This document shows positions 1-64,000 of a stretch of 64,000 bases of DNA, piece by piece (positions within the stretch are counted from its first letter, which is position 1; each line of letters begins with the position of its first letter). A program made the translations under genes and the position numbers. The DNA lies in IMG/VR virus record IMGVR_UViG_3300035670_000014, positions 106,949 through 170,948 of that record. One strand, 5' to 3'. Below the pieces are notes generated by a model. The model searched no databases. It saw nothing but the letters and a program-made list of their open reading frames with translations, and had not been told where the DNA came from. This DNA is from a virus.

Positions 1-795
1 AATAACATCAGGCTTGTTGTATTTAGTTTGTTGACTCTTAGGATTCCAAAGGAATGATTCTCCCTTTGGGTTCCATACTTCGTTGATCTTATGAAGCTGC
101 TCACTATGGGTGAGCATTATGACTTCACAAGCAAGTTGATCTTTGGCCTTCTGAGATAAAGTTGAATCAATAAGCTGGAAAAGCTTAATCCAGTCCTGCC
201 TGGCACCAGGATAAAGAATCACCGGACTAAAGTTCAAGTGAACTTCATAGCCGGCATCAACAAGTTGATTGATTGCATTTATTCTTGCTGATATTTGACT
301 AGTCCTGATGTCAACATATTGGGATATAGATTGAGGCATAAGGCTATACCTTATCCTTACCCTATCCCCAGGATCAAAAGCCAGTAGAGGGGCAATATTG
401 ACCGTTTTAGTAGCAAAGCTAACCTTAGCATTCTCGCTGTGCTTAACAGCTTCCATTATTTCCAGTGGAATGTTGGAAATCATAAGGTCAAGGCTTACAT
501 CATTGTTATTACCAATGTCATAAGTCCAATACTTGGAATCACACTGATTAGGTTCAAGCTTAGGACCCAAAGAGTTAGAATGAGAAATTATAGAATCTAT
601 AACATCATCTGTATTAACAAATATAGTAACAGGATTAGAACCACCCTTTCTACGAGCCGTATAACAGTTGTGAGTTAGAATATTTTCAGCAAAATAATTT
701 TCATAAACAGGAACATGGAAATTATAAACAGTCGTATTTTTTTCAATTTTCTTTATACTTTGAATTTTAGAAAACTTAGGAGTTTTAAGTTGCAT
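1..795 (-). CDS. Split-intein C-half (43 aa) fused to C-extein of spore photoproduct lyase-family radical SAM protein; runs off window edge
   Basis: Not in ORF track (no stop in window). Manual translation from ATG 795: MQLKTPKFSKIQSIKKIEKNTTVYNFHVPVYENYFAENILTHN|CYTARRKGGSNPVTIFVN...SFATKTVN...RIRYSLMP...DIRTS...AGYEVHLNFSPVI...LACEVIMLTH; intein block F/G ending HN-C at 672-664. Confidence 0.9.
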   Translation of the reverse strand, partial: MQLKTPKFSKIQSIKKIEKNTTVYNFHVPVYENYFAENILTHNCYTARRKGGSNPVTIFVNTDDVIDSIISHSNSLGPKLEPNQCDSKYWTYDIGNNNDVSLDLMISNIPLEIMEAVKHSENAKVSFATKTVNIAPLLAFDPGDRVRIRYSLMPQSISQYVDIRTSQISARINAINQLVDAGYEVHLNFSPVILYPGARQDWIKLFQLIDSTLSQKAKDQLACEVIMLTHSEQLHKINEVWNPKGESFLWNPKSQQTKYNKPDVI

Positions 796-1626
796 AACTG
801 TTCTGTTTGTGGAAAGTTTACTAATAAAAAATGCTGTGAAGAAAAAGTATTCCTAGAGAAAGGTTTAGTATTTAACTATCACAGTGAAGCTGCAAGATAT
901 TTTAATGTAGATTCAAGATATGCAAAAAGAAAACTCTATAATGTAAACTATACTTTAAGTGAAATAAAAATAACAAAAAACAGCAAACTAGTTAATTGTA
1001 AAATTTGCAATCAATCATCAATAACTTCAAAATGTAGAGCTGGATATTGTAAAAATTGCTCTCGTAAAGGATTAGGTAAGAAAACTAGAGGAATAGAATT
1101 AAGAAATAAATACCTTGGAGAGAAAAATCCAAACTTTAAAGATGGTAAAGCAAGGCAGTCGATAAGAAACAGACATGAATGGAAAGAAATAAGAAAAGAA
1201 ATTCTTTCAGAAAGACAATGCTGTGAAGTAAGTGGACATAGTAAATACTTACATCTTCATCATATATTGCCAGTTTGCTTATTTCCACAATATTCATTAG
1301 AAAAATGGAACATTATTGTTCTTCAGGCTAATCTACACATAGAAGTTCATCGTCAAGATTTAGATATTGTGCTTCTACCCAACCTCTGTTCTTTGTATAA
1401 AGAGGATGTTCACCTGATACGCGAAGAGTTCGTCCGTCAACTGAAATTTCATAAATTTCACTTACTTGACGAGATGCCAAATGAAAAGCTTGAGCTACTA
1501 AAGGAGAACCAGAATTGGTATCGTAAGAAATTACATCTGATCCCGATAGAATTTGTTCTACAGGAATTTGGCCACTTGGAGTGGATATCAAAGTTCCTTC
1601 TTCCACGCAGTAGAGGCAAGAACTAA
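715..1626 (+). CDS. HNH homing endonuclease, antisense between and overlapping the split-intein halves
   Basis: CxxC pairs, GEKNPNFKDGK (NUMOD3-like), CEVSG...LHLHHILP...NIIVL...HIEVH HNH signature; start codon uncertain. Confidence 0.8.
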   Translation: MEIINSRIFFNFLYTLNFRKLRSFKLHNCSVCGKFTNKKCCEEKVFLEKGLVFNYHSEAARYFNVDSRYAKRKLYNVNYTLSEIKITKNSKLVNCKICNQSSITSKCRAGYCKNCSRKGLGKKTRGIELRNKYLGEKNPNFKDGKARQSIRNRHEWKEIRKEILSERQCCEVSGHSKYLHLHHILPVCLFPQYSLEKWNIIVLQANLHIEVHRQDLDIVLLPNLCSLYKEDVHLIREEFVRQLKFHKFHLLDEMPNEKLELLKENQNWYRKKLHLIPIEFVLQEFGHLEWISKFLLPRSRGKN

Positions 1627-1918
1627 AACAGCCGTTTGCATGAGACGGCGGAATAAAATCAGTTGACCTTCCAGAATCAGTCATTGCCATATTAGACATA
1701 CGACCAATAACAAGAACATGTCTTTTATTTGCTATCCAATCTACAGGATCGGCCTTAGCTAAATCTGGAATAAGCCAGTGATTCTTAACATATTTAACTT
1801 CATAGTTAGAGCCAGAATCTGCAAGCTTTTGACAGATTGATGTGATTCTAGATATTTCCTTTTCACTATAATTACAATTCTGTATATAAAGAGTATTTAT
1901 ATCACTCAGTTTAATCAC
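1328..1918 (-). CDS. N-extein of spore photoproduct lyase-family radical SAM protein fused to split-intein N-half (93 aa)
   Basis: HWLIPDL...KRHVLVIG...GRSTDFIPPSHANGCFSSCLY then intein block A CVEEGTLISTPSGQIPVEQI (starts 1609), block B LRVSGEHPLYT, GWVEAQYL, stop; probable GTG start 1918 after AAGGGGA. Confidence 0.9.
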   Translation of the reverse strand: MIKLSDINTLYIQNCNYSEKEISRITSICQKLADSGSNYEVKYVKNHWLIPDLAKADPVDWIANKRHVLVIGRMSNMAMTDSGRSTDFIPPSHANGCFSSCLYCVEEGTLISTPSGQIPVEQILSGSDVISYDTNSGSPLVAQAFHLASRQVSEIYEISVDGRTLRVSGEHPLYTKNRGWVEAQYLNLDDELLCVD

Positions 1919-1941
1919 TAGGTCCCCTTGGTTGGTATTAA

Positions 1942-1960
1942 GAAAAGGCCCCAAGGGGCC
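1942..1960 (-). terminator. Short GC hairpin plus T-tract, probable intrinsic terminator
   Basis: Minus strand GGCCCC-TT-GGGGCC-TTTT. Confidence 0.45.
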
Positions 1961-1968
1961 AGATAGAG

Positions 1969-2517
1969 TTAAGACTGATACTCAGCAAGTAAATTCCTTA
2001 CACGCTGAATTTCTTCTAGTGTATGAGGAGTACCTGTAGCGTTGATTCGTAGGTATAACATTAGCCGATCTGCAGGACTTAGGTCAACATACATAATCTT
2101 AACTTCCGTCTTGCGATATAGCTGTCGAATGTCCTTATCATCAAACTCATGTACATAAATGTTCTCGCCGGTAGTCGGTTCGATTGCCGGGATGTTACCA
2201 AGCATCCAATGGTACAGCGAAAAGAGCCGATGTTGCCCATCAATGATCTCCATATGATCATCGTAGATGTTTCGATTGATCCAGCATGGAGGACAGAATC
2301 CTCCAGTAATCATACTTCCGACAAAAGCACTAGCTTGATATACAGTCCAAGTATGATTTCGTTGATAGTCAGGGACTACCCACTTTCGATTAGGATCATC
2401 TGGACTACCTGCAAATCCCTTTTGTATCTCAAACAAGTTAGCATGCGACTCAACAACAAAAGGCAATGGTTTAAAGATAGAATCAAATGATCTTTTGATT
2501 AGAGTTGAAGCTGTCAT
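1969..2517 (-). CDS. DUF262 (ParB/Srx-fold, GmrS-like) domain protein
   Basis: PDYQRNHTW, IIDGQHRL, RINATGTP motifs. Confidence 0.8.
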   Translation of the reverse strand: MTASTLIKRSFDSIFKPLPFVVESHANLFEIQKGFAGSPDDPNRKWVVPDYQRNHTWTVYQASAFVGSMITGGFCPPCWINRNIYDDHMEIIDGQHRLFSLYHWMLGNIPAIEPTTGENIYVHEFDDKDIRQLYRKTEVKIMYVDLSPADRLMLYLRINATGTPHTLEEIQRVRNLLAEYQS

Positions 2518-2527
2518 GTTTTAGATT

Positions 2528-2851
2528 TTAGCCTTTAATTTTAGTATTTAAAGCACTAATATTTGTTCTTTCAGGGATAGAAGTACTATACCAAGTACTA
2601 TATTCATCTAGAATATAAGATAGAGAATTAATAAATAAAGATATAGAAGGATCGAAACTATAAGTATTATCAAGAGTCATACTTAAGCCTAGATTTGAAA
2701 TTCTATATCTTGCATAAAGAACTCTATCAATAAAAATGCTTAACTCTCCGGTACCATAGTCTTCAAATAAGATTCCTGAATCTTGGTACTTGAAGAAGTA
2801 TGAAAAGAGTTTCTGAGTTACAGTTCTGCTTATAGGTAAAGTTTTACTCAT
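2528..2851 (-). CDS. hypothetical protein
   Basis: ORF with AAGG RBS in minus-strand run. Confidence 0.55.
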   Translation of the reverse strand: MSKTLPISRTVTQKLFSYFFKYQDSGILFEDYGTGELSIFIDRVLYARYRISNLGLSMTLDNTYSFDPSISLFINSLSYILDEYSTWYSTSIPERTNISALNTKIKG

Positions 2852-2883
2852 TTTTACCTTAATATAGGTTAGATTTAGTTAAG

Positions 2884-2958
2884 TACGCCTGGAAGGATTC
2901 GAACCTCCGACCGATCGGGTAGAAACCGATTGCTGCTATCCAACTGAGCTACAGGCGC
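2884..2958 (-). tRNA. tRNA-Arg(TCT)
   Basis: GCGCCTG/CAGGCGT acceptor, ATCGG-TTTCTAC-CCGAT anticodon arm, GGTTCGAATCC T-arm. Confidence 0.9.
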
Positions 2959-2994
2959 ATGAATAATGGCACTTAATATAAATTAAGTTAAGAT

Positions 2995-3348
2995 TTAGTG
3001 GTCAGGATAGTAGAGCATATCCTCAAAGAGATAAGGATCATCAAACGGCTCTTCTTGGGTAATAGAGCCATCAGGGTGAACTTCAAAGTGATCATGAATT
3101 GACCAAATTGAAGAATCGTTTACCAGAGCTCTAAGGTGCTTAAGGATTTGAGCATCCGTAAGCTGATTGCATGCTACATCTTCAAGAAAGATAGAAAAGT
3201 CAATTGACTTATCGCCCTTAATTGACCTGATATAGGGTGCCCTGACGTAGATTACAATTTCAGCATCTAAATCTACAGCAAGTTTACGGGCATATTCAAA
3301 TGCCTCAGACTTAGTAGTAAAAGTATTACCATTAACTAAATACTTCAT
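2995..3348 (-). CDS. hypothetical protein
   Basis: ORF with GAGG RBS. Confidence 0.65.
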   Translation of the reverse strand: MKYLVNGNTFTTKSEAFEYARKLAVDLDAEIVIYVRAPYIRSIKGDKSIDFSIFLEDVACNQLTDAQILKHLRALVNDSSIWSIHDHFEVHPDGSITQEEPFDDPYLFEDMLYYPDH

Positions 3349-3366
3349 AAGGTAACCTCTAAGGGT

Positions 3367-3585
3367 TTAGTTGAAAGATGTAAGTATATCTTGCACGTCA
3401 AGGAGGCAATCAATAGTATCCTGATGGGTAGGATTACTCATTTTCATAAGTAAGTCTATTCTATCAAGAGCTTTAGTGATTGTAGACCTGATAGGGCTAC
3501 CATTTATTTTCATTTCAGTTACAGCTTTAATCAAAGCCGAAATATCTTCAGGAGATAAAGCAAACCTGTAGTCGGTTTCGGTCAT
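3367..3585 (-). CDS. hypothetical protein
   Basis: ORF with GGGGA RBS. Confidence 0.6.
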   Translation of the reverse strand: MTETDYRFALSPEDISALIKAVTEMKINGSPIRSTITKALDRIDLLMKMSNPTHQDTIDCLLDVQDILTSFN

Positions 3586-3661
3586 AGTTCCCCTATTATT
3601 TTAGAAATAAAAGCCCAACTAAACCCAAGATTAAAAGGATCTAGTTGGGCAGTTATTTGAA

Positions 3662-4063
3662 TTATTCTGAGTCAGACTCAGAAGACTCCAGAGCACCTAG
3701 CATGGGGAGTGCAGAACGCACACTTTCCATGAGGGGCTCGGCTACATCACGTCCTACAGCCTCAGATACAAGACTTGCAGCCTGACGGGCTGTACGAGCA
3801 GTACGACCAGTAATTAGGTTTGTATCTGCTGCCATTGACAGAGCCATAGCACCAAGAAGCTTAACAGCAGCACGGCCGTAAGGATTCTCGAGAACTACAT
3901 CTGCACTTTCACCAAGTAGGCCACGGCCTACCTGAATAGCAACTTCTGATGCCTGATTGGCAACACCGACCTTGACTCCGTGACGGAGGCCAGAGGCGAT
4001 TGACTCAAGAGAATTTGAAACTGGTGAACTGCCAGGAGCAGTTCCGATAGTGATTGTAGCCAT
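3662..4063 (-). CDS. hypothetical Ala/Gly-rich protein (likely start MATITIG)
   Basis: ORF followed by terminator-like hairpin 3607-3650. Confidence 0.65.
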   Translation of the reverse strand: MATITIGTAPGSSPVSNSLESIASGLRHGVKVGVANQASEVAIQVGRGLLGESADVVLENPYGRAAVKLLGAMALSMAADTNLITGRTARTARQAASLVSEAVGRDVAEPLMESVRSALPMLGALESSESDSE

Positions 4064-4505
4064 TTGTTTATTTTTCCATGGAGGTTGTTTTAGTATGAAT
4101 TTTATATAAGAATAGACTTGTCTGATCAAGTAAGATTTTAATACTTGTCTGTATTTAAATAATAAGACACGGGTTTACTTAATTAGACAATTTGAACTTT
4201 TAGTAAGATTAGTACCCGACTAGTGCTTTGTTTTAGCTTTTCTATTATTTTTTGTTCTAGTCGTGGGTGAATCTATAGTCTTACTATTAGTTCTTTGATC
4301 TACGCTTGTTGCAAGAATCCGATTGATCAAATTGGATCCAAGCTCAATCAAATTAAAACGGACCGAAAAGGTGGCGGGGCCAACCTTTAGAGTTGTAATG
4401 TTACTAAGTCTGTTGTTTTTTAACATAAGCATATCCTGGTAGGACTTACACTACAGATTGCCGGAACGGCAACAGGGCAGTTAAGCAAGTTTCCTTTAGG
4501 AAAAT

Positions 4506-4793
4506 CTACTTAGAAATTTCAATTTGGCCATTGAGAATGCAAACAATGGGATTGATAGATCTAGATAGTATGCCATTAAATGTCTCTTCGGTCATTGAAA
4601 CAAACTTCGCAGATTTAGGTAAGCAATCTGTAAGTTTAATTTCGTTAAGGTGAAAAGCATATATAGATTGTGTTCCATCTTGTGCTCTTAGAATCAGGTG
4701 GTAATTTTTAGCTGATAAGTTGGATAAAAATGAAATATCATTAGTTTTAGAATGGGAAAAGTAACTATTGGCAAGTTTTATCGAATGATGCAT
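4506..4793 (-). CDS. hypothetical protein
   Basis: ORF packed directly after HD gene. Confidence 0.55.
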   Translation of the reverse strand: MHHSIKLANSYFSHSKTNDISFLSNLSAKNYHLILRAQDGTQSIYAFHLNEIKLTDCLPKSAKFVSMTEETFNGILSRSINPIVCILNGQIEISK

Positions 4794-4803
4794 TTTTAAC
4801 CTA

Positions 4804-5592
4804 CTAACTTAAGATTAACACTCGTCTATTCCATCGAGATAAGAAAGGAGTAGCTTGTTGGTTTTCTTTGTATTCCGTAATAAAGGAATGGGACAAACCA
4901 TAGCAATCTTGAAGAAAGGACATTACTTCAACCTCCGAAGGAGGGTTGGCTTTTATATCAAGAATATTAGACTTAAATATAGGTCTTTTTATAAGATACT
5001 TATTAACTAAAGTGCCTGACTCAAAGTATGGTTCAAGACTGAATTTGATTGCATAAAATGTTGAACAGAAAGCCTGATAAATAATATCAACCTTTTCATC
5101 TTTAACTTCATTTTTTAGATCAAATCCTGGTAAAGGAATGACTAAATCTTCAAAATGAAAAGCTAAATTATCAACTTTATGTACTAAATCATTAGCTTTG
5201 ATTCCTAAGTGATTATAGAATGAAAGCCTAAGATTCTCAATTGCCAGGTGGGCATTGTCACTCAGATGCTTTTTAACAGGAGTAATAATGTCACCAGTAA
5301 CAGATTCTTCTACATCATGAAAGAGGCATTCATCTATAAAATCTTCATAGATTACTTGGCCCTTTCTGTTTAAGACAACATTCATTGCACTAAACATCTT
5401 AGTAGCAATGAGGTAGCAGAATATACAATGCTGAAGTACACTGTACTCAGCTCTTTGGCCAGCAAATCTGTTAATTCTACTTAAAGTTGCTTCAATAAGC
5501 TCAGGCTCAACTTCTTCAACAAATTTCCTGATTTGACTGTTATCAAATAAATCAAAGTGAGAATAGTTGAGACCATTTAGTATAAATGGCAT
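4804..5592 (-). CDS. HD-domain phosphohydrolase (YfbR/YfdR-like 5'-deoxynucleotidase)
   Basis: LSRINRFAG...YSVLQHC...LFHDVEESVTGDIITPVK. Confidence 0.85.
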   Translation of the reverse strand: MPFILNGLNYSHFDLFDNSQIRKFVEEVEPELIEATLSRINRFAGQRAEYSVLQHCIFCYLIATKMFSAMNVVLNRKGQVIYEDFIDECLFHDVEESVTGDIITPVKKHLSDNAHLAIENLRLSFYNHLGIKANDLVHKVDNLAFHFEDLVIPLPGFDLKNEVKDEKVDIIYQAFCSTFYAIKFSLEPYFESGTLVNKYLIKRPIFKSNILDIKANPPSEVEVMSFLQDCYGLSHSFITEYKENQQATPFLSRWNRRVLILS

Positions 5593-5621
5593 TATCCAGG
5601 TCTCCAGGATTGTAGAGTAAG

Positions 5622-6263
5622 TTAAGATTCTTCCATTGAAAGAAACTCTACATTATTCATTTTGTGTTTAATTGTAGACTTCAAGTTTGGAAAAACTTCA
5701 AGTACCTGATCAATAAGCTGCATTCTGACTTTAGACCTAAGACCAGATGAATCAAAGTTAGTAGGCTCCTCAAAGTAAGGAACGCCTTTTCTATCGCACC
5801 AAGAGATTAGTTCAATCTTTGGAGTTGAAAGAACAGGCCTGGAAATGCCCATAGAATGATTTACAGTGGGCATTAGCTTGGGATTGCCTCCAGAGAATGA
5901 AGACATAATCCAAGTTTCTACTTGATCATCCAGGTTGTGAGCAGTATGAACGTAAGCCATATCATACTGTCTCCTTAGAGCAGAGAAAGCAGAATACCTC
6001 TCATTTCTCCAGTATTCGTACCAAGATTCAGATGATTTCTTGGAAGATTGATTCTTGGAGCAATGAAGTGTGATCTTGCGATCATTACAATAAGATTCAA
6101 CTAAATCTTGTAGATAGTTACAAGAATCTGCACCATGATTATGGTGAAAAGCTATTACTTGTTTCTTTCGAGAAAGAAAATCAAGTAATGCCATTGAATC
6201 AGGACCGCCGCTGACAGCAACAAGAACACTATTATTTGGAGTTGGCCGAAGGAGTTTGATCAC
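5622..6263 (-). CDS. tilS: tRNA(Ile)-lysidine synthase, PP-loop catalytic domain only
   Basis: VAVSGGPDSMALL, RNERY, TAHNLDDQVET, RPVL, PTN...RSKVR. Confidence 0.85.
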   Translation of the reverse strand: MIKLLRPTPNNSVLVAVSGGPDSMALLDFLSRKKQVIAFHHNHGADSCNYLQDLVESYCNDRKITLHCSKNQSSKKSSESWYEYWRNERYSAFSALRRQYDMAYVHTAHNLDDQVETWIMSSFSGGNPKLMPTVNHSMGISRPVLSTPKIELISWCDRKGVPYFEEPTNFDSSGLRSKVRMQLIDQVLEVFPNLKSTIKHKMNNVEFLSMEES

Positions 6264-6442
6264 ATCAACACTCTTAGGGTTATAAGATTTAAACTTAAAA
6301 TAAAGACCCCATAATAAAACATGGCTCTATAAGTTATATGTTTAGGAGTAAAAAAAATAACAACTAAAGCTGCAAATAACAATACAAAAACGTATAGATT
6401 AGTCACAAAGCTAAGCATGATTAATTTCCTAGATACATACAT
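6260..6442 (-). CDS. small two-TM membrane protein
   Basis: Two hydrophobic stretches; overlaps neighbours operon-style. Confidence 0.45.
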   Translation of the reverse strand: MYVSRKLIMLSFVTNLYVFVLLFAALVVIFFTPKHITYRAMFYYGVFILSLNLITLRVLM

Positions 6443-6801
6443 GACCAGGTTTGATCATTATTAGAATAGAAGACTCTTCTTATTCCGACGTATCTAAGGG
6501 CATTTTCACACATAGAGCAGGGCTTACTGTTGGCAAGTTTATCATTGGAGACTAATCTTGCAACGTAAACATCTGCTCCCCTTGTAACTTTAATATCAAC
6601 GTTTAAGATTAAAGCAAGCTCAGCATGGCATGAAGCAAAGTATTTATTTTCTCTAAATCTAGCACCAAAGCTTGAAAAGCCAGGTTGATTAAAAGAAGTC
6701 TTATATACTTTACCGCCCTTATATAGAGCGGCACCATGGCGCATTCTAAAGTTAGAATCTAAAGCTGCCAGAGTGGCAGCGCGAATAGGTGCCTTTTTCA
6801 T
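6421..6801 (-). CDS. Zn-dependent cytidine/dCMP deaminase family protein
   Basis: RHGAAL, CHAELAL, SKPCSMC motifs. Confidence 0.85.
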   Translation of the reverse strand: MKKAPIRAATLAALDSNFRMRHGAALYKGGKVYKTSFNQPGFSSFGARFRENKYFASCHAELALILNVDIKVTRGADVYVARLVSNDKLANSKPCSMCENALRYVGIRRVFYSNNDQTWSCMYLGN

Positions 6802-6810
6802 AAGGGTAGT

Positions 6811-7659
6811 TTAATGCATAGAATCTGGTTCAGTATTTGGGCTTTTGACTGAAGTAGGAGAATTAATCTCCCAATTGTTAGTTAAGCGATCAGAATCCTG
6901 AAGCCAAAGTTCGTAGATGTACTCGTTGAGAGACGGGTAGTCAGCACCTTCAAGATTGAAAATCATACACTTGTAGTAGTAAAACGCATACCTAACAAAA
7001 GTCAAAGCAAAGGGAATGAAATCCAAATAATTCCAATACTCAAGCTCAAGCTCAATGCTTGGTTCATTGTTCTGGAGATTAGGATTATAGGTTCCACCTT
7101 CTCTACTATTCAGGATTTCTCTAGATTCTGTTTCTGCGAATTTAAAATACTGAGAAAGATAAGGAGTAACAATATCGGGAATGTTATAAATGGAAAAATA
7201 TGTATGGCCATTTCGACTATAGTCTCTTGCAAGGGAGTAAGACAAAGCCAGCAAGAAGCAAGCATGTCTAGTGTGCAAAACTGGCCTATTGAGATTGTCA
7301 ATATTACTGATGGTGATTGTATCTTCCTCTTCCTCGGCGTCGAAGAATGTAAAAGATTCAATTACGCCACTATGCTTGTAGTTGAAAACTACATCGCCCT
7401 TATTAAGATTAAGGGCTGCCTGATTTTGTCCCTTAATTCTTGAAGGAGTATCGTTGGTAGAGCAACGAGACAAAGAAACTAGCTTGCTATTTTCACTATG
7501 GGGAGCCATGCAGAAAGTGTAAACATGCTCACCCATGCTTACATATTCCTCAATAACACAAGAAGTGTATTCGTACTCAGGAAACAACCTATGCTTCGAT
7601 GCATAGCGATCAAGTGTACGGGACATTGACAAGAACTCATCATTATTTTTATGTGTCAT
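6811..7659 (-). CDS. hypothetical protein
   Basis: 282-aa ORF in packed operon. Confidence 0.7.
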   Translation of the reverse strand: MTHKNNDEFLSMSRTLDRYASKHRLFPEYEYTSCVIEEYVSMGEHVYTFCMAPHSENSKLVSLSRCSTNDTPSRIKGQNQAALNLNKGDVVFNYKHSGVIESFTFFDAEEEEDTITISNIDNLNRPVLHTRHACFLLALSYSLARDYSRNGHTYFSIYNIPDIVTPYLSQYFKFAETESREILNSREGGTYNPNLQNNEPSIELELEYWNYLDFIPFALTFVRYAFYYYKCMIFNLEGADYPSLNEYIYELWLQDSDRLTNNWEINSPTSVKSPNTEPDSMH

Positions 7660-7661
7660 TT

Positions 7662-8342
7662 TTACTTACAGGTTAAGAGTACAAAGAAACCAGGAGGAAC
7701 TTCATTTGGCAAGTAAATATAACTATGCTCATGAAGTATACCTAAAAATAAAAGTCCGCCAGAGTCTAGTGTATAAGAGCCCTGCATCTCGTCTTCTAAG
7801 AAGTATAAATCCACATCAACTAAAGATTTGCCATCTTGAGGAATCCATAGTAAATATGAATTATGCTGAATAGGCTTCTCATAGGGCTTATCTGGTTTTC
7901 TGTCGTGTGAAGCAGGCAAGCTCAGAGTTAGAGCCTTGCAAGATTCAATAACTGAGACTGAATAGCAAATATTTCTATTCCCCATCATTCCATCAATGAC
8001 ACCAATAAGTGCCATAAATGGGATTGGAATGGGGTCAAAGTAAGACTCAGAAGAGAGTGCCCACCAATTAGAAGAGTCAAAATAAAGTTCACTTCCAAAA
8101 AATAGGGAGTTAACTTCAAAGTAACTATTATCTGGCAAGGGCCAGTCAATAATACTATATTCTAATCTCTCCAAATAAGACTTAAGCCATGATTCCATTT
8201 CAAATGGAATGTGGCCTCTATAAAGGTCAAAGGCATACTTCTCAACTTCAATGCTTTCATTGTAATCAAAAAGTACATCTTGAAGAGAGAGTGATATTTC
8301 TCTATCAGAAAATCTACTTTCTGATTTGATTGGATCCCTCAT
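7662..8342 (-). CDS. hypothetical protein
   Basis: 226-aa ORF, ATGA overlap with upstream gene. Confidence 0.7.
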   Translation of the reverse strand: MRDPIKSESRFSDREISLSLQDVLFDYNESIEVEKYAFDLYRGHIPFEMESWLKSYLERLEYSIIDWPLPDNSYFEVNSLFFGSELYFDSSNWWALSSESYFDPIPIPFMALIGVIDGMMGNRNICYSVSVIESCKALTLSLPASHDRKPDKPYEKPIQHNSYLLWIPQDGKSLVDVDLYFLEDEMQGSYTLDSGGLLFLGILHEHSYIYLPNEVPPGFFVLLTCK

Positions 8343-9499
8343 AGTGTAAAGTACTCCATCTTTTTGTTTACTTTAAACGAGTCAAAGTTATCAATTATTG
8401 ACTTAACTTCTTCAGCAAACTTGGCTTTCCTGTAATAGCTTATTGGAATAATGGTACATCCAGCACAAGATTGAAAGTCACCTGATAGCAAGTTATACTG
8501 CTTCTCTAAGGTTTCCATAAGCAAGTTAGAGTCAATGAAGTATCCTCTATCAGAATACTTTTTGACTCTTACATGAAAGTTAAGAATATTAGAATGATAA
8601 GGATTTATAACTAAAGTTTTCGACTCATTGTCTTCATAGAATGAATCAACGCAATTGACTTCACCATTGTAATAGTAGGCACTTACACAAGTAAAGTCAT
8701 AGGTTTCAATCAAGTTATAAGGAGAAAGTATAAGTCTCCTAAGAGGATTTAACATGTAATAATGAGTAAAAACTTGCTGTGATGGAGTACGAACTTTAGA
8801 AAAGAAATATGAATAAAACACTGAAATTATGTATTCAAGCTTTTCCTCGGGGAATGGAAGATTGAAAGAATTAATTTTACTGCTAAGAGTAGTAAAAGAA
8901 AGATCTCCTATAGGAGTAATTAATGTATCGTCAGTATCTGGGGTCAAATTAGAAACAGTAAAGAAATAATCAATAGGTTTTTCTGGAGGAAAAATATTCA
9001 TCAGAGATTTAGAATTAAGTGCTATTACCTGAATGTGTACAGATTCAATTTCACTTAAAACAACCTCCAAAGAGATTAGTCCAGAATTTCTAAGTTCCTG
9101 ATTTCTATTTACACCAGCTGTATCTTCAAAAAAAGTAGAAACAATATAAGTATCTACTTTATCTTCAGATTTAGAGTTATTAGAATGAATCTTAAGCTTA
9201 GAGTTAGGATATTTCTCAGCAATAAATTCAATCAAGAGCTTAAAAATAAATCCTCTTCCATTAGGAGTATAAGAGAAGCTTAAGTCCATAATGTATAAGT
9301 CCCAGTCATTAACTGGAGTATCATTCCATACGGAAGTTAGACTGCCACCTGATAAAGCCAAAGCTGGGTAAGAAGATTCACCTAAAAAATCTTTAAATTT
9401 AGAATATTCAATAATAGGATTAACAACTTCAGCGAAGTGTTTATTTTTATTAAGTTTATCTAACAGAATTTTGTTGTTAGCTTGTTTCTCAAAATACAT
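8339..9499 (-). CDS. Pol-beta-superfamily nucleotidyltransferase-like protein (polyA pol/CCA-like)
   Basis: LSGGSLTS...VNDWDLYI, ETYDFTC, RVKKYSDRGY. Confidence 0.65.
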   Translation of the reverse strand: MYFEKQANNKILLDKLNKNKHFAEVVNPIIEYSKFKDFLGESSYPALALSGGSLTSVWNDTPVNDWDLYIMDLSFSYTPNGRGFIFKLLIEFIAEKYPNSKLKIHSNNSKSEDKVDTYIVSTFFEDTAGVNRNQELRNSGLISLEVVLSEIESVHIQVIALNSKSLMNIFPPEKPIDYFFTVSNLTPDTDDTLITPIGDLSFTTLSSKINSFNLPFPEEKLEYIISVFYSYFFSKVRTPSQQVFTHYYMLNPLRRLILSPYNLIETYDFTCVSAYYYNGEVNCVDSFYEDNESKTLVINPYHSNILNFHVRVKKYSDRGYFIDSNLLMETLEKQYNLLSGDFQSCAGCTIIPISYYRKAKFAEEVKSIIDNFDSFKVNKKMEYFTL

Positions 9500-9531
9500 T
9501 CAGTTAGTCCTACTATTGATATAGTTTAAAG

Positions 9532-9750
9532 TTAAAGTTTCTTATTTATTTCAAGGATGTTATCTTGGAGATCAGATATAGCTTGCCATAGCATTTTAAT
9601 TTCTTCATCAGAAGAGCTCCTATTGCTCATTAGCTGAGGAAACTCAGGAACAAATACCATTGACACTTCATTCTGGAAGATGCTTTGATAAATCCAGCCG
9701 TTGGGAACTTTAAAGCGAGCCAAATATTTGTCTACTTTTTCGTATTCCAT
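9532..9750 (-). CDS. hypothetical protein
   Basis: RFKVPNGWIY...SMVFVP small phage-type protein, GAGGG RBS. Confidence 0.65.
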   Translation of the reverse strand: MEYEKVDKYLARFKVPNGWIYQSIFQNEVSMVFVPEFPQLMSNRSSSDEEIKMLWQAISDLQDNILEINKKL

Positions 9751-9778
9751 TTACCCTCTTAGATTGCGATTGGAGCAA

Positions 9779-9851
9779 TGTATCTGTCGGGACTCGAACC
9801 CGAAATCAGTAAATTAAAAGTTTACTGCCTTACCAATTAGGCCACAGATAC
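9779..9851 (-). tRNA. tRNA-Lys(TTT)
   Basis: GTATCTG/CAGATAC acceptor, GTAAA-CTTTTAA-TTTAC anticodon arm. Confidence 0.9.
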
Positions 9852-9864
9852 AAATAAAGAAAAA

Positions 9865-9947
9865 TGCCCAGAGCGGGACTCGAACCCGCAAGGCCCTAAG
9901 GCCGGGGGATTTTAAGTCCCCTGCGTCTACCATTTCGCCATCCCGGC
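9865..9947 (-). tRNA. tRNA-Leu(TAA), copy A
   Basis: GGGGA-CTTAAAA-TCCCC arm, long variable arm, GGTTCGAGTCC. Confidence 0.9.
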
Positions 9948-9978
9948 ATTTACCCCAGTGAGCGGGGTGTTCTATCTA

Positions 9979-11136
9979 TCACAAGCGGATGGGCATGACA
10001 ACTGCCATCTTGTCACCTGATTCATCCTGAAACAGGATCGGTGAAAGGGAATTTTCCGCATACATCAAGACCTTATCATACCCCTTCAACGCATCCATCA
10101 TGTAGTTTACGTTGACGGCGAATTTAGCGGCCTTGTGTTCTGCAAGGTAACCGCCTTGAATTATGATTTCGTGATCCTGCGTAAATAGGGTGTCTTCGGA
10201 CACAACGCCGATAGAAATCTTCATTTCGTTATTTTCAGCAACGACACTCACGCATTTATACTTCTTATCCACTAGCCGCGAAAGGGTCTTGAACGCATCT
10301 AAGGCAACCTTTGCTGATCCCGCAAACACAGGAGATTTGTAATAGGGGATTACCTGATTATAGTTTGGGAACGACATGGTATCGTCCCCCTTAATACGGA
10401 TTTCGTACCCGTCAAATCCCGTGAATGAGTTATCGTCCCATATGATAGACGCACGGGTACCGTTTTTACGCACCGTGGGATCAAACCGATATTGCGCGTT
10501 TTCTATGCCGGAAAACAGATTCCACACGTCCCGTGGAATTAGGTAGGTATCCGCCGTGTCATCTTCTGATCTGGTAGATGCGTTGGAGGGTGTTATCACC
10601 GCGTCTTTTTTTAGGGACTTGAATTCGAGTCAATCGGTGTCCGTCCGTTGAAACGAGTGCCATCTTCCCGTTTTTCACTTCTGCCATAACATGCATAAGC
10701 GAGGGGAGGGATTCGTCCGCTGACACGTTAGACGCAACACTATCCGCATAATTGCGAAAGGCTTTACCCGTATTTATCAGTACGGCGTCCGGTTGATCCA
10801 CCGACGGAGGAATCTGGAAGTCCAAAGGCGGGATTTCATTCAACTGGTTGTCAACCGCAGGGGGAAGTAAATTGACTTGGGAAGTCAACGGGGATTTTTG
10901 ACTCCGAAGCCTAAATCCCGTTTCCGTAGCTTCAATACTGTCAAACCCATTAGCGCGTAGGGAGTCGTGCAAAATCACCCCTAGAAAATTGGCATTTTCT
11001 GGAGCTGGGAGGATGTAGAACGCGGAAAATAATCCCGCATTTACACGAATCACAGCCTTGCCCCTTCCGCCTTCACGAGGCATTTTGGGAAGGTGGATTT
11101 TTTCGGGATTAGGCTCAATAGGTGCTTTAATTGCAT
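9979..11136 (-). pseudogene. dnaN: DNA polymerase III beta sliding clamp interrupted by two compensating frameshifts
   Basis: VSTDGHRL, FPNYNQVIP, VNVNYMMDAL, SPILF, VVMPIRL; ATG 11136 and stop 9979 are in one frame (386 codons) but the middle is shifted at G4 (~11061-11064) and A7 (~10606-10612). Confidence 0.75.
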
Positions 11137-11162
11137 GATTTACCTGTGGGGTTATGGTTGAT

Positions 11163-11615
11163 TTACCAGAGGACGATCTTGTAAATCGTTTGATTAGTTT
11201 GGTAGTCGAATGACTCAGACATCTGAATCATGCCTTCAACACACATGTGTGTAAGGTATGTGTGTATTTCGCCTTCGCATTCCCTGAATGAGAGATTCCG
11301 ATCTGCCATTAATTCCCACGGGGTTAGCTTCTTCGCAAGCTCCTCTATTGTCCCTGACAAGCAGGCAACGCCCGAAATCATTTCCGCGTAATTTTTCGCA
11401 CGATCCATGATTAGGGTCATGACCTCATCTTCGCGGGGTATCTTGGGATCGTTAGAACCCGCATAAGGGGGATTAGGGGAGTCAATTAGCTTCACGCTCG
11501 CAGGGGATTCGCCGTAGATTTTTGCCAGTTCACGGTACGCCTGTTCGGGTGAAAGGGCAACCCGCGAGACCTGCCCAAATAGGTTAACTTCGATTACCAC
11601 TTGCAATATGTCCAT
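11163..11615 (-). CDS. hypothetical protein
   Basis: 150-aa ORF in island between the tRNA-Leu copies. Confidence 0.65.
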   Translation of the reverse strand: MDILQVVIEVNLFGQVSRVALSPEQAYRELAKIYGESPASVKLIDSPNPPYAGSNDPKIPREDEVMTLIMDRAKNYAEMISGVACLSGTIEELAKKLTPWELMADRNLSFRECEGEIHTYLTHMCVEGMIQMSESFDYQTNQTIYKIVLW

Positions 11616-11694
11616 GATGATTCTCGGTATTATTTCGGTAGGGTTATTTCGGTAGGATTCGGATAATCCCGTCGTTACTAACGAAGAGAAAGCC

Positions 11695-11952
11695 GTGGAA
11701 AATGCTACTTCGCCGTATCAGGAATTTCAAGGATATTGGTTACAGTATCTGTTGACCAAACACATCAAAGATAACGTGGTCGAAATTGCCTGCCTGTACG
11801 AACTCATGCAGGAGCTGATTTCTAAGCACAAGGGAAATCCGGAATTCGTCGATTTCCTTTATCAGATTCCGGGCTATCGGGATCACATGACGTATCTCTA
11901 CGACGAGCACGGGGATTCGTCCACATATCGGCAGTTTCTACCAATTCGGTAG
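11695..11952 (+). CDS. hypothetical protein (lone plus-strand gene)
   Basis: Fills gap between minus-strand ORFs without overlap. Confidence 0.5.
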   Translation: MENATSPYQEFQGYWLQYLLTKHIKDNVVEIACLYELMQELISKHKGNPEFVDFLYQIPGYRDHMTYLYDEHGDSSTYRQFLPIR

Positions 11953-11960
11953 AATCGCCC

Positions 11961-12266
11961 CTACACGAATAGGGAACGTAGCGGGTGCTTCGAGTCTAGC
12001 AGTGAAGGCAGTCGATCTACCCCTCCTATCTGAATGGCGATTTCACGATTATACATCGCGAGTTCGTGATTTCGATTCTGAGGGTACATGAACCCCATCG
12101 CGACGTATGCGAAAACCGACGCGGCTTCTTCCGGAGTCAGATCCGCCGTATACTCAAAATTCCCGTCGTCGCCGTCGTTGTTGCTGTCGGCAAGGGGGTC
12201 CACAGGCTGCAAAGCCTCTGCGAGAGAAGCTGCGATTGCCGCTGCGAGGTCGTTCATGTTCATCAT
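11961..12266 (-). CDS. hypothetical protein
   Basis: AGGA RBS, protein-like composition. Confidence 0.6.
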   Translation of the reverse strand: MMNMNDLAAAIAASLAEALQPVDPLADSNNDGDDGNFEYTADLTPEEAASVFAYVAMGFMYPQNRNHELAMYNREIAIQIGGVDRLPSLLDSKHPLRSLFV

Positions 12267-12360
12267 CTTGTTTCCTAGATCAAAGGGCGGAAGTGCCTAT
12301 CAGATAGACACCGCTTGTGGAAGATCTTACAAGATCCTAATGCAATACCCTAATGCGAAG

Positions 12361-12444
12361 TACCGAGAGCGGGACTCGAACCCGCAAGGCCCTAAAGCCA
12401 GGGGATTTTAAGTCCCCCTTCTTTACCAGTTTGAACACTCGGGC
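12361..12444 (-). tRNA. tRNA-Leu(TAA), copy B
   Basis: GCCCGAG/CTCGGT acceptor, GGGGA-CTTAAAA-TCCCC arm. Confidence 0.85.
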
Positions 12445-12448
12445 GAAA

Positions 12449-12523
12449 TGCACTCAGCCGGATTTGAACCGGCAACCACCGAATTATGAGTACGGTGCTC
12501 TAACCAGATTGAGCTATGAGTGC
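12449..12523 (-). tRNA. tRNA with CAT anticodon (elongator Met or lysidine-modified Ile2)
   Basis: GCACTCA/TGAGTGC acceptor, CCGTA-CTCATAA-TTCGG arm; lacks initiator features. Confidence 0.85.
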
Positions 12524-12591
12524 AAATTAGCTAAATAAAGCCTAAGAAATTGCCGGAACGGCAATCGGATATTGACTTATATAGCCTCTTA

Positions 12592-12942
12592 TTAAAGATA
12601 CATTTCTTCTTCAAGATCTGTGTTACCGCTACCATTACCATTAGTAGAAAAATCCCCAGCACAACGACTAAAGCCACAACCTAGTCCAAATTTGACAAAG
12701 CTCCCATAGCCATGGCCTCTACCACTACCATCACCATGAAGATCTATAGATCCATGACTTGAGCTAATACCAGAACCAAAGCCAGTAAAGAGTGGCTGAC
12801 CATATTGGTCGCCATTACCATGACCAGTTAGGTAGCCAGATGCCACCCCATGAGCAACTCCTGGACTTGCACCGCATAGCTTATTAGTGCCAGCTGAATT
12901 GCTTAATCCAGCACCATAGCCTGTTTCTGTGTTTTTATACAC
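12592..12942 (-). CDS. Gly-rich (GxGxG) protein 1
   Basis: GYGAG, GHGNG, GFGSG repeats; acidic tail. Confidence 0.7.
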   Translation of the reverse strand: MYKNTETGYGAGLSNSAGTNKLCGASPGVAHGVASGYLTGHGNGDQYGQPLFTGFGSGISSSHGSIDLHGDGSGRGHGYGSFVKFGLGCGFSRCAGDFSTNGNGSGNTDLEEEMYL

Positions 12943-12968
12943 TATAAGCTCCTTAGGTTATTACTAAT

Positions 12969-13208
12969 TTAGTAATCTTGACTTGAACCAGTGCAGTCCC
13001 TGACTCCAGACCCATGAGCAATACCTCCTCCTATTCCTTTCATGTTTGAAGATCCAGGAGAAGAACCAAAACCAGCTCCGTAGCCTTTAGCGTTTTCTGT
13101 CAGATCATTAGATTGATTAGCACAACCGTAACCAGTACATTTATAATATCCATCACCATTTGAAATTCCGCCTCCATAATTAAATGTAATATTTTCAGTA
13201 TGAGTCAT
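12969..13208 (-). CDS. Gly-rich protein 2 (start MTHTEN)
   Basis: GYGAGFGSSPGS, GIAHGSG. Confidence 0.6.
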   Translation of the reverse strand: MTHTENITFNYGGGISNGDGYYKCTGYGCANQSNDLTENAKGYGAGFGSSPGSSNMKGIGGGIAHGSGVRDCTGSSQDY

Positions 13209-13521
13209 ATGTGCCACAAAGAGAGAAAGAGTAAACAGAAGACTTAGTCCTTTCTGCGTTAGTAGGAAATTGATTACCAAATCCCATTCCAGTTAAGTCT
13301 TTATTACCTGGGGATGTTGCCAGACCATCGCCTTCTCCAGTTAAATTAGTTTCACCAAATCCGTGAGCAATACCATCTCCCAAGCCTATAAATTGATTTA
13401 GACAATAATAGTTATCAAGGCTACTAAGTCCAATTCCCTTGCAGTTCTGTGAACCATATGAATTGGAATTTTGGAATTCAAAAGTTTCTGTCATGGTATG
13501 TCCTTCAAAAGATTCGGTCAT
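13195..13521 (-). CDS. Gly-rich protein 3
   Basis: GLGDGIAHGFG, GEGDG. Confidence 0.6.
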   Translation of the reverse strand: MTESFEGHTMTETFEFQNSNSYGSQNCKGIGLSSLDNYYCLNQFIGLGDGIAHGFGETNLTGEGDGLATSPGNKDLTGMGFGNQFPTNAERTKSSVYSFSLCGTYDSY

Positions 13522-13966
13522 TAGTTATAGCTGAGCCAGAAAGAGATAAATCTCCATGTGCCAGGTCGTCACCTCCACCAAAGCCCATAGGAAGTGAAGA
13601 TTCAAAGCCTGAAGCTTCACCAATACCGTCTCCATAACCATTGAGCATGCCATCGCCGGCGGCAAAAGCAATGCCCATACCATAACCTGATATATCAATA
13701 AATCCAAATGAAGAGCCATACCCCTTTCCATTTCCTGTGGAAAGGAAGTTTCCATGGCAATCACTTTCGCCATAAGCGTCACCTGAAGAGTCATCATAGC
13801 CATAGCAACCGCTATCGCCATTGCCAAAGCCTAAAGCCTCTTCATCACCTGAACTATTGTTGTAACCATTACCAAAGCCGGTAAGGAATTTATTTCCACA
13901 GCCAAAAGATGAACCGTATCCGAGGCCATAGCCAAATTCTTTGTTATTATCTAGAGAATCAACCAT
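13505..13966 (-). CDS. Gly-rich protein 4
   Basis: GYGLGYGSSFGCG... multiple ~16-aa GxG units. Confidence 0.7.
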   Translation of the reverse strand: MVDSLDNNKEFGYGLGYGSSFGCGNKFLTGFGNGYNNSSGDEEALGFGNGDSGCYGYDDSSGDAYGESDCHGNFLSTGNGKGYGSSFGFIDISGYGMGIAFAAGDGMLNGYGDGIGEASGFESSLPMGFGGGDDLAHGDLSLSGSAITNDRIF

Positions 13967-13974
13967 AAGTTACA

Positions 13975-14262
13975 TTATTCAGTTTCATAGTCATCAGCGC
14001 CTTCACCTTCACCATAGCAGCTACTGTGACCTTTAGCAGAGCTATAGCCACAACTAAAGCCATTGGCGTTTTTACTTCCAAAACCACAACTCATGCCACA
14101 GCCTGAGCCTTGATAGCCGAAGCCAGCAGCGCCACCTTCGCCTTGAGCAATTCCATTACAACTGCTATCACCAGATGCATCCGATTTACCATAACCCCAG
14201 CCATTATTTTCACAATAGCCGTATTTATAGTCAAGGGAAAGGGTAAATTCAGATTCAGTCAT
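13975..14262 (-). CDS. Gly-rich protein 5 (start MTESEF)
   Basis: GWGYG, GFGYQGSGCG; ends DDYETE. Confidence 0.7.
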   Translation of the reverse strand: MTESEFTLSLDYKYGYCENNGWGYGKSDASGDSSCNGIAQGEGGAAGFGYQGSGCGMSCGFGSKNANGFSCGYSSAKGHSSCYGEGEGADDYETE

Positions 14263-14528
14263 ACTTCCTCCCAAGGTGATTCACTACCGCTTTCGATTAG
14301 ATAAGCGTGTGCTTCGCTTATATCATTGAACGCCTGAAAACCGTTTTTGATTAGATAGGCGTGAACTTCGTTTACGTCATTGAACACTTGAAGATCACTA
14401 CTTGTATCTAGGCGTACTACTGTTTCCTTTTCGTCGTCTGGGGTATCTACGTTGATGGGCATAGGTGGGTACAGGTATATTACCCCTGCCTCAGTGACTG
14501 ACCGCCAGCCTTTACGCAGCTTTAACAT
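14259..14528 (-). CDS. SPWEEV-family paralog 1
   Basis: MLKLRKGW...YLYPP...EAHAYLIESGSESPWEEV. Confidence 0.75.
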   Translation of the reverse strand: MLKLRKGWRSVTEAGVIYLYPPMPINVDTPDDEKETVVRLDTSSDLQVFNDVNEVHAYLIKNGFQAFNDISEAHAYLIESGSESPWEEV

Positions 14529-14806
14529 ACTTCCTCCAAAGGGGATTCTACTTCCTCCCATGGTGATTTATTACCTGCCTTAATCAGTAATTCATGCGCT
14601 TCCAGAATACTGCTAAATATCAGAAACTCGCTATCACTAGCGCGTCGTAATGACTTTGGATATGCCACTACCTCTTTTTTACCGTCTGGCGCATCCAGAT
14701 AATAAACGTACCATTCGGAACCAGACGTATCTCTACCGGGCGGATACAGATAGGTTATTCCATCCTCAGTAACCAAATCCCATTCGTTACGTAATTTCAG
14801 TGTCAT
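14522..14806 (-). CDS. SPWEEV-family paralog 2
   Basis: MTLKLRNEW...YLYPP...EAHELLIKAGNKSPWEEVESPLEEVC. Confidence 0.75.
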   Translation of the reverse strand: MTLKLRNEWDLVTEDGITYLYPPGRDTSGSEWYVYYLDAPDGKKEVVAYPKSLRRASDSEFLIFSSILEAHELLIKAGNKSPWEEVESPLEEVC

Positions 14807-14978
14807 ACTTTCTCCCACGGCGACTCGCTGCCTCTAGGCGAGGGTGCGACGTACCTAACCACCTCGCGCCAAACCGGCGAAAAGCAATCTCAAGCATTTC
14901 TGCCTGAAGCTCGGCCTGTGATTTTGACCGCACTTCGTCAAGCAGTCGATCTATGAGCTGCTTCGTTTCGGTGCTCAT
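14787..14978 (-). CDS. hypothetical protein (MSTETK...)
   Basis: Start supplied by GGAGGCAGT-ATG junction repeat. Confidence 0.55.
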   Translation of the reverse strand: MSTETKQLIDRLLDEVRSKSQAELQAEMLEIAFRRFGARWLGTSHPRLEAASRRGRKYDTEIT

Positions 14979-15079
14979 ACTGCCTCCCATGGCGATTCGT
15001 CGCCGCAGCCGTTGCCGCTGCCGTCGCGGCCACTGCTGTAGCCGTAGCCGCATCCTGTCTGTGTATTATTCTGAGTCAT
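14975..15079 (-). CDS. 34-aa chimeric Gly-rich peptide MTQNNTQTGCGYG...GDESPWEAV
   Basis: Manual translation; begins with MTQNNTQ junction and ends with ESPWE junction. Confidence 0.55.
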   Translation of the reverse strand: MTQNNTQTGCGYGYSSGRDGSGNGCGDESPWEAV

Positions 15080-15081
15080 CG

Positions 15082-15591
15082 TCATCGCGAGTACCCGAGT
15101 TCCCGCAAGCGAATCAATATCATATACGCGGACACATCGAAGTCGCGCGCCAGCTGGTTACCGTCCACCATCCCACGCACCCGGATGGCTGCATGCATGT
15201 AGTCGGTCGGCATAAGGAAGCTGGTAGCAAACCGATTAGCCTGTCGTTCCTGGATGGGGTCACCGCTTCCCCGAAGTTCGGTGTCTCGAAATACCAGACC
15301 GATGGGGTGCAGGAGGATGTGCCCAAGTTCGTGCGCCATCGTGAACCGCTGGCGTTGGTGCGAATCGCCAGCCCGAACCCAAATCTGGCCATATCCAAGC
15401 ACGTCGGTCTTGGCAGCGCCGGCCACGTCCATCACCGAGCGATAGACTGCGATGCCCAAGGAGTTGCAGAGCGCCTCCACATTAACTGGCAGACCCTTGA
15501 CTTGAAGCTGATTCAAAACCAACTGCGCCGCAAGTTGTGGGGAGTTAGTAGCCCACGTTTCCACTATGTTTTTGAGTTCAGTCCAATGCAT
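15082..15591 (-). CDS. ImmA/IrrE-family metallopeptidase (DUF955)
   Basis: LPVNVEALC...RQRFTMAHELGHILLH...ERQANRFATSFLMP...LARDFDVS; start MHWTEL after GAGG. Confidence 0.88.
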   Translation of the reverse strand: MHWTELKNIVETWATNSPQLAAQLVLNQLQVKGLPVNVEALCNSLGIAVYRSVMDVAGAAKTDVLGYGQIWVRAGDSHQRQRFTMAHELGHILLHPIGLVFRDTELRGSGDPIQERQANRFATSFLMPTDYMHAAIRVRGMVDGNQLARDFDVSAYMILIRLRELGYSR

Positions 15592-15748
15592 GCCGACCTC
15601 GCGAGCTAGGTGTTGACTCGCTGCAACCGTATCCGCTGCTATGAGCGCCGCCATAACCACTACCGCCGGTGTTGCCGGTGCCGTAGCCTTCACCGTATCC
15701 GTAGCCGCTGCCGGAGCCGACGCCTGTCTGTGTATTATTCTGAGTCAT
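15578..15748 (-). CDS. Gly-rich protein (MTQNNTQTGVGSGSGYG...)
   Basis: GxG repeats; C-terminus runs into the ImmA start. Confidence 0.55.
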   Translation of the reverse strand: MTQNNTQTGVGSGSGYGYGEGYGTGNTGGSGYGGAHSSGYGCSESTPSSRGRHALD

Positions 15749-16076
15749 AGTCATCATCGTCATCACTTGCGGTGCCATTGCCATAGCCTTCTCCCTCTCC
15801 AAAGCCGAAACCGTTACCGTAGCCATAGCTATCGCCGCTACCATAGCCATCACCGCCACCAGAGCCGGTGCCGTAACAATAGCCTAATCCGTTTCCAGAT
15901 CCGTAACCTTTGCCCCATCCGTAGCCATCGTCATCGCCATAACCATCGCCAGAGCCAGAGCCTTTTCCGCGGCCAGAGCATTTTCCGCGGCCAGATCCGT
16001 AACCTTTGCCCCATCCGCAGCCGAAACGGTATCCGTTGCCGGAGCCGCTGTCTATCTGTGTATTATTCTGGGTCAT
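15735..16076 (-). CDS. Gly-rich GYG/GDG repeat protein (MTQNNTQIDSGSG...DYDSE)
   Basis: Alternating G-x repeats. Confidence 0.7.
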   Translation of the reverse strand: MTQNNTQIDSGSGNGYRFGCGWGKGYGSGRGKCSGRGKGSGSGDGYGDDDGYGWGKGYGSGNGLGYCYGTGSGGGDGYGSGDSYGYGNGFGFGEGEGYGNGTASDDDDDYDSE

Positions 16077-16416
16077 TGTCATCTCCGCAGCCTTCGCCGT
16101 AGCCGTTGCCTCCGCCGTTGCCGTCGCCGCGACGGTAGCCGCTGCCGTAGCCGTCTCCGGCGCCATAGCCATAGCCGTAGCCATCACCGCATCCATGGCC
16201 GCGACCGGGGCCACAACCATCTCCGCTGCCGTAGCCTTCGCCGTTGCCATATCCATAGCCATATCCATATCCGCAGCCGTCGCCGTTGCCATGGCCATAG
16301 CTGTAGCCATAGCCGTAGCCATCACCGCATCCATGGCCTCGACCATCGGCGTATCCTTCTCCGCAGCCATCGCCGCGCCCTGATTCGGTCTGTGTATTAT
16401 TCTGTGCTATCGACAT
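16063..16416 (-). CDS. Gly-rich GYG/GDG repeat protein (MSIAQNNTQTESG...DNDPE)
   Basis: GGAGG RBS; alternating G-x repeats. Confidence 0.7.
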   Translation of the reverse strand: MSIAQNNTQTESGRGDGCGEGYADGRGHGCGDGYGYGYSYGHGNGDGCGYGYGYGYGNGEGYGSGDGCGPGRGHGCGDGYGYGYGAGDGYGSGYRRGDGNGGGNGYGEGCGDDNDPE

Positions 16417-16732
16417 CGCCACCTCCATCGCCGCGACCGCAATCGTAGCCACCACCGTAGCCGCAGCCATGGCCGTAGCCATCTCCTTCGCCGTAACCTT
16501 CGCCGTAGCCGTCGCCGTTGCCGTAGCCGACGCCGCCGCCGTAGCCGCTGCCGTATCCGCTACCGCTACCGTCGCCATTTCCTTTGACGTGACCTTCGCC
16601 GTTGCCGTAGCCGTGGCCGTCTCCGGTGCCCCAGCCGTAGGCGTAGCCGTAGCCGCCTCCCTCGCTGCCGTCGCGGCCACTTCCGTAGCCGTTGCCGTAG
16701 CCGTCGCCGCGCCCTGAAGTCACGGTGTCCAT
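16397..16732 (-). CDS. Gly-rich GYG/GDG repeat protein (MDTVTSGRGDGYG...DSTE)
   Basis: Alternating G-x repeats; overlaps the DUF6948-like gene. Confidence 0.75.
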   Translation of the reverse strand: MDTVTSGRGDGYGNGYGSGRDGSEGGGYGYAYGWGTGDGHGYGNGEGHVKGNGDGSGSGYGSGYGGGVGYGNGDGYGEGYGEGDGYGHGCGYGGGYDCGRGDGGGDVDSTE

Positions 16733-17019
16733 ACGGGTGCCCCCATGACACTAGCTGCACCTGCTTCGGAGCAGAGCACAATCTCCACCACGTCACACGA
16801 AACAACCGCAGCAACGACCGGGGCAACCTTGCTCTCCGCGTGACTCAGGCCGTTCGCGGCAATCCCGTGACAGGACGCTGCCCCGCTCCAATACCAGACC
16901 TTGCGCGCATCACGCAACACGCATGACTTGCTGGCAAGGTCCAGAGACACCAATACTCCGACGTGGACACCCGCGCGGTGGTCCCGAACCAACACTGTCT
17001 TTCCAACAAACTGTACCAT
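16720..17019 (-). CDS. DUF6948-like phage protein, copy 1
   Basis: VLVRDHRAGVHVG...DARKVWYWSGAASCHGIAANG; family recognised from memory. Confidence 0.7.
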   Translation of the reverse strand: MVQFVGKTVLVRDHRAGVHVGVLVSLDLASKSCVLRDARKVWYWSGAASCHGIAANGLSHAESKVAPVVAAVVSCDVVEIVLCSEAGAASVMGAPVWTP

Positions 17020-17082
17020 GATCTCTTCTCCTCTTGTTACGCCCGAAATTGGGCATTTTGCGAACCAAAATATGGAATGTAG

Positions 17083-17328
17083 TTAAAGCACTTCTTCCCA
17101 CGGCGATTCGCTACCGCTTTCAATTAGATAGGCGTGAGCCTCATTCATGTCATAAAATACCATATATTCTTCTTTCCCATTGGGGTATGCTGCTATTTCT
17201 TTTTCACCGTCTGCTATATCTAGATAATCGACGTACCAGCCGTTACCAGTGGTGACTTCCTCTAGAGGATATAAATAAGTTACTCCACGATCGGTAACTG
17301 ATTTCCACCCTTTCCTTAATTTCAACAT
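17083..17328 (-). CDS. SPWEEV-family paralog 3
   Basis: MLKLRKGW...AYPNG...EAHAYLIESGSESPWEEVL. Confidence 0.75.
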   Translation of the reverse strand: MLKLRKGWKSVTDRGVTYLYPLEEVTTGNGWYVDYLDIADGEKEIAAYPNGKEEYMVFYDMNEAHAYLIESGSESPWEEVL

Positions 17329-17564
17329 ACTTCCTCCCAAGGCGATTCGCTGCCAACGCTCAGAAGGTAAGCGTGGGCTTCTTCTATAGAGTCAAATTCA
17401 AAATCATTCATACCGCCGTTGGGATACACATAAATCCCTTTGCTTTCGATTAAAGCATAGGCGTGCCCCCAGCTCTCCCCTTCCCGGTAAATCCGTTCAT
17501 GGCCTTTTCGGTAAGGATTATACATTTTTTCAATTTTCCAACCCTCACGTACTTTCAGTGTCAT
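17322..17564 (-). CDS. SPWEEV-family paralog 4
   Basis: MTLKVREGW...YPNGG...EAHAYLLSVGSESPWEEVC. Confidence 0.75.
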   Translation of the reverse strand: MTLKVREGWKIEKMYNPYRKGHERIYREGESWGHAYALIESKGIYVYPNGGMNDFEFDSIEEAHAYLLSVGSESPWEEVC

Positions 17565-17803
17565 ACTTCCTCCCAAGGCGATTTGCTACCAACGCTTAAC
17601 AGGTAAGCGTGTGCTTCTTCGGTGGATTTACATTTAAATGAATCATTCCCACCATTTGGATATGCATAAACAATTTTAGCATTTAAATCCATATAGACAT
17701 ACCAAAAAGGACCAAACTTAGGGCTAGTCCAGGGCGGGTAGAAATAAATGCTGCAATCTGTTTCCCAAGTCTTCCATCCTTCCCTTAATTTCAACATAGT
17801 CAC
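17561..17803 (-). CDS. SPWEEV-family paralog 5
   Basis: MLKLREGW...AYPNGG...EAHAYLLSVGSKSPWEEV. Confidence 0.75.
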   Translation of the reverse strand: MTMLKLREGWKTWETDCSIYFYPPWTSPKFGPFWYVYMDLNAKIVYAYPNGGNDSFKCKSTEEAHAYLLSVGSKSPWEEV

Positions 17804-17833
17804 CTCTCTTGAAAGGATTAAGTGTTAAATGTT

Positions 17834-18157
17834 TTACTGAGCTACGTCAGAGTCTGCTTCCTCTTTAAGCATAAGTAATGCATAGCCAAGAATATCACCA
17901 TAGGGTGACTCTCCAAAGGCATCTTTCCTGTTAGCAATGCGCATAAGCTTATCAAAAATACGAGCAATAGTTAACATGTCTTTATACTGACTTACAGCAA
18001 TTCCATTTGGATAAAGAATTTCAAGAAACTGCTGGGATTTACTAAAGCTACTTCCATAAGCTTCATTCTTTTGAGAAACAAGATTAGCAATAAATATTGC
18101 AATATTTTGATATGAGTTATTCATAGATTTTACTCTCTGATTACAAGTTAAGGCCAC
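17834..18157 (-). CDS. DUF1599-like nucleotide-modification-associated protein
   Basis: KNEAYGSSF...RIFDKLMRI...ESPYGDILGYALL. Confidence 0.6.
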   Translation of the reverse strand: MALTCNQRVKSMNNSYQNIAIFIANLVSQKNEAYGSSFSKSQQFLEILYPNGIAVSQYKDMLTIARIFDKLMRIANRKDAFGESPYGDILGYALLMLKEEADSDVAQ

Positions 18158-18464
18158 AAGATTTTAATTCTTGCAAAGCAAGATATTCAATAAGACAATT
18201 ATTAACAGACTCGTGGTCTAGTTCTTCATTATCAATCTTAGCTTTATTTATCATAATAAAATCAGGGTCTTGAGTGTCTAAGGTTGCAGCAATGCACCAA
18301 GTATGAATACGTCTTGTATAAACAAAATCGGGGTCAAGAAGTGAAGTCCCTATGTACTCTATATTAATAAAGTCACCAGGATTCACAACATTCTTCTCTA
18401 GAAGAGTAGAGATCTTCTTACTAGAGTATTTAATCAAGTTCTTTATAACATATTCAGGCAGCAT
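18141..18464 (-). CDS. hypothetical protein
   Basis: AAGGA RBS. Confidence 0.6.
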   Translation of the reverse strand: MLPEYVIKNLIKYSSKKISTLLEKNVVNPGDFINIEYIGTSLLDPDFVYTRRIHTWCIAATLDTQDPDFIMINKAKIDNEELDHESVNNCLIEYLALQELKSCGLNL

Positions 18465-19011
18465 TATAAGTCCTTTAGTTGGTTTAGCAAAATAAAATCT
18501 TCTATTTTATGAGTATACACCCATACCCATGGGTAAGCAGAGCTTACCAAGTCACAAAAGGCTAAATAAAACAACAAGTTCCTCGGCGGCGGAATATAAC
18601 AATGTCAATTTTCTACTTCTTCTAGACTAAAATCTACAAGTTAGAAAAACAATCCTTCTATTTTACCTAATAAAGCAACCTACCTAAAACAACCGAAGGT
18701 TGTTTCACCCAGTAACTATAAATCCTACTAACCCTAGATTCTACAAACCTAATTACTACTAACTAACTACACCTAACACATAACGCATAGACATATATGC
18801 AAGTAGCATAAGACAGGTAAAGCAGAGTGCGAAGTGAGTGCAAAGACAGGTCAAGCAAAGTACGAAGTCAGGTCAAGCAGAGTGCATAAGGTAAGCATAA
18901 GATAGTTACAAAGTAGGCATGAAGCAGTTAACCCTCCGCATAAATCCTACTTCCAGACTTCTTATTACTCTGTTTACTATGGTTATAGTGGGTTTAAGAT
19001 TAGTTGTATTT

Positions 19012-19583
19012 GATTTGTCTATGGGGGAATAAACCTATTTTAATATTCTTATTATGGTACTTATAGGTGTATTGAATGATATCAAGTACTTAGCTTATTT
19101 AGTATCTAGAAGATAGATAAACTGTATCTATATTGCCGGCGATTTCCTGTGTGAAATAAAACCTCCTTTCGATTTCCCTATGGGGAAATAAACCTCTTTT
19201 GCTTCTTAAGAAGCCAAGGCTATATGTCTCTTGTGTAATATCAAGGACTTAGCGGAGTTGGGGTATAAGGCCCTCTTAGGAGGTTGGTACAAGTGGGTCA
19301 ATTTCACTATGTAAAAATGAACCACCTTTCGATTTCACTATGTAAAAACAAACCTCTTTTAGGGCCGGCGTAATACAGAATATACCTGATTGTAATAATA
19401 TCAAACACTTACAAACTTAGCCTGCTAGATACATCCTAGACCCATATACATATAGTGTCAATTTCATATAGGAGAAACAAACCACCTTTCCATTTCCCTG
19501 TGGGAAATAAAACCTCTTTAAGGATAAAGAGAGATGAAAGTGAGTCTAGTTGTAAAAGGGCAGGCCAAGGCTATATGTCTCTT
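19012..19583. repeat. Degenerate ~160-bp tandem repeat with paired 30-nt units (ATTTC...AAACC) in a 1.15-kb non-coding region; possible replication origin
   Basis: Units at 19012, 19141, 19171, 19300, 19331, 19460, 19491; ATATCAA-ACTTA boxes near 19079, 19238, 19398. Confidence 0.75.
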
Positions 19584-19631
19584 ATGCTGGTGTAGGCCGG
19601 AGTTTTAAGGCCCCTTTTCAGGGGCCTCGTT

Positions 19632-19850
19632 TCAGGGATCGTATTCCTCAAGGATCCCTTCGATCACTTCGATCCGGTCTCTGGCATCCGCGATGCTTGA
19701 GACGTGCCTGTCGATCTCTTCGTCGAAGAGAGTATGCTCACCTATACCCACTGGGTTTTCGATGATGGCTAGAAGGTTTGATTGTGCTGTAGCCTCTTTT
19801 GCCTTTTCACGCATAAGGGCCGCTTTAAGAAGTGCGATTCCTACTCTCAT
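19632..19850 (-). CDS. small phage hypothetical protein
   Basis: NPVGIGEH motif, GGAG RBS. Confidence 0.7.
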   Translation of the reverse strand: MRVGIALLKAALMREKAKEATAQSNLLAIIENPVGIGEHTLFDEEIDRHVSSIADARDRIEVIEGILEEYDP

Positions 19851-19880
19851 TGTATTCTCCGTTTTGTTGTTAGGGACCAG

Positions 19881-19954
19881 TGACCCCGACAGGAATTGAA
19901 CCTGTGGCCTACGGATTAGGAATCCGTCGCTCTATCCGACTGAGCTACGAGGTC
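19881..19954 (-). tRNA. tRNA-Arg(CCT)
   Basis: GACCTCG/CGGGGTC acceptor, ACGGA-TTCCTAA-TCCGT arm. Confidence 0.9.
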
Positions 19955-20010
19955 AGATAAGAAAAGCCCACTAGGGATAATGACAAAGTCACTAGCTAGT
20001 GGGTCAGATC

Positions 20011-20319
20011 TTACGCAGGCTCAGGTCCCCATTCTGGGCAGTCCATTACTGAACTTGCACCTTCTGGGGTACAGAGTACTACTTCTACCACATCTGTAGA
20101 AGCAACCATGGGCACCATGGGTGCGACCCTGCTACCCTTGTGGCACAAGCCTCTGGCTGCAATGCCATGACATGAGGCAGCGCCTTCCCAATACCATACC
20201 TTGCGCGCATTTGTCAAAGTGCACGTTTTTGATGGCAAGTCAAGTGACACCAGTGTACCTACATGTACACCTGCACGGTTGTCTCGAACGAGAACAACCT
20301 GATTGATCATTGTATCCAT
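20011..20319 (-). CDS. DUF6948-like phage protein, copy 2
   Basis: Near-paralog of 16720-17019 (VLVRDNRAGVHVG...ARKVWYWEGAASCHGIAARG). Confidence 0.7.
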   Translation of the reverse strand: MDTMINQVVLVRDNRAGVHVGTLVSLDLPSKTCTLTNARKVWYWEGAASCHGIAARGLCHKGSRVAPMVPMVASTDVVEVVLCTPEGASSVMDCPEWGPEPA

Positions 20320-20348
20320 GAGAGCACCTTCTAGAAGAAGAAGTAAAC

Positions 20349-20759
20349 TTACGCTGTGTGCGTCAGGTTCTCAGTTGGATAGATTACCTGAGCAACGCGT
20401 TTCCGAACTGTTTGATTGATTGTTGCCTTGACTTCCGGCTTTACTTCCGTTGTCACAGGAACAGCATTGGGAGCAGAAGCCACTGTCTCGGTCTTTGCTG
20501 CCGACTGAGCGATAGTCACTTCAACTGGAGTTGCAGTGGTGCCGCTAGCAGGAGCAGGAGCTGTCCAGTCCCGAGACTGCCTGAAGAGTTTCTTGTTAAA
20601 CTCCCTGAAAGCTGGCAACATCTTCAGGCCGAAGGCCTGGTCGACAATAGCCAACGCAATCGTTACGCCAAATACTACAAAGATGTAGTAGCAGCCAACG
20701 AGGCAAAAGTAAGCGATAGAACCAAAGATAGCTGTCCAGATTGAACCTTCATCTTGCAT
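20349..20759 (-). CDS. membrane protein with Thr/Ala/Pro-rich tail
   Basis: N-terminal hydrophobic segment. Confidence 0.6.
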   Translation of the reverse strand: MQDEGSIWTAIFGSIAYFCLVGCYYIFVVFGVTIALAIVDQAFGLKMLPAFREFNKKLFRQSRDWTAPAPASGTTATPVEVTIAQSAAKTETVASAPNAVPVTTEVKPEVKATINQTVRKRVAQVIYPTENLTHTA

Positions 20760-20944
20760 GGCATTTCTCAGTAGTTAAGGGGGTGATCCCTGTATGGTTG
20801 ATGATACTCGTAACCAGAATGGGAAACTGCAGCAGGGCCACCTGCAAATACCCAAAGAATACTTGCAATGGGAATTAGTATTGCGAAAAGTAATGTGCTC
20901 AAAAGAATGACTGTCAGATTGAGGACAATACTCTGCATTTTCTC

Positions 20945-21370
20945 TTACTTGCGGCGAGAGGATTTACGAGCACTCGGAGTTTCCTCCTTGATACTTTCGA
21001 TTGCTGCACTGAGTGCAGTATCTGGTTCCTCCTGTTGAAGGATCGTAACTCCTCCCTGGGTGGGGAGAATGAAGCACATCTGACTGAATGCAGGAGTACC
21101 CTCCTGATTCACGAAGTGCTCCAAGGTGCGGCGACGCAACTGAAGTGAGCCAGTAACACTGACTCGGGTCGAAACCTGAAGTTCCGAGACTGTCTCGGCA
21201 CTTGGTTCGTCGATGAGCACGTTGAACACGTTAGGTCCATTCAACTCACGAGTGTGAGCTGAAGTGGCCACCTGGATTTCGAGTACCTGCTTCCCCGCAC
21301 GGGTCGCCTTGAGGCGAGGAGCAGCCACGATGTTGCCCTCAATCTGAAACTGGTTGATGTCTCTTGCCAT
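20945..21370 (-). CDS. single-stranded DNA-binding (OB-fold) protein, divergent
   Basis: INQFQIEGNIVAAPRLKATRAGKQV...RVSVTGSLQLR. Confidence 0.7.
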   Translation of the reverse strand: MARDINQFQIEGNIVAAPRLKATRAGKQVLEIQVATSAHTRELNGPNVFNVLIDEPSAETVSELQVSTRVSVTGSLQLRRRTLEHFVNQEGTPAFSQMCFILPTQGGVTILQQEEPDTALSAAIESIKEETPSARKSSRRK

Positions 21371-21467
21371 ACAAATCTCCTAATGCTTGCCCCGTATCTG
21401 GAAATCAGATACTGATAAGAAAGGCATAATAAAGGCCCCGAAGGGGCCTGGGTCACAACAGTGGGAT

Positions 21468-21713
21468 TCACCGCGTGTATAACAGATCAGTCGCGAGTTC
21501 AAACACTCGGTTAAAGTATTCGAGCTGAGACTGGTTGAGTCTACTATAATTTGCAATAGTAAACTCCAGAGGATGCGCATCCGGCGTATATTCAATTTCA
21601 ACATTGAACAACCCAGACTGCAAATCCAGCTTCTTACTCTTGGAAGATAGCATGACCCTACATAAGTTGATCACATCTCCCTCTTCAATGAGCTGTTGTA
21701 TTTTACTCATCAC
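21468..21713 (-). CDS. hypothetical protein
   Basis: Coupled to upstream ORF. Confidence 0.55.
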   Translation of the reverse strand: MMSKIQQLIEEGDVINLCRVMLSSKSKKLDLQSGLFNVEIEYTPDAHPLEFTIANYSRLNQSQLEYFNRVFELATDLLYTR

Positions 21714-22246
21714 ATCCTCTTGAAAGAAACTTCAGCAACAATCTTGTGATTGTCGATGAGATCAGGGATTGAGCACAATTTGCCTAAGTCTAACCAAGTC
21801 TGAATGTTCCCATTAGGGTCACTTTCAAATCCCAGAATCTCACTAGGACCACCCCAAGGAGGAATGGTCCAGGAAGTTACAATGTAACTGTTTCCCTTCT
21901 TCCAAAGAAACTGAGATCCCTTGGCATCGGGATTGACCGGCCCAAGAAGTTTCAACTCACTGAACTTCTCGTTCTGAGTCTTGATCTTGATGATGAACGT
22001 CATCTCATTCAAAACATAGTTTTTGAACTTCTGGAAGAACACACACTGTTCAAACATGTCACTGAATTTGCCATTGATTGCATCAATGACCTCGTACTCG
22101 TCCTGAGCGATGAAGACATGAATCTTCTCATACTCAGTGTGGATTGAGATGCAGTACTCTTTACTTTGAGTACTGTTCCCGAAGCTGTAAGTAGCACCAC
22201 TCTCAGCTAAAACCTTAGCCGTACAAAAGAAAACATCGTTACTCAT
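21710..22246 (-). CDS. hypothetical protein
   Basis: GGAGG RBS, 178 aa. Confidence 0.7.
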   Translation of the reverse strand: MSNDVFFCTAKVLAESGATYSFGNSTQSKEYCISIHTEYEKIHVFIAQDEYEVIDAINGKFSDMFEQCVFFQKFKNYVLNEMTFIIKIKTQNEKFSELKLLGPVNPDAKGSQFLWKKGNSYIVTSWTIPPWGGPSEILGFESDPNGNIQTWLDLGKLCSIPDLIDNHKIVAEVSFKRM

Positions 22247-22410
22247 CTAACCCTCCTAATCTAAAGTAAAAGGAACCAAGATAAAGGCCCCGAAGGGGCC
22301 AAGGTCATTTGTCTCTAATGTCGGAGAGACCCGTGATCAAAAAGCCCCTGAACACAGATAACACCAGTATGGTGCACCTGTGCCCAAGGGCATCACGTCC
22401 CGAGTGGGAC

Positions 22411-22953
22411 TTAGAACGGCAGGGCCTCGTCTTCCGACGAAGTGGCCACCGGCTCCGAAGGAGCCGTGGCCTTGCGGCCCGGTCCCCGACGGGCCGGCTG
22501 GGCTGCCTCGGTGCCTTGCTTCGCGATCAGCGAAGCAAGGTGGCTGAGTTGCTCCGGGGTGAAGTTCATTGCTGAACCACCACCTGAACCCGAGCCGCCA
22601 GTCGAACCCGACCCACCGCGAGCACGCTCTGCACCGCGGGGATCCAGCGTGAGCTGGGTCACCTGCATCTTGAGCGCAACGCCGTCCGTCCCGTCCTTAC
22701 GCTTGAAGGACACGGGCTCCAGCGAAGTAGAGTCCACGGTCAAGAAGTCGCCCTTGTGGACGTAGCGCTTCACTACGTCTGCGAGCGAGTCGCTGTTGAC
22801 GTAACAGTCGTGCTGTGTAGCACGAGTCACTTCCACTCCGTTGGCGTCCTTCCACCGCTTATTGTGGATAAGGCGGAACACCACGGAACCGGAGTCAAGG
22901 ATCTGAGGGTCTGCTGCAACGTTTCCGGTGACGGAATAATTCTGTCGTGACAT
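22411..22953 (-). CDS. ssb: single-stranded DNA-binding protein
   Basis: VTGNVAADP...KRWKDANG...KRYVHKGD...FKRKDG, Gly linker, acidic C-tail EDEALPF; start MSRQNY after GGAGG. Confidence 0.85.
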   Translation of the reverse strand: MSRQNYSVTGNVAADPQILDSGSVVFRLIHNKRWKDANGVEVTRATQHDCYVNSDSLADVVKRYVHKGDFLTVDSTSLEPVSFKRKDGTDGVALKMQVTQLTLDPRGAERARGGSGSTGGSGSGGGSAMNFTPEQLSHLASLIAKQGTEAAQPARRGPGRKATAPSEPVATSSEDEALPF

Positions 22954-23324
22954 GGTGGCACCTCCTGGTGTGTTTGGTAAATGAGCAGGACATGTCAACC
23001 TGCTCACCATAAAGGACCCGAAGGGGCCTTGCGCTAGAAGCCTCGGAATGAAGGCGAAAGGTAGTTGTGTGCACGGCGCTGGGTAATGGACACGGAGCGA
23101 GCGAAGCGAGCGGAGTTCGCCGGCTTACAAGAAAGAACTGAGAAAAAAGCCCCAACTGGGGCTGAGCACCTACTCACGAAGCATTTGCTTGTAGTGAGTA
23201 AGTTCTAGCTGGTGGGCGATCTTTATCCGGCGTATCTTGGTTTCCAGCTTGTCTATGTAGATAGCCAGGCCGGCGTTGCAACCACAGGCAAATACTAAGA
23301 TGATGTCATACATGAACTGGGGCA

Positions 23325-23573
23325 TCATGACTTCACCAGAGCCATGTCCAGGAGCCGCTGGACCTTCTGACGATAGACCTGGCGGTCGTAGTCCTCAACT
23401 GGAATAGACTGCTGAAGATGAGGCGTGTTGGTCAACTCAAAGACCTGAGCCTCCAGGTGATTGATTCGCTCAACAAACCTCATCTTCATTTCCCAGATGT
23501 ACATCCACATGATGATCAACAGGGCAGTCTCAGCAGCGGAAAGGAACATGAGAAAATTTAAACCAGTATCCAT
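23325..23573 (-). CDS. membrane-anchored coiled-coil protein, paralog A
   Basis: TM helix then EMKMRFVERINHLEAQ. Confidence 0.7.
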   Translation of the reverse strand: MDTGLNFLMFLSAAETALLIIMWMYIWEMKMRFVERINHLEAQVFELTNTPHLQQSIPVEDYDRQVYRQKVQRLLDMALVKS

Positions 23574-23616
23574 GGCAATCCTCCTGTTTTAGTCCGGCGA
23601 AATGCCAGACTTGTCA

Positions 23617-23817
23617 TTATAAAGATCCCGAAGGGATCTTGTGCCCTGTAGCTTCTTCATTGATCAGACTCGGCCAAGAAGTACGAGCCAGCTGAGCTTC
23701 AAGGTTGGCAACTCGGTCAGAGTTGCGCATCTTGAGTTCATAGATGTAAAGCCAGAGGATCACAACCATTCCGGTCATGAAGGCAGAGAGTGTCATGTAA
23801 AAGTAAGTAAAGTCCAT
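23617..23817 (-). CDS. membrane-anchored coiled-coil protein, paralog B
   Basis: TM helix then ELKMRNSDRVANLEAQ; same AGGAGGATT leader. Confidence 0.7.
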   Translation of the reverse strand: MDFTYFYMTLSAFMTGMVVILWLYIYELKMRNSDRVANLEAQLARTSWPSLINEEATGHKIPSGSL

Positions 23818-23856
23818 GAGAATCCTCCTGTTTAGTTCAGCGAAATGCTGAACGTG

Positions 23857-24114
23857 TCAGGCCAAAGACCCCGAAGGGGTCTGAGTCCCGCAGTAGTTCA
23901 AATCATGGTTATTAAGAGTAGAGATCAGAGCCACATAAGACACCTGGATGTCAAGCCGGGCTCCGTATCCAAATCTTTGCTCGACGTCACGAATGATTCG
24001 ATGCTCAGCATCACTGCTTGAGCAGCAAACTCTTCCTCTGGCAAGAAAATACTCACTCTCTCCAAGTATTGGAGTCTTGAATACTTTAGCTTCGTAGTAC
24101 CATGGCATTCTCAT
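23857..24114 (-). CDS. hypothetical protein
   Basis: AGGAGGA RBS, downstream of hairpin 24170. Confidence 0.65.
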   Translation of the reverse strand: MRMPWYYEAKVFKTPILGESEYFLARGRVCCSSSDAEHRIIRDVEQRFGYGARLDIQVSYVALISTLNNHDLNYCGTQTPSGSLA

Positions 24115-24568
24115 AAGTCCTCCTGTATTTTGGTTTTACTTGGGGTATCCCAAGTGCAAGATGCAAGTAAAAGATCCCGAAGGGATCTTTGTGCCTTGGA
24201 GCTGTTTACTTTTGAGGATAAAGGTCTCTAATGTCGGAGTGCAAGTTTGAAAAGACGGGGCGTTACGAAAGCCCCTGAACAACGACACTGTTCAATGCGT
24301 GCGCCCGCGCTGGTTTTCAGGCCGGCGTACAAAAGTTTAGTCTTCTTCTAGAAAAAAGAAACCCCATAGTGACCAGCTATGGGGGAATTCACTAAGGATA
24401 CACTAATGTATCAACTCGTGAACTCGGCAGGGAGGGTGTCTGCCTTCTCACCACATAGTCCCCGAAGGGGACTTGTTCCCTTAGCCAGAGATTATCTGTC
24501 TAGTATAAGGGAAATAACTGAAAATGAAAAGCCCCACTAGGGGGCAGAGCGAGATAGATGATGTTCTT

Positions 24569-24808
24569 CTATTCTGTGATTGAAACAGAATCTTCTGACA
24601 CCACCGGCTTGATACCCGAGCGACCTTCTACGATCGCCATAAAGCGACCGAGGAACTGCTCGCTAACACCAAGAGCAGAGATGTACTCTGCTTCAGTGTA
24701 TTCGACGGTAGCCTCTATCTCCAACTTTAAGGACTTATCCAGAATCCCAGCGCCAGGGTTAACGAAGGAAGCCGGAACAAGGGCATTGATTCTGAAAGAA
24801 GACTTCAC
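24569..24808 (-). CDS. hypothetical protein
   Basis: AAGGTG RBS, followed by terminator ~24526-24546. Confidence 0.6.
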   Translation of the reverse strand: MKSSFRINALVPASFVNPGAGILDKSLKLEIEATVEYTEAEYISALGVSEQFLGRFMAIVEGRSGIKPVVSEDSVSITE

Positions 24809-24941
24809 TGTTTCACCTTTTAATTGACTGGGGCGAAATTGCCCAGATGGTTTAATACCCTCGTTGCCATGAGGGCGGAGCCCGATGGTCTGCCTGAGCG
24901 AAGCGAACTACGCCGGCGCCAGTTGAAACTCAACTTCCTGC

Positions 24942-25160
24942 TCAATGATAGTATGAGAAGTAACTCTCATGGAGCAGTGTGCTGAGGCAGACCAGGGACA
25001 ATATGGTCGGTGCCCAGAAGAAACCAATCATCATAAAGTGGTCGAAGTTGTTGATGCTTGAGAAGCCTCGCTTGGCCCCATCAACCTGCTCGTTGGTAAA
25101 GCGAACTGTACACATGATTGACAACCACAAGCTAGCAGCAAATGCAAATACCTGGAACAT
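24942..25160 (-). CDS. small membrane protein
   Basis: Two hydrophobic segments, GAGGTG RBS. Confidence 0.6.
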   Translation of the reverse strand: MFQVFAFAASLWLSIMCTVRFTNEQVDGAKRGFSSINNFDHFMMIGFFWAPTILSLVCLSTLLHESYFSYYH

Positions 25161-25328
25161 AATTCACCTCTAATTTATCAGTAGGAAGAAATAGCCGAAA
25201 TGGCCGGAGAAAATGCTCGGTCACACTATGGGCCCCGAAGGGGCCCTGGAGCCTATGTGTCTTGGATGCAGGATAAGAGCTGAAAATGAGAAGCCCCACG
25301 AAGGGGCAAGAAAATACCATGGACACAG

Positions 25329-25505
25329 CTAAGCGGGTGTTACGACCACTGGCTGCATCTGATAGTACCCATAGCCGACTACACCAAGAAGGTAAGCCTC
25401 GGCTGACTGCTGTGCCTCCTCCAAAGAGGAGGCTTCAATTGCCCACGTCAAGACGAACGGATCGTCCCACGCGGGGCTAAGGTTAAAGTTGGCTCTGAAA
25501 AGCAT
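25329..25505 (-). CDS. hypothetical protein (MLFRANF...)
   Basis: AGGAG RBS, between hairpin 25570 and terminator ~25290. Confidence 0.6.
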   Translation of the reverse strand: MLFRANFNLSPAWDDPFVLTWAIEASSLEEAQQSAEAYLLGVVGYGYYQMQPVVVTPA

Positions 25506-25627
25506 GGCAACTCCTGTGGTGCTTTGCACCCGTGTTTGATCCAGGGAATCCCAGATCTAGTCGACTTATGGGCCCCGAAGGGGCCCTGGAGCCTATATGT
25601 CTAAGACTTAGGGTAAAGCTGGAAATG

Positions 25628-25647
25628 AAAAGCCCCCAGAAGGGGGC
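25628..25647 (-). terminator. intrinsic terminator after MYG1 gene
   Basis: GCCCCC-TTCT-GGGGGC-TTTT on minus strand. Confidence 0.65.
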
Positions 25648-25671
25648 AGGCGGTAGAGTTACCGCAACAGC

Positions 25672-26673
25672 TTAGCGGCCGGTGGCTAGCTTCGCCATTG
25701 CAAGCACACCCTCTCGGGTGGCCGCGCCGGCGATGAAGCGTCCAGGGTGACAGAAGATGGCATCTGCCACTCCAGTCAGAGCCTGAAGCTCCGAGTCACG
25801 CTTCGCTGCCCACTCCTCGGGCAGAGGAAGTCGCTTGTCAAACGACCCCTCCGAGGGAGGAACGCACTGAAGCATCCACTGACCTCTGGGGTCGGGATAG
25901 ACAACGAAGTCTATCCCTGTGGAGGAGTCAGCGTTAGCAGCGATAACTGGTCCTTGCCAGGAGCCGCCACGCTCCAGCACCAGCACGGTTTCGCCCTCAG
26001 CGAGGGCTTCCTGTGCCAGTTCCAGGATGCGGGCACGATCCAGCTCCGCCTTCATAGCGGAGCGAATCTCGGCAGCCAGCAGCGTGCCGGCCAACTCGAC
26101 TGCCCGCTCGAAAGCGGAGTCGAAGTCACCACCGTCCTCGGTGGGGTTCATCGCGCTGATAGCGCGACTCACCGACCAAACGTTGAGGCCCCGAGGAGCT
26201 GCTCCGACGTCTGCAGCGTCCACTGGCTGCACGACCTGTCGGTCGATCAGCTCCCAGACTGCCTCGGTGGCCGGGTCCGTGGTGTGCCCGCAAACCATGG
26301 CGATTGCGGTCCTGCCGAACGCGGCCCATGCCAGCCCGAAGGCTGCATAGGGAGCACCCTCGGGGGTGCCACCTCGACGGCCAGCAGCGTCCGTAGGCCT
26401 CCACTGGTGGTGGTCGAGGTAGTGGAGCGGGCCGGACTGTGCATGGTTGCGCTGCGTTTCATGACGTCCTCCGACGTCAATGACCGCAATCATGCAGCTG
26501 TCCAGGATCTCGGGCTGGCGAGTCCTGACAACAGCCAGACCCTCGCCGCAGTCAAATGCCAGCGCCGCCACGGCGCAGGCAAACGTCTCGTCTGCGTGGA
26601 ACACACCATCGTGTGTTCCGATGTGAGCGGGAGCAATTTTGGCTGCAGTTGTGTCGATGGTATGAATCAGCAT
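25672..26673 (-). CDS. MYG1 (UPF0160) family DHH 3'-5' exonuclease
   Basis: IGTHDGVFHADE, VVRTR, DVGG, LDHHQ, VDAADVG, LPEEW, AIFCHPGRFI. Confidence 0.9.
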   Translation of the reverse strand: MLIHTIDTTAAKIAPAHIGTHDGVFHADETFACAVAALAFDCGEGLAVVRTRQPEILDSCMIAVIDVGGRHETQRNHAQSGPLHYLDHHQWRPTDAAGRRGGTPEGAPYAAFGLAWAAFGRTAIAMVCGHTTDPATEAVWELIDRQVVQPVDAADVGAAPRGLNVWSVSRAISAMNPTEDGGDFDSAFERAVELAGTLLAAEIRSAMKAELDRARILELAQEALAEGETVLVLERGGSWQGPVIAANADSSTGIDFVVYPDPRGQWMLQCVPPSEGSFDKRLPLPEEWAAKRDSELQALTGVADAIFCHPGRFIAGAATREGVLAMAKLATGR

Positions 26674-26790
26674 GACTTCTCCTGTGGCCCAGAGGGCCGG
26701 TTTTGACTCGGGGGAGTCCCGAGTCTGGTCGCCTTATGGCACCCGAAGGGTGCCTGGACTTATAAGTCTCAGATCTAGGCAAGACCTGAG

Positions 26791-26813
26791 AAAGAAAAAG
26801 CCCCTTTCGGGGC
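26791..26813 (-). terminator. intrinsic terminator
   Basis: GCCCC-GAAA-GGGGC-TTTTTCTTT on minus strand. Confidence 0.7.
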
Positions 26814-26819
26814 GGGGGC

Positions 26820-27038
26820 TCAGGAGCTGGGAAGCCCCGGGAGGTTAATTAAGTGGGGACGCTCCGTCAACAACCGGAGCGCGGGCTCATCGCCCATACC
26901 CGGGCGCAGCACTGCCGCGTAGAGGTCCCTCAGCTTTTCGTAGTGTTTCCAGGTGTCCATATCGCGGGTTGTCGACGCGATCCACTTTGCATCATGGTAG
27001 TTGTTATAGCAAATGCTATGGGCCTCGGCTGCTGTCAT
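26820..27038 (-). CDS. hypothetical protein (MTAAEAH...)
   Basis: GGAGGAG RBS, between hairpin 27104 and terminator. Confidence 0.6.
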   Translation of the reverse strand: MTAAEAHSICYNNYHDAKWIASTTRDMDTWKHYEKLRDLYAAVLRPGMGDEPALRLLTERPHLINLPGLPSS

Positions 27039-27160
27039 AACTCCTCCGGTGGCGCCATGCGCCGGTTTTTGACTCAGGGAAATCCTGAGTCTGGTCACAC
27101 TATGGCACCCGAAGGGTGCCTGCAGCCAAAGTCCGTGATATAAGGCAAAAGTTGAGAAAT

Positions 27161-27179
27161 AAAAAACCCCTTTCGGGGT
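27161..27179 (-). terminator. intrinsic terminator
   Basis: ACCCC-GAAA-GGGGT-TTTTT on minus strand. Confidence 0.7.
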
Positions 27180-28080
27180 AGTTTACGCTTATTGCAACTC
27201 ACTTCCGGTTTCATCACCGGCTGGACCCTTCACCTTTACTACCAGCCCTATGATAGGGTATAGTTGCGACCGAAAGGTCGCAGCTGGTCGCTTCCGCGCG
27301 AATAGCGCCGCAGTCAACTATCCACCGGTTTGCACCCCGATGGTAGTCCTGCTAATATGAGTCTAGGTGACTCACAATAAGGGACCCGAAGGGTCCCTGC
27401 AGCTAAAACAACGTAAGAAAAAAGCCCAATCTTGCGACTGAGCTTAATCCCCACCTTCGGTGTATGTTTCGTGGTCTCATCACTCCAACCGCCACTTTCA
27501 GCGGGCCTTGGCAGGCGACGTGTTTCGGTTGTTCCTTGCCTAAGGGAAGCCTAGGTCATAATCTTGACCAATAGAAAAACCCCGAAGGGGTGCATGTCTT
27601 TATAAGAAAAATACCCAACCTGCAGATTGAGTAAATTTCCGAAGAGTGGCCACTCTTCTACCCGAATACCAGAGCCTCTGGTGTTCCCCTCGGGTCAGGG
27701 GGGCTTTGACATGCCAAAATTATTCTCCCCAAGTTGTCAGCTTGGGGACCCAGTTGTCGCTGGGATGGGGACTTCGCTCCCTGGGGTGACAGCCTCCCCT
27801 TGGGTTCGTATGCACGGTATCAGCGTGCTTAGATACGAAGAACATACCATGGTACCCGAAGGGTACCTGCAGTAAAAGCGGCGTATACAAATCTTTTCTT
27901 CTAGAAAAAAATACCCGCCTAGCGGAGTTCCAATAGTCAAACTATAAGTCTAACTACAAAGGAAAAGAGAACCCCTGCTCGCACCGCCACCTCCAATGGG
28001 AGATGACAGACACGACAGGGGGAGGTTCGCTGCGCTAGACTAGGCAGGCCTCATGTGGCGGGGGGACCACACTCACAAGA
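27180..28080 (-). ncRNA. Cluster of four candidate structured non-coding RNAs (hairpin-to-terminator units without convincing ORFs)
   Basis: Units start at hairpins 28081, 27851, 27579, 27380, end at T-tracts, and are rich in inverted repeats. Confidence 0.4.
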
Positions 28081-28177
28081 AGGCACCCGAAGGGTGCCTG
28101 CAAGTGTGTCCGAATGTCCGGCCGGCAGGGTGTCCGGCAGGGTGTGCGGAGCCCGCGAAGCGGGCAAGCTAGCGGAG

Positions 28178-31100
28178 TTATTCCTTGAAGAACTTCTCCA
28201 CGTACTTCTTGGCCGCAAGCTTGACTTTTGGCAGATTTGCAACCTTACACAGAAGCTGGCCAAGGTGATTCTCACCTTTACCCTTACACTTACCCCAGAA
28301 GGTATCACCCCAGTGGTTATTTTCCACAGGAGTAACTTTGCCGCCCGAAGTTGCAGCGTAAAGGCGAAAAGCCAAATACATTCCTTCTGGAGTATCTGCT
28401 TGGTCAGCAAACTTAGACTCCAGGATGCAGTACATGACATCTAACCTTAAAGCCTCCCAGGTTGCCATTGCATCAGGTGAAGAAGGCTTAAAGTCCTTAG
28501 CCTTCTTCTTTGCCGTGTACCCGTTGTCAGTAGGAAGAATAGTGTTTTCTTCTTGATTGAGAATATTACACTTAATCCACTGATACAAGGTCTCACTTGA
28601 GGCAAAGACAACACCATCTGCCACTACGGAGCACGGATACATGTTAGACATAAACTCAAAGTCCTTAGACTTAAAGTTATCAGTCTCACTGATTACCAGT
28701 TGTCCATAGTGGCTCTTTCGAGCTGAAGGCTCGTGCTCGGTCGACTTATTTGCCAGCTTCAACAAGATGTCACCGTGACACTTCTTGGGTGCACACCAGC
28801 ACACTAAGTCCTTGCCTTTCAATTCATGCAAAGATTTCATGAGTTCTGGTTGTTGTACTACCCAGTCAGCGTACTTCTCCACAGCTTCGTCTCGCGTCTG
28901 ACACTTCCACTTGGCTGATGTTTCAGCCTGGTGGCTAAATGGATTACCCCACTTAGTAGGGCGTCCAATGTAGACTGCGGTTTCGGGAGCCGTGTTGGCA
29001 TGCTTGTTGTGCACCACTGGCAAGCCAGGAGGAGTCGGAGGCGTGTCATTAACAACACCAACCAAAGACACATGACGAGCATTCTTCTTGCCCAAGGCAA
29101 GATACTTGTCATAGGTGTCCTTAACACCTCCAATTGGTCCGTTCTCCCCAAAGGTAAAGGCAATCAAGAAGTCCGAATCTTCCGCAATCAGAGTATTGCG
29201 ATCAAACAGGCCCTTGATCTCTCCACTCTGGAAAGTTACCTGGTGCCGCTCATCCCGAGGATCATTCCAGTAGGTATTAACCATTGCCTGGATGTCCTCA
29301 AGAGACCAGGACTGGCTTTCGCCGTCAGTCATGGCAAGGCTAAACTGCCGGTGATACTTATTCATGGCATCACCTGCGTCGTTTGCCTCTTTGACAGTAA
29401 AGGCATTATTCTCAAACTCAGCACCAAGGTGCAAAGTAAGAGCTTCAACCTCTGCGCCCATGAGGAGGGATATTGCAACATGGTCAGACCAAGCCGCACC
29501 TCCACTGACAAGACGAATCGCCTCGGCACCAGTTGCAGCCTTAATTGCTGCAACAGCCTTCTTGGTGCGCTCAACCATGAACAAGAAATGTTCTTTGGTC
29601 AAGTTCTCACCGCGGCCAGCGGTGCCAATAACACCCAGAGTCACCGTCTTCTCAGGCAAACGGTAGTAGCCGTCGATGTCCTCGGTGCGATTATCGCCAT
29701 CGCCGTCAAAAGTGACGACATAACGACTCTCATCGTTCCCAAGGAAGCTGATACCAGAGTAACCAGCTGCCTTCACTCGTGTGAAGAAGGCGTTGCTGTT
29801 GTCCCCTGGATTCAGCAGGTCGAACGGCTTACCAGTCTCCCGGTAGTGCTCAGACCGCAGCTGCTCGTAGGCCGCCCTTCCATCCTTGGACAGTCTAACC
29901 AAGAAGTTGGTAAGGTCAACCTTACGGGAGTCAATCTGACTTCCATAGGTCTTTGCCTCCTCCTTGTCCTCGGTCCAGTACTGGAATTCACGTCCATCGC
30001 TCCTACCATGAAGACCCTGATAGACAGTGACCTCAGCAGCAACTTCTGGTTCGACTTCTACTTCTGCTGGCCCTGGCTCAGGATCAGAGCCACTACAGAA
30101 GTCAAGAGACAGCTGATAGCGGTAGGAGTGACAGCCACTTCCATCTTCATCTCCGTAGAACCAGAACAAAAGAGGCTCTGAGAAATGGTGCAGGAAGTGC
30201 TCCATGAAAGCTTCATCCATGTCCCCTTGTTCCTCGAAGTACCCTACCTCAATGTAGAGGCCAGTATAGCCTCTCTTCTTGAGGTACAGGAAGAATTCAC
30301 CATCAGACTTCAGGTCCTCAATGAAGTCTTCACGAGTCTGCAGTGACTTAACATCAAGGCAGTACTCGATGTGGATCTTGAGGAGCTGACGAAGGCTGCT
30401 GGGCGACTCAATGACCAGCATAGCCGACCTATCAAAGACTCTATAGTCTCCGACGCCTGCCATGGAAGCTTGACTAGCAAGCCAGGTCGAGAAGTCCTCT
30501 TCCTCTTCCTCATCCCCCTCGTAGTACTTAGACGCAAGGATAAGGTTTGGATCAGGATCTGTAAATGGATGCCTATAAGTAGGCACTTCCACTTCAGGTT
30601 CCGCCTTCACCTCAGTCTTGATCTCGACTACCTCAGACTCGACAACCTCAGGCTTAGCCTCGACAACTTCAGCCTCGATCACCTCACTGTAAGTGAAGTC
30701 CTCGACTGCCACATCTTCGAGACCATCGAAGTCGTAGTTGTCGAAGTCCACATCAGTGTGATAGCCGATGGGGCCTGAGGTGTAGTCCACCTGCTCAACC
30801 GAAGGAGCGAACTCCGACAGGTCCAGCTTGCCGAGAGGAGAAACCTCGCCCTCAAATGCAACCGTGACCTTAAAGGTCGGGTGCAGAACCTGCACCGCTG
30901 GGTTGCTTGCCTTGGTATTCCCGGTCACATCAGTTTCGATGCTGATGACACGGTACTTGTCAAGGCCCTTGTGGGAGATAAACTCCTCAAGCAGCTCGGG
31001 GGTGACGACCTTCGTGTCTTTGAAGAAATCCCTGAAGGCCGTGTTGATCAAGGTTGTAGCACCCCTCTCAACCCTCAGCTTGCCAAGGAAATTCTCACCC

Positions 31101-34100
31101 TTGGTCTTGAGGATTCCACCACGCAGAACGTCACTCAGAAGCTGACCAACAACCTCAGAGTTGATCTGAGAAGCAACCTCAGAATCAAGCACGAAGGCAT
31201 CGCCAAACTCTGACTTCCGCTTGACCATCGGGGTCTTGATGTCAAGTCCCAACTCAGCCACGTCAGGCCCCTTGCCATTGATGAAGGCAAAGTAGGCCTT
31301 CCCGAAGTCCTTATACTCGTCGTTAAACGAGAAACCAAGGACAACGGTGCTCTGAGGAGCGGAAGCGCCCAGGACATTCAGGGCCTTGAGCGAGTAGACC
31401 CAAGGACCCTCAGGCAGGCCGTCAGCAGACATGACCGGCGTCCCGTCCTCATTCAGGTAGTTGCCCACATACAGAGTGTGGATGGGCAGCTTGTCAACCT
31501 GAATTGAACCGAAGCTCCGGCGGCCGCTCTTGATGAACTGCTCGCAGGAAAGCGCCCGCTCAGGATTGGCCTGGTCAGTCTTGAACGCGTTCGCACGCTT
31601 GACCAGCTGGAGGAAGGTCCAGAGGGCAAAGCGCAGCTTGCCAGACTCATTCCAGGCATGCCACTCCTTGAGCCAGGCCTGCTCGACAGCTGCCCTTGCA
31701 CGGATTCGGCTCTTCTTGTCAAGAGGAAGAGCTTCAACCTGGGCAATCTTGTCGAATCGACCCCTGTTCAAGCGAGAGCAGAAGTCTGCAAAACCTGCAA
31801 TCTCTGCCTCGTGGGTGCCAAGGGCAGCCTCAAGCTGAAGCCAGGGTGACTCCTCAAGAGTCTGCTCGACCTGCTCGAAGGCGATCCGCAACACGGAATC
31901 CTTGTACTTCTCGAACAAGTCAAAGACCCATGAAGTAGCACGCTCAACCTTCACGTTCTTGAACGCAAAGTGCAGTGCCTTGATGCCCTGACCGGTCGCA
32001 GCATCACCCTCCTGAAGGAGCTGACTCTGCCCAGCAAAAGGAGCCGCAAAGGCCGCAATGCCACGCTTCATCAGCCAGCCAGGGAAGTAGAACTTCATCT
32101 GGCTTGCAGGCAGCATGTGCATGCTGTACGAGACGGTAGTTTCACCCTCGTACTTTTCGACCTTCTTGCTCGGGTCGCCGAACAGAGCAAGGCCCATGTA
32201 CATGGAAACAGACCAGATCATCTGCATGACCTTTACTGCCTCCGGCACATTCTGACCCTGAGTGTCGGCGTCGATGACGTTCGACAGCATCTCTGACATG
32301 GTCAGCAAGATGAGGTCGAGGTAGGTCAAGGACTTCCACTCACCGTTCGGGTCAAGGCCATCAGACTCAATTACTGACCTGACGTTTGCCCTGAGGTTAA
32401 ACTTGTCACCAAAGTGAACAAGCCCCTGCATGATGGCACCCATCAGCATCTGCACGTTAGCTGCAGTACCAGTGGTGCCCTTCATGTTCTCCAGTGCAAA
32501 GATTGCACTGTCGACCCTCTCCAGAGGAGAGCTGAACACCCGGAGGTTGCCGCTCGTGTCAAGTGCACCCTCGGTGAAGTACCTCTCGGCAAACTGCAGC
32601 TTCGCCATGTTCATGATGAACGCAGTCAAGCCGACTGGGATAGTCGAAGGGGGAAGCTTGGCATTCGTTTTACCTTCTGCCTGCTTCCTATTCCTCCGCT
32701 CCTCAGCCTTCAGGTGAGCGTTGTTCAGCTCCTTGAGGACGAAGTCGTTGGCTGCCCTGTCTCCAACAAGGTCACGAACCAAAGCCTCGTCGTCTCCGCC
32801 AAAGCCAAAGGAGTACCAGCCTTTGAAGTCAAAGCGGGTATCCAGTGCCATGTGCCGGAACTGACCGACCTGAGAGTTCAGGAAGTCAAGAGCCACCTTC
32901 CTCTTCTCCTCGCCGGGAGTCATGGCAATAATGGCCTGCTTCTTGCGCTCCTGGAAGCGGATGCAAGACTTGGCCAAGTCGCCGTGAATCTCCGCCATCC
33001 GGTCGTCAAGGTCTGCACCGTCCTGTGCCTTGAAGAAGATTTCAAAGGCCTCAGGAGTTGGCATGACCCAGCGGCACCCGACTGGCACCGAGTCCATTGG
33101 GACAAGGATACCCCATGCTCCCGACTTGAAAGTCGAAGGGTTCCGGTAATAGAACACCAACGGGGAGCCATGCAGACCCATGATCCGGTTGTAATCTGCA
33201 GTGTTGCAGAAAATAACCCGGTTGTAATCATAGGTCAAGCCAAGTGGCTTGAGGTGATTCTCGACCAGAGACTTAATCTGCTCCTCAGATACTGCATTCT
33301 TATATGCAGACCAAAGAGCCTTCGTCTCGTCCTTGACGTTGAGCTTCATCACCTCAGCTACGGCCTCAAACATCAGGCCAGGGTGCACCTGCGGATACAC
33401 CGACTCAGCGATCTTGGTATACACCATCTCGCCGTTGGCGTTTGGCATCTTCAATGCCAAGGGCAGTCGGGTCCTTGCAGGGTCCATTGCCTGATTGGTG
33501 AGCTGGTTCATGATTGGCGCTACCAGCTGAGGCAGAGGAATGCCGTTCCCAATCACCTTAGCAGTCCCACCGAGGACCTCCTTGAGGCGGCTCGCAGCGA
33601 GGAGTGCGTCAGCAACGCCTTCAGGCTCTGACTCATCCCCATCCATGAGGTCGGTGAAGATCTCAGAGTCAAGCTCTGACATTTCGTTCTTCACTCTCAG
33701 GTTGGAGAGAATCTCCTCAAGGCGGGTCGTTGCATCCTCTTCAATCTTCTTGAAGATGTCAATGACCGCCGGATCCCTCAGGTCAAACCCGTTGATCAGG
33801 CTCTGAGTGTCAGTGCAGACACCCTTACGAGCCTTCGGGACACCCGAGTTCAGGATGATCGTAGCTCGATCATCTGACCAGGTGGGGCAGATTTCACCCT
33901 TTGACCCGTAGGCAATCATGTCCTTCCCAGTAGCCTTCATGAACTCTGGAGACATGATGTGGAAGCCACCCTTCACCATGAAGTTGGTGAAGTAGGCTCG
34001 GCCAATGAGGATCTTCCCATCGAGCTTGCCTGCCTTGAGGTCAGCCAGATAGTCCTGAGGCAGCACGAGAGCCATGAGGCGGCGAGAGACAAACACCACG

Positions 34101-35188
34101 CCGTCATAGATCTCATCGGCAAGCATTGCTGCCTTAGCCTTCTCGAACAGGCTGTCACCGTTAACTGGCTTGACGACCAGGACAGAGTCCTTAAGAGCAT
34201 TAAGCTTGAAGGTCTGCCCTTCCAGCTTGTAGCTCTTATTGAACTCAACGACCTTGCCACGGAGCAAGTTCGGCGCAAAGTACTGAGAAATGTACTTCTG
34301 CGCCTTCGCTGCAGCCTGCACCTGCTTCGCCGGTGAGCCGTCCTCTTTGACCTTCACTCCATAGACGCAAGAAGCAAGCTTCATTGCTTCGTCGTCAGTT
34401 GCCTTAGACAAGGCATCATTGGTCAAGTTGAGGAACAAGCAGGTGGGGTTGACATCGGGAGTCTTATCAATTCCCTTGTCGCTCTCCTCCCAGGTCTCCC
34501 CAGCGGCCTCAGCTGCCTTCCGCTTCAACTCCCTGAGCTGCTTCTTCTCAGCCTTCTTGGAGGCCTCGATTCGTCGCTCATAGAGTGAGTCCATCGAGTC
34601 TTTGCTGAGAGCATTGACCAGAGAGGTCCTGGCAGCAACCTCGACCTGCTCGGACCCATAGTTGGTCTGAATCAGGTTGAGTGTTGCCCATGCCTGAGCA
34701 AGCTCGCCCGCAGTCAGGTGGCGCAGGTCGCCGTGCTTCTTCAGACAGTCAAGCGCTCGCTTGACCGTGAAGTAGAAGTCAATGCTTGCGCCTGAGCTTG
34801 GAGCCCGGTGCAGGTGATGCAAAGACTTCTGCCAGACATTGACGTCGCCAGGCTTCACGTTAAACGGCTTAAAGCCGTAAAACTTCTCAAAAGCGGCCAT
34901 GATTTCTGCCGTCTTCTGAGCATACGGTGCCATGGAGTCAACGTGGACCTTGTAGGCCACCTTGGCATCTTTCTCGTCAAATCCTGGCCAGTTGAAAAGC
35001 TCAGGAGACGTCAGGTTGAGTCCAACCTTATGCCCAAGCAGAACACGGATCATTGCCACTGCCGCAGGCAATACGAGGGACTTGTAGTCTTCCTCGTTGC
35101 AGCGGATAGCCTCGATGTTCTCAGACTTCAGCGTCTTGAAGAGTTCGAGTGCCTGGTCATTGGCTACTTCTACTTTCACTTCGCTCAT
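28178..35188 (-). CDS. Polyvalent protein: putative single-chain two-barrel (YonO/RdRP-like) RNA polymerase plus ART-like, SLOG-like, DUF4326 and NADAR domains
   Basis: MVKGG, GSKGE, FYYRNPS, QDGADLDD (RNAP-like); YQG...QYWTEDKEEAKTYG...GYSGI (ART-like); VSGGAAWSDH...RNTLIAEDSDFLIAF (SLOG); YIGRPTKWGNPF...LKGKDLVCWCAPKKCHGD (DUF4326); MSNMYPC...SETLYQ...WGDTFWGKCKGKGENHLG (NADAR); likely start MSEVKV after AGGAGG. Confidence 0.65.
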   Translation of the reverse strand: MSEVKVEVANDQALELFKTLKSENIEAIRCNEEDYKSLVLPAAVAMIRVLLGHKVGLNLTSPELFNWPGFDEKDAKVAYKVHVDSMAPYAQKTAEIMAAFEKFYGFKPFNVKPGDVNVWQKSLHHLHRAPSSGASIDFYFTVKRALDCLKKHGDLRHLTAGELAQAWATLNLIQTNYGSEQVEVAARTSLVNALSKDSMDSLYERRIEASKKAEKKQLRELKRKAAEAAGETWEESDKGIDKTPDVNPTCLFLNLTNDALSKATDDEAMKLASCVYGVKVKEDGSPAKQVQAAAKAQKYISQYFAPNLLRGKVVEFNKSYKLEGQTFKLNALKDSVLVVKPVNGDSLFEKAKAAMLADEIYDGVVFVSRRLMALVLPQDYLADLKAGKLDGKILIGRAYFTNFMVKGGFHIMSPEFMKATGKDMIAYGSKGEICPTWSDDRATIILNSGVPKARKGVCTDTQSLINGFDLRDPAVIDIFKKIEEDATTRLEEILSNLRVKNEMSELDSEIFTDLMDGDESEPEGVADALLAASRLKEVLGGTAKVIGNGIPLPQLVAPIMNQLTNQAMDPARTRLPLALKMPNANGEMVYTKIAESVYPQVHPGLMFEAVAEVMKLNVKDETKALWSAYKNAVSEEQIKSLVENHLKPLGLTYDYNRVIFCNTADYNRIMGLHGSPLVFYYRNPSTFKSGAWGILVPMDSVPVGCRWVMPTPEAFEIFFKAQDGADLDDRMAEIHGDLAKSCIRFQERKKQAIIAMTPGEEKRKVALDFLNSQVGQFRHMALDTRFDFKGWYSFGFGGDDEALVRDLVGDRAANDFVLKELNNAHLKAEERRNRKQAEGKTNAKLPPSTIPVGLTAFIMNMAKLQFAERYFTEGALDTSGNLRVFSSPLERVDSAIFALENMKGTTGTAANVQMLMGAIMQGLVHFGDKFNLRANVRSVIESDGLDPNGEWKSLTYLDLILLTMSEMLSNVIDADTQGQNVPEAVKVMQMIWSVSMYMGLALFGDPSKKVEKYEGETTVSYSMHMLPASQMKFYFPGWLMKRGIAAFAAPFAGQSQLLQEGDAATGQGIKALHFAFKNVKVERATSWVFDLFEKYKDSVLRIAFEQVEQTLEESPWLQLEAALGTHEAEIAGFADFCSRLNRGRFDKIAQVEALPLDKKSRIRARAAVEQAWLKEWHAWNESGKLRFALWTFLQLVKRANAFKTDQANPERALSCEQFIKSGRRSFGSIQVDKLPIHTLYVGNYLNEDGTPVMSADGLPEGPWVYSLKALNVLGASAPQSTVVLGFSFNDEYKDFGKAYFAFINGKGPDVAELGLDIKTPMVKRKSEFGDAFVLDSEVASQINSEVVGQLLSDVLRGGILKTKGENFLGKLRVERGATTLINTAFRDFFKDTKVVTPELLEEFISHKGLDKYRVISIETDVTGNTKASNPAVQVLHPTFKVTVAFEGEVSPLGKLDLSEFAPSVEQVDYTSGPIGYHTDVDFDNYDFDGLEDVAVEDFTYSEVIEAEVVEAKPEVVESEVVEIKTEVKAEPEVEVPTYRHPFTDPDPNLILASKYYEGDEEEEEDFSTWLASQASMAGVGDYRVFDRSAMLVIESPSSLRQLLKIHIEYCLDVKSLQTREDFIEDLKSDGEFFLYLKKRGYTGLYIEVGYFEEQGDMDEAFMEHFLHHFSEPLLFWFYGDEDGSGCHSYRYQLSLDFCSGSDPEPGPAEVEVEPEVAAEVTVYQGLHGRSDGREFQYWTEDKEEAKTYGSQIDSRKVDLTNFLVRLSKDGRAAYEQLRSEHYRETGKPFDLLNPGDNSNAFFTRVKAAGYSGISFLGNDESRYVVTFDGDGDNRTEDIDGYYRLPEKTVTLGVIGTAGRGENLTKEHFLFMVERTKKAVAAIKAATGAEAIRLVSGGAAWSDHVAISLLMGAEVEALTLHLGAEFENNAFTVKEANDAGDAMNKYHRQFSLAMTDGESQSWSLEDIQAMVNTYWNDPRDERHQVTFQSGEIKGLFDRNTLIAEDSDFLIAFTFGENGPIGGVKDTYDKYLALGKKNARHVSLVGVVNDTPPTPPGLPVVHNKHANTAPETAVYIGRPTKWGNPFSHQAETSAKWKCQTRDEAVEKYADWVVQQPELMKSLHELKGKDLVCWCAPKKCHGDILLKLANKSTEHEPSARKSHYGQLVISETDNFKSKDFEFMSNMYPCSVVADGVVFASSETLYQWIKCNILNQEENTILPTDNGYTAKKKAKDFKPSSPDAMATWEALRLDVMYCILESKFADQADTPEGMYLAFRLYAATSGGKVTPVENNHWGDTFWGKCKGKGENHLGQLLCKVANLPKVKLAAKKYVEKFFKE

Positions 35189-35271
35189 GAGACCCTCCTG
35201 GTCTACGTGGGGTTGGTTCCCCTGGTCATTTGCATCCGGCAGACTATCTGCCTTTTGCACAGTAATAATTG

Positions 35272-35967
35272 TCATGACTTGGCCTTAGGCTCGGCTAAGC
35301 AGGGTGACTGCAAACCCTCCGAAGGAGGGTCGGGCCATGCTTGCTCTGTATCCAGAGCAAGGTAAGCAGCCTCGGCAGCTGCCTGCTCCTCAAGCTGGCA
35401 GTCGTGCATCCACTGGTCGAACATTGCCTGAGACCAAGCAAGCTCGTCATCATCAGTGAAGTGCCTAGACCTGTCCGCTGCAGCAGGTACTTGCTCGACC
35501 CACTTCTCCAAAGCTCGTTCCAGTTCCCATCGCTGGAATTCCAGGTTTGGCCAGTCATTGCCAAGGAACAGGGAACAGCCCATGGCCGAGGGCAAGCTGG
35601 CCATAGAGAAGACCTCAGCCTCCTCCTCAACATGCCACTGATCGTAGCTGTTAATGGCTTGAGCCCAGCGGATTCGGACCCCGCAGCTCAGAACCTGCCC
35701 TTTTTCCTGAGCCTGAGCCCACTCGATCTGCTCTCGCAGCTCCGAGTAGTACTCATCCCAGTCGTGCATGGTAGCGTAAGATACGCCACCCACTGCAACC
35801 TCAGTGTTGAGGCTGTAGAAGTGCGAATCCTGACGCAACATCTCTGCCGCGACCTCGGCTGCTTCCTCAGTAGTTTCCCACTGAGCAAGGAGATCAGGGC
35901 ACTCGTCCGCCTTACTGGCCTTGAACTTACCCACAATCATAGAGATCATAAGCTTAAAGTATTTCAT
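35272..35967 (-). CDS. acidic Trp-rich hypothetical protein
   Basis: GAGGG RBS before MKYFKL; GC3-rich codon use. Confidence 0.7.
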   Translation of the reverse strand: MKYFKLMISMIVGKFKASKADECPDLLAQWETTEEAAEVAAEMLRQDSHFYSLNTEVAVGGVSYATMHDWDEYYSELREQIEWAQAQEKGQVLSCGVRIRWAQAINSYDQWHVEEEAEVFSMASLPSAMGCSLFLGNDWPNLEFQRWELERALEKWVEQVPAAADRSRHFTDDDELAWSQAMFDQWMHDCQLEEQAAAEAAYLALDTEQAWPDPPSEGLQSPCLAEPKAKS

Positions 35968-36017
35968 TTTATTACCCTCGTGTTGTTTGGTTTGCTGGTT
36001 GAGCAAAGACTGGCTGC

Positions 36018-37478
36018 TTATGCAGCCTTCTTTGCGTAGCGGGCCAGGACATCCGCAAACTTAAAGTTTGCGCTGCCTCCGACCTTGCTGGCTGCTGCCC
36101 AGTCTTCAGTGAGCGTAAGGTCCATGAAGACCTCCGACTCCTGGCTGGCCAGCCAAGCCTGGCGCTTTGCTTCGCGCTCAAGCTCCTTGATGGTGCGGCG
36201 GTGAGCCGCAGCCTTCTGGTTCATGACCAGTCGGTAGCCACGGAAGCTCAGAACCCGCAGGTTCTTTGGCCCGGTGATGCTGTCCGTCGTCATTGCCCAG
36301 ACGAGCCTTTCGATCTGCTCGTTGATGCAGGCAATGTCGCTTCGCAGCGATTCGGTCGCCAGGAAAGCTGCCTTCTTGGGAAGGCGGGTGAAGGCCTGCG
36401 TGACCTTCTCCTGCACTTCTGCGCGGCTAGCCAACAGGCTTCCAATCTTGGCCATCACGACGGCCACAATCGACCGGCGGCGAGCAGCGAGGGCCTTAGC
36501 GGCCTTGATCTGTGCCTCGGTCTGGACCTGACGCCAGGCCGGGGCAGCTGCTGCTGCCTTTGCGGCCGCCTTGCCCTTGCGGGTCATGGCAGCGCGCTGA
36601 GCCGGAGTGGTCTCCGGTGCAGTAACAACGTGTGCCCAGCGAGCGCGGGCAGGAGCCTTCGGAGCAGTTGCCACTGCCTTGGGTGCCAGCACGTCGCTGG
36701 CGATGAGGCGAGCACGACTAGCCGTGCTGACCTTCTTAGCCATGGTGGCCCGCTCTGCAAGAGAGCAGGCTTCCCAGAAGCCAAGAAAACTGAAGATGGC
36801 CTTGACGAAGGCCTTCTCAGCTGCACGCTGAGTGCGTGCAGCAAGCTTTGCCTCAGCGCGGGCTTGCGCCTTTGCTGCAGCGGGGCTGACGGTAGCCTGG
36901 GAGTCCAGGTCGCCGGTCGAGGTGCTGTGGTCAGCGTGCTTCGATCGGTCCATGATGACCAAAGGAAGCACACGAAGGGGTGCCGGGGCCGCCGGTACGG
37001 TGGCCTTCCGGCCGTAGATGTTTTCGCGGACCGCAATCCGGTCCGCATTGGCAAGCACCTTAAGTGCCGCCAATGAAGGAATAAGGTTTGCCACGGTAAC
37101 CTCCTTGCTCATAGAGCATTTGATGCCAACTAAACGCCCAACAACGGGCTGATTAGCTTTCTCTGTGGCAGAGAAATGACCACTATGGTCAAGGCAATAG
37201 TCGACTGGGATTTGAACCCCATTAACTCCACAGTTGGAGCTATCAACTTTGGGCCAAGTGCAAGGCCCAATGGTATCTGTCTGGCACTTCAAACAATTGC
37301 CGCTCGTTGCCAAAGTGGCATCCTGTGAGCGGGTTGAGCAGAAGCCCATGCTGGTCAGGCACTGGAGGAGAAAGACCGAGGCTTGACCAGAGCCTCGGTT
37401 TGCCCAGTTGCCCTGGGCGGGGGCGCAGCCAAGGGTGGCTGCCACCGCGAGAATGATCTCGCAGGTGTTCATGATCAC
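36018..37478 (-). CDS. Highly basic Ala/Arg/Lys-rich protein (possible nucleic-acid binder); start uncertain
   Basis: AAAKAQARAEAKLAAR, KGKAAAKAAAAA tracts. Confidence 0.6.
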   Translation of the reverse strand: MIMNTCEIILAVAATLGCAPAQGNWANRGSGQASVFLLQCLTSMGFCSTRSQDATLATSGNCLKCQTDTIGPCTWPKVDSSNCGVNGVQIPVDYCLDHSGHFSATEKANQPVVGRLVGIKCSMSKEVTVANLIPSLAALKVLANADRIAVRENIYGRKATVPAAPAPLRVLPLVIMDRSKHADHSTSTGDLDSQATVSPAAAKAQARAEAKLAARTQRAAEKAFVKAIFSFLGFWEACSLAERATMAKKVSTASRARLIASDVLAPKAVATAPKAPARARWAHVVTAPETTPAQRAAMTRKGKAAAKAAAAAPAWRQVQTEAQIKAAKALAARRRSIVAVVMAKIGSLLASRAEVQEKVTQAFTRLPKKAAFLATESLRSDIACINEQIERLVWAMTTDSITGPKNLRVLSFRGYRLVMNQKAAAHRRTIKELEREAKRQAWLASQESEVFMDLTLTEDWAAASKVGGSANFKFADVLARYAKKAA

Positions 37479-37759
37479 TTATTACCTCCAAGGGTAAATG
37501 AAGTTTAGGAGTAGCAGCAGGATTGCTACTATCCAGGGCTAGGATCACGGCCCAAGACCAAAGTGTCATGTCTTTGACACTATGGGTCTCATATTAAATG
37601 AAAAAAGAATGGAATACATCTTCTAGAAGAAGAATGAACTCCAATTCCCCGCGAAGATAAATGCCAATGGCAAATGTCTCCTGTGAGATTATAAGTCTCA
37701 TATTAAATAAAAAAGGAATGGAAATTAATCCATTCCTTCCCCCTGACCTCACCTAAGCG

Positions 37760-37906
37760 TTATTCAACGCAAAGGCGGGTCAGTTCATCAGGCGGGCAGT
37801 GGTGGTTGTACTCCTGCGCGTTCCACACATGCAGCGCGATAGCTGCAGCGAGAACCACCAGGAAAAATACCACCGTTACCAACCGATCGACAAACACCTT
37901 GTCCAT
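37760..37906 (-). CDS. small membrane protein (MDKVFVDR...)
   Basis: GGAGGAG RBS, single TM. Confidence 0.6.
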   Translation of the reverse strand: MDKVFVDRLVTVVFFLVVLAAAIALHVWNAQEYNHHCPPDELTRLCVE

Positions 37907-38030
37907 AACTCCTCCGATGGTTAACCTATACACCATAAGGTAAGGGATTAACAGAGAATGAGACGACATGTCTCATTCCCCATGAAAAAAGAATGCAACC
38001 AGGCCGAAGCCTGGCTGCATTCTTCAAACT

Positions 38031-38468
38031 TTATGCCCAGTTTCTACTCTTGGCCTTGAGGGGCCTGTGGTACCTGGGCTCCGGTGGTGGGAGCTTTGCC
38101 GGCTCCCACTCCTGGGCCCAGGCCAGTCGCTCTTCCGCCTCCCGCTCCAAGCGGGCCCGGAGGCGGCGGTCGGCCTCCGCCTCTTCCCGGGCGGCCTTGG
38201 CCGCCTGGGCCTCCCGCACCAGGCGGGCGTCTTTCGACGCCCACTCATTTTCCCAGGCCGAGCACCTGGGTACGTAGTCGGGCATTGGGGCCTGCGCCCA
38301 GAGTGGGCGCTGGTCCTTGGGTGCGGGGGCCGGGGCAGGTGCGGCGGCGGTAGTGCTGGTGGTTGCGGTGGGGGTGGTGGCGGTGATGGCAGCCATGGCC
38401 CGAGCTTCTGCTCGGGCAACGATGACTATGACTACGACGACAATAACAACGATGATGTCAAGCAACAT
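38031..38468 (-). CDS. membrane-anchored Thr/Pro/Ala-rich coiled-coil protein
   Basis: Val/Ile TM, TTPTATT-PAPAP linker, EAQAAKAAREEAE. Confidence 0.7.
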   Translation of the reverse strand: MLLDIIVVIVVVVIVIVARAEARAMAAITATTPTATTSTTAAAPAPAPAPKDQRPLWAQAPMPDYVPRCSAWENEWASKDARLVREAQAAKAAREEAEADRRLRARLEREAEERLAWAQEWEPAKLPPPEPRYHRPLKAKSRNWA

Positions 38469-38594
38469 GAGCGAAACTCCCGACTAGTACCTACTAGCCT
38501 TAATGGGATGGATAGGAAATGAGACAGAATGTCTCATTCCCCATGAAAAAAGAATGCAACCAGGCCGAAGCCTGGCTGCATTCTTCAATCTTCC

Positions 38595-38780
38595 TTACTT
38601 AGCCCGAGTCCTCCAGGCATGAAGGAACTTAACTGGATGCATTACTGCATCCAAAAAGTCAAGGAAAGTGACCGGGTCTGCGCCCAGGTGGGCCCATGCC
38701 CACTCCGCGACGACGTAGATCAGGAAGGCCACCGATGCCAGAACGAGGATAGAAACAGCCACCAAGAACAATGTGAACAT
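38595..38780 (-). CDS. small membrane protein
   Basis: N-terminal TM, GGGAG RBS from repeat leader. Confidence 0.65.
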   Translation of the reverse strand: MFTLFLVAVSILVLASVAFLIYVVAEWAWAHLGADPVTFLDFLDAVMHPVKFLHAWRTRAK

Positions 38781-38905
38781 GGCGAACTCCCGGCTAGCGA
38801 CACGCTAGCCTTATTGGGATCAATAGGAAATGAGACAGAATGTCTCATTCCCCATGAAAAAAGAATGCAACCAGGCCGAAGCCTGGCTGCATTCTTTAAT
38901 CTTAC

Positions 38906-39208
38906 TTACCAGCTATCGACAAAAGCGTCGACAAGCTGACCCCAGGTCACCCAGTCCTGGCACGCCAACCCAAGCTCGTCGTGCCAGCCCAGGTCGGGGT
39001 CCATGCCCCCGAGCTCGCTGAGGATCACGACTGTGTCCCACATTGCGCCAGATGGAGTTCCCTTGAAGAGGAACTCGGCCGTCAGGCGGTCGATCCCATG
39101 GGGGCCGACGTAACCCACTGTAAAATCTCCGCTGTAGCTGAGGATGTTGGGGCAGTAGCCCAGCAGGATGCGGGTGGCGGTGATGGTGGTGGTAGTGGTG
39201 TTCTGCAT
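38906..39208 (-). CDS. hypothetical protein (MQNTTTTT...)
   Basis: GGGAG RBS from repeat leader. Confidence 0.65.
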   Translation of the reverse strand: MQNTTTTTITATRILLGYCPNILSYSGDFTVGYVGPHGIDRLTAEFLFKGTPSGAMWDTVVILSELGGMDPDLGWHDELGLACQDWVTWGQLVDAFVDSW

Positions 39209-39336
39209 GGCGAAACTCCCGGCTAGCGACACGCTAGCCATGATGGGATGGATAGGAAATGAGACAGAATGTCTCATTCCCCATGAAAAAAGAATGCAAC
39301 CAGGCCGAAGCCTGGTTGCACCTTTAATCTTAGACC

Positions 39337-39678
39337 TTACTTCCTAGCAAGGCAGGCACTCATTGCCTGCCAGTGTTGGTCGAGAGTGGGGCGAGCAAAG
39401 CCAACCTCCACTTCGTTGTAGGACATCATTGAAACTGGGGATCCGTCCTCCCTACAGGAAAGGACGGCCAAAACGCCGTCCTTTCGGTGAAGTGATTTTA
39501 CCCATCCCGCTCCGGGCACTGCCCAAAGAACAATTCCCTGGTTGATGCGGTGAGCATCAAACCAGATGGTGTTGGCGAGGGGGCTGCAGATCTCGCTGTT
39601 AGCGACGGCGTGGTCGGCCTCGGTGATGATCTGTGCGGCGTTGGGAACAATGAGAGCGATGATGGTAGCGTTCAACAT
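39337..39678 (-). CDS. hypothetical protein, first gene of leftward arm
   Basis: AGGAG RBS. Confidence 0.65.
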   Translation of the reverse strand: MLNATIIALIVPNAAQIITEADHAVANSEICSPLANTIWFDAHRINQGIVLWAVPGAGWVKSLHRKDGVLAVLSCREDGSPVSMMSYNEVEVGFARPTLDQHWQAMSACLARK

Positions 39679-39780
39679 GAGAGACTCCTATGCCAGTTAA
39701 CCTAATACACTGGCAGGTCGAAAGTTTCCAGGGGGTGGGCTCGGAATTAAGCCTATATCCCTGGTGCCATAATCGGCATA

Positions 39781-39960
39781 GTACCCTCTCATCCACATTT
39801 TTTACCTTTTCCATAAGGCCCTATAAGGTCCACCCAAGACCCTCTCATCCACATTTTTCACTACTTCTATAAGCTCCCTATGGCCCAGTCTCAAGCTACC
39901 TCGAACCCACCTATCTACATTTTTTAACGCCCCCTAAGGCCCCATAAGGCCCACCTGAAC
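39781..39960. repeat. Short direct repeats in the divergent intergenic region
   Basis: CCCTCTCATCCACATTTTT x2 plus a degenerate third; TAAGGCCC(T/C)ATAAGG(T/C)CCACC x2. Confidence 0.75.
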
Positions 39961-40142
39961 TATCCTAGGGCCCACTTGTCCATATATAATACTGTGTCAA
40001 TATTTAGGAGGGGGTGGGGTGTGAGAAAATAAATAAGGAAATTTGCTATGGAGATTTTTAGATTTTTTTTAGTAAGATTTCGCCCATATGTAATAGGAGT
40101 TTTTATTCTTCTAGAACCATATTGATTTGTTGAAGCGAGTTT

Positions 40143-40400
40143 ATGAATACACAGATTGAAAGAAATGATTTACTCAGACTCAGCCTTAAGGCTTACAGTT
40201 TATCAGCTATGCTTAGTAATGGGGCTATGGGCATAGTAGCAGGTAATTTTCTTAAGAAGCGTTACTTCTGTCCTATGGTTATCTCTGGAATGAAAGATCT
40301 ACAGGACATGGTAGAGATTGGTAAGGTGAAGAAGGAATTACTTGAGCTTGTAGATTTAATTGATAAACTTGAAGGTAGAGAGATTAGCAATGACGAATAG
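40143..40400 (+). CDS. hypothetical protein
   Basis: First ORF of rightward arm. Confidence 0.6.
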   Translation: MNTQIERNDLLRLSLKAYSLSAMLSNGAMGIVAGNFLKKRYFCPMVISGMKDLQDMVEIGKVKKELLELVDLIDKLEGREISNDE

Positions 40401-41472
40401 AGGAACTGAGAAAGCTAAAGCCAGAGGAGAGACTTCGTCTCTCAGTCCAGAAGAAAGGAAAGCAGAAAGGCACAGGAAAGCCATGGCAAAGTACATGGCA
40501 AAGAGAAGGCAAAAGGAGAAGGAAGCCAGACAGATTCTGGCCAGGGAAGAGAAGGCAAAGCAAGCGGCCGAAAAGGAGGAAATTGCAAAAAATCTGGAGG
40601 AACAAATTGCAAGTGTTCCCCCTGGGAAGCATTTTGCAACAGAGTTGCAAAAGAAGAACTCCTTAAATGAATTAGATTTTGGCCGCGTTTTAAATGATGC
40701 TTTAACTGTAATTGAACCTTCTCAGGTAAATGTAGAAGAGTTCTTCAGTTTTCTGGAGTTGAACAAATATAATGAGACCCTTTATAAGGGCATAACCATG
40801 ACCAGGGCCATGGCAGAGGGAATTAAGAATCACCTCATGGCAATGAAGCATGGTACTTACAGTGCTGTTCCTTTACTCTGTAAAGGTGGTCTTAAGTGTC
40901 CCATGGTCAGTCAGTGTTGGTTTGCTCACAGGGATGATGATGGTCAAATAGATCATGAGAAATCTACATACCCTTTATTTAAACCTTGTCCTGTAGAGTC
41001 TGGAATTATTGAGTTAAAGATTAGACAATATATTAGTGAACACCTGGGGAATAACATGAACATTACTCCCAGTGTTATGAATCTTATTTCCCGGCTTGCT
41101 GAGTTGGATATATATGAAATAAGAGCTGACATATTACTTAGTACCGGTTCTGCTCTTAGCTCGGATGGGCAGAATCTCCTTATTACCGTGGTTGATGCAA
41201 TAAATCAAAAAAGCGGGGAGGCATTCTTCACCGTAAAAGAGCATCCTGCCTTGGTAATCAAAGAGAAGCTACAGAATCAAAAAGATCGACTTATGAAAAG
41301 TCTGCTTAGTACACCTGAAGCTAAGCTTGCTATGGCAGCTAAGCTTAAAGGTACAAGTGAAAAATCTGATCAGACAAACATATTAACTCAGATTGCAACT
41401 ACCCTGAAAAAGAATGCATCAAAAGTAGATTCTTATTGGGACGTTGATTTAATTGATCCAGAGGATCTATGA
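40390..41472 (+). CDS. Cys-motif coiled-coil protein, possibly terminase small subunit
   Basis: LCKGGLKCPMVSQC...PCPVE; position upstream of TerL; function inferred only. Confidence 0.45.
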   Translation: MTNRGTEKAKARGETSSLSPEERKAERHRKAMAKYMAKRRQKEKEARQILAREEKAKQAAEKEEIAKNLEEQIASVPPGKHFATELQKKNSLNELDFGRVLNDALTVIEPSQVNVEEFFSFLELNKYNETLYKGITMTRAMAEGIKNHLMAMKHGTYSAVPLLCKGGLKCPMVSQCWFAHRDDDGQIDHEKSTYPLFKPCPVESGIIELKIRQYISEHLGNNMNITPSVMNLISRLAELDIYEIRADILLSTGSALSSDGQNLLITVVDAINQKSGEAFFTVKEHPALVIKEKLQNQKDRLMKSLLSTPEAKLAMAAKLKGTSEKSDQTNILTQIATTLKKNASKVDSYWDVDLIDPEDL

Positions 41473-44400
41473 TAGATAAGGACTTACTCGATAAGCTTGG
41501 AAGCGTCACCAGCGTTGCAAAAATGCGCATTCTGATGCAGGGAATACAAGATAAGGATACAGACATAGGTACGATAAGAACCATGTCTAAAGAGGCATTT
41601 GAGGCCATTAAATTCGATCTTGCAACCGGGCACTTAAAGGCGATGAGACACCTTACTCTCGGAGTAAGTCCTGAGATTAGAAATGCTTTACTTCTAGATA
41701 TTGAAGGTGGAGGTATTGACAGATTTGCTCCTGTTCTTCAGATTGCTGTTGGTACAGTTGGTCTTGATTCTACTGAGACTAAATATAGCTTTGTAGATAA
41801 AGCTGGACAAATAACTGAAGATTCTAGTAAGGCTATACAGGAACTTGAACTGTTGCCTGTTTCTCACATTAAAGATGTAGAAGAGGTTATTGATCAAAAT
41901 AGGTCGGGTTATAAAACAGCGACCTATAAAGGTCGCAGGGAGATGTATTTATCTCAGCAAGCCTATACTCAGAATGTAATGAATTCTGGATGGGTGTTTA
42001 ATGCTTCAGAAAAGTCTGATGCGTTAAAGACAAGAGCCCTTTATGAGTACCTAGAAACCTTACCTGAAAATGAAAAACTTGCTAAGTTAAAGGAAGGCTT
42101 TGAAAAAGGTAGCTTTGAATTTACAGATAGAGCTGGAAAGGTTCAAAGGTTATATACTCCGAGAGAAGCTGCAATTCGAGTTCTAGAAAGTCTCCTTGAC
42201 ATGAGGAATAAGAATGGCGCAGTAATTGGCGCTAATATTCAGTTCGACTCCGAAAGACTCATGACCCTTATAGGGTCCTACATCAAAGAAGAAGATGGAT
42301 CTATTAATGCTCATAGATTCTCCAGTGAAACTACACTGGTAGATGAAGCGGGCAGGCGAATTGATGTTATTGAACAGGCAATTAATAACGATCCCCGTAT
42401 AACTAAATTCTTTGGAGGGCAAGCCATAAAGGGCTTTGAAGACATCAGAGCAATGATGTCTTCAACCTACAAAAACCCCGGCAAGACTAACATACTTGAC
42501 CCGACCCAGACAAGATATAGAAGTAAAGTTGCTAGACTAAACCAGCTAGGTGCTGGTTATATGTCTTCTCTGTATCTCAAGTTATTTGAATCTGAACTAA
42601 GAGATAAAGGCTTAAGCTCAATAGACCAGCAAGATGTAACAGCAAGGGCAATCTATAGTGCTGCATCTATGTTGACCAGAGACAAGGCACTTGAACAAGC
42701 GCAACTTAAAGATCAAGCAATAAGAATAGCAGATCAAAATAGAGCTTCAAAGATATATGGCCTGAATATTCCAGACTCTGAGTCGATGCTTCCCCGAGGT
42801 GGAATACTGGATACCACGGATCCAGTAGAAGGTCAAGTTAGAAGGCTTGGTGTAGGAAGTAGAAATGTAAAAGCATTATTAGATGATACCTTTTCACTAA
42901 CAAGTGTTCAGTATAACCTCAGTGTTCTTTTTCCTGAAGCAGCAAAACAAGCTCACACTGCTGGACAGGACCTAGTAGATCAGTTAAAAATTCTTAATAA
43001 AGTAAATCCAGTAGCTAGATTCCTTGCAACAAATGCAGGGCTATATCAAGCTGGTGGTTTTGTAAATTCAACACTAGCATTTTTAAGAGAAACTGCTGCT
43101 GTTCTAAATACAGAAACTAGAGAAGAAATAGAAAGTGTATGGAAGCTTTTTACAACAAAAGCTGTTGATGTAAGTTACTATGATTTTATTTCTAAAAAAA
43201 ATATAACAGGACCACTAGCTCAGGTCAAAAAGTATAGAAGCTTGCAAAGAGCAATGTTCCAACTTCAAGAGTCCATGGAGATATGGACTGCTAGTTTAGA
43301 TGAGATAGAAAGAGGTGAAGTAAAGTCTACTTTATTAGCTAGAGATGCAACTGGAAAAGTAATTATTAATGAAGTAGATGGCAAAAGAGTACCAAAGATG
43401 GAGGAAGGATTTACTTTAACACAAGTAAAGACAACATCAAAGCAAATGGTAAGAGCAGATGGTCTTACCATTACTGAGTTAAGAAATGTAGGTAGAGATT
43501 ACACAGTAGAAAATAGAGCTAGGCTTTACTATGATTTTAAATTTTCCGAACTTGGACAGGATCCTAGTGGTCTAGACTACCAGACAAAAAGAGCAGAAGC
43601 TTTAAAATTCGCAACATCAGAAATTAGAAAAGAATATGCTGCCTTGCCAAATGTAAAACAAAGTGGATTTACTATTGAAGATTTGGAAAGAATGTCTTCT
43701 GAAATCCAGGCAAGGTATGCTGATACAGGTGGCCCTGAGGAACTAAGAAGCCAGTTAGTTCAAGGAGGCAAGTCAACTAATGTAGAAACAAATCAAAGCT
43801 TAATTAAGCTTGGTGCAACTGAATATAAAGGAGAAATAAATATTGAAAGAGCACTAACAGATCAAGCTATAAAAGCAGAAGGTGCAAGCAGGACGCTTGG
43901 AGGTCAAGCTTCAATGCTTCTAGACAGTTATACTTCTAATTATATTAGAAGACATGCAGGAAAGATTGCTGGTGGAGCCATAGGCTTAGGTGCAGTTGGT
44001 GTTATGAGTGCTGATGCAGCATATGAGTTTATTACTAAAGATAATTATGATCCAAGTAGAGTATCAACTTTAGATATTATTGGAAGGAGAGATGAAATAG
44101 ATCCATTCCTAAGTCAATTTACAGAAGCAAATGATAACTCTTCAGATTACGAACCAAGTAGATTCCAGCAGCCATTTTATATGGCCTCAAAAGCTCTTAG
44201 AGCAATAAGTAATCTTGGTAATAGTTTTATGCCTCAAATGGAAGCTGATATAGGTCAATATTTAACTGGACCAAGTCAAGTAAATAACATGTCTTCTTCT
44301 TATTCAGGTATGGGAGTTGATCTTAATAAGTTTGATTTGTCCGTTGAAGACGCAGATACAGTTAAGCTTATAAGTAAGTCAAATGCAAATGCAGAATTTC

Positions 44401-45776
44401 AAGTTCGTTTCTCTGGTGTCGATACTCCAGAAACAAGGCACACTGGTGGTGGTAGTGGCCTAATTATAGGTGAAGGTAACGTTGGTCAGCCAATGGCCAA
44501 CGAAGCTGCAAACTATACTAAAAACTTACTTCTATCAACAAAGAACTTGAGCCTTAGCCTTGGTGAGAAGGATGCATACGGTCGATATGTAGGTGTCTTT
44601 TCCTCAGGGAGAGGCAAGAACATTAATATGCAAATGGTTCAAGCTGGTGTAGGTCAAGCTTTGCCATGGGGTCCACAGAAGGTAGATACCATTAATCAGA
44701 AGGATTTCCTTTATGCAGAAAAACTTGCACAGCAAACTGAATCAGGAATACATGGGTTAAGCTACTATAAGAAATATTATGAATCTCTCGAAGGTCGCTT
44801 CTCTAAGAGAACTTTTAATACCATTTCTCAAATTTCACCCAACAGAGACAGTAGAAATAACCCTGCTCTTTTTGCTGTAATGAATGCAGGCACCAGAGAA
44901 CAAGCAAGAAGATTTAAGCAAGTAAGAGAGATGGATGAAAGGCTTAACAGAGAAGTCTTCTCTGAGTTATTTGGCACAGGTGGTGACTCAAGGCAACTTG
45001 AAGCACTAGGTCACCAGGGTATTGCCTGGCAGATAAGGCAACAGATGACAGATTTCGGATCAGGCTATCGAGGACTTGACGGTTCACTTTTTAAGAGAAT
45101 TACTAATATTTTTGATAAAGGATTTGAGCAATCTCCTGGTCATAGAATTTGGTATCAGAAAGATCACCTTGCAATAGTTCAAAGAATATCGGATGACTTA
45201 CTAAAGACAAAAGGCGGGGATAAATTTGTATCAGATCACCTTGTCTGGATGCACGACCTGCCTAAAGCCTTAAATATGGATAAAGACCATAGTGTTTCTT
45301 TTAGCTTACTAAAAGAGGCATATGGCAGTAAGGTAGCAAGTCAAATAACAAGGAACCTGGAGGAAGTAGACAACATCAAAGAGATGAGTCCACTGGAGTT
45401 AATGAAGCTTTCTGCTGATGTAAAGAATGTATCTACTGCAGATGCCATGTCTCACTACTCTACAGGAGAAGGCGGGTTCTTACAAATCTTCATGAATGAA
45501 AAAGGTCATTCACTTAAACTAGAAGATGTAATGGAATCCAATATTAAAAAGCTGGCCAAAGACCAAAAGAAAATACAGTATCAAGAATATAACCTTGATG
45601 ATGTTTCATTTGAATATGGGAAAAATAATAGGATTACTGTAGAAGGAACTGTTCCCAGTTTAGTTACATCAAAATACATGGGTAACAGAGATGAGATCTT
45701 AAAAGATAATACTTACCTTACTTTGGCTGGAACCATGCAAAGAAATCCAGGTAGGTCAAGAACCAGAAGATCTTAA
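41469..45776 (+). CDS. Large multidomain protein with DEDDh-exonuclease-like, thermonuclease (SNase) and HD-like domains; probable internal virion protein
   Basis: LLDIEGGG...GANIQFD...AHTAGQD; EDADTV...VRFSGVDTPE...DAYGRYVG...NMQMVQAG; DHLAIV...WMHDLPK...TADAMSHY. Confidence 0.65.
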   Translation: MIDKDLLDKLGSVTSVAKMRILMQGIQDKDTDIGTIRTMSKEAFEAIKFDLATGHLKAMRHLTLGVSPEIRNALLLDIEGGGIDRFAPVLQIAVGTVGLDSTETKYSFVDKAGQITEDSSKAIQELELLPVSHIKDVEEVIDQNRSGYKTATYKGRREMYLSQQAYTQNVMNSGWVFNASEKSDALKTRALYEYLETLPENEKLAKLKEGFEKGSFEFTDRAGKVQRLYTPREAAIRVLESLLDMRNKNGAVIGANIQFDSERLMTLIGSYIKEEDGSINAHRFSSETTLVDEAGRRIDVIEQAINNDPRITKFFGGQAIKGFEDIRAMMSSTYKNPGKTNILDPTQTRYRSKVARLNQLGAGYMSSLYLKLFESELRDKGLSSIDQQDVTARAIYSAASMLTRDKALEQAQLKDQAIRIADQNRASKIYGLNIPDSESMLPRGGILDTTDPVEGQVRRLGVGSRNVKALLDDTFSLTSVQYNLSVLFPEAAKQAHTAGQDLVDQLKILNKVNPVARFLATNAGLYQAGGFVNSTLAFLRETAAVLNTETREEIESVWKLFTTKAVDVSYYDFISKKNITGPLAQVKKYRSLQRAMFQLQESMEIWTASLDEIERGEVKSTLLARDATGKVIINEVDGKRVPKMEEGFTLTQVKTTSKQMVRADGLTITELRNVGRDYTVENRARLYYDFKFSELGQDPSGLDYQTKRAEALKFATSEIRKEYAALPNVKQSGFTIEDLERMSSEIQARYADTGGPEELRSQLVQGGKSTNVETNQSLIKLGATEYKGEINIERALTDQAIKAEGASRTLGGQASMLLDSYTSNYIRRHAGKIAGGAIGLGAVGVMSADAAYEFITKDNYDPSRVSTLDIIGRRDEIDPFLSQFTEANDNSSDYEPSRFQQPFYMASKALRAISNLGNSFMPQMEADIGQYLTGPSQVNNMSSSYSGMGVDLNKFDLSVEDADTVKLISKSNANAEFQVRFSGVDTPETRHTGGGSGLIIGEGNVGQPMANEAANYTKNLLLSTKNLSLSLGEKDAYGRYVGVFSSGRGKNINMQMVQAGVGQALPWGPQKVDTINQKDFLYAEKLAQQTESGIHGLSYYKKYYESLEGRFSKRTFNTISQISPNRDSRNNPALFAVMNAGTREQARRFKQVREMDERLNREVFSELFGTGGDSRQLEALGHQGIAWQIRQQMTDFGSGYRGLDGSLFKRITNIFDKGFEQSPGHRIWYQKDHLAIVQRISDDLLKTKGGDKFVSDHLVWMHDLPKALNMDKDHSVSFSLLKEAYGSKVASQITRNLEEVDNIKEMSPLELMKLSADVKNVSTADAMSHYSTGEGGFLQIFMNEKGHSLKLEDVMESNIKKLAKDQKKIQYQEYNLDDVSFEYGKNNRITVEGTVPSLVTSKYMGNRDEILKDNTYLTLAGTMQRNPGRSRTRRS

Positions 45777-45802
45777 GTTTAAGTAATAATTGGAGATATT
45801 AG

Positions 45803-47059
45803 ATGAGTTTATCTAGAATAATATCAGAAATGGGCCAAAACTTAGCGGAGAATAGTCCGCAGGGAGCGGGCCTGGTTACCTATGGTGTAAATAGAGCTAC
45901 TAGGGGAGAAAGTGGATTTGGTGCCTACTCCACTCCACTAAAGTTACTTGGTGCAGCTGGCGTCCTATCACTAGGCGCAGGAGCGTACAAAGGAGCAACA
46001 AACAGAGACGATAAAGACAACGCACTAATAGGTGGAATAAAAGGAATGCTGGGTGCTACCTCAAATTTCAGTCAAAATGTACTAATGCCAACTTCAATTG
46101 GAGTCGGAGCTTTAGCAGCTACTGGATTCACAAGAAAGTTTGAAACCGGATATATGTTGACAAAAAGGATTTCAAACAGCAGAGATCTTGCTACGAAATA
46201 CAAAAAAACTGGAAAAGAAAAAGATTACAGAGCTGCTGTTTCTGCATTATTTCCAGGAGGCAAGCCTCCTAAGAATTCAGCAAATTATTTTGGGTCTATT
46301 GATGAAAGAAATGCCGTAGATAGAGTTACTAATTTGATTGAGAATCAAAAGGGAACTGTTAACTCTAGAAATTTCTCTACTGATATTATTTCAGAAATAA
46401 TAGAAAGAGATACCAAGGGTCAAGGAAGTGCATTAAATAATGTATTCCAGGGAGCCAGTTCACTTGGCTATGCAGCAGGTGGCCTTATGGCTGAAGTAGA
46501 CATTGCAATCGGCAAGGGAACAAAAGCTCTATTAGGCGGTAAGTATTACGGAAAAACTAAAAGTGAAATTAAACAAATGAAGGAAGCAGAGAAAGTAGCA
46601 TATGCTCAAGCTCAACAAAGAAGAAGAGATCCTGAAGCTACAAATTTTTGGGCTGATGAATTTTCTACACTTGCAAAAGGTGGAGCAATTGCCTCCATGG
46701 TTGGAATGGGTATTTTTGCTGGGGCTGCAGCTGCAGACACTGGATATTTTGGTGGATCTCCCATCAATGCAGTAGGTAAAGGTCTTTCACTTAGACAAAA
46801 TGATGCAGATTATATCTATTCAATGGAACAACAAAAAATGGGACAATATGAAATGGTTGCTGCATATAACCCATCACAAGTCGGCATGAGAGATACAGAT
46901 GATGCATATTCTTATGCAAGGTCTGTAAATCCATCTAGTGTAAATCCGATGAATGCAGCTCTTGCAGAAACAGCAGGAAGACAAAGAAGTATATCTCCTG
47001 GTCAATTTGGAGATACTGGCAGCCTTGTCTTTGCAATGAATACATTAAGAAGAGGTTAA
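45803..47059 (+). CDS. Gly/Ala-rich putative internal virion (ejection) protein
   Basis: Hydrophobic GxxxG segments, location in morphogenesis operon. Confidence 0.5.
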   Translation: MSLSRIISEMGQNLAENSPQGAGLVTYGVNRATRGESGFGAYSTPLKLLGAAGVLSLGAGAYKGATNRDDKDNALIGGIKGMLGATSNFSQNVLMPTSIGVGALAATGFTRKFETGYMLTKRISNSRDLATKYKKTGKEKDYRAAVSALFPGGKPPKNSANYFGSIDERNAVDRVTNLIENQKGTVNSRNFSTDIISEIIERDTKGQGSALNNVFQGASSLGYAAGGLMAEVDIAIGKGTKALLGGKYYGKTKSEIKQMKEAEKVAYAQAQQRRRDPEATNFWADEFSTLAKGGAIASMVGMGIFAGAAAADTGYFGGSPINAVGKGLSLRQNDADYIYSMEQQKMGQYEMVAAYNPSQVGMRDTDDAYSYARSVNPSSVNPMNAALAETAGRQRSISPGQFGDTGSLVFAMNTLRRG

Positions 47060-47060
47060 A

Positions 47061-47900
47061 ATGGCAAGTTTTTTAGGTGCCTTATGGGAGCGTGAATTAG
47101 CAAACTCAGCCATGGACAAAGGCCTGGCAAGACAAATAAGCTCTATTGCTCCTGACTTTGGTTTTCAGAGATATACCGTAGAAGGAGTAAGTAAGCCAGT
47201 CGATACCTTTTTAGGTAAGGCTATAGGGTCCTCATCGGCAAGAGGTAGTTTCATAGCAGGAGAGGGGGGCGCCATGTTTGGCAGCTCTACCAGTTACCGT
47301 GCTTATAACACAGCAGCAGAAGCATCACTATATGATGATTCAATTACTTCAAGAATTGCGAGAAAAGCCTTAGGTGGAACTGAAATAACTGGTAAAAAAG
47401 CGGCAATTAGAGGTGCAATATTTAGATTTGCAAACTCAAGAAATCCTGCAATGCTATTCACTGGTGGCTTTGCTGCTTATTCTGGACTTTCCGCCCTAGG
47501 TAGAGGTGAAGGAGTTGGAGCGGCTGCTTTTGCTTTTGGGAAGGAATTTGCAGTTGCTTCAATCTATGCCAAAGGTTTAGGTTTATTAGCAACGCCAGCT
47601 GGAATGGCAACAGCAGCAGTAGCCGGTGCCGCAGGGCTTGGTGCGTATGGAGTATATTCAACAAGAGAATATGGAAACATGTACCTGAGGTCATATCCCA
47701 GGAGTTCTTTTAATACTCCAAGTCTTAGTGACTCCGTTATGGCTTCGACAATGAGACAAAGAGCTGTCATGTCAATGCAGCAATCAAAAATGAATGCCTT
47801 TAGAAATCTATCTAACGAAGCGACTTTCGCACATCAACCTAGATCAAGATACGGTAATAGCTACCAAGGCTTGACTCCTACTCCAGTTATGGGCTACTAA
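47061..47900 (+). CDS. Gly/Ala-rich putative internal virion protein
   Basis: AAVAGAAGLGAYG, TMRQRAV motif. Confidence 0.5.
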   Translation: MASFLGALWERELANSAMDKGLARQISSIAPDFGFQRYTVEGVSKPVDTFLGKAIGSSSARGSFIAGEGGAMFGSSTSYRAYNTAAEASLYDDSITSRIARKALGGTEITGKKAAIRGAIFRFANSRNPAMLFTGGFAAYSGLSALGRGEGVGAAAFAFGKEFAVASIYAKGLGLLATPAGMATAAVAGAAGLGAYGVYSTREYGNMYLRSYPRSSFNTPSLSDSVMASTMRQRAVMSMQQSKMNAFRNLSNEATFAHQPRSRYGNSYQGLTPTPVMGY

Positions 47901-50048
47901 ATGGAATTTGCAAAATCAATAGCTGAACTTTATATTCAGCCTGATGAAGAGCATGAAAGTGTAAGCTATATAAATTATTGGACAAAAATAGATAAAAGGC
48001 TAAAAGATGAGTATAGGGATAAGTACAAAATAAAGTCCGATAACATAGCAGAAGAATGTGTTACTTGTCAAATAACTCACATTGATAAGTATAAATCACT
48101 ATACCCAAATACTCCTAGGGAGTCCATAGTTCAATACAGGGCAAGTGGAGGTAAGGCAGCATTAAGCCATGCATGGCAAATTAGCTGTCCCTATATTCCG
48201 GTTGATTATTTGGCTGGTGTTAATAAAACTGTACTTGCTTCAATGAGTTCAGAAGAAAGAGAAATTATTAAAGCTACACTTGACCCTGTTGCATTTGGTA
48301 GAAGAAACTTTGCCTGGCAAGCTAGAAAACATCAAGAAATTATGATGAGGTGCCAGGCTAAGAAGAAGGTTTTAAGGTGCGGGAGACGTACTGGTAAATC
48401 TGAAGCAATGGCAATGGAGCTTTTATTTCATGCCTTAACAAGAGAAAAAGTTACTATAAATCCAGATACAGGAGATGAAGTAACCTCACCAATAAAAGTG
48501 CTTATCATTGCCCCTTACCTGGCTCAGGTTAAGGAAATTTTCCTAAAGATAAAAGGCTTCCTAGAGAAAAACAAAGAACTAAAAGATACAGTCATTAGAG
48601 ATGTTCAGACTCCTAATTATGAGCTTAAGTTTACTAATGGCTCTACAATAGTAGGATTTACTACAGGTTCTAAAAACACCGGTGATGCTTCTACTATCCG
48701 TGGTCAGGGTGCTGATGTTATCTATATAGATGAAGCTGATTACCTAGGAGCTGGGGATTTTAAAGCTTTAATTCCAGTCTTTGCTGATAATCCAGACATA
48801 GTAGTAAGAGCTTCCAGTACACCTTCTGGAAAAGATTTAAGATTTAAAGAATGGTGTAATGACTCTCCTGGGTGGAAAGAGTTTTACTTTCCAACTCCAG
48901 TTCTTGAAAAAACCTCAGGAATAAACTGGAAGAGAATGAGAAGAGAGCAACGCTCTGAGTTTTCATTTGATGAGTGGCAGCAAGAAATGATGGCATTATT
49001 TATTGCCGGCTCTAACTCAGTATATCAGTCAAGGTTTGTAAGTGAAGCTATGGAAGATTATACATATGAAGATATGTCAGAACTTCAAGCTCAAGGCAGA
49101 CTTATTGGTTGGGACTTTTCTGTTGGCGTTGACTGGAACAAAGATGTCGGTACAGAAATATGCGTAATAGGCTATACCAGGTCATCTGGCAGGCACATGT
49201 TTAAAGTCTTTGATTATTACAATGTGCCGAAGCAAGACTTCACTCAACATGCAGGCTTGAGTGAAGTTATAAGGATATGCAGAAAGTGGCAGGCTAAGTA
49301 TGTATATATTGACCGTGGATATGGAGCCGTGCAGTGGGAAATGATAAGGCTATGGTCCTTACAGCAAAGATCCGGTACTTATGAAAGAAGTCTTGAAAGA
49401 CGAGTTAAATCATTTGAGTTTGGCGGCAATATAGAAATAAGAGACCCAGCAACAGGCAAGAAAGTAACCCACCCAGGAAAGGCTTACATGGTTGAGGCTT
49501 CCGTGAGGAAGTTTGAAGACGGCGTTATAAAATTCTCTAAAGATGATGAGAAGTTAAGAAAGCAATTACTTAACTACATCATAAAAGGAAGAGATAGAAG
49601 TAATAGGCCTTTATATGGAGTTGAATCTCCCAAAATAGGAGATCACTATTTAGATGCTTTTAATCTTGCTCTTGTAGCTTTTGTCATAGAAGAAGGAGTG
49701 TTAAGTAAAGGTTACTATAATGGGTCTGCTACAGTAGGCATAGCTGGAACTGAAATGCAACAAGAAGCAGCAGTAAATGCAGTTAAAAAGAATCCATCAG
49801 TGGCGTTTTTCCCAACAATAGAAGAGGAAGTAAAAGGGCCAAATGGAATTCGCCTAATGGCAGAAGCTAGAGCTAGTAATGTAGCTTCTAGAAATAATAA
49901 CCTTGAAGGTAATAGTAAAAATGAAATGTTCCCTGTATATGATAAAGGTTACAAAACAGGAAGTGAAGGAAAATATAGTAGTAAAACTTCTGCTGTAAGT
50001 AGAGGGTCTGGTAAAGGCAGTATTTTTGGAAGAAATTCTAGACTATAG
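47901..50048 (+). CDS. terL: terminase large subunit
   Basis: Walker A CGRRTGKS, IRGQGAD, Walker B IYIDEAD, SSTPSG, RNaseH-like GVDWN, YIDRGYG, DHYLDA. Confidence 0.93.
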   Translation: MEFAKSIAELYIQPDEEHESVSYINYWTKIDKRLKDEYRDKYKIKSDNIAEECVTCQITHIDKYKSLYPNTPRESIVQYRASGGKAALSHAWQISCPYIPVDYLAGVNKTVLASMSSEEREIIKATLDPVAFGRRNFAWQARKHQEIMMRCQAKKKVLRCGRRTGKSEAMAMELLFHALTREKVTINPDTGDEVTSPIKVLIIAPYLAQVKEIFLKIKGFLEKNKELKDTVIRDVQTPNYELKFTNGSTIVGFTTGSKNTGDASTIRGQGADVIYIDEADYLGAGDFKALIPVFADNPDIVVRASSTPSGKDLRFKEWCNDSPGWKEFYFPTPVLEKTSGINWKRMRREQRSEFSFDEWQQEMMALFIAGSNSVYQSRFVSEAMEDYTYEDMSELQAQGRLIGWDFSVGVDWNKDVGTEICVIGYTRSSGRHMFKVFDYYNVPKQDFTQHAGLSEVIRICRKWQAKYVYIDRGYGAVQWEMIRLWSLQQRSGTYERSLERRVKSFEFGGNIEIRDPATGKKVTHPGKAYMVEASVRKFEDGVIKFSKDDEKLRKQLLNYIIKGRDRSNRPLYGVESPKIGDHYLDAFNLALVAFVIEEGVLSKGYYNGSATVGIAGTEMQQEAAVNAVKKNPSVAFFPTIEEEVKGPNGIRLMAEARASNVASRNNNLEGNSKNEMFPVYDKGYKTGSEGKYSSKTSAVSRGSGKGSIFGRNSRL

Positions 50049-50057
50049 AGTTGTAAA

Positions 50058-51422
50058 ATGGCAAAGAAAAATTCTCCATCCTTTAAGTACTCAGATGATG
50101 AGTTATCAAATCTTATAAATGAAGCAGATGCTGCAAAAGCTAGGCAGCCTGTTTCTGTTGCTACAAATTATGATAGTGGCAGTCCTCTTTCATCTAGAGT
50201 ATTTAATGATTCTGATGGAATGCTGCCTAAATTTGATACTGAAATTAAAGCTCCTAATAGTCGTAAAATTAATAAAAAAGAAACAAGAAAACTAAAAGAA
50301 ATTTCTAATACTTATGATGCCTCTTCAGATATCGTAAAGGGTGGACCAACAGAGTCTCAATATGGAGAATTAAGAGCTTCACAAAAAAGCAGTTCAGTGA
50401 CTGGTAATAGTCAAAAGTTTTATACTGCTGATGAGTTTACAAATCCACGCCGAACTGGTCCTGACTTTAGTTTTGTAGATAATGCAAATGAAGCTGCAAA
50501 TGCAAATAGTGCAACTTCAGATTATAACATTCTTGATAAAGACTCAAGTGGTGTAGATAATCGTAAGCCAGTGTCAAATGCAGCTAAAAGAGAAGCAGCA
50601 AAAACTAGTGTTCCATTTTCTAATTCTTATGATAGTGCAGCTGACTTCACTGCATCTGGAGTTAGTGAGTCTGAGTATGGAAAGGTAAGAATTGGAGAAA
50701 AGGGTAGTCTTATAGGTGGAGCAGGAGGCTCAGACGCAGGCAGGGCACCTTATTATCAAGCTGGACAGGTGAGTCCAGTAGGTGGACAGAGTAGATCTCC
50801 CCTGTCTTTTTCTCCCGCAATGGGAGGAGAAATTAAAAGTTATACTGGTGAGGGAAGTGTTTTATCTGATGACATAAATTCAATGAACTCAATGCCAGAT
50901 GAAAAAATGGCTCAAAGAGCTCAAGCACGAGCTGCTAGTGCACAATATAAAGCTCCCCAGCAAGTACTAAGTGGCACAGGACCTTTATTTGCCCCAGCTG
51001 GTGGTAGTAAAGTTGGACTTAGCGGGATGCTTTCAAGTGGTAAAGTTGGAAGAAATGCAATAGCAGGTGCAGTTGTCGGTGCCGTAGCAGGAGGGTTAAA
51101 TCCAGCTGGAGACGATGGTCTTTTTAGAGGCGCGGCAGGAGGAGCAGCTGTAGGTGCAGTAATGGGCGGGCTAGCTGGTGCAGTTAATGCTCAGATGAAT
51201 CCCAAGGGAAGTGAAACAGTCTCAAAAGGGGGAAGGCTGTTCCCTGGTCCGATGAAAGATGGAGCGCCGCCTAAAATTGGTAGAGCTGGAATGTTAATGT
51301 CAGTAGGTGGAGTAGTTGGTGGCCTGATGGGAGGCCTCCTAGGTGGATCAGGAAGAGGGAAAAGGCATAATACTATAGATAGCAACGGCTGGTCTAAGGG
51401 AACTCACCCGGCCTATTTCTAA
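50058..51422 (+). CDS. low-complexity protein with C-terminal glycine zippers
   Basis: GAVVGAVAGG, GAAGGAAVGAVMGG. Confidence 0.6.
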   Translation: MAKKNSPSFKYSDDELSNLINEADAAKARQPVSVATNYDSGSPLSSRVFNDSDGMLPKFDTEIKAPNSRKINKKETRKLKEISNTYDASSDIVKGGPTESQYGELRASQKSSSVTGNSQKFYTADEFTNPRRTGPDFSFVDNANEAANANSATSDYNILDKDSSGVDNRKPVSNAAKREAAKTSVPFSNSYDSAADFTASGVSESEYGKVRIGEKGSLIGGAGGSDAGRAPYYQAGQVSPVGGQSRSPLSFSPAMGGEIKSYTGEGSVLSDDINSMNSMPDEKMAQRAQARAASAQYKAPQQVLSGTGPLFAPAGGSKVGLSGMLSSGKVGRNAIAGAVVGAVAGGLNPAGDDGLFRGAAGGAAVGAVMGGLAGAVNAQMNPKGSETVSKGGRLFPGPMKDGAPPKIGRAGMLMSVGGVVGGLMGGLLGGSGRGKRHNTIDSNGWSKGTHPAYF

Positions 51423-51430
51423 GGTTAATA

Positions 51431-51823
51431 ATGTTAAACATATACAAGAGTCAAGAATCTTCCTCTATGATTGGGGAAGAAAATCTTTTACTGACAGTTC
51501 ATAATGGAAGAATCGGTAGCTGGAATATAATTAAGTGCTTCTTAAGAAATGATAACCCAAGCACAAAATATAATAATATAATACTGTCAGTTATTAACAC
51601 CTCAAGCTCAGGTGCAACATTCCAGCTTTACCCTGGAGATTTTGAACCTACTGCACTTGAGTGGAATTTTGTTGGATTTAATAACTCTATTACAATGCAA
51701 GACATAGAAGGAACTGAAGTTTATCTTCCATTCTGGCTGAGAGTTTTCTATCCAGGCGAAACTGCAGCCAATCTATATCAGGAAGCAAGTATTAAAATCC
51801 TTGCTACAGAAGAGGCTATTTAA
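51431..51823 (+). CDS. hypothetical structural protein
   Basis: YLPFWLRV motif; operon position. Confidence 0.55.
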   Translation: MLNIYKSQESSSMIGEENLLLTVHNGRIGSWNIIKCFLRNDNPSTKYNNIILSVINTSSSGATFQLYPGDFEPTALEWNFVGFNNSITMQDIEGTEVYLPFWLRVFYPGETAANLYQEASIKILATEEAI

Positions 51824-54225
51824 TGACCTTTAAGAAAATTAAGTCTCCGAAAATTCCAATCTATACAAATCTTGGAGTTTCGTATGAAGATGAAATAGAA
51901 TTTAGAAGTAGTTCACCTCCAGTAGAAAAAGAAGAAAAAAGCATAGCTGATTTGGTAAATGATCTTCTTTCCAAAATAGAAGAAAAAGGTACATATAATA
52001 ATGTCAGTGACACTGTAAATAAGCCGGACTCTGGAGATACATATAATCCAGAAGAGATGCTTGCTCTTAGGTTGCAGAATAGAGAAAATGCAAAAAGAAT
52101 AAGAGCAGAAATAGATGGGTTAAAAGCAAGATATATAGAAAGCGTAACTTTAAATAGTTATGAAATAAAGTATAAAGTTAATCAAAATTCTAAGATTAAT
52201 CAGTTTATAAATGAATACTTAGATCGTCCTGCTGATAGTCCCCAGGTTGTAAAGTCCTCTCAGTATTTAGATTTAAAAGAAACTGAAAGGAGAATGATAA
52301 AGCAAGAATCAAGGGGAGTATTTGCGGAAGCAGAAGTTAATGCATCTGATTATGTTTCTTTTCCTAATCTTAATAGCCGGGACAGGATAGCAACAAGGTA
52401 TGGAATAGATGTCGTTAGTGCTAGTGTAAATCTAATTGAGGATAGTGATTTTTCTAGAATTCCTGATGGAATTCCAGTAGGCTATGGACTGCTTCCTGTT
52501 TTTGAATCTGTAATGGATGTAGAAGAACAAATAGCAGGAGTAGAAGAAATTCTAGCAAGAACAGATGAAGATACTTCCTATATAGAAAATTTATTTGGGA
52601 GAGATCTTGATGAGCCTATTGACGCTAGCGCACTAGGAAGACCAGCAAATTATTCATTTAAAGAAATAATGAAGAATTGCTTTGATTGCTTTATTGGTGC
52701 ATGGAATGGTCCTGTAGACTTCAAGTTTCACTTGCAAGTTGAACTTAGTATAAAGGAACTTCTTGCTCAGTTGGATTTTCTAATTGGAAGGATAAAGTTT
52801 GCCTTAGATATAGAAGGAATAATTAAGAGTAATGCTTGTTCATTATTTAACCTGGGAGTGCTATGTCCCATTGAAATAATGTTTCTAATTGCTTCGCTGT
52901 TTGGATTATTAAAATATTGTGCTCTAGAGATAGTATTAAATTTTAGAGGTTTCTTGATGGGGCTTATAGCTTCTATCCTAGGGCCTCTATTGCAAATGCT
53001 ACAGCTTGCTGCCAGTTTTGGCATTGGTCCTCTTAATATATATATGGGTTGTGTGTTTAAGACTTTGCTTACTGCACCTCAGATAAGATGGACAGGCAGG
53101 ATGACTCTGGCGCAATTAGCAGGCGTCCATAGTGTAATCTCTGGAAATGGAGATCAAGAGTTTGTAAACAAAAGAACCGGAACAAGAGAAGAAAGAAGAG
53201 CTGAAAATCAAAGAGAAAGAGAACTAAGACAACAAGAAAGAGAAACTAGGCAGCAGGAAAGAACTGAAACGAGAGAAGCAAACGAACAAGAAAGAAACTT
53301 AAGAAGACAAGACAGGGAATTTGCCAGACAAGCTGAAGATGATCCTAGAATTGGAGCAATACCTGCTGCAATTGAACAGAGTCCAGCTCTTGCTGCAATA
53401 TTGTCTCCAACTCAGAATACTGAAGTTGAAGCTCCAGAGATAACAACAAATGGCGATCAAGAAGTACAGAGAAATACAGTAGGAGCGGCTATAGCTAGTA
53501 TAGCCACAGGTGAAAGTGAGAATTCGATAAGCTTAAGTGTAAGTCCACTTAATATAGTTTCAGTAATACCTAGACCTCAGTTCCTTGAGGCACAGAATAG
53601 ATTAGAAAGTAATCCTAAGTTAAATGCAGTAATAGAAAGAATCAAGTCTTTAGCTATGGGTAATCAATCCACTATTGATCTTGAAGAAATAGGTGTTGAC
53701 TTTTTAAATCTAATGGATGAATCTCTTGTAGCTGGAGATGGATCACTTACCAGTGCAATAGCTGGCTTAGAGTTTGTTGAAAAAATGGTAAATCACTACA
53801 AGTGGATAATGAATGCACTTGCAGCTTTGAGAAATTGGGCAGCTCAACAGAGTGCTGGAAGAATTGAATTAAGCGCCAAAATAGCAGGGATAAGTATTCT
53901 CGTGGGAGTATTAGGTGCAATACTTAGATTAATTACTGATAAGAACTTATCAGAGTATTGTAATGTTAAGACAAATCCAGATGGGACTGTAGAAATAACT
54001 CCAACTGCTTCTCCTGATGTGCTATTTAATCTCATAAATCAAAATCCTTCACTTGTATTAGTTAATGATCCGCAGGAACCTGGTAGTGATGGTGGTGATA
54101 ATATAAACAATCCAGTAATATTAAATACAATAACAGGTACTAGGTTTCCTTTAATTAACTGTACTAAAGCTCAGCCAGTTGTTCTTACAGATAGAGAAAT
54201 TGCAGAATTACTATCGAATGTTTAA
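51823..54225 (+). CDS. hypothetical protein with hydrophobic helices and charged ERE/RQQ coiled coil
   Basis: 800-aa ORF before portal. Confidence 0.6.
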   Translation: MTFKKIKSPKIPIYTNLGVSYEDEIEFRSSSPPVEKEEKSIADLVNDLLSKIEEKGTYNNVSDTVNKPDSGDTYNPEEMLALRLQNRENAKRIRAEIDGLKARYIESVTLNSYEIKYKVNQNSKINQFINEYLDRPADSPQVVKSSQYLDLKETERRMIKQESRGVFAEAEVNASDYVSFPNLNSRDRIATRYGIDVVSASVNLIEDSDFSRIPDGIPVGYGLLPVFESVMDVEEQIAGVEEILARTDEDTSYIENLFGRDLDEPIDASALGRPANYSFKEIMKNCFDCFIGAWNGPVDFKFHLQVELSIKELLAQLDFLIGRIKFALDIEGIIKSNACSLFNLGVLCPIEIMFLIASLFGLLKYCALEIVLNFRGFLMGLIASILGPLLQMLQLAASFGIGPLNIYMGCVFKTLLTAPQIRWTGRMTLAQLAGVHSVISGNGDQEFVNKRTGTREERRAENQRERELRQQERETRQQERTETREANEQERNLRRQDREFARQAEDDPRIGAIPAAIEQSPALAAILSPTQNTEVEAPEITTNGDQEVQRNTVGAAIASIATGESENSISLSVSPLNIVSVIPRPQFLEAQNRLESNPKLNAVIERIKSLAMGNQSTIDLEEIGVDFLNLMDESLVAGDGSLTSAIAGLEFVEKMVNHYKWIMNALAALRNWAAQQSAGRIELSAKIAGISILVGVLGAILRLITDKNLSEYCNVKTNPDGTVEITPTASPDVLFNLINQNPSLVLVNDPQEPGSDGGDNINNPVILNTITGTRFPLINCTKAQPVVLTDREIAELLSNV

Positions 54226-54234
54226 GAGAGTCAA

Positions 54235-56451
54235 ATGAATAAACTATCAAATCAAATGAAACCGGCAAAACCGGAGATCAAAGATGAACTCTCTATTAAG
54301 TCAACCATAGGACTAAAAGGTGTAAGGAACCCAGTTCTTACTTACAAGCAAAGTAGAAGTGGTAACGACATATGGACAAAGCCTGAATATGACTTTTCGG
54401 ATATAGAAAGAATAGCAGATATAGAGTCATATCTTGCAAGATCTTTTGATAAGAAAAGAAACCTATTCTTTAAGGGTGGTTATGACTTTGTATCAAGAAA
54501 TCCAGATACAAGTTCTTATATCAAGCGGCGCCTTAATCAAATATGTAAGCAAAGTAATACAAATGTAGATTCATTGCTTTCAGATATTGAAAAAGATCTG
54601 ATCATGTTTTCTAATTGCTATTTGTATGTAGTAAGAAACAATGAAGCTTCTGGTGGCTATCCCTATACTGATAGACTTAATGGCCGAAGAATCCAACCCA
54701 TAGCTGGTTTGTTTATTATTCCTGCAGCAAGTGTCGAGTATAGATTAGATGATAAAGAAGAAAACATAATTAAATATCGTCAGTACATTCCTGGAAGACT
54801 CCACGAATATCGAGAGTTTAATCCAAAAGACATCATACACTTCACACGCAATAAGAAGCCAGGATTTTATGCTGGCACTCCCTCTTGTCTTCCTGTACTT
54901 GATGACATTAAGGCCCTAAGGCGCATAGAAGAAAACGTAGAGATTCTTATTGTTCAATCTATCTTCCCGATTGTTCACTACAAGGTAGGAACTGAGGAGT
55001 CTCCAGCAAGGGAGACTCTAGATGGCAGCGGTAATGAAGTAGAAGATGTAGCAAGAAGAATACAGTCAATGCCACCGGAAGGTATCTATGTAACCTCAGA
55101 AAGGCATGACATACAAATCAAAGGAACAGAAGGTAGGGCTCTCAGAGTTGAGAGCTATCTTGACTACTTTAAGAAGAGAGTATTTGCTGGCATAAGTATG
55201 TCAGGCATAGACTTTGGCGAAGGAGATACAGCTAACAGGGCAACGGCACTGGCAATAAGCCAGTCGCTACTTGATGAGGTTAAAGCAAACCAGAAGCTAT
55301 TTGCTTCAAGCTTTAAGAACTTCATTATAGATCAACTGCTTCTTGAGACTGGTACTGCTTTAAATTTAGATGATGAAGATAACCATGTCTATGTATCGTT
55401 TGGTGAAATAGATCACTTCTCTGAGATTGCAGAAGAAAACAACGTAATCCAAAAGTGGATTAACAATGTAATTACGCTAAAAGAAGCAAGAAGAGAACTT
55501 GGACTAAATGAACTCTCAGATGAAGAAAGAGAAGACTTATTCGTTCATCGGGTTACAATTCCTGCAACATTAGTCTCTGGTACTACAGATGGTAGTAATG
55601 CAGTTTCTCTTGCAGCAGCAGAGAATCCAAACACACCTATAAGGCCTGAAAACGTAAGACAGGCAACGCAGGAAGTTAATAGAAGGTCTAACCAGGCTAG
55701 AGCTAATGCTAGCCCCGAAGGCTCTGCAAGAAGGGCAGGCAGGCCTAATCAGGCCCCTCAATCAAATGGTGGAGCTTCAACTGCAGTATCCCGGCCATCT
55801 AATCAGTTTGGAACCTCAACAAGCCCAAGGCCAAGCTCCAGAGACCAGCTGGAAAAATATCTGGCTGATAACAATCTAAAAGATTTTGTTGGAGCTATAA
55901 CTCAATACTCTAAAGTTGGAGTCCTGGACTCAAGTGATAAGAGTATGTTTATGGCTTCCTTGAGCTTGTTTAAAGATAAGGAAAGAGTTTCCGTTGCAAG
56001 GGTTAGTGGAGCTGCTTTTGATAGCGGGATAAAGTATACATTCTCTGAGTTTGGAACTTCCATAGTTGGCGACGAAGTCTACATAGAAGCTGCCAGGTGT
56101 AAGCGTCTAGCAGAAAGCTATATAGACAAAGCATTTGATGAAGTACAGAAGGTAATAACTAAAAAGAAAGAAGTAACAAAGGACGATGTTATTGCTTCTG
56201 TTAATTCAATTGCCTATAGATTAGACTTTATCAGAAGAACAGAAAAAGTTAGAAGTTATAATTGGGGAGTAATCTCAGGATTACGAATAGTTGGAGAACA
56301 GTACTATTCGATTGAGCTAAATGAAGATAGTGAAGAAAGTGAAGTAGCATTGTTAAATAAGAAGTTCCCACTTAATAGTGCTGATTTAAACAATATACCT
56401 CCATGGCATCCTAATAGTTCAATTACAGTTAAAAGAGTGAATAATGAATAA
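54235..56451 (+). CDS. portal protein
   Basis: DLIMFSNCYL, DIIHFT...GFYAGTP...VLDDIKALRRIEE, GDTANRATA, ITLKEARRELG; MuF-like PPWHPN tail. Confidence 0.85.
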   Translation: MNKLSNQMKPAKPEIKDELSIKSTIGLKGVRNPVLTYKQSRSGNDIWTKPEYDFSDIERIADIESYLARSFDKKRNLFFKGGYDFVSRNPDTSSYIKRRLNQICKQSNTNVDSLLSDIEKDLIMFSNCYLYVVRNNEASGGYPYTDRLNGRRIQPIAGLFIIPAASVEYRLDDKEENIIKYRQYIPGRLHEYREFNPKDIIHFTRNKKPGFYAGTPSCLPVLDDIKALRRIEENVEILIVQSIFPIVHYKVGTEESPARETLDGSGNEVEDVARRIQSMPPEGIYVTSERHDIQIKGTEGRALRVESYLDYFKKRVFAGISMSGIDFGEGDTANRATALAISQSLLDEVKANQKLFASSFKNFIIDQLLLETGTALNLDDEDNHVYVSFGEIDHFSEIAEENNVIQKWINNVITLKEARRELGLNELSDEEREDLFVHRVTIPATLVSGTTDGSNAVSLAAAENPNTPIRPENVRQATQEVNRRSNQARANASPEGSARRAGRPNQAPQSNGGASTAVSRPSNQFGTSTSPRPSSRDQLEKYLADNNLKDFVGAITQYSKVGVLDSSDKSMFMASLSLFKDKERVSVARVSGAAFDSGIKYTFSEFGTSIVGDEVYIEAARCKRLAESYIDKAFDEVQKVITKKKEVTKDDVIASVNSIAYRLDFIRRTEKVRSYNWGVISGLRIVGEQYYSIELNEDSEESEVALLNKKFPLNSADLNNIPPWHPNSSITVKRVNNE

Positions 56452-58780
56452 TCAAATAATTCTTGATGAAAAGTTTACGGAAGATCAAATATTAAAATGT
56501 CTTCCTGTTAATCTAAAAGAAGAAGTCTGGAATCCTAAGTCCCCTAACTTCTTGAACTTTGAACACTTCAGGGATTCTGAAGAATATTCAGGTGGGCTAA
56601 CTGCGGTTAATAAAGTCACTCATGGCTTTAAGATGAATCGCAATAAAAGAATATACGGCCCTCGTGAGCTTAAGCTTGCAGCTGATAGCATACTCACTCC
56701 TTATCCTGCCCCTATTAAGAATGGCCACTCAGCTGGTGGTGATGATGGCCCTGTAATAGGAAGAGCAGTAAGAGCAAAGTATGTACCCAAGAAGTCTGAT
56801 GATGTTATTGATGTTAATCTTGTCAATAAGCTAAAAGCTACCGATAAGATGTTCCATCAGGCAATACAGAATGCAGCAAAGAAAGGTTTCTTTGGTAAAG
56901 ATAATGGTGGTGCTGGTTATCTGGAAGGCGTAAGTAAGATTACCGATAAAGATGCCATTGAGAAGATATTGGATGGTAGACTGATGACTGTCTCCGTAGA
57001 GATGATGACTTCCAAGTGGCTAGACCCAGGGTCTGGAGAGGCTTGGGATTATGATCTCCTTTCAAAGTTTCAGCCGGGAAGATTTGATGAAGACAAAGTC
57101 TTCCATGCACTCTTGGCAACTGACCTTCAAATAGAAGGCTGGGCATATGTGACTCATCCGGCCGATAGAGAAGCTGTACTCCTAAGCTCCATGAAGGATT
57201 CCATAGTTCAAGAATTTAAAGAAATGGCCAAGACGCCAACCTTCTACTTTGGTAACATTAACTATAAGAACATAAATGATTCTGTTCTTTCCAATCTAGA
57301 TTCTTCTATATGTGAAGACCATGCTATAGATGGTGGAGTTTTTGCAGATGAAAATACAGGCTTACAAGAAGAAAAAGAAGAAGTAATGCCCCTGGCAACA
57401 GATGCAGAAAAGTATAGCAATATAAGCTTTAGTCCGCCTCAGAGTGTTAGGGCTGCTGCTAAGCGTGGACTAGAGGTTAGGGCGTCTAAGCCTCCCTCTG
57501 AAAGAGGAGGCACTGCCATTGGCGTTGCAAGGGCCAGGGATCTAAGCAACGGCAAAGACGTAAGCCCTGACACTGCCAGGAGAATGAAAGCCTATTTTGA
57601 CCGTCATGAGATTGACAAAAAAGGTAGTACCTGGAGTGAACAAGGCAAAGGCTGGCAAGCATGGCACCTCTGGGGAGGTGACCCAGGACAAGCTTGGTCG
57701 GCTAAGTTAGTAAGACAAATGAATTCAGCTGACGAAGGCTCAGATGCCAATGCTGCAAGTGAAATTACCAATGATAATAACAATGCAAACGGAGATTACT
57801 CGATGCTAATTAATAAGTATAAAGAAGGCCTTGATACTGGGACTGAGACAGTAAAAGTCGAAGAAGTAGTATCTGAACTTTACGGCAAAGATTGTAAGGT
57901 TCAAGTTGTTAATGCCCTAATGTACAAGGGTATTCCAATTGCAAGCAATGATGCTTTTGCTTCTGTGCTCGAAGTATTTGGAGAAACCCCTGAACTTGAA
58001 AGACTATCTATAGTTCTCGATGCTCTACTTGATGGCAGAGATTCACTAGTAGAAGTAGTTGATTCAAAGGAAGATTCAGCCATAGATGATAACAATAAAA
58101 CAGAACAGTCAATCGCTGACGAAGAGGTATCAGTAGAAATGAACTTAGAATCTGTTATAGGTTTCATCCGTGATAATAAGGAAGCTGTAATTTCAGAGCT
58201 TAATCTTGTTGACTCACAAAAGTTTGAATCTCTTCAACTGGAGCTTGACTCCATTCGCTCACAAAAAGAAGAACTACAAAAGAAGCTTGACTTGTCTGCT
58301 TCTGATTCAGTTAAGCTTGGTGTGCTTCGAGATGAACTAAGAAGCATGAGTCAAGAAATTACTACAAGTCAAGTAATGTTTAATCAAGTAACTAGTGACT
58401 CAACTGCAATGCTTGCCAAGGTGGCTAAGGTTCTAAGTGCAGTTGGTTGCGAAGTTTCACTTGAAGATGATTTTATCTTTGCAACTAATCTAGATAGGTT
58501 TAATAAGGCAATTGATAGCCTTGACCTTGAACTTATTAGGTCTAAGGTAAATGCACTCGGAAAGGATCCGGTTACTGAATTAGTAGCTGCTGATCATGTA
58601 TCTGAGGAAGAAGTAAAAGTAGAGTACAATAAAGCAGAAATTAGAGCAGCTAGAAACTATGAATCACTAGTAGAAGATTCAGGTATTATTGCTGCAAATA
58701 ATTATTGGTCAAAACAAATCAAGCAAGGTTTTGTTAGACCAGATCTCAAAGCAAAACAAGTCCTAGATTCAATTAAGTAA
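56444..58780 (+). CDS. prohead protease / scaffold fusion
   Basis: NRNKRIY, NGH...PVIGR, KILDGRLMTVSV, YVTHPAD; C-terminal acidic coiled coil. Confidence 0.8.
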   Translation: MNNQIILDEKFTEDQILKCLPVNLKEEVWNPKSPNFLNFEHFRDSEEYSGGLTAVNKVTHGFKMNRNKRIYGPRELKLAADSILTPYPAPIKNGHSAGGDDGPVIGRAVRAKYVPKKSDDVIDVNLVNKLKATDKMFHQAIQNAAKKGFFGKDNGGAGYLEGVSKITDKDAIEKILDGRLMTVSVEMMTSKWLDPGSGEAWDYDLLSKFQPGRFDEDKVFHALLATDLQIEGWAYVTHPADREAVLLSSMKDSIVQEFKEMAKTPTFYFGNINYKNINDSVLSNLDSSICEDHAIDGGVFADENTGLQEEKEEVMPLATDAEKYSNISFSPPQSVRAAAKRGLEVRASKPPSERGGTAIGVARARDLSNGKDVSPDTARRMKAYFDRHEIDKKGSTWSEQGKGWQAWHLWGGDPGQAWSAKLVRQMNSADEGSDANAASEITNDNNNANGDYSMLINKYKEGLDTGTETVKVEEVVSELYGKDCKVQVVNALMYKGIPIASNDAFASVLEVFGETPELERLSIVLDALLDGRDSLVEVVDSKEDSAIDDNNKTEQSIADEEVSVEMNLESVIGFIRDNKEAVISELNLVDSQKFESLQLELDSIRSQKEELQKKLDLSASDSVKLGVLRDELRSMSQEITTSQVMFNQVTSDSTAMLAKVAKVLSAVGCEVSLEDDFIFATNLDRFNKAIDSLDLELIRSKVNALGKDPVTELVAADHVSEEEVKVEYNKAEIRAARNYESLVEDSGIIAANNYWSKQIKQGFVRPDLKAKQVLDSIK

Positions 58781-58793
58781 TAGGAGGATAGTA

Positions 58794-60218
58794 ATGGCTT
58801 ATATACCGAATTTCAGAAAGCCAGTTGTTCCTTTCGGGAATATCATTCCTGAAGTACACTCATCAAGTTCCGAGCGTCCCTGGCTAGATTCACAAGTAGC
58901 AAACTGGCTACCCCTTGGCGATACAACTACAAATCGTACCATGGGTTTCATTGTTTATGAAGAGCCTGTTAAGAAGGACTTCTTCGTAATTACCCCCGGT
59001 AAGCTTGTAGGTATTACCCGCGAGCGAATTTCACTTACAGGCTTTAATGGCCCCGTTGGCCGCCTTGTTCCTGCTGGCATTAAGCTTGCTTGGGAAGAAG
59101 CTGCCGGTGATGACGTAGTCCTTCAGTATAAAAACGTTGACGTAGAAAGGCGAACTGAGGATCTTGCTACTGGTACTTTTGTTGCAGGAGAAGTAGAGTA
59201 TACAAAGGATGAGCTCACCGCTGCCCTGCAGTCACGAGGCCTTCTTAAAACAACTGAAACCCTCTCTGACTTTGTCTCTGAGCCGGTAGGCATTGTTCCT
59301 CAGGCACAGTGGGAATCACCTGGTGGTGATGGTACCCAGCCGAGCGGCTTCAAGTTCCATAACTATAACAGGGGCAATCGCTCACAGATTCTCTGTGACT
59401 ATGTTCTTACCTATCCTCTTACTCCGTCGGGAGTTGCTACAACTACAGTTCCAGTGATAGGTACAGTAGTCGATGCACTCTCAGACCTAAGTGCACTAGA
59501 GCCTTCATCTAGCGGATCAGGCTTCTGGATACTACCTGCTGTAGTAGAGTCACTACTAGGTGCAAGGTATGGTGCCATTACTAATGAGAACTTTATTGGT
59601 CTGTCACTTGGTCGTCGCCGTCTAGAAGTCGCTCCACATCTTACGTTTAAGATTACAAGAGGTGCGACCGACAGGACTGATCTAGTTCTAGTAAGAAAGA
59701 AGAACCATATTAATGAGCTGACAAAAGAAGGTGACTATTTCGTTGACCTTGAGCTTGGTATTATTTTCTTCTATGAAGCAGGTGGTGATGGAATTCCTGT
59801 GAACCTTGCAGCTGCTGACGTAGTTTCAGGTCAGTACCTTCTAGCTTTCTCAACCTGGACTTCTCACTTGGCTCACATTCGAGGTGATATTTATCCTGGT
59901 CAGCTATTGACCTATGATAAGTACAGCAACTTTGCTCCTTTTGTTCCGCGTCCGGCTGAGACAGATGTAGATGGCACACCAGGTTCTGTTGATCTAGTTG
60001 ACCCGAGCACCTACACTCGCCCGGAGCGAATCGTAGGTCAGGCTCTAACTTTCTCCTCATATCCCCGTGACGGAATGGACAAGGTACACACCTGGTACTC
60101 AAACCTTCCCACTGGTGTGCTAGATAAGATGCCCGGTTCTGCAACTGGCGGCTTTACTGATCAACAAACCTATACCGGCTCAGGTCAGTACATGGTTCTA
60201 GTCAACTTACTTAAGTAA
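58794..60218 (+). CDS. capsid-associated structural protein (decoration-like)
   Basis: Between protease and MCP, AGGAGG RBS, MPGSATGG motif. Confidence 0.55.
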   Translation: MAYIPNFRKPVVPFGNIIPEVHSSSSERPWLDSQVANWLPLGDTTTNRTMGFIVYEEPVKKDFFVITPGKLVGITRERISLTGFNGPVGRLVPAGIKLAWEEAAGDDVVLQYKNVDVERRTEDLATGTFVAGEVEYTKDELTAALQSRGLLKTTETLSDFVSEPVGIVPQAQWESPGGDGTQPSGFKFHNYNRGNRSQILCDYVLTYPLTPSGVATTTVPVIGTVVDALSDLSALEPSSSGSGFWILPAVVESLLGARYGAITNENFIGLSLGRRRLEVAPHLTFKITRGATDRTDLVLVRKKNHINELTKEGDYFVDLELGIIFFYEAGGDGIPVNLAAADVVSGQYLLAFSTWTSHLAHIRGDIYPGQLLTYDKYSNFAPFVPRPAETDVDGTPGSVDLVDPSTYTRPERIVGQALTFSSYPRDGMDKVHTWYSNLPTGVLDKMPGSATGGFTDQQTYTGSGQYMVLVNLLK

Positions 60219-60232
60219 TTAGGAGGCTTTAA

Positions 60233-61495
60233 ATGAGCAGCTTTGGAAAGAAATATACTATTGAATCAGCCAGCGAATTGGCTGCTGTCATTGCAAATGA
60301 TGGCTACCACCCGCAGGCTACAGGGTCAGATGACCCGCGTCTAACAATACGCGATGCAGTTATGTCAAATGACCTAAGTGCATTGTTCCCTCACGCAGTA
60401 ACAGAGATCATGGTTGAGGCTACTGAGCCCATCCTTACTCTTACTCCCCTCCTTGATGTAATCAACGCAGAAGGTGCAGCTACTCATGAATGGCGTATGC
60501 CTGCCATTGGTACCTTTACCATTGAGCGTGTTGCTGAAGGTCAAGCTTATCCTCAGCGCAGACTACAGATGGGTGGTTCAACTGTAACCTGTACCATTGA
60601 TAAGTACGGTGTTGCTCTTGGCTTCTCACCTGATGCAATCGAAGCCTCACGCTGGGACCTACTTGGTATGCACCTTCGTGAAGCTGGCCGAGCATTTGCT
60701 CGCAAGAAGGAAACAGTTGTAGCTGACCACATCCGTGGCCTTGGCGAAGCTGTATTTGACAACCTCAATCCTTCTCTATCACGTCGTGGTATTACTACTG
60801 GCCGTGATATTGCAATGGCTCCCAATGGTACTCTTACTGTAGATGACCTATTTGAAGCTTATCATGACCTACTTCATAAGGGCTACATGGCTGATCTATT
60901 GATCATGCACCCGGCTACTTACATGATGTTCATCAAGGATCCGCTTCTTCGTGCATTCGTTATGCAGAATGGCGGCGGCGTAGTCTTTCAGAACTACACT
61001 GGTCAGGCTCGCAATGGCTTCCCCCGTCCTGCTGGCACCCAGATGACTATTGCATCTGGTAGCCGAAATGCTGGTCTTGGTCAGTTTAATACTGGTGCTC
61101 CTTCTAAGAACTCGGATTTCAATCCTGCTCTTACAAGCGCCCCGGTACTTCCGAGCTACTTGCCGTTCCCGCTTAGGATTATTGTAAGCCCCTTCATGCC
61201 TTATGATACAGTTAATCGTCTAACTGACATCATCATGTGTGATTCTTCTTCACTTGGCGCTGTTGTTGTAAAGCACGGCCTACGTCAGGTAAACTGGAGC
61301 GATCCTGAGCACGACCTACAGTATATGAGATTTGATGAAGCTTATGCTCCTCTTATGTATGAAGAAGGTATGGGTTCACTAGTGTTCCGTAACGTCAAGT
61401 GTGACCAGAACTGGTTCCCGGGTATGCCTGGAAGTGCAGATTTTGATATTACTTCAATTTCTGTAATTGATAGGACTACTGGTTCACCGCTCTAA
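60233..61495 (+). CDS. major capsid protein (HK97 fold)
   Basis: VAEGQAYP, KYGVALGFS...WDLLG...AGRAFARKKE, LLIMHP, IIVSPFMP. Confidence 0.88.
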   Translation: MSSFGKKYTIESASELAAVIANDGYHPQATGSDDPRLTIRDAVMSNDLSALFPHAVTEIMVEATEPILTLTPLLDVINAEGAATHEWRMPAIGTFTIERVAEGQAYPQRRLQMGGSTVTCTIDKYGVALGFSPDAIEASRWDLLGMHLREAGRAFARKKETVVADHIRGLGEAVFDNLNPSLSRRGITTGRDIAMAPNGTLTVDDLFEAYHDLLHKGYMADLLIMHPATYMMFIKDPLLRAFVMQNGGGVVFQNYTGQARNGFPRPAGTQMTIASGSRNAGLGQFNTGAPSKNSDFNPALTSAPVLPSYLPFPLRIIVSPFMPYDTVNRLTDIIMCDSSSLGAVVVKHGLRQVNWSDPEHDLQYMRFDEAYAPLMYEEGMGSLVFRNVKCDQNWFPGMPGSADFDITSISVIDRTTGSPL

Positions 61496-61523
61496 TTACT
61501 AGTTTACTTAGTAAGTAGTATCG

Positions 61524-61551
61524 AAGCCCCCTGGAAACAGGGGGCTTTTTT
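61524..61551 (+). terminator. intrinsic terminator after MCP
   Basis: AAGCCCCCTG-GAAA-CAGGGGGCTT-TTTT. Confidence 0.9.
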
Positions 61552-61583
61552 GTTTGTAGTAAAATGTAGGTGTCTTTAACCTG

Positions 61584-61823
61584 GTGTTACCAATGAACAA
61601 CAACATAGTAGATATTAAAAACTATAATTTAGATTTAACAGGAATTAATTTAAAAGAAGATTATGAAAGATTTTTAGAAGATGACTGGATTAGGGATAAT
61701 ACTGAAATGGTTAATGTTAGAGTAATATACTCAAATGAAGGCCTTGTAAGCCTTGAATTTACTGAGGAGAAGGGTTACCTTACAGTAAGTATTGATCCAG
61801 AGCTGAAGAAGATTATAGAGTAG
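61584..61823 (+). CDS. hypothetical protein
   Basis: Short acidic ORF. Confidence 0.5.
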   Translation: MLPMNNNIVDIKNYNLDLTGINLKEDYERFLEDDWIRDNTEMVNVRVIYSNEGLVSLEFTEEKGYLTVSIDPELKKIIE

Positions 61824-61919
61824 TTTATAGCTCTCTCAGGGCTATAGATTAGTCAAGTTATTTTAGACTATAGTAGGTACAATTATCTTGAGCACTTTTA
61901 ACCGAGCTTAAGAGGTTGT

Positions 61920-62960
61920 ATGTCTATTCAATTAACTTTCAGTCCTAGTGCGGGGAGCACTTTGGTTGGAGTAAATCAGCCTATTGAAATTATAAGCAAT
62001 AGGACTTTGGATTTATCTAACCTAGAAGGATGTATACATGTTTATGGGCCAGATTTTACTGTAGCCCAAAACACTACAATGGCCAATAGTGTTGCTTATG
62101 ATAAGCAGCATTTAAGTAAGATACTTAGAAGCGGTGGGTTTCAAGGGGAAGTCGAAATACAAATCCTTGTAGAAGGATCTACAATTCTGCCAGAAAGTCC
62201 AGATACAGAAACTGGAACCAGGATAATGGTTTACCCTAAGGGGTCATGGGCAGAGCATACAGATTACACTGTTTTTATTTCTGGCGGTGATAACACAGAA
62301 AAAGAAAGTACACTTAGAAGTATTAGCATTTATGAGCCTTCTGCCTTACAAGTTTCAAGAGGCCAGTTAATATTTGAAGGGACCTATACAGAAGATAAAA
62401 GCGATGTACTTGTCATACAGGTAACTTCAGGCGGACGTGCAAATGAAGTTGAATTTACATGGAGTTTTCTAGATGGAGAATCTGGGCAGGTAGAATCAAC
62501 AGCAAAGCTAAAAGATGAAGTTGTACACTACCTTGATAATGGCATAAGTATAAGGATTCTTACTGCAGAAGATCAGCTTATAGTTGATGGTGATTTTACA
62601 TCAGCATACTTGCAGAAGCCTGAGTTACTAGAAAGTACATTGAAGTATCAGTTTTCTACTGCAAAGAAAGAAATGATAGAAGTTGAAGCTGAAAGTTCAA
62701 CTTCCCCACTTATGACAACTTTATCTGTAAATGGATTTGAGTTGATTAACTCATCTCCTAAAGATGAAGCTTCTAATATTCCTCTAGATAAAACCAATAT
62801 AGTTCTACAATTTAATAAGGATGTAAATCCACAATCAGTAAATGCAAAGACAATTAGAATAAAAGCAACTGCAGCAGACGGGACAACTGAAACAGTAGAA
62901 GTGCCTGCTTCTTTTCTCGTAGAAGGTAGTCGTGTATTTATCAAGCTGGAGGTTGAGTAA
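61920..62960 (+). CDS. Ig-like (Big_5-type) virion protein
   Basis: FSPSAGSTLVGVNQPIEI, SSPKDEASNIPLD...LQFNKDVNPQSV. Confidence 0.7.
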   Translation: MSIQLTFSPSAGSTLVGVNQPIEIISNRTLDLSNLEGCIHVYGPDFTVAQNTTMANSVAYDKQHLSKILRSGGFQGEVEIQILVEGSTILPESPDTETGTRIMVYPKGSWAEHTDYTVFISGGDNTEKESTLRSISIYEPSALQVSRGQLIFEGTYTEDKSDVLVIQVTSGGRANEVEFTWSFLDGESGQVESTAKLKDEVVHYLDNGISIRILTAEDQLIVDGDFTSAYLQKPELLESTLKYQFSTAKKEMIEVEAESSTSPLMTTLSVNGFELINSSPKDEASNIPLDKTNIVLQFNKDVNPQSVNAKTIRIKATAADGTTETVEVPASFLVEGSRVFIKLEVE

Positions 62961-63985
62961 TGACAACACTACAGGGACAAGCAATAAAACTGGAAGCGCA
63001 ATTCACAAGTGGAATTGGCAAGAATATAGATCCTGCAGAATTAACTGTTTATATATTTGATCAAGGATCAAATCCAGATGAAAAAACAGTAAAAATAGAA
63101 GATGCAGTTGCTGTACTTAGCCCAGTAAGAGTGAAGAAAGGATCATATGAAGTTCAATATGATGTACCGCCTGACGGTGAAGTAGGAGAATGGTATGCTC
63201 TTTGGTTTGGTAGTAACAATACAACCTTCTTTAGAAAGGTTACCAAGTTTCAAGTAGTACATAACTATGAAATAAATGGAACACCGCAGCCTAAGAAAGT
63301 GTTCTACTTTACTGAGAATACGCTTTATACCATAGAAATAGATGGCGTAGAGTCAGTAGATGAAGAAGTCATTTCTGATGAAATGATATGGTTTACTAGC
63401 AAGTATACCCCAATGTATACAAGCTTCCAAAACATACTTGCTCTAATGAGAGAGTGGGTACTCAAGCTTAAAGAAGATGCAGTCAATTACTCTATATGGA
63501 AATATAGTGAAGAGGCTGACATCATTACTATGCCCAGAGTCGCGCCAGATGAAAAGTACCTGAGGCTTGCAAAGAGAAAGTTTGTAGAGTTCTCTACTGT
63601 ATTAAATCTTCTAGAAAACTTCAGTGGCTCTTCTTCTACTCTAAAGTCTAAGTCACTAGGTGACCTTAAGGTTATCTATGCAGACAATCAAATAGGCTTA
63701 GGCGATGCAATAAGAAAGACAAAGAAAGAATTAGAAGAATGGGAGAGGGTGCTTAACTCCGGTGGAACCAGAGTTAAGGGTCAAAGCATAGGGCTAGTGC
63801 CTACCATAGTAGGCATAAACTCAGGAGACAGGCCTTGGCTTGGTAGAGATATTTATGAAAATAAATATGGAGAAAGGGCAGCTAATAGCAGAATAAGAAA
63901 AGAAAAAGGCATAAGAACAGAGCCTGCATATGTAACACCAGTGACGCCTAGTCACATTGACAGGATAGGGAGAGATGTCTGGTAA
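62960..63985 (+). CDS. head-tail connector-like structural protein
   Basis: WFTSKYTPMY, KSKSLGDLKVIY; position after MCP. Confidence 0.5.
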   Translation: MTTLQGQAIKLEAQFTSGIGKNIDPAELTVYIFDQGSNPDEKTVKIEDAVAVLSPVRVKKGSYEVQYDVPPDGEVGEWYALWFGSNNTTFFRKVTKFQVVHNYEINGTPQPKKVFYFTENTLYTIEIDGVESVDEEVISDEMIWFTSKYTPMYTSFQNILALMREWVLKLKEDAVNYSIWKYSEEADIITMPRVAPDEKYLRLAKRKFVEFSTVLNLLENFSGSSSTLKSKSLGDLKVIYADNQIGLGDAIRKTKKELEEWERVLNSGGTRVKGQSIGLVPTIVGINSGDRPWLGRDIYENKYGERAANSRIRKEKGIRTEPAYVTPVTPSHIDRIGRDVW

Positions 63986-64000
63986 CTCAATAGTATTTAA

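Follow-up and report, generated by a model that had tools for sequence, protein, structure and literature searches.

A putative phage-encoded single-chain two-barrel RNA polymerase with a shortened Asp-x-Asp-Asp loop

Organisation of the locus

P0001 is a protein of 2,365 aa encoded by one ORF on the minus strand of an uncultured phage genome of 171 kb. It is the sole ORF of more than 500 aa in the window (the whole 64,000-nt stretch of DNA that was analysed) and extends beyond the span 30800-35188 given in the initial annotation. The gene lies away from the virion genes, within an early-like block, and diverges from an SNase-protein/terminase module, a synteny that is kept in relatives. In P0002, a relative of 3,002 aa, the homologue of the 244-aa upstream ORF (Table 1) is joined in frame with the polymerase. 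The terminase of the phage resembles that of Bacillus phage 0305phi8-36, which has been reported with a YonO-like enzyme (PMC7824862). The genome encodes RNR, Pol III alpha and a DnaG-DnaB primase-helicase, and because of the latter two a role of P0001 as replicative polymerase or primase was rejected.

Table 1. Features of P0001 and its upstream region (window coordinates)
Feature	Position	Strand	Basis or remark
Whole ORF P0001	28178..35275	-	N-terminal region, two-barrel polymerase core, acidic linkers, C-terminal ADP-ribose/NAD toolkit
NADAR domain, aa 2204-2345	28241..28666	-	PF08719, E 4.2e-7, 30.8 bits, just below cut-off 35.1
DUF4326 domain, aa 2093-2173	28757..28999	-	PF14216, E 3.8e-24, 85.6 bits; phrog_464
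SLOG-like segment (DprA/YpsA/YAcAr type), aa 1870-2095	28991..29668	-	ESM Atlas feature search, lead only
ART-PolyVal-like segment, aa 1758-1858	29702..30004	-	PF18760, E 0.0071, 17.6 bits; below cut-off 31.2
Putative polymerase core, aa 315-1415 (part modelled)	31031..34333	-	Alignments, AF2 model, structure matches
Two conserved helical motifs downstream of loop	32249..32479	-	Invariant columns, YonO alignment
Second barrel (beta-prime-like, DPBB-A), ~aa 604-785	32921..33466	-	R711-x-P713-x-T715...G719; DPBB and RNAP largest-subunit alignment
Putative metal-binding loop D752-G-A-D755-L-D757-D758	33002..33022	-	DxDD in place of DxDGD
First barrel (beta-like, DPBB-B), ~aa 385-500	33776..34123	-	Invariant columns, model strands
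244-aa ORF upstream of P0001	35272..36006	-	ATGA overlap, translationally coupled to P0001
7-bp hairpin ACCCTCC-GAA-GGAGGGT, one of the 24	35314..35330	+	GAA triloop on template strand; ends 38 nt upstream of P0001 ATG

At the C-terminus, the NADAR domain is also matched by phrog_1017 (1e-24) and by the NCBIfam NADAR models. The SLOG-like segment has no Pfam match; its ESM Atlas scores of 0.91-0.93 place it with clusters carrying PF02481, PF06908 and PF10686. The ART-like, SLOG-like, DUF4326 and NADAR segments suggest that P0001 deals in addition with host defence based on ADP-ribose/NAD, or with modification of the host. Polyvalent proteins of phages and conjugative elements are large polypeptides that carry several unrelated effector or early domains and are predicted to reach the host cell together with the DNA; the RNAP modules described among them are of N4 type only (Iyer et al. 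2017, PMC5512222). We infer that P0001 is delivered with the phage DNA, and packaging in the virion seems about evenly balanced. Obligatory packaging is disfavoured because the gene belongs to an early-like block and half of the family members stand alone, lacking polyvalent domains.

Catalytic residues and predicted fold of the core

Searches of Pfam, PHROGs and NCBIfam with P0001 and seven homologues gave no polymerase match. Neither a polymerase in general nor QDE-1 or RDR in particular was found when phmmer/hmmsearch was run against the PDB with the protein, a whole-core profile and a second-barrel profile; the top sequence matches there were chance ones (RSV F and kindlin), and PF05183 is absent from P0001 at E <= 1. 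With YonO, hhalign was not significant (Prob 0.08-0.26%) for the single sequence or the 14-sequence family, whole protein or second barrel; the best local pairings put IGR..KGG on R..KG and RNPST on RSPHL. The family has ~14 members, all metagenomic: JGI metagenomes contain four loci, and a word-index search with a profile gave one more protein. Further members were not found in GenBank phages (tblastn) or GTDB genomes, and none were confirmed in IMG/VR by three differently ordered alignments. The standalone homologues (1,090-1,315 aa) align nearly full-length to the core.

In alignments of 12-13 homologues with 18-53% identity to P0001, residues K435/G436/G437, K459, R711, P713, D755, D757 and D758 are invariant and D752/G753 nearly so (conserved in at least 90%). 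These motifs are more than chance, because they are invariant among homologues of such low identity, where only ~41 of ~1,100 aligned positions are invariant. The initial annotation had located MVKGG near 33970, GSKGE near 33900, YYRNPS near 33145 and DGADLDD at about 33003-33022; all four lie inside P0001, as K435-G-G437 (33965-33973), K459 (33899-33901), R711-N-P713 (33137-33145) and D752-D758, respectively. It had also proposed two KG motifs. Although GSKGE is conserved at K459, the canonical KG is probably not this motif; R426 and K435 are better candidates.

Eight residues have been called universal across all two-barrel RNAPs (PMC2919709). Seven of them have invariant counterparts in P0001 in the right order, namely D391, R426, K435, R711, P713, D755 and D757. 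The first-barrel aspartate and two basic residues (QDE-1 D709, R738, K743; Rpb2 D837, K979, K987; PMC2919709) are represented by D391, R426 at +35 and K435 at +44, invariant in 13 sequences. The whole invariant set of this barrel is D391-G392 (YDG), R426 (IGR), K435-G-G437, K459, S477, K484 and T488-D489-x-Q491. The position just before D391 is never acidic in the family alignment, and the RdRP/YonO lineage likewise has no acidic residue there (PMC2919709). In the second barrel, the R-x-P element (QDE-1 R962, P964; Rpb1 R446, P448; PMC2919709) is present as R711 and P713, T715 and G719 being invariant as well. The distance from its arginine to the first loop Asp is 44 residues in P0001 (R711 to D755) as compared to 45 in QDE-1 (R962 to D1007). 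The motif order of P0001, which was initially claimed to mirror that of cellular RNAPs, RdRPs and YonO, agrees with the universal residues, spacing included.

The eighth universal residue, the third loop Asp, has no counterpart: D758 stands where Gly would be, and position 759, where the third Asp is canonically found, is R, G, A, H or S, never acidic, in 13 sequences. All 13 read [DE]-[GT]-[AG]-D-x-D-D, which bears out the earlier statement that the loop lacks Gly. The Mg-binding signature D-x-D-x-D (Asp at i, i+2 and i+4) is absent, Asp being found at i, i+2 and i+3 in 13 of 13. The loop is one residue shorter because the third carboxylate sits at the Gly position of the characterised enzymes, crAss gp66 excepted. 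Since three carboxylates are kept in DxDD, this different loop may still sustain the chemistry, perhaps with the altered metal-binding geometry suggested initially. Absence of the D-x-D-x-D signature could also mean altered or lost catalysis.

Downstream of the loop, the helical motifs G-x-x-G-x-A-A-N-x-Q-M...Q-G (aa 933-951) and S-x-M-L-S-[DN]-[VI]-I-D-A-x-[TN]-Q-G (aa 994-1009) share their order with A-N-I-G...N-I-T-K and V-I-D-Y-A-K-T of YonO. They may be counterparts of the bridge helix and trigger loop.

The core (1,101 residues) was modelled with AF2 from a 13-sequence alignment and no templates, giving pLDDT 73.2 and pTM 0.71, with values of 85-95 for both barrels. First-barrel strands are at model positions 79-83, 108-114, 119-127, 139-142 and 156-161 (pLDDT 78-94), the second barrel has pLDDT 86-95, and the DLDD loop sits between helix 427-435 and strand 446-450 (model numbering). 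Single-sequence AlphaFold of aa 330-1300 was unusable. Foldseek and VIA, a Foldseek-independent search of 48,161 PDB chains, matched the whole core to QDE-1, RDR2, P74-26 gp62, P23-45 gp96 and crAss gp66. Among the Foldseek PDB matches listed, 14 of 14 at E <= 1e-3 are QDE-1 or crAss gp66, followed by P32 gp64, P74 gp62, P23-45 gp96 and RDR2. Isolated DPBB domains (CDC48-N, VAT-N, designed DPBB proteins) and RNAP largest subunits align to model positions ~284-473. BFVD returned crAss-like vRNAP pieces, P23-45 gp64 and uncultured-phage proteins, and the top ESM Atlas cluster has Pfam RdRP (PF05183) in 78% of its members (TM 0.46/0.49). All three databases agree in putting the two-barrel superfamily on top, well apart from unrelated folds, and the model has two DPBB domains at an active-site cleft with similarity to solved members. 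Specifically, the tests named by the initial annotation (AlphaFold with Foldseek, a double-psi beta-barrel, Asp conservation among homologues) came out in favour of its single-chain RNA polymerase: the core model matches QDE-1 and crAss gp66, the barrel appears in whole-core and isolated-DPBB matches, and the Asp residues are invariant in all homologues found. What the analysis establishes is the fold, the order and conservation of the catalytic residues, and their genomic setting.

Our results make it likely that residues ~315-1415 of P0001 are a single-chain two-barrel polymerase, which most likely serves the phage as a DNA-dependent RNA polymerase of its own. Judged by order, spacing, invariance and secondary structure/strand position, D755/D757/D758 and D391/R426/K435 are the probable equivalents of the QDE-1 residues. 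The first barrel would provide D391, R426 and K435, and the second R711-x-P713 and the acidic loop D755-x-D757-D758; together they would hold the NTP and two Mg2+ ions in the manner of other two-barrel enzymes. Near-invariant D752 may also contribute.

C-GAA-G hairpins as candidate promoters

On the strand that is the template for the minus-strand gene block there are 24 C-GAA-G hairpins, as compared to one on the other strand; that single one heads the plus-strand structural block. The hairpins are found upstream of the P0001 gene and of many other genes; the hairpin in Table 1 has equivalents in relatives (L009 at 9926, L007 at 12950). Many lie 30-70 nt past an intrinsic terminator and 38-70 nt ahead of a start codon, and a ATAGTGTGA-like sequence follows many of them. 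The strand bias recurs in relatives, with 19 vs 0 where the polymerase is 52% identical and 11 vs 1 where it is 33% identical; the phage with the standalone homologue P0007 has no such hairpins. Sigma-70-like promoters are not enriched between 27 and 41 kb (6 found vs 7.0 expected), a comparison made with a consensus that may not be that of the host.

Most GAA hairpins were rejected as ordinary terminators: they have no U-tract and lie just downstream of separate canonical terminators. A few are terminator-like, e.g. 27579-27591. The hairpins may be promoters of the P0001 polymerase, or they could work at the RNA level, with UUC in the loop, instead of as DNA promoters. The N4 virion RNA polymerase, a giant polyvalent protein that is injected, uses short, extruded GC-rich template-strand hairpins and specifically contacts purines -11 and -10 in the loop (PMC4496689). 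The C-GAA-G hairpins look analogous, and P0001 may use them in a similar way. The N4 enzyme is of the T7-like right-hand type and non-homologous, so that the comparison is one of working principle. If the link is real, this would be a second, independent case of hairpin promoters. A wider scenario, conceivable but rather unlikely, is that a virion-delivered polymerase, with its shortened DxDD loop as a functional substitute for DxDGD, runs the whole phage transcription programme on extruded template-strand C-GAA-G hairpins, in convergence with N4, while ART/SLOG/DUF4326/NADAR disarm NAD/ADP-ribose host defences at DNA entry. The fusion to this toolkit would tie early transcription to counter-defence.

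Relation to known polymerases and alternative readings

The P0001 core is a distant structural relative of QDE-1/RDR, YonO, P23-45 gp64/gp96 and crAss gp66. As compared to Neurospora QDE-1 and plant RDR2 (PDB 2J7N, 7Y7P, 7W84), it is ~10-13% identical, lacks a PF05183 match and has D-x-D-D where these have D-Y-D-G-D; moreover, it is phage-encoded, probably works on DNA and carries ~950 aa of unrelated enzymes as a fusion. For YonO of Bacillus prophage SPbeta, DNA-dependent RNA polymerase activity has been proven (PMC5467207). Like YonO and YonO-like phage proteins, P0001 is phage-encoded, single-chain and two-barrel, with the motif order R...KG, R-x-P, acidic loop, A-N-[IV]-G/Q and [VI]-I-D-x-x-[KT]. 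Unlike P0001, YonO has the canonical D-N-D-G-D loop and belongs to a family of >4,600 clusters; the profile-profile Prob between the two is <1%. Of the Thermus phage enzymes, P23-45 gp64 and P74-26 gp62 are non-virion, whereas P23-45 gp96 is a virion protein fused to the tape measure. They show no sequence similarity to P0001 and retain DxDxD; the fusion partner there is a tape measure (in gp96) instead of an ADP-ribose/NAD toolkit, and their promoters are AT-rich or GC-rich linear motifs. CrAss gp66 (PDB 6VR4), a giant phage protein whose core resembles QDE-1, matches by Foldseek at E 5.4e-6. Its DFDID loop is the sole published case of a residue other than Gly within the loop, but DFD[IV]D is not present in P0001. 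In BFVD, the label ART-PolyVal-like is attached to some of the crAss vRNAP proteins.

The nearest structures, QDE-1 and RDR2, belong to RNAi polymerases that work on RNA as well as on ssDNA (PMC9508822), and crAss gp66 in vitro transcribes only single-stranded or denatured DNA. P0001 might accordingly be an active two-barrel polymerase other than a general transcriptase, either an RdRP or an enzyme that synthesises short RNAs or primers on ssDNA, as suggested for QDE-1 and some bacterial RdRP-like genes, that starts replication or, given the conflict-type domains fused to it, counters host defence. We find this improbable: a DnaG-type primase-helicase and Pol III alpha are already in the genome, no other RNA polymerase candidate was found in it, strand-specific promoter-like elements are conserved along with close homologues, and the characterised phage members (YonO, gp66, gp64, gp96) are all DNA-dependent transcriptases (PMC5467207). 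Neither a paralogue of P0001 nor a Pfam beta-prime match was detected in the phage genome. PF00940 (T7/N4-like) was unmatched there and in control genomes too, and the fold found is two-barrel, not right-hand. Since the phage brings along a primase-helicase and Pol III alpha, and neither a second such polymerase nor a beta-prime match was found, P0001 is most likely the phage transcriptase; its catalytic activity and DNA template we infer.

The Asp-x-Asp-x-Asp loop has been called invariant in reviews, with Gly at the fourth position in all characterised two-barrel enzymes except crAss gp66. Departure from this rule would also suit a catalytically dead descendant in which DxDD reflects lost metal binding, serving as a structural/ejection protein (P0001 shares its very large size and multidomain build with ejection proteins) or as a scaffold that binds nucleic acid and supports the C-terminal enzymes. 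Dead enzymes lose catalytic residues. Here D391, R426, K435, R711, P713 and the three loop Asp are invariant at 18-30% identity, standalone forms included, and three carboxylates are kept within four residues, which makes this reading very improbable. An artefact of short motifs and a model that rests on 13 sequences, with pLDDT <50 at 175 of 1,101 residues, pLDDT 38 from the single sequence and no sequence-level link to polymerases, is scarcely credible, as the template-free model retrieves the same superfamily by Foldseek and VIA from PDB, BFVD and ESM Atlas and the invariant residues coincide with its known catalytic positions.

P0001 represents a tiny and unannotated family of putative single-chain two-barrel polymerases whose magnesium loop is one residue shorter (Asp-x-Asp-Asp); we found no published description of a DxDD-loop family. 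It would be another very deep phage polymerase branch, seen through structure alone, and as such bears on ideas of ancient single-chain viral enzymes. A shortened loop with the other catalytic residues kept is a natural experiment on the fixity of the cellular-type two-metal site. The standalone members, being single-chain proteins, could be convenient to express.

Predicted catalytic residues of P0001

The initial annotation had proposed a divergent single-chain RNA polymerase with a non-canonical DGADLDD catalytic loop. All motifs on which it relied (MVKGG, GSKGE, YYRNPS and DGADLDD) are present at their positions in one ORF, which encodes the protein P0001. Invariance in a 13-sequence alignment of the family is limited to about 41 positions of P0001. 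They include D391-G392, R426, K435-G-G437, K459, T488-D489-x-Q491, D598/R601/R603, R711-x-P713-x-T715...G719, D755-x-D757-D758, G936/A939/N940/Q942/M943 and S994/L997/S998/D1002/Q1006. Ruprich-Robert and Thuriaux have described eight residues common to all two-barrel RNA polymerases, in QDE-1 D709, R738, K743, R962, P964, D1007, D1009 and D1011 (PMC2919709). Invariant D391, R426, K435, R711, P713, D755 and D757 of the P0001 family follow in the same order, and from R-x-P to the first loop Asp there are 44 residues in P0001 as compared to 45 in QDE-1. These equivalences are drawn from the order, spacing and invariance of the residues and from where they fall in predicted strands and loops.

The eighth residue deviates. 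D757 is followed by an invariant Asp (D758), at a position where every characterised enzyme has Gly, except for Ile or Val in crAss phages. The next position, that of the canonical third Asp, is taken by R, G, A, H or S across the 13 sequences. Thus, the loop is D-x-D-D, one residue shorter than D-x-D-G-D, and the proposed loss of the Gly (DLDD for DxDGD) is borne out. The loop variant with published precedent is DFD[IV]D of crAss phages, in which Asp spacing is kept; the loop of P0001 is shortened. No published description of a DxDD loop or of the P0001 family was found in the literature. D752, three residues upstream of D755, is nearly invariant as D/E. The residue preceding the first-barrel Asp (D391) is not acidic, as in the RdRP/YonO lineage. 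The DxDxD signature of the superfamily is absent from the P0001 family and the other defining features are present.

Features of P0001 and its phage (nucleotide positions in the window unless marked G000 C1, the whole genome record; aa, residues of P0001 unless stated)
Feature	Position	Strand	Remarks
P0001 ORF	28178-35275	minus	single ORF, 2,365 aa, containing all four motifs
MVKGG, K435	33971-33973	minus	
GSKGE, K459	33899-33901	minus	
YYRNPS, R711	33143-33145	minus	
DGADLDD	33002-33022	minus	
ART-PolyVal-like	aa 1758-1858		Pfam match, sub-threshold
SLOG-type domain (DprA/YpsA/YAcAr), candidate	aa 1870-2095		ESM Atlas feature search
DUF4326	aa 2093-2173		Pfam E 4e-24
NADAR	aa 2204-2345		Pfam E 4e-7, slightly below threshold
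Hairpin before polymerase gene	35314-35330		ends 38 nt before P0001 ATG
Opposite-strand hairpin copy	40427-40443		GAGAGAC-TTC-GTCTCTC; only C-TTC-G hairpin on plus strand
SNase-domain protein, 1,435 aa	41469-45776		staphylococcal-nuclease domain at its aa 978-1094; between divergent junction and terminase
Large terminase (TerL)	47901-50048		distantly like terminases of Moorella phage MTATph1, Acinetobacter phage ME3 and Bacillus phage 0305phi8-36
MYG1-family exonuclease-like gene	25672-26673		PF03690, E 2e-60
Replication module	G000 C1 62995-71950		DnaG-DnaB primase-helicase fusion (845 aa), Pol III alpha-type polymerase (840 aa), metallophosphoesterase
Class II-like ribonucleotide reductase	G000 C1 79122-81119		

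Predicted fold and relatives

Single-sequence AlphaFold gave a pLDDT of 38, and the 13-sequence alignment was used for the model instead. The resulting model of aa 315-1415 has a pLDDT of 73.2 (85–95 in both barrel regions) and a pTM of 0.71. In the PDB, Foldseek matched it to QDE-1 (E 3e-6 to 2e-5), crAss phi14:2 gp66 (5.4e-6) and Thielavia QDE-1 (5e-4), followed by P32 gp64, P74 gp62, P23-45 gp96 and plant RDR2; unrelated folds appear only at E > 0.1. BFVD matches are crAss-like vRNAP fragments, P23-45 gp64 and uncharacterised uncultured-phage proteins. In the nearest ESM Atlas cluster 78% of members carry Pfam RdRP (TM 0.46/0.49 over 623 residues). Going by these matches, the model contains a double-psi beta-barrel, whose absence would have refuted the initial annotation. 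Judging from the model, P0001 appears to be structurally homologous to the single-chain two-barrel RNA polymerases and would work like them. The two-barrel call is supported at the level of predicted fold and catalytic-residue conservation, while activity, template, promoter use and packaging are putative.

The family is detectable by structure only. There is no match to PF05183/YonO, and P0001 is outside every defined sequence family. Compared profile to profile with a YonO-family alignment, the family gave no significant match; the best local pairings aligned IGR..KGG with R..KG of YonO, and RNPST with RSPHL. Pfam recognises only the C-terminal end of P0001, and the first 1,450 residues have zero matches in Pfam, PHROGs, NCBIfam and PDB sequences. 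A word-index search found three relatives (about 52% identity, 2,253-3,002 aa). Exhaustive scanning of 1.84 billion cluster representatives with phmmer yielded nine proteins, among them one of 2,020 aa with 33% identity and seven standalone ones (1,090-1,260 aa, 20-24%). Two further relatives came from a profile search and JGI metagenome contigs. Searches of GenBank phages, IMG/VR and 185,579 prokaryotic genomes added none. Altogether this is a very small family. The standalone proteins align nearly full-length to P0001 residues about 300-1450, and this alignment defines the module. L005, the phage contig with standalone P0007, has a separate DUF4326 gene near the polymerase.

Genomic setting

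The virus record is complete (170,948 bp with direct terminal repeats; the window is its last 64 kb), and the source is a tailed phage with six tRNA genes. The P0001 gene lies near the start of a leftward block of roughly 85 kb. It is divergent from a conserved module encoding 370-aa, 1,435-aa SNase-domain, 418-aa and 279-aa proteins, with TerL last. The genes of the homologues P0002, P0005 and P0007 stand in the same module-to-terminase arrangement, and the SNase-domain protein is kept at the equivalent place in L007 (contig of P0002; 1,445 aa) and L009 (contig of P0005; 1,150 aa). A 244-aa ORF upstream of P0001 is coupled to it translationally by an ATGA overlap; P0002 carries the homologue of this ORF as an in-frame fusion.

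Composition is strongly uneven inside this one genome. GC of the leftward block at ~10-40 kb, including the polymerase gene, is mostly 47-57%, with a single 38% bin at 18-20 kb; it is 34-44% at 0-10 kb and in the structural block. At 13800-16710 there is a cluster of paralogous minus-strand ORFs (about 150-210 aa) with GC-rich repeats of 6-, 12- and 18-nt period, encoding Gly-Tyr/Gly-Ser/Gly-Asp-rich low-complexity tails (e.g. 15735-16370). Each begins with a conserved start region, whose plus-strand sequence is CATACTTCCTCCCAAGG.

Hairpins and a possible role in transcription

Because the phage encodes a DnaG-DnaB primase-helicase, Pol III alpha and ribonucleotide reductase, neither replication nor priming requires P0001. 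No P0001 paralogue or beta-prime domain was detected in the phage genome, nor a T7-like polymerase in a search that had no working control. Around the P0001 gene sigma-70-like promoters are not enriched (6 found, 7.0 expected) and terminator-like sites are (29 vs 13.9).

Of the perfect hairpins with a 3-nt loop, 41 on the plus strand and 9 on the minus strand have GAA as the loop, as compared to about 4 in shuffled sequence. When a C:G closing pair is required (C-GAA-G), 24 on the plus strand stand against 1 on the other strand. These occur at 20625-28164 and 35314-35330 (87.6-142.3 kb of the genome overall). With all 24 inside the block of minus-strand genes, GAA falls on the template strand; the opposite-strand copy heads the plus-strand structural/terminase block, which again places GAA on the template strand. 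Each hairpin stands ahead of either a gene on the minus strand or a unit lacking an ORF, in most cases past a separate terminator, and at least seven elements lie within about 70 nt after a canonical one. The sense-orientation layout is GC-rich stem, TTC, stem, a ATAGTGTGA-like sequence, often a leader hairpin, and a start codon 38-70 nt downstream. The strand bias recurs in L007 (19 vs 0) and L009 (11 vs 1), in both of which a hairpin likewise stands at the corresponding site ahead of or within the polymerase gene. GAA/TTC-loop hairpins are absent from L005. Eight terminators, GGGGCC-AAA-GGCCCC hairpins with T-runs after them, are interspersed among the genes downstream of its polymerase (13851-22936).

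It is possible that the C-GAA-G elements act at the RNA level. Their arrangement suggests candidate promoters on the template strand, resembling the template-strand hairpin promoters of N4 virion polymerase, an unrelated enzyme (PMC4496689).

Whether P0001 is delivered in the virion, as are N4 vRNAP, crAss gp66 and P23-45 gp96, is in our judgement evenly balanced. Its large size and conflict-type C-terminal domains favour delivery, as do the lack of recognisable host promoters and the hairpin ahead of the polymerase gene itself; location in the early block and the existence of standalone homologues disfavour it.

The MYG1-family gene, which L007 also has, lies within the hairpin-cassette region. 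Directly downstream of the polymerase gene, at 27157-28074, are four hairpin-headed units with no convincing ORF, which may be small RNAs or peptides; the next ORFs are of 37-67 aa. A second repeat class at 37572-39320, upstream of the polymerase operon, stands between unrelated small genes. It has three copies of a 9-bp palindrome, AATGAGACA-GAA-TGTCTCATT, with a different loop in the copy at 37956, and the fuller repeats consist of a UUCG-loop terminator, the palindrome and a leader, in that order.
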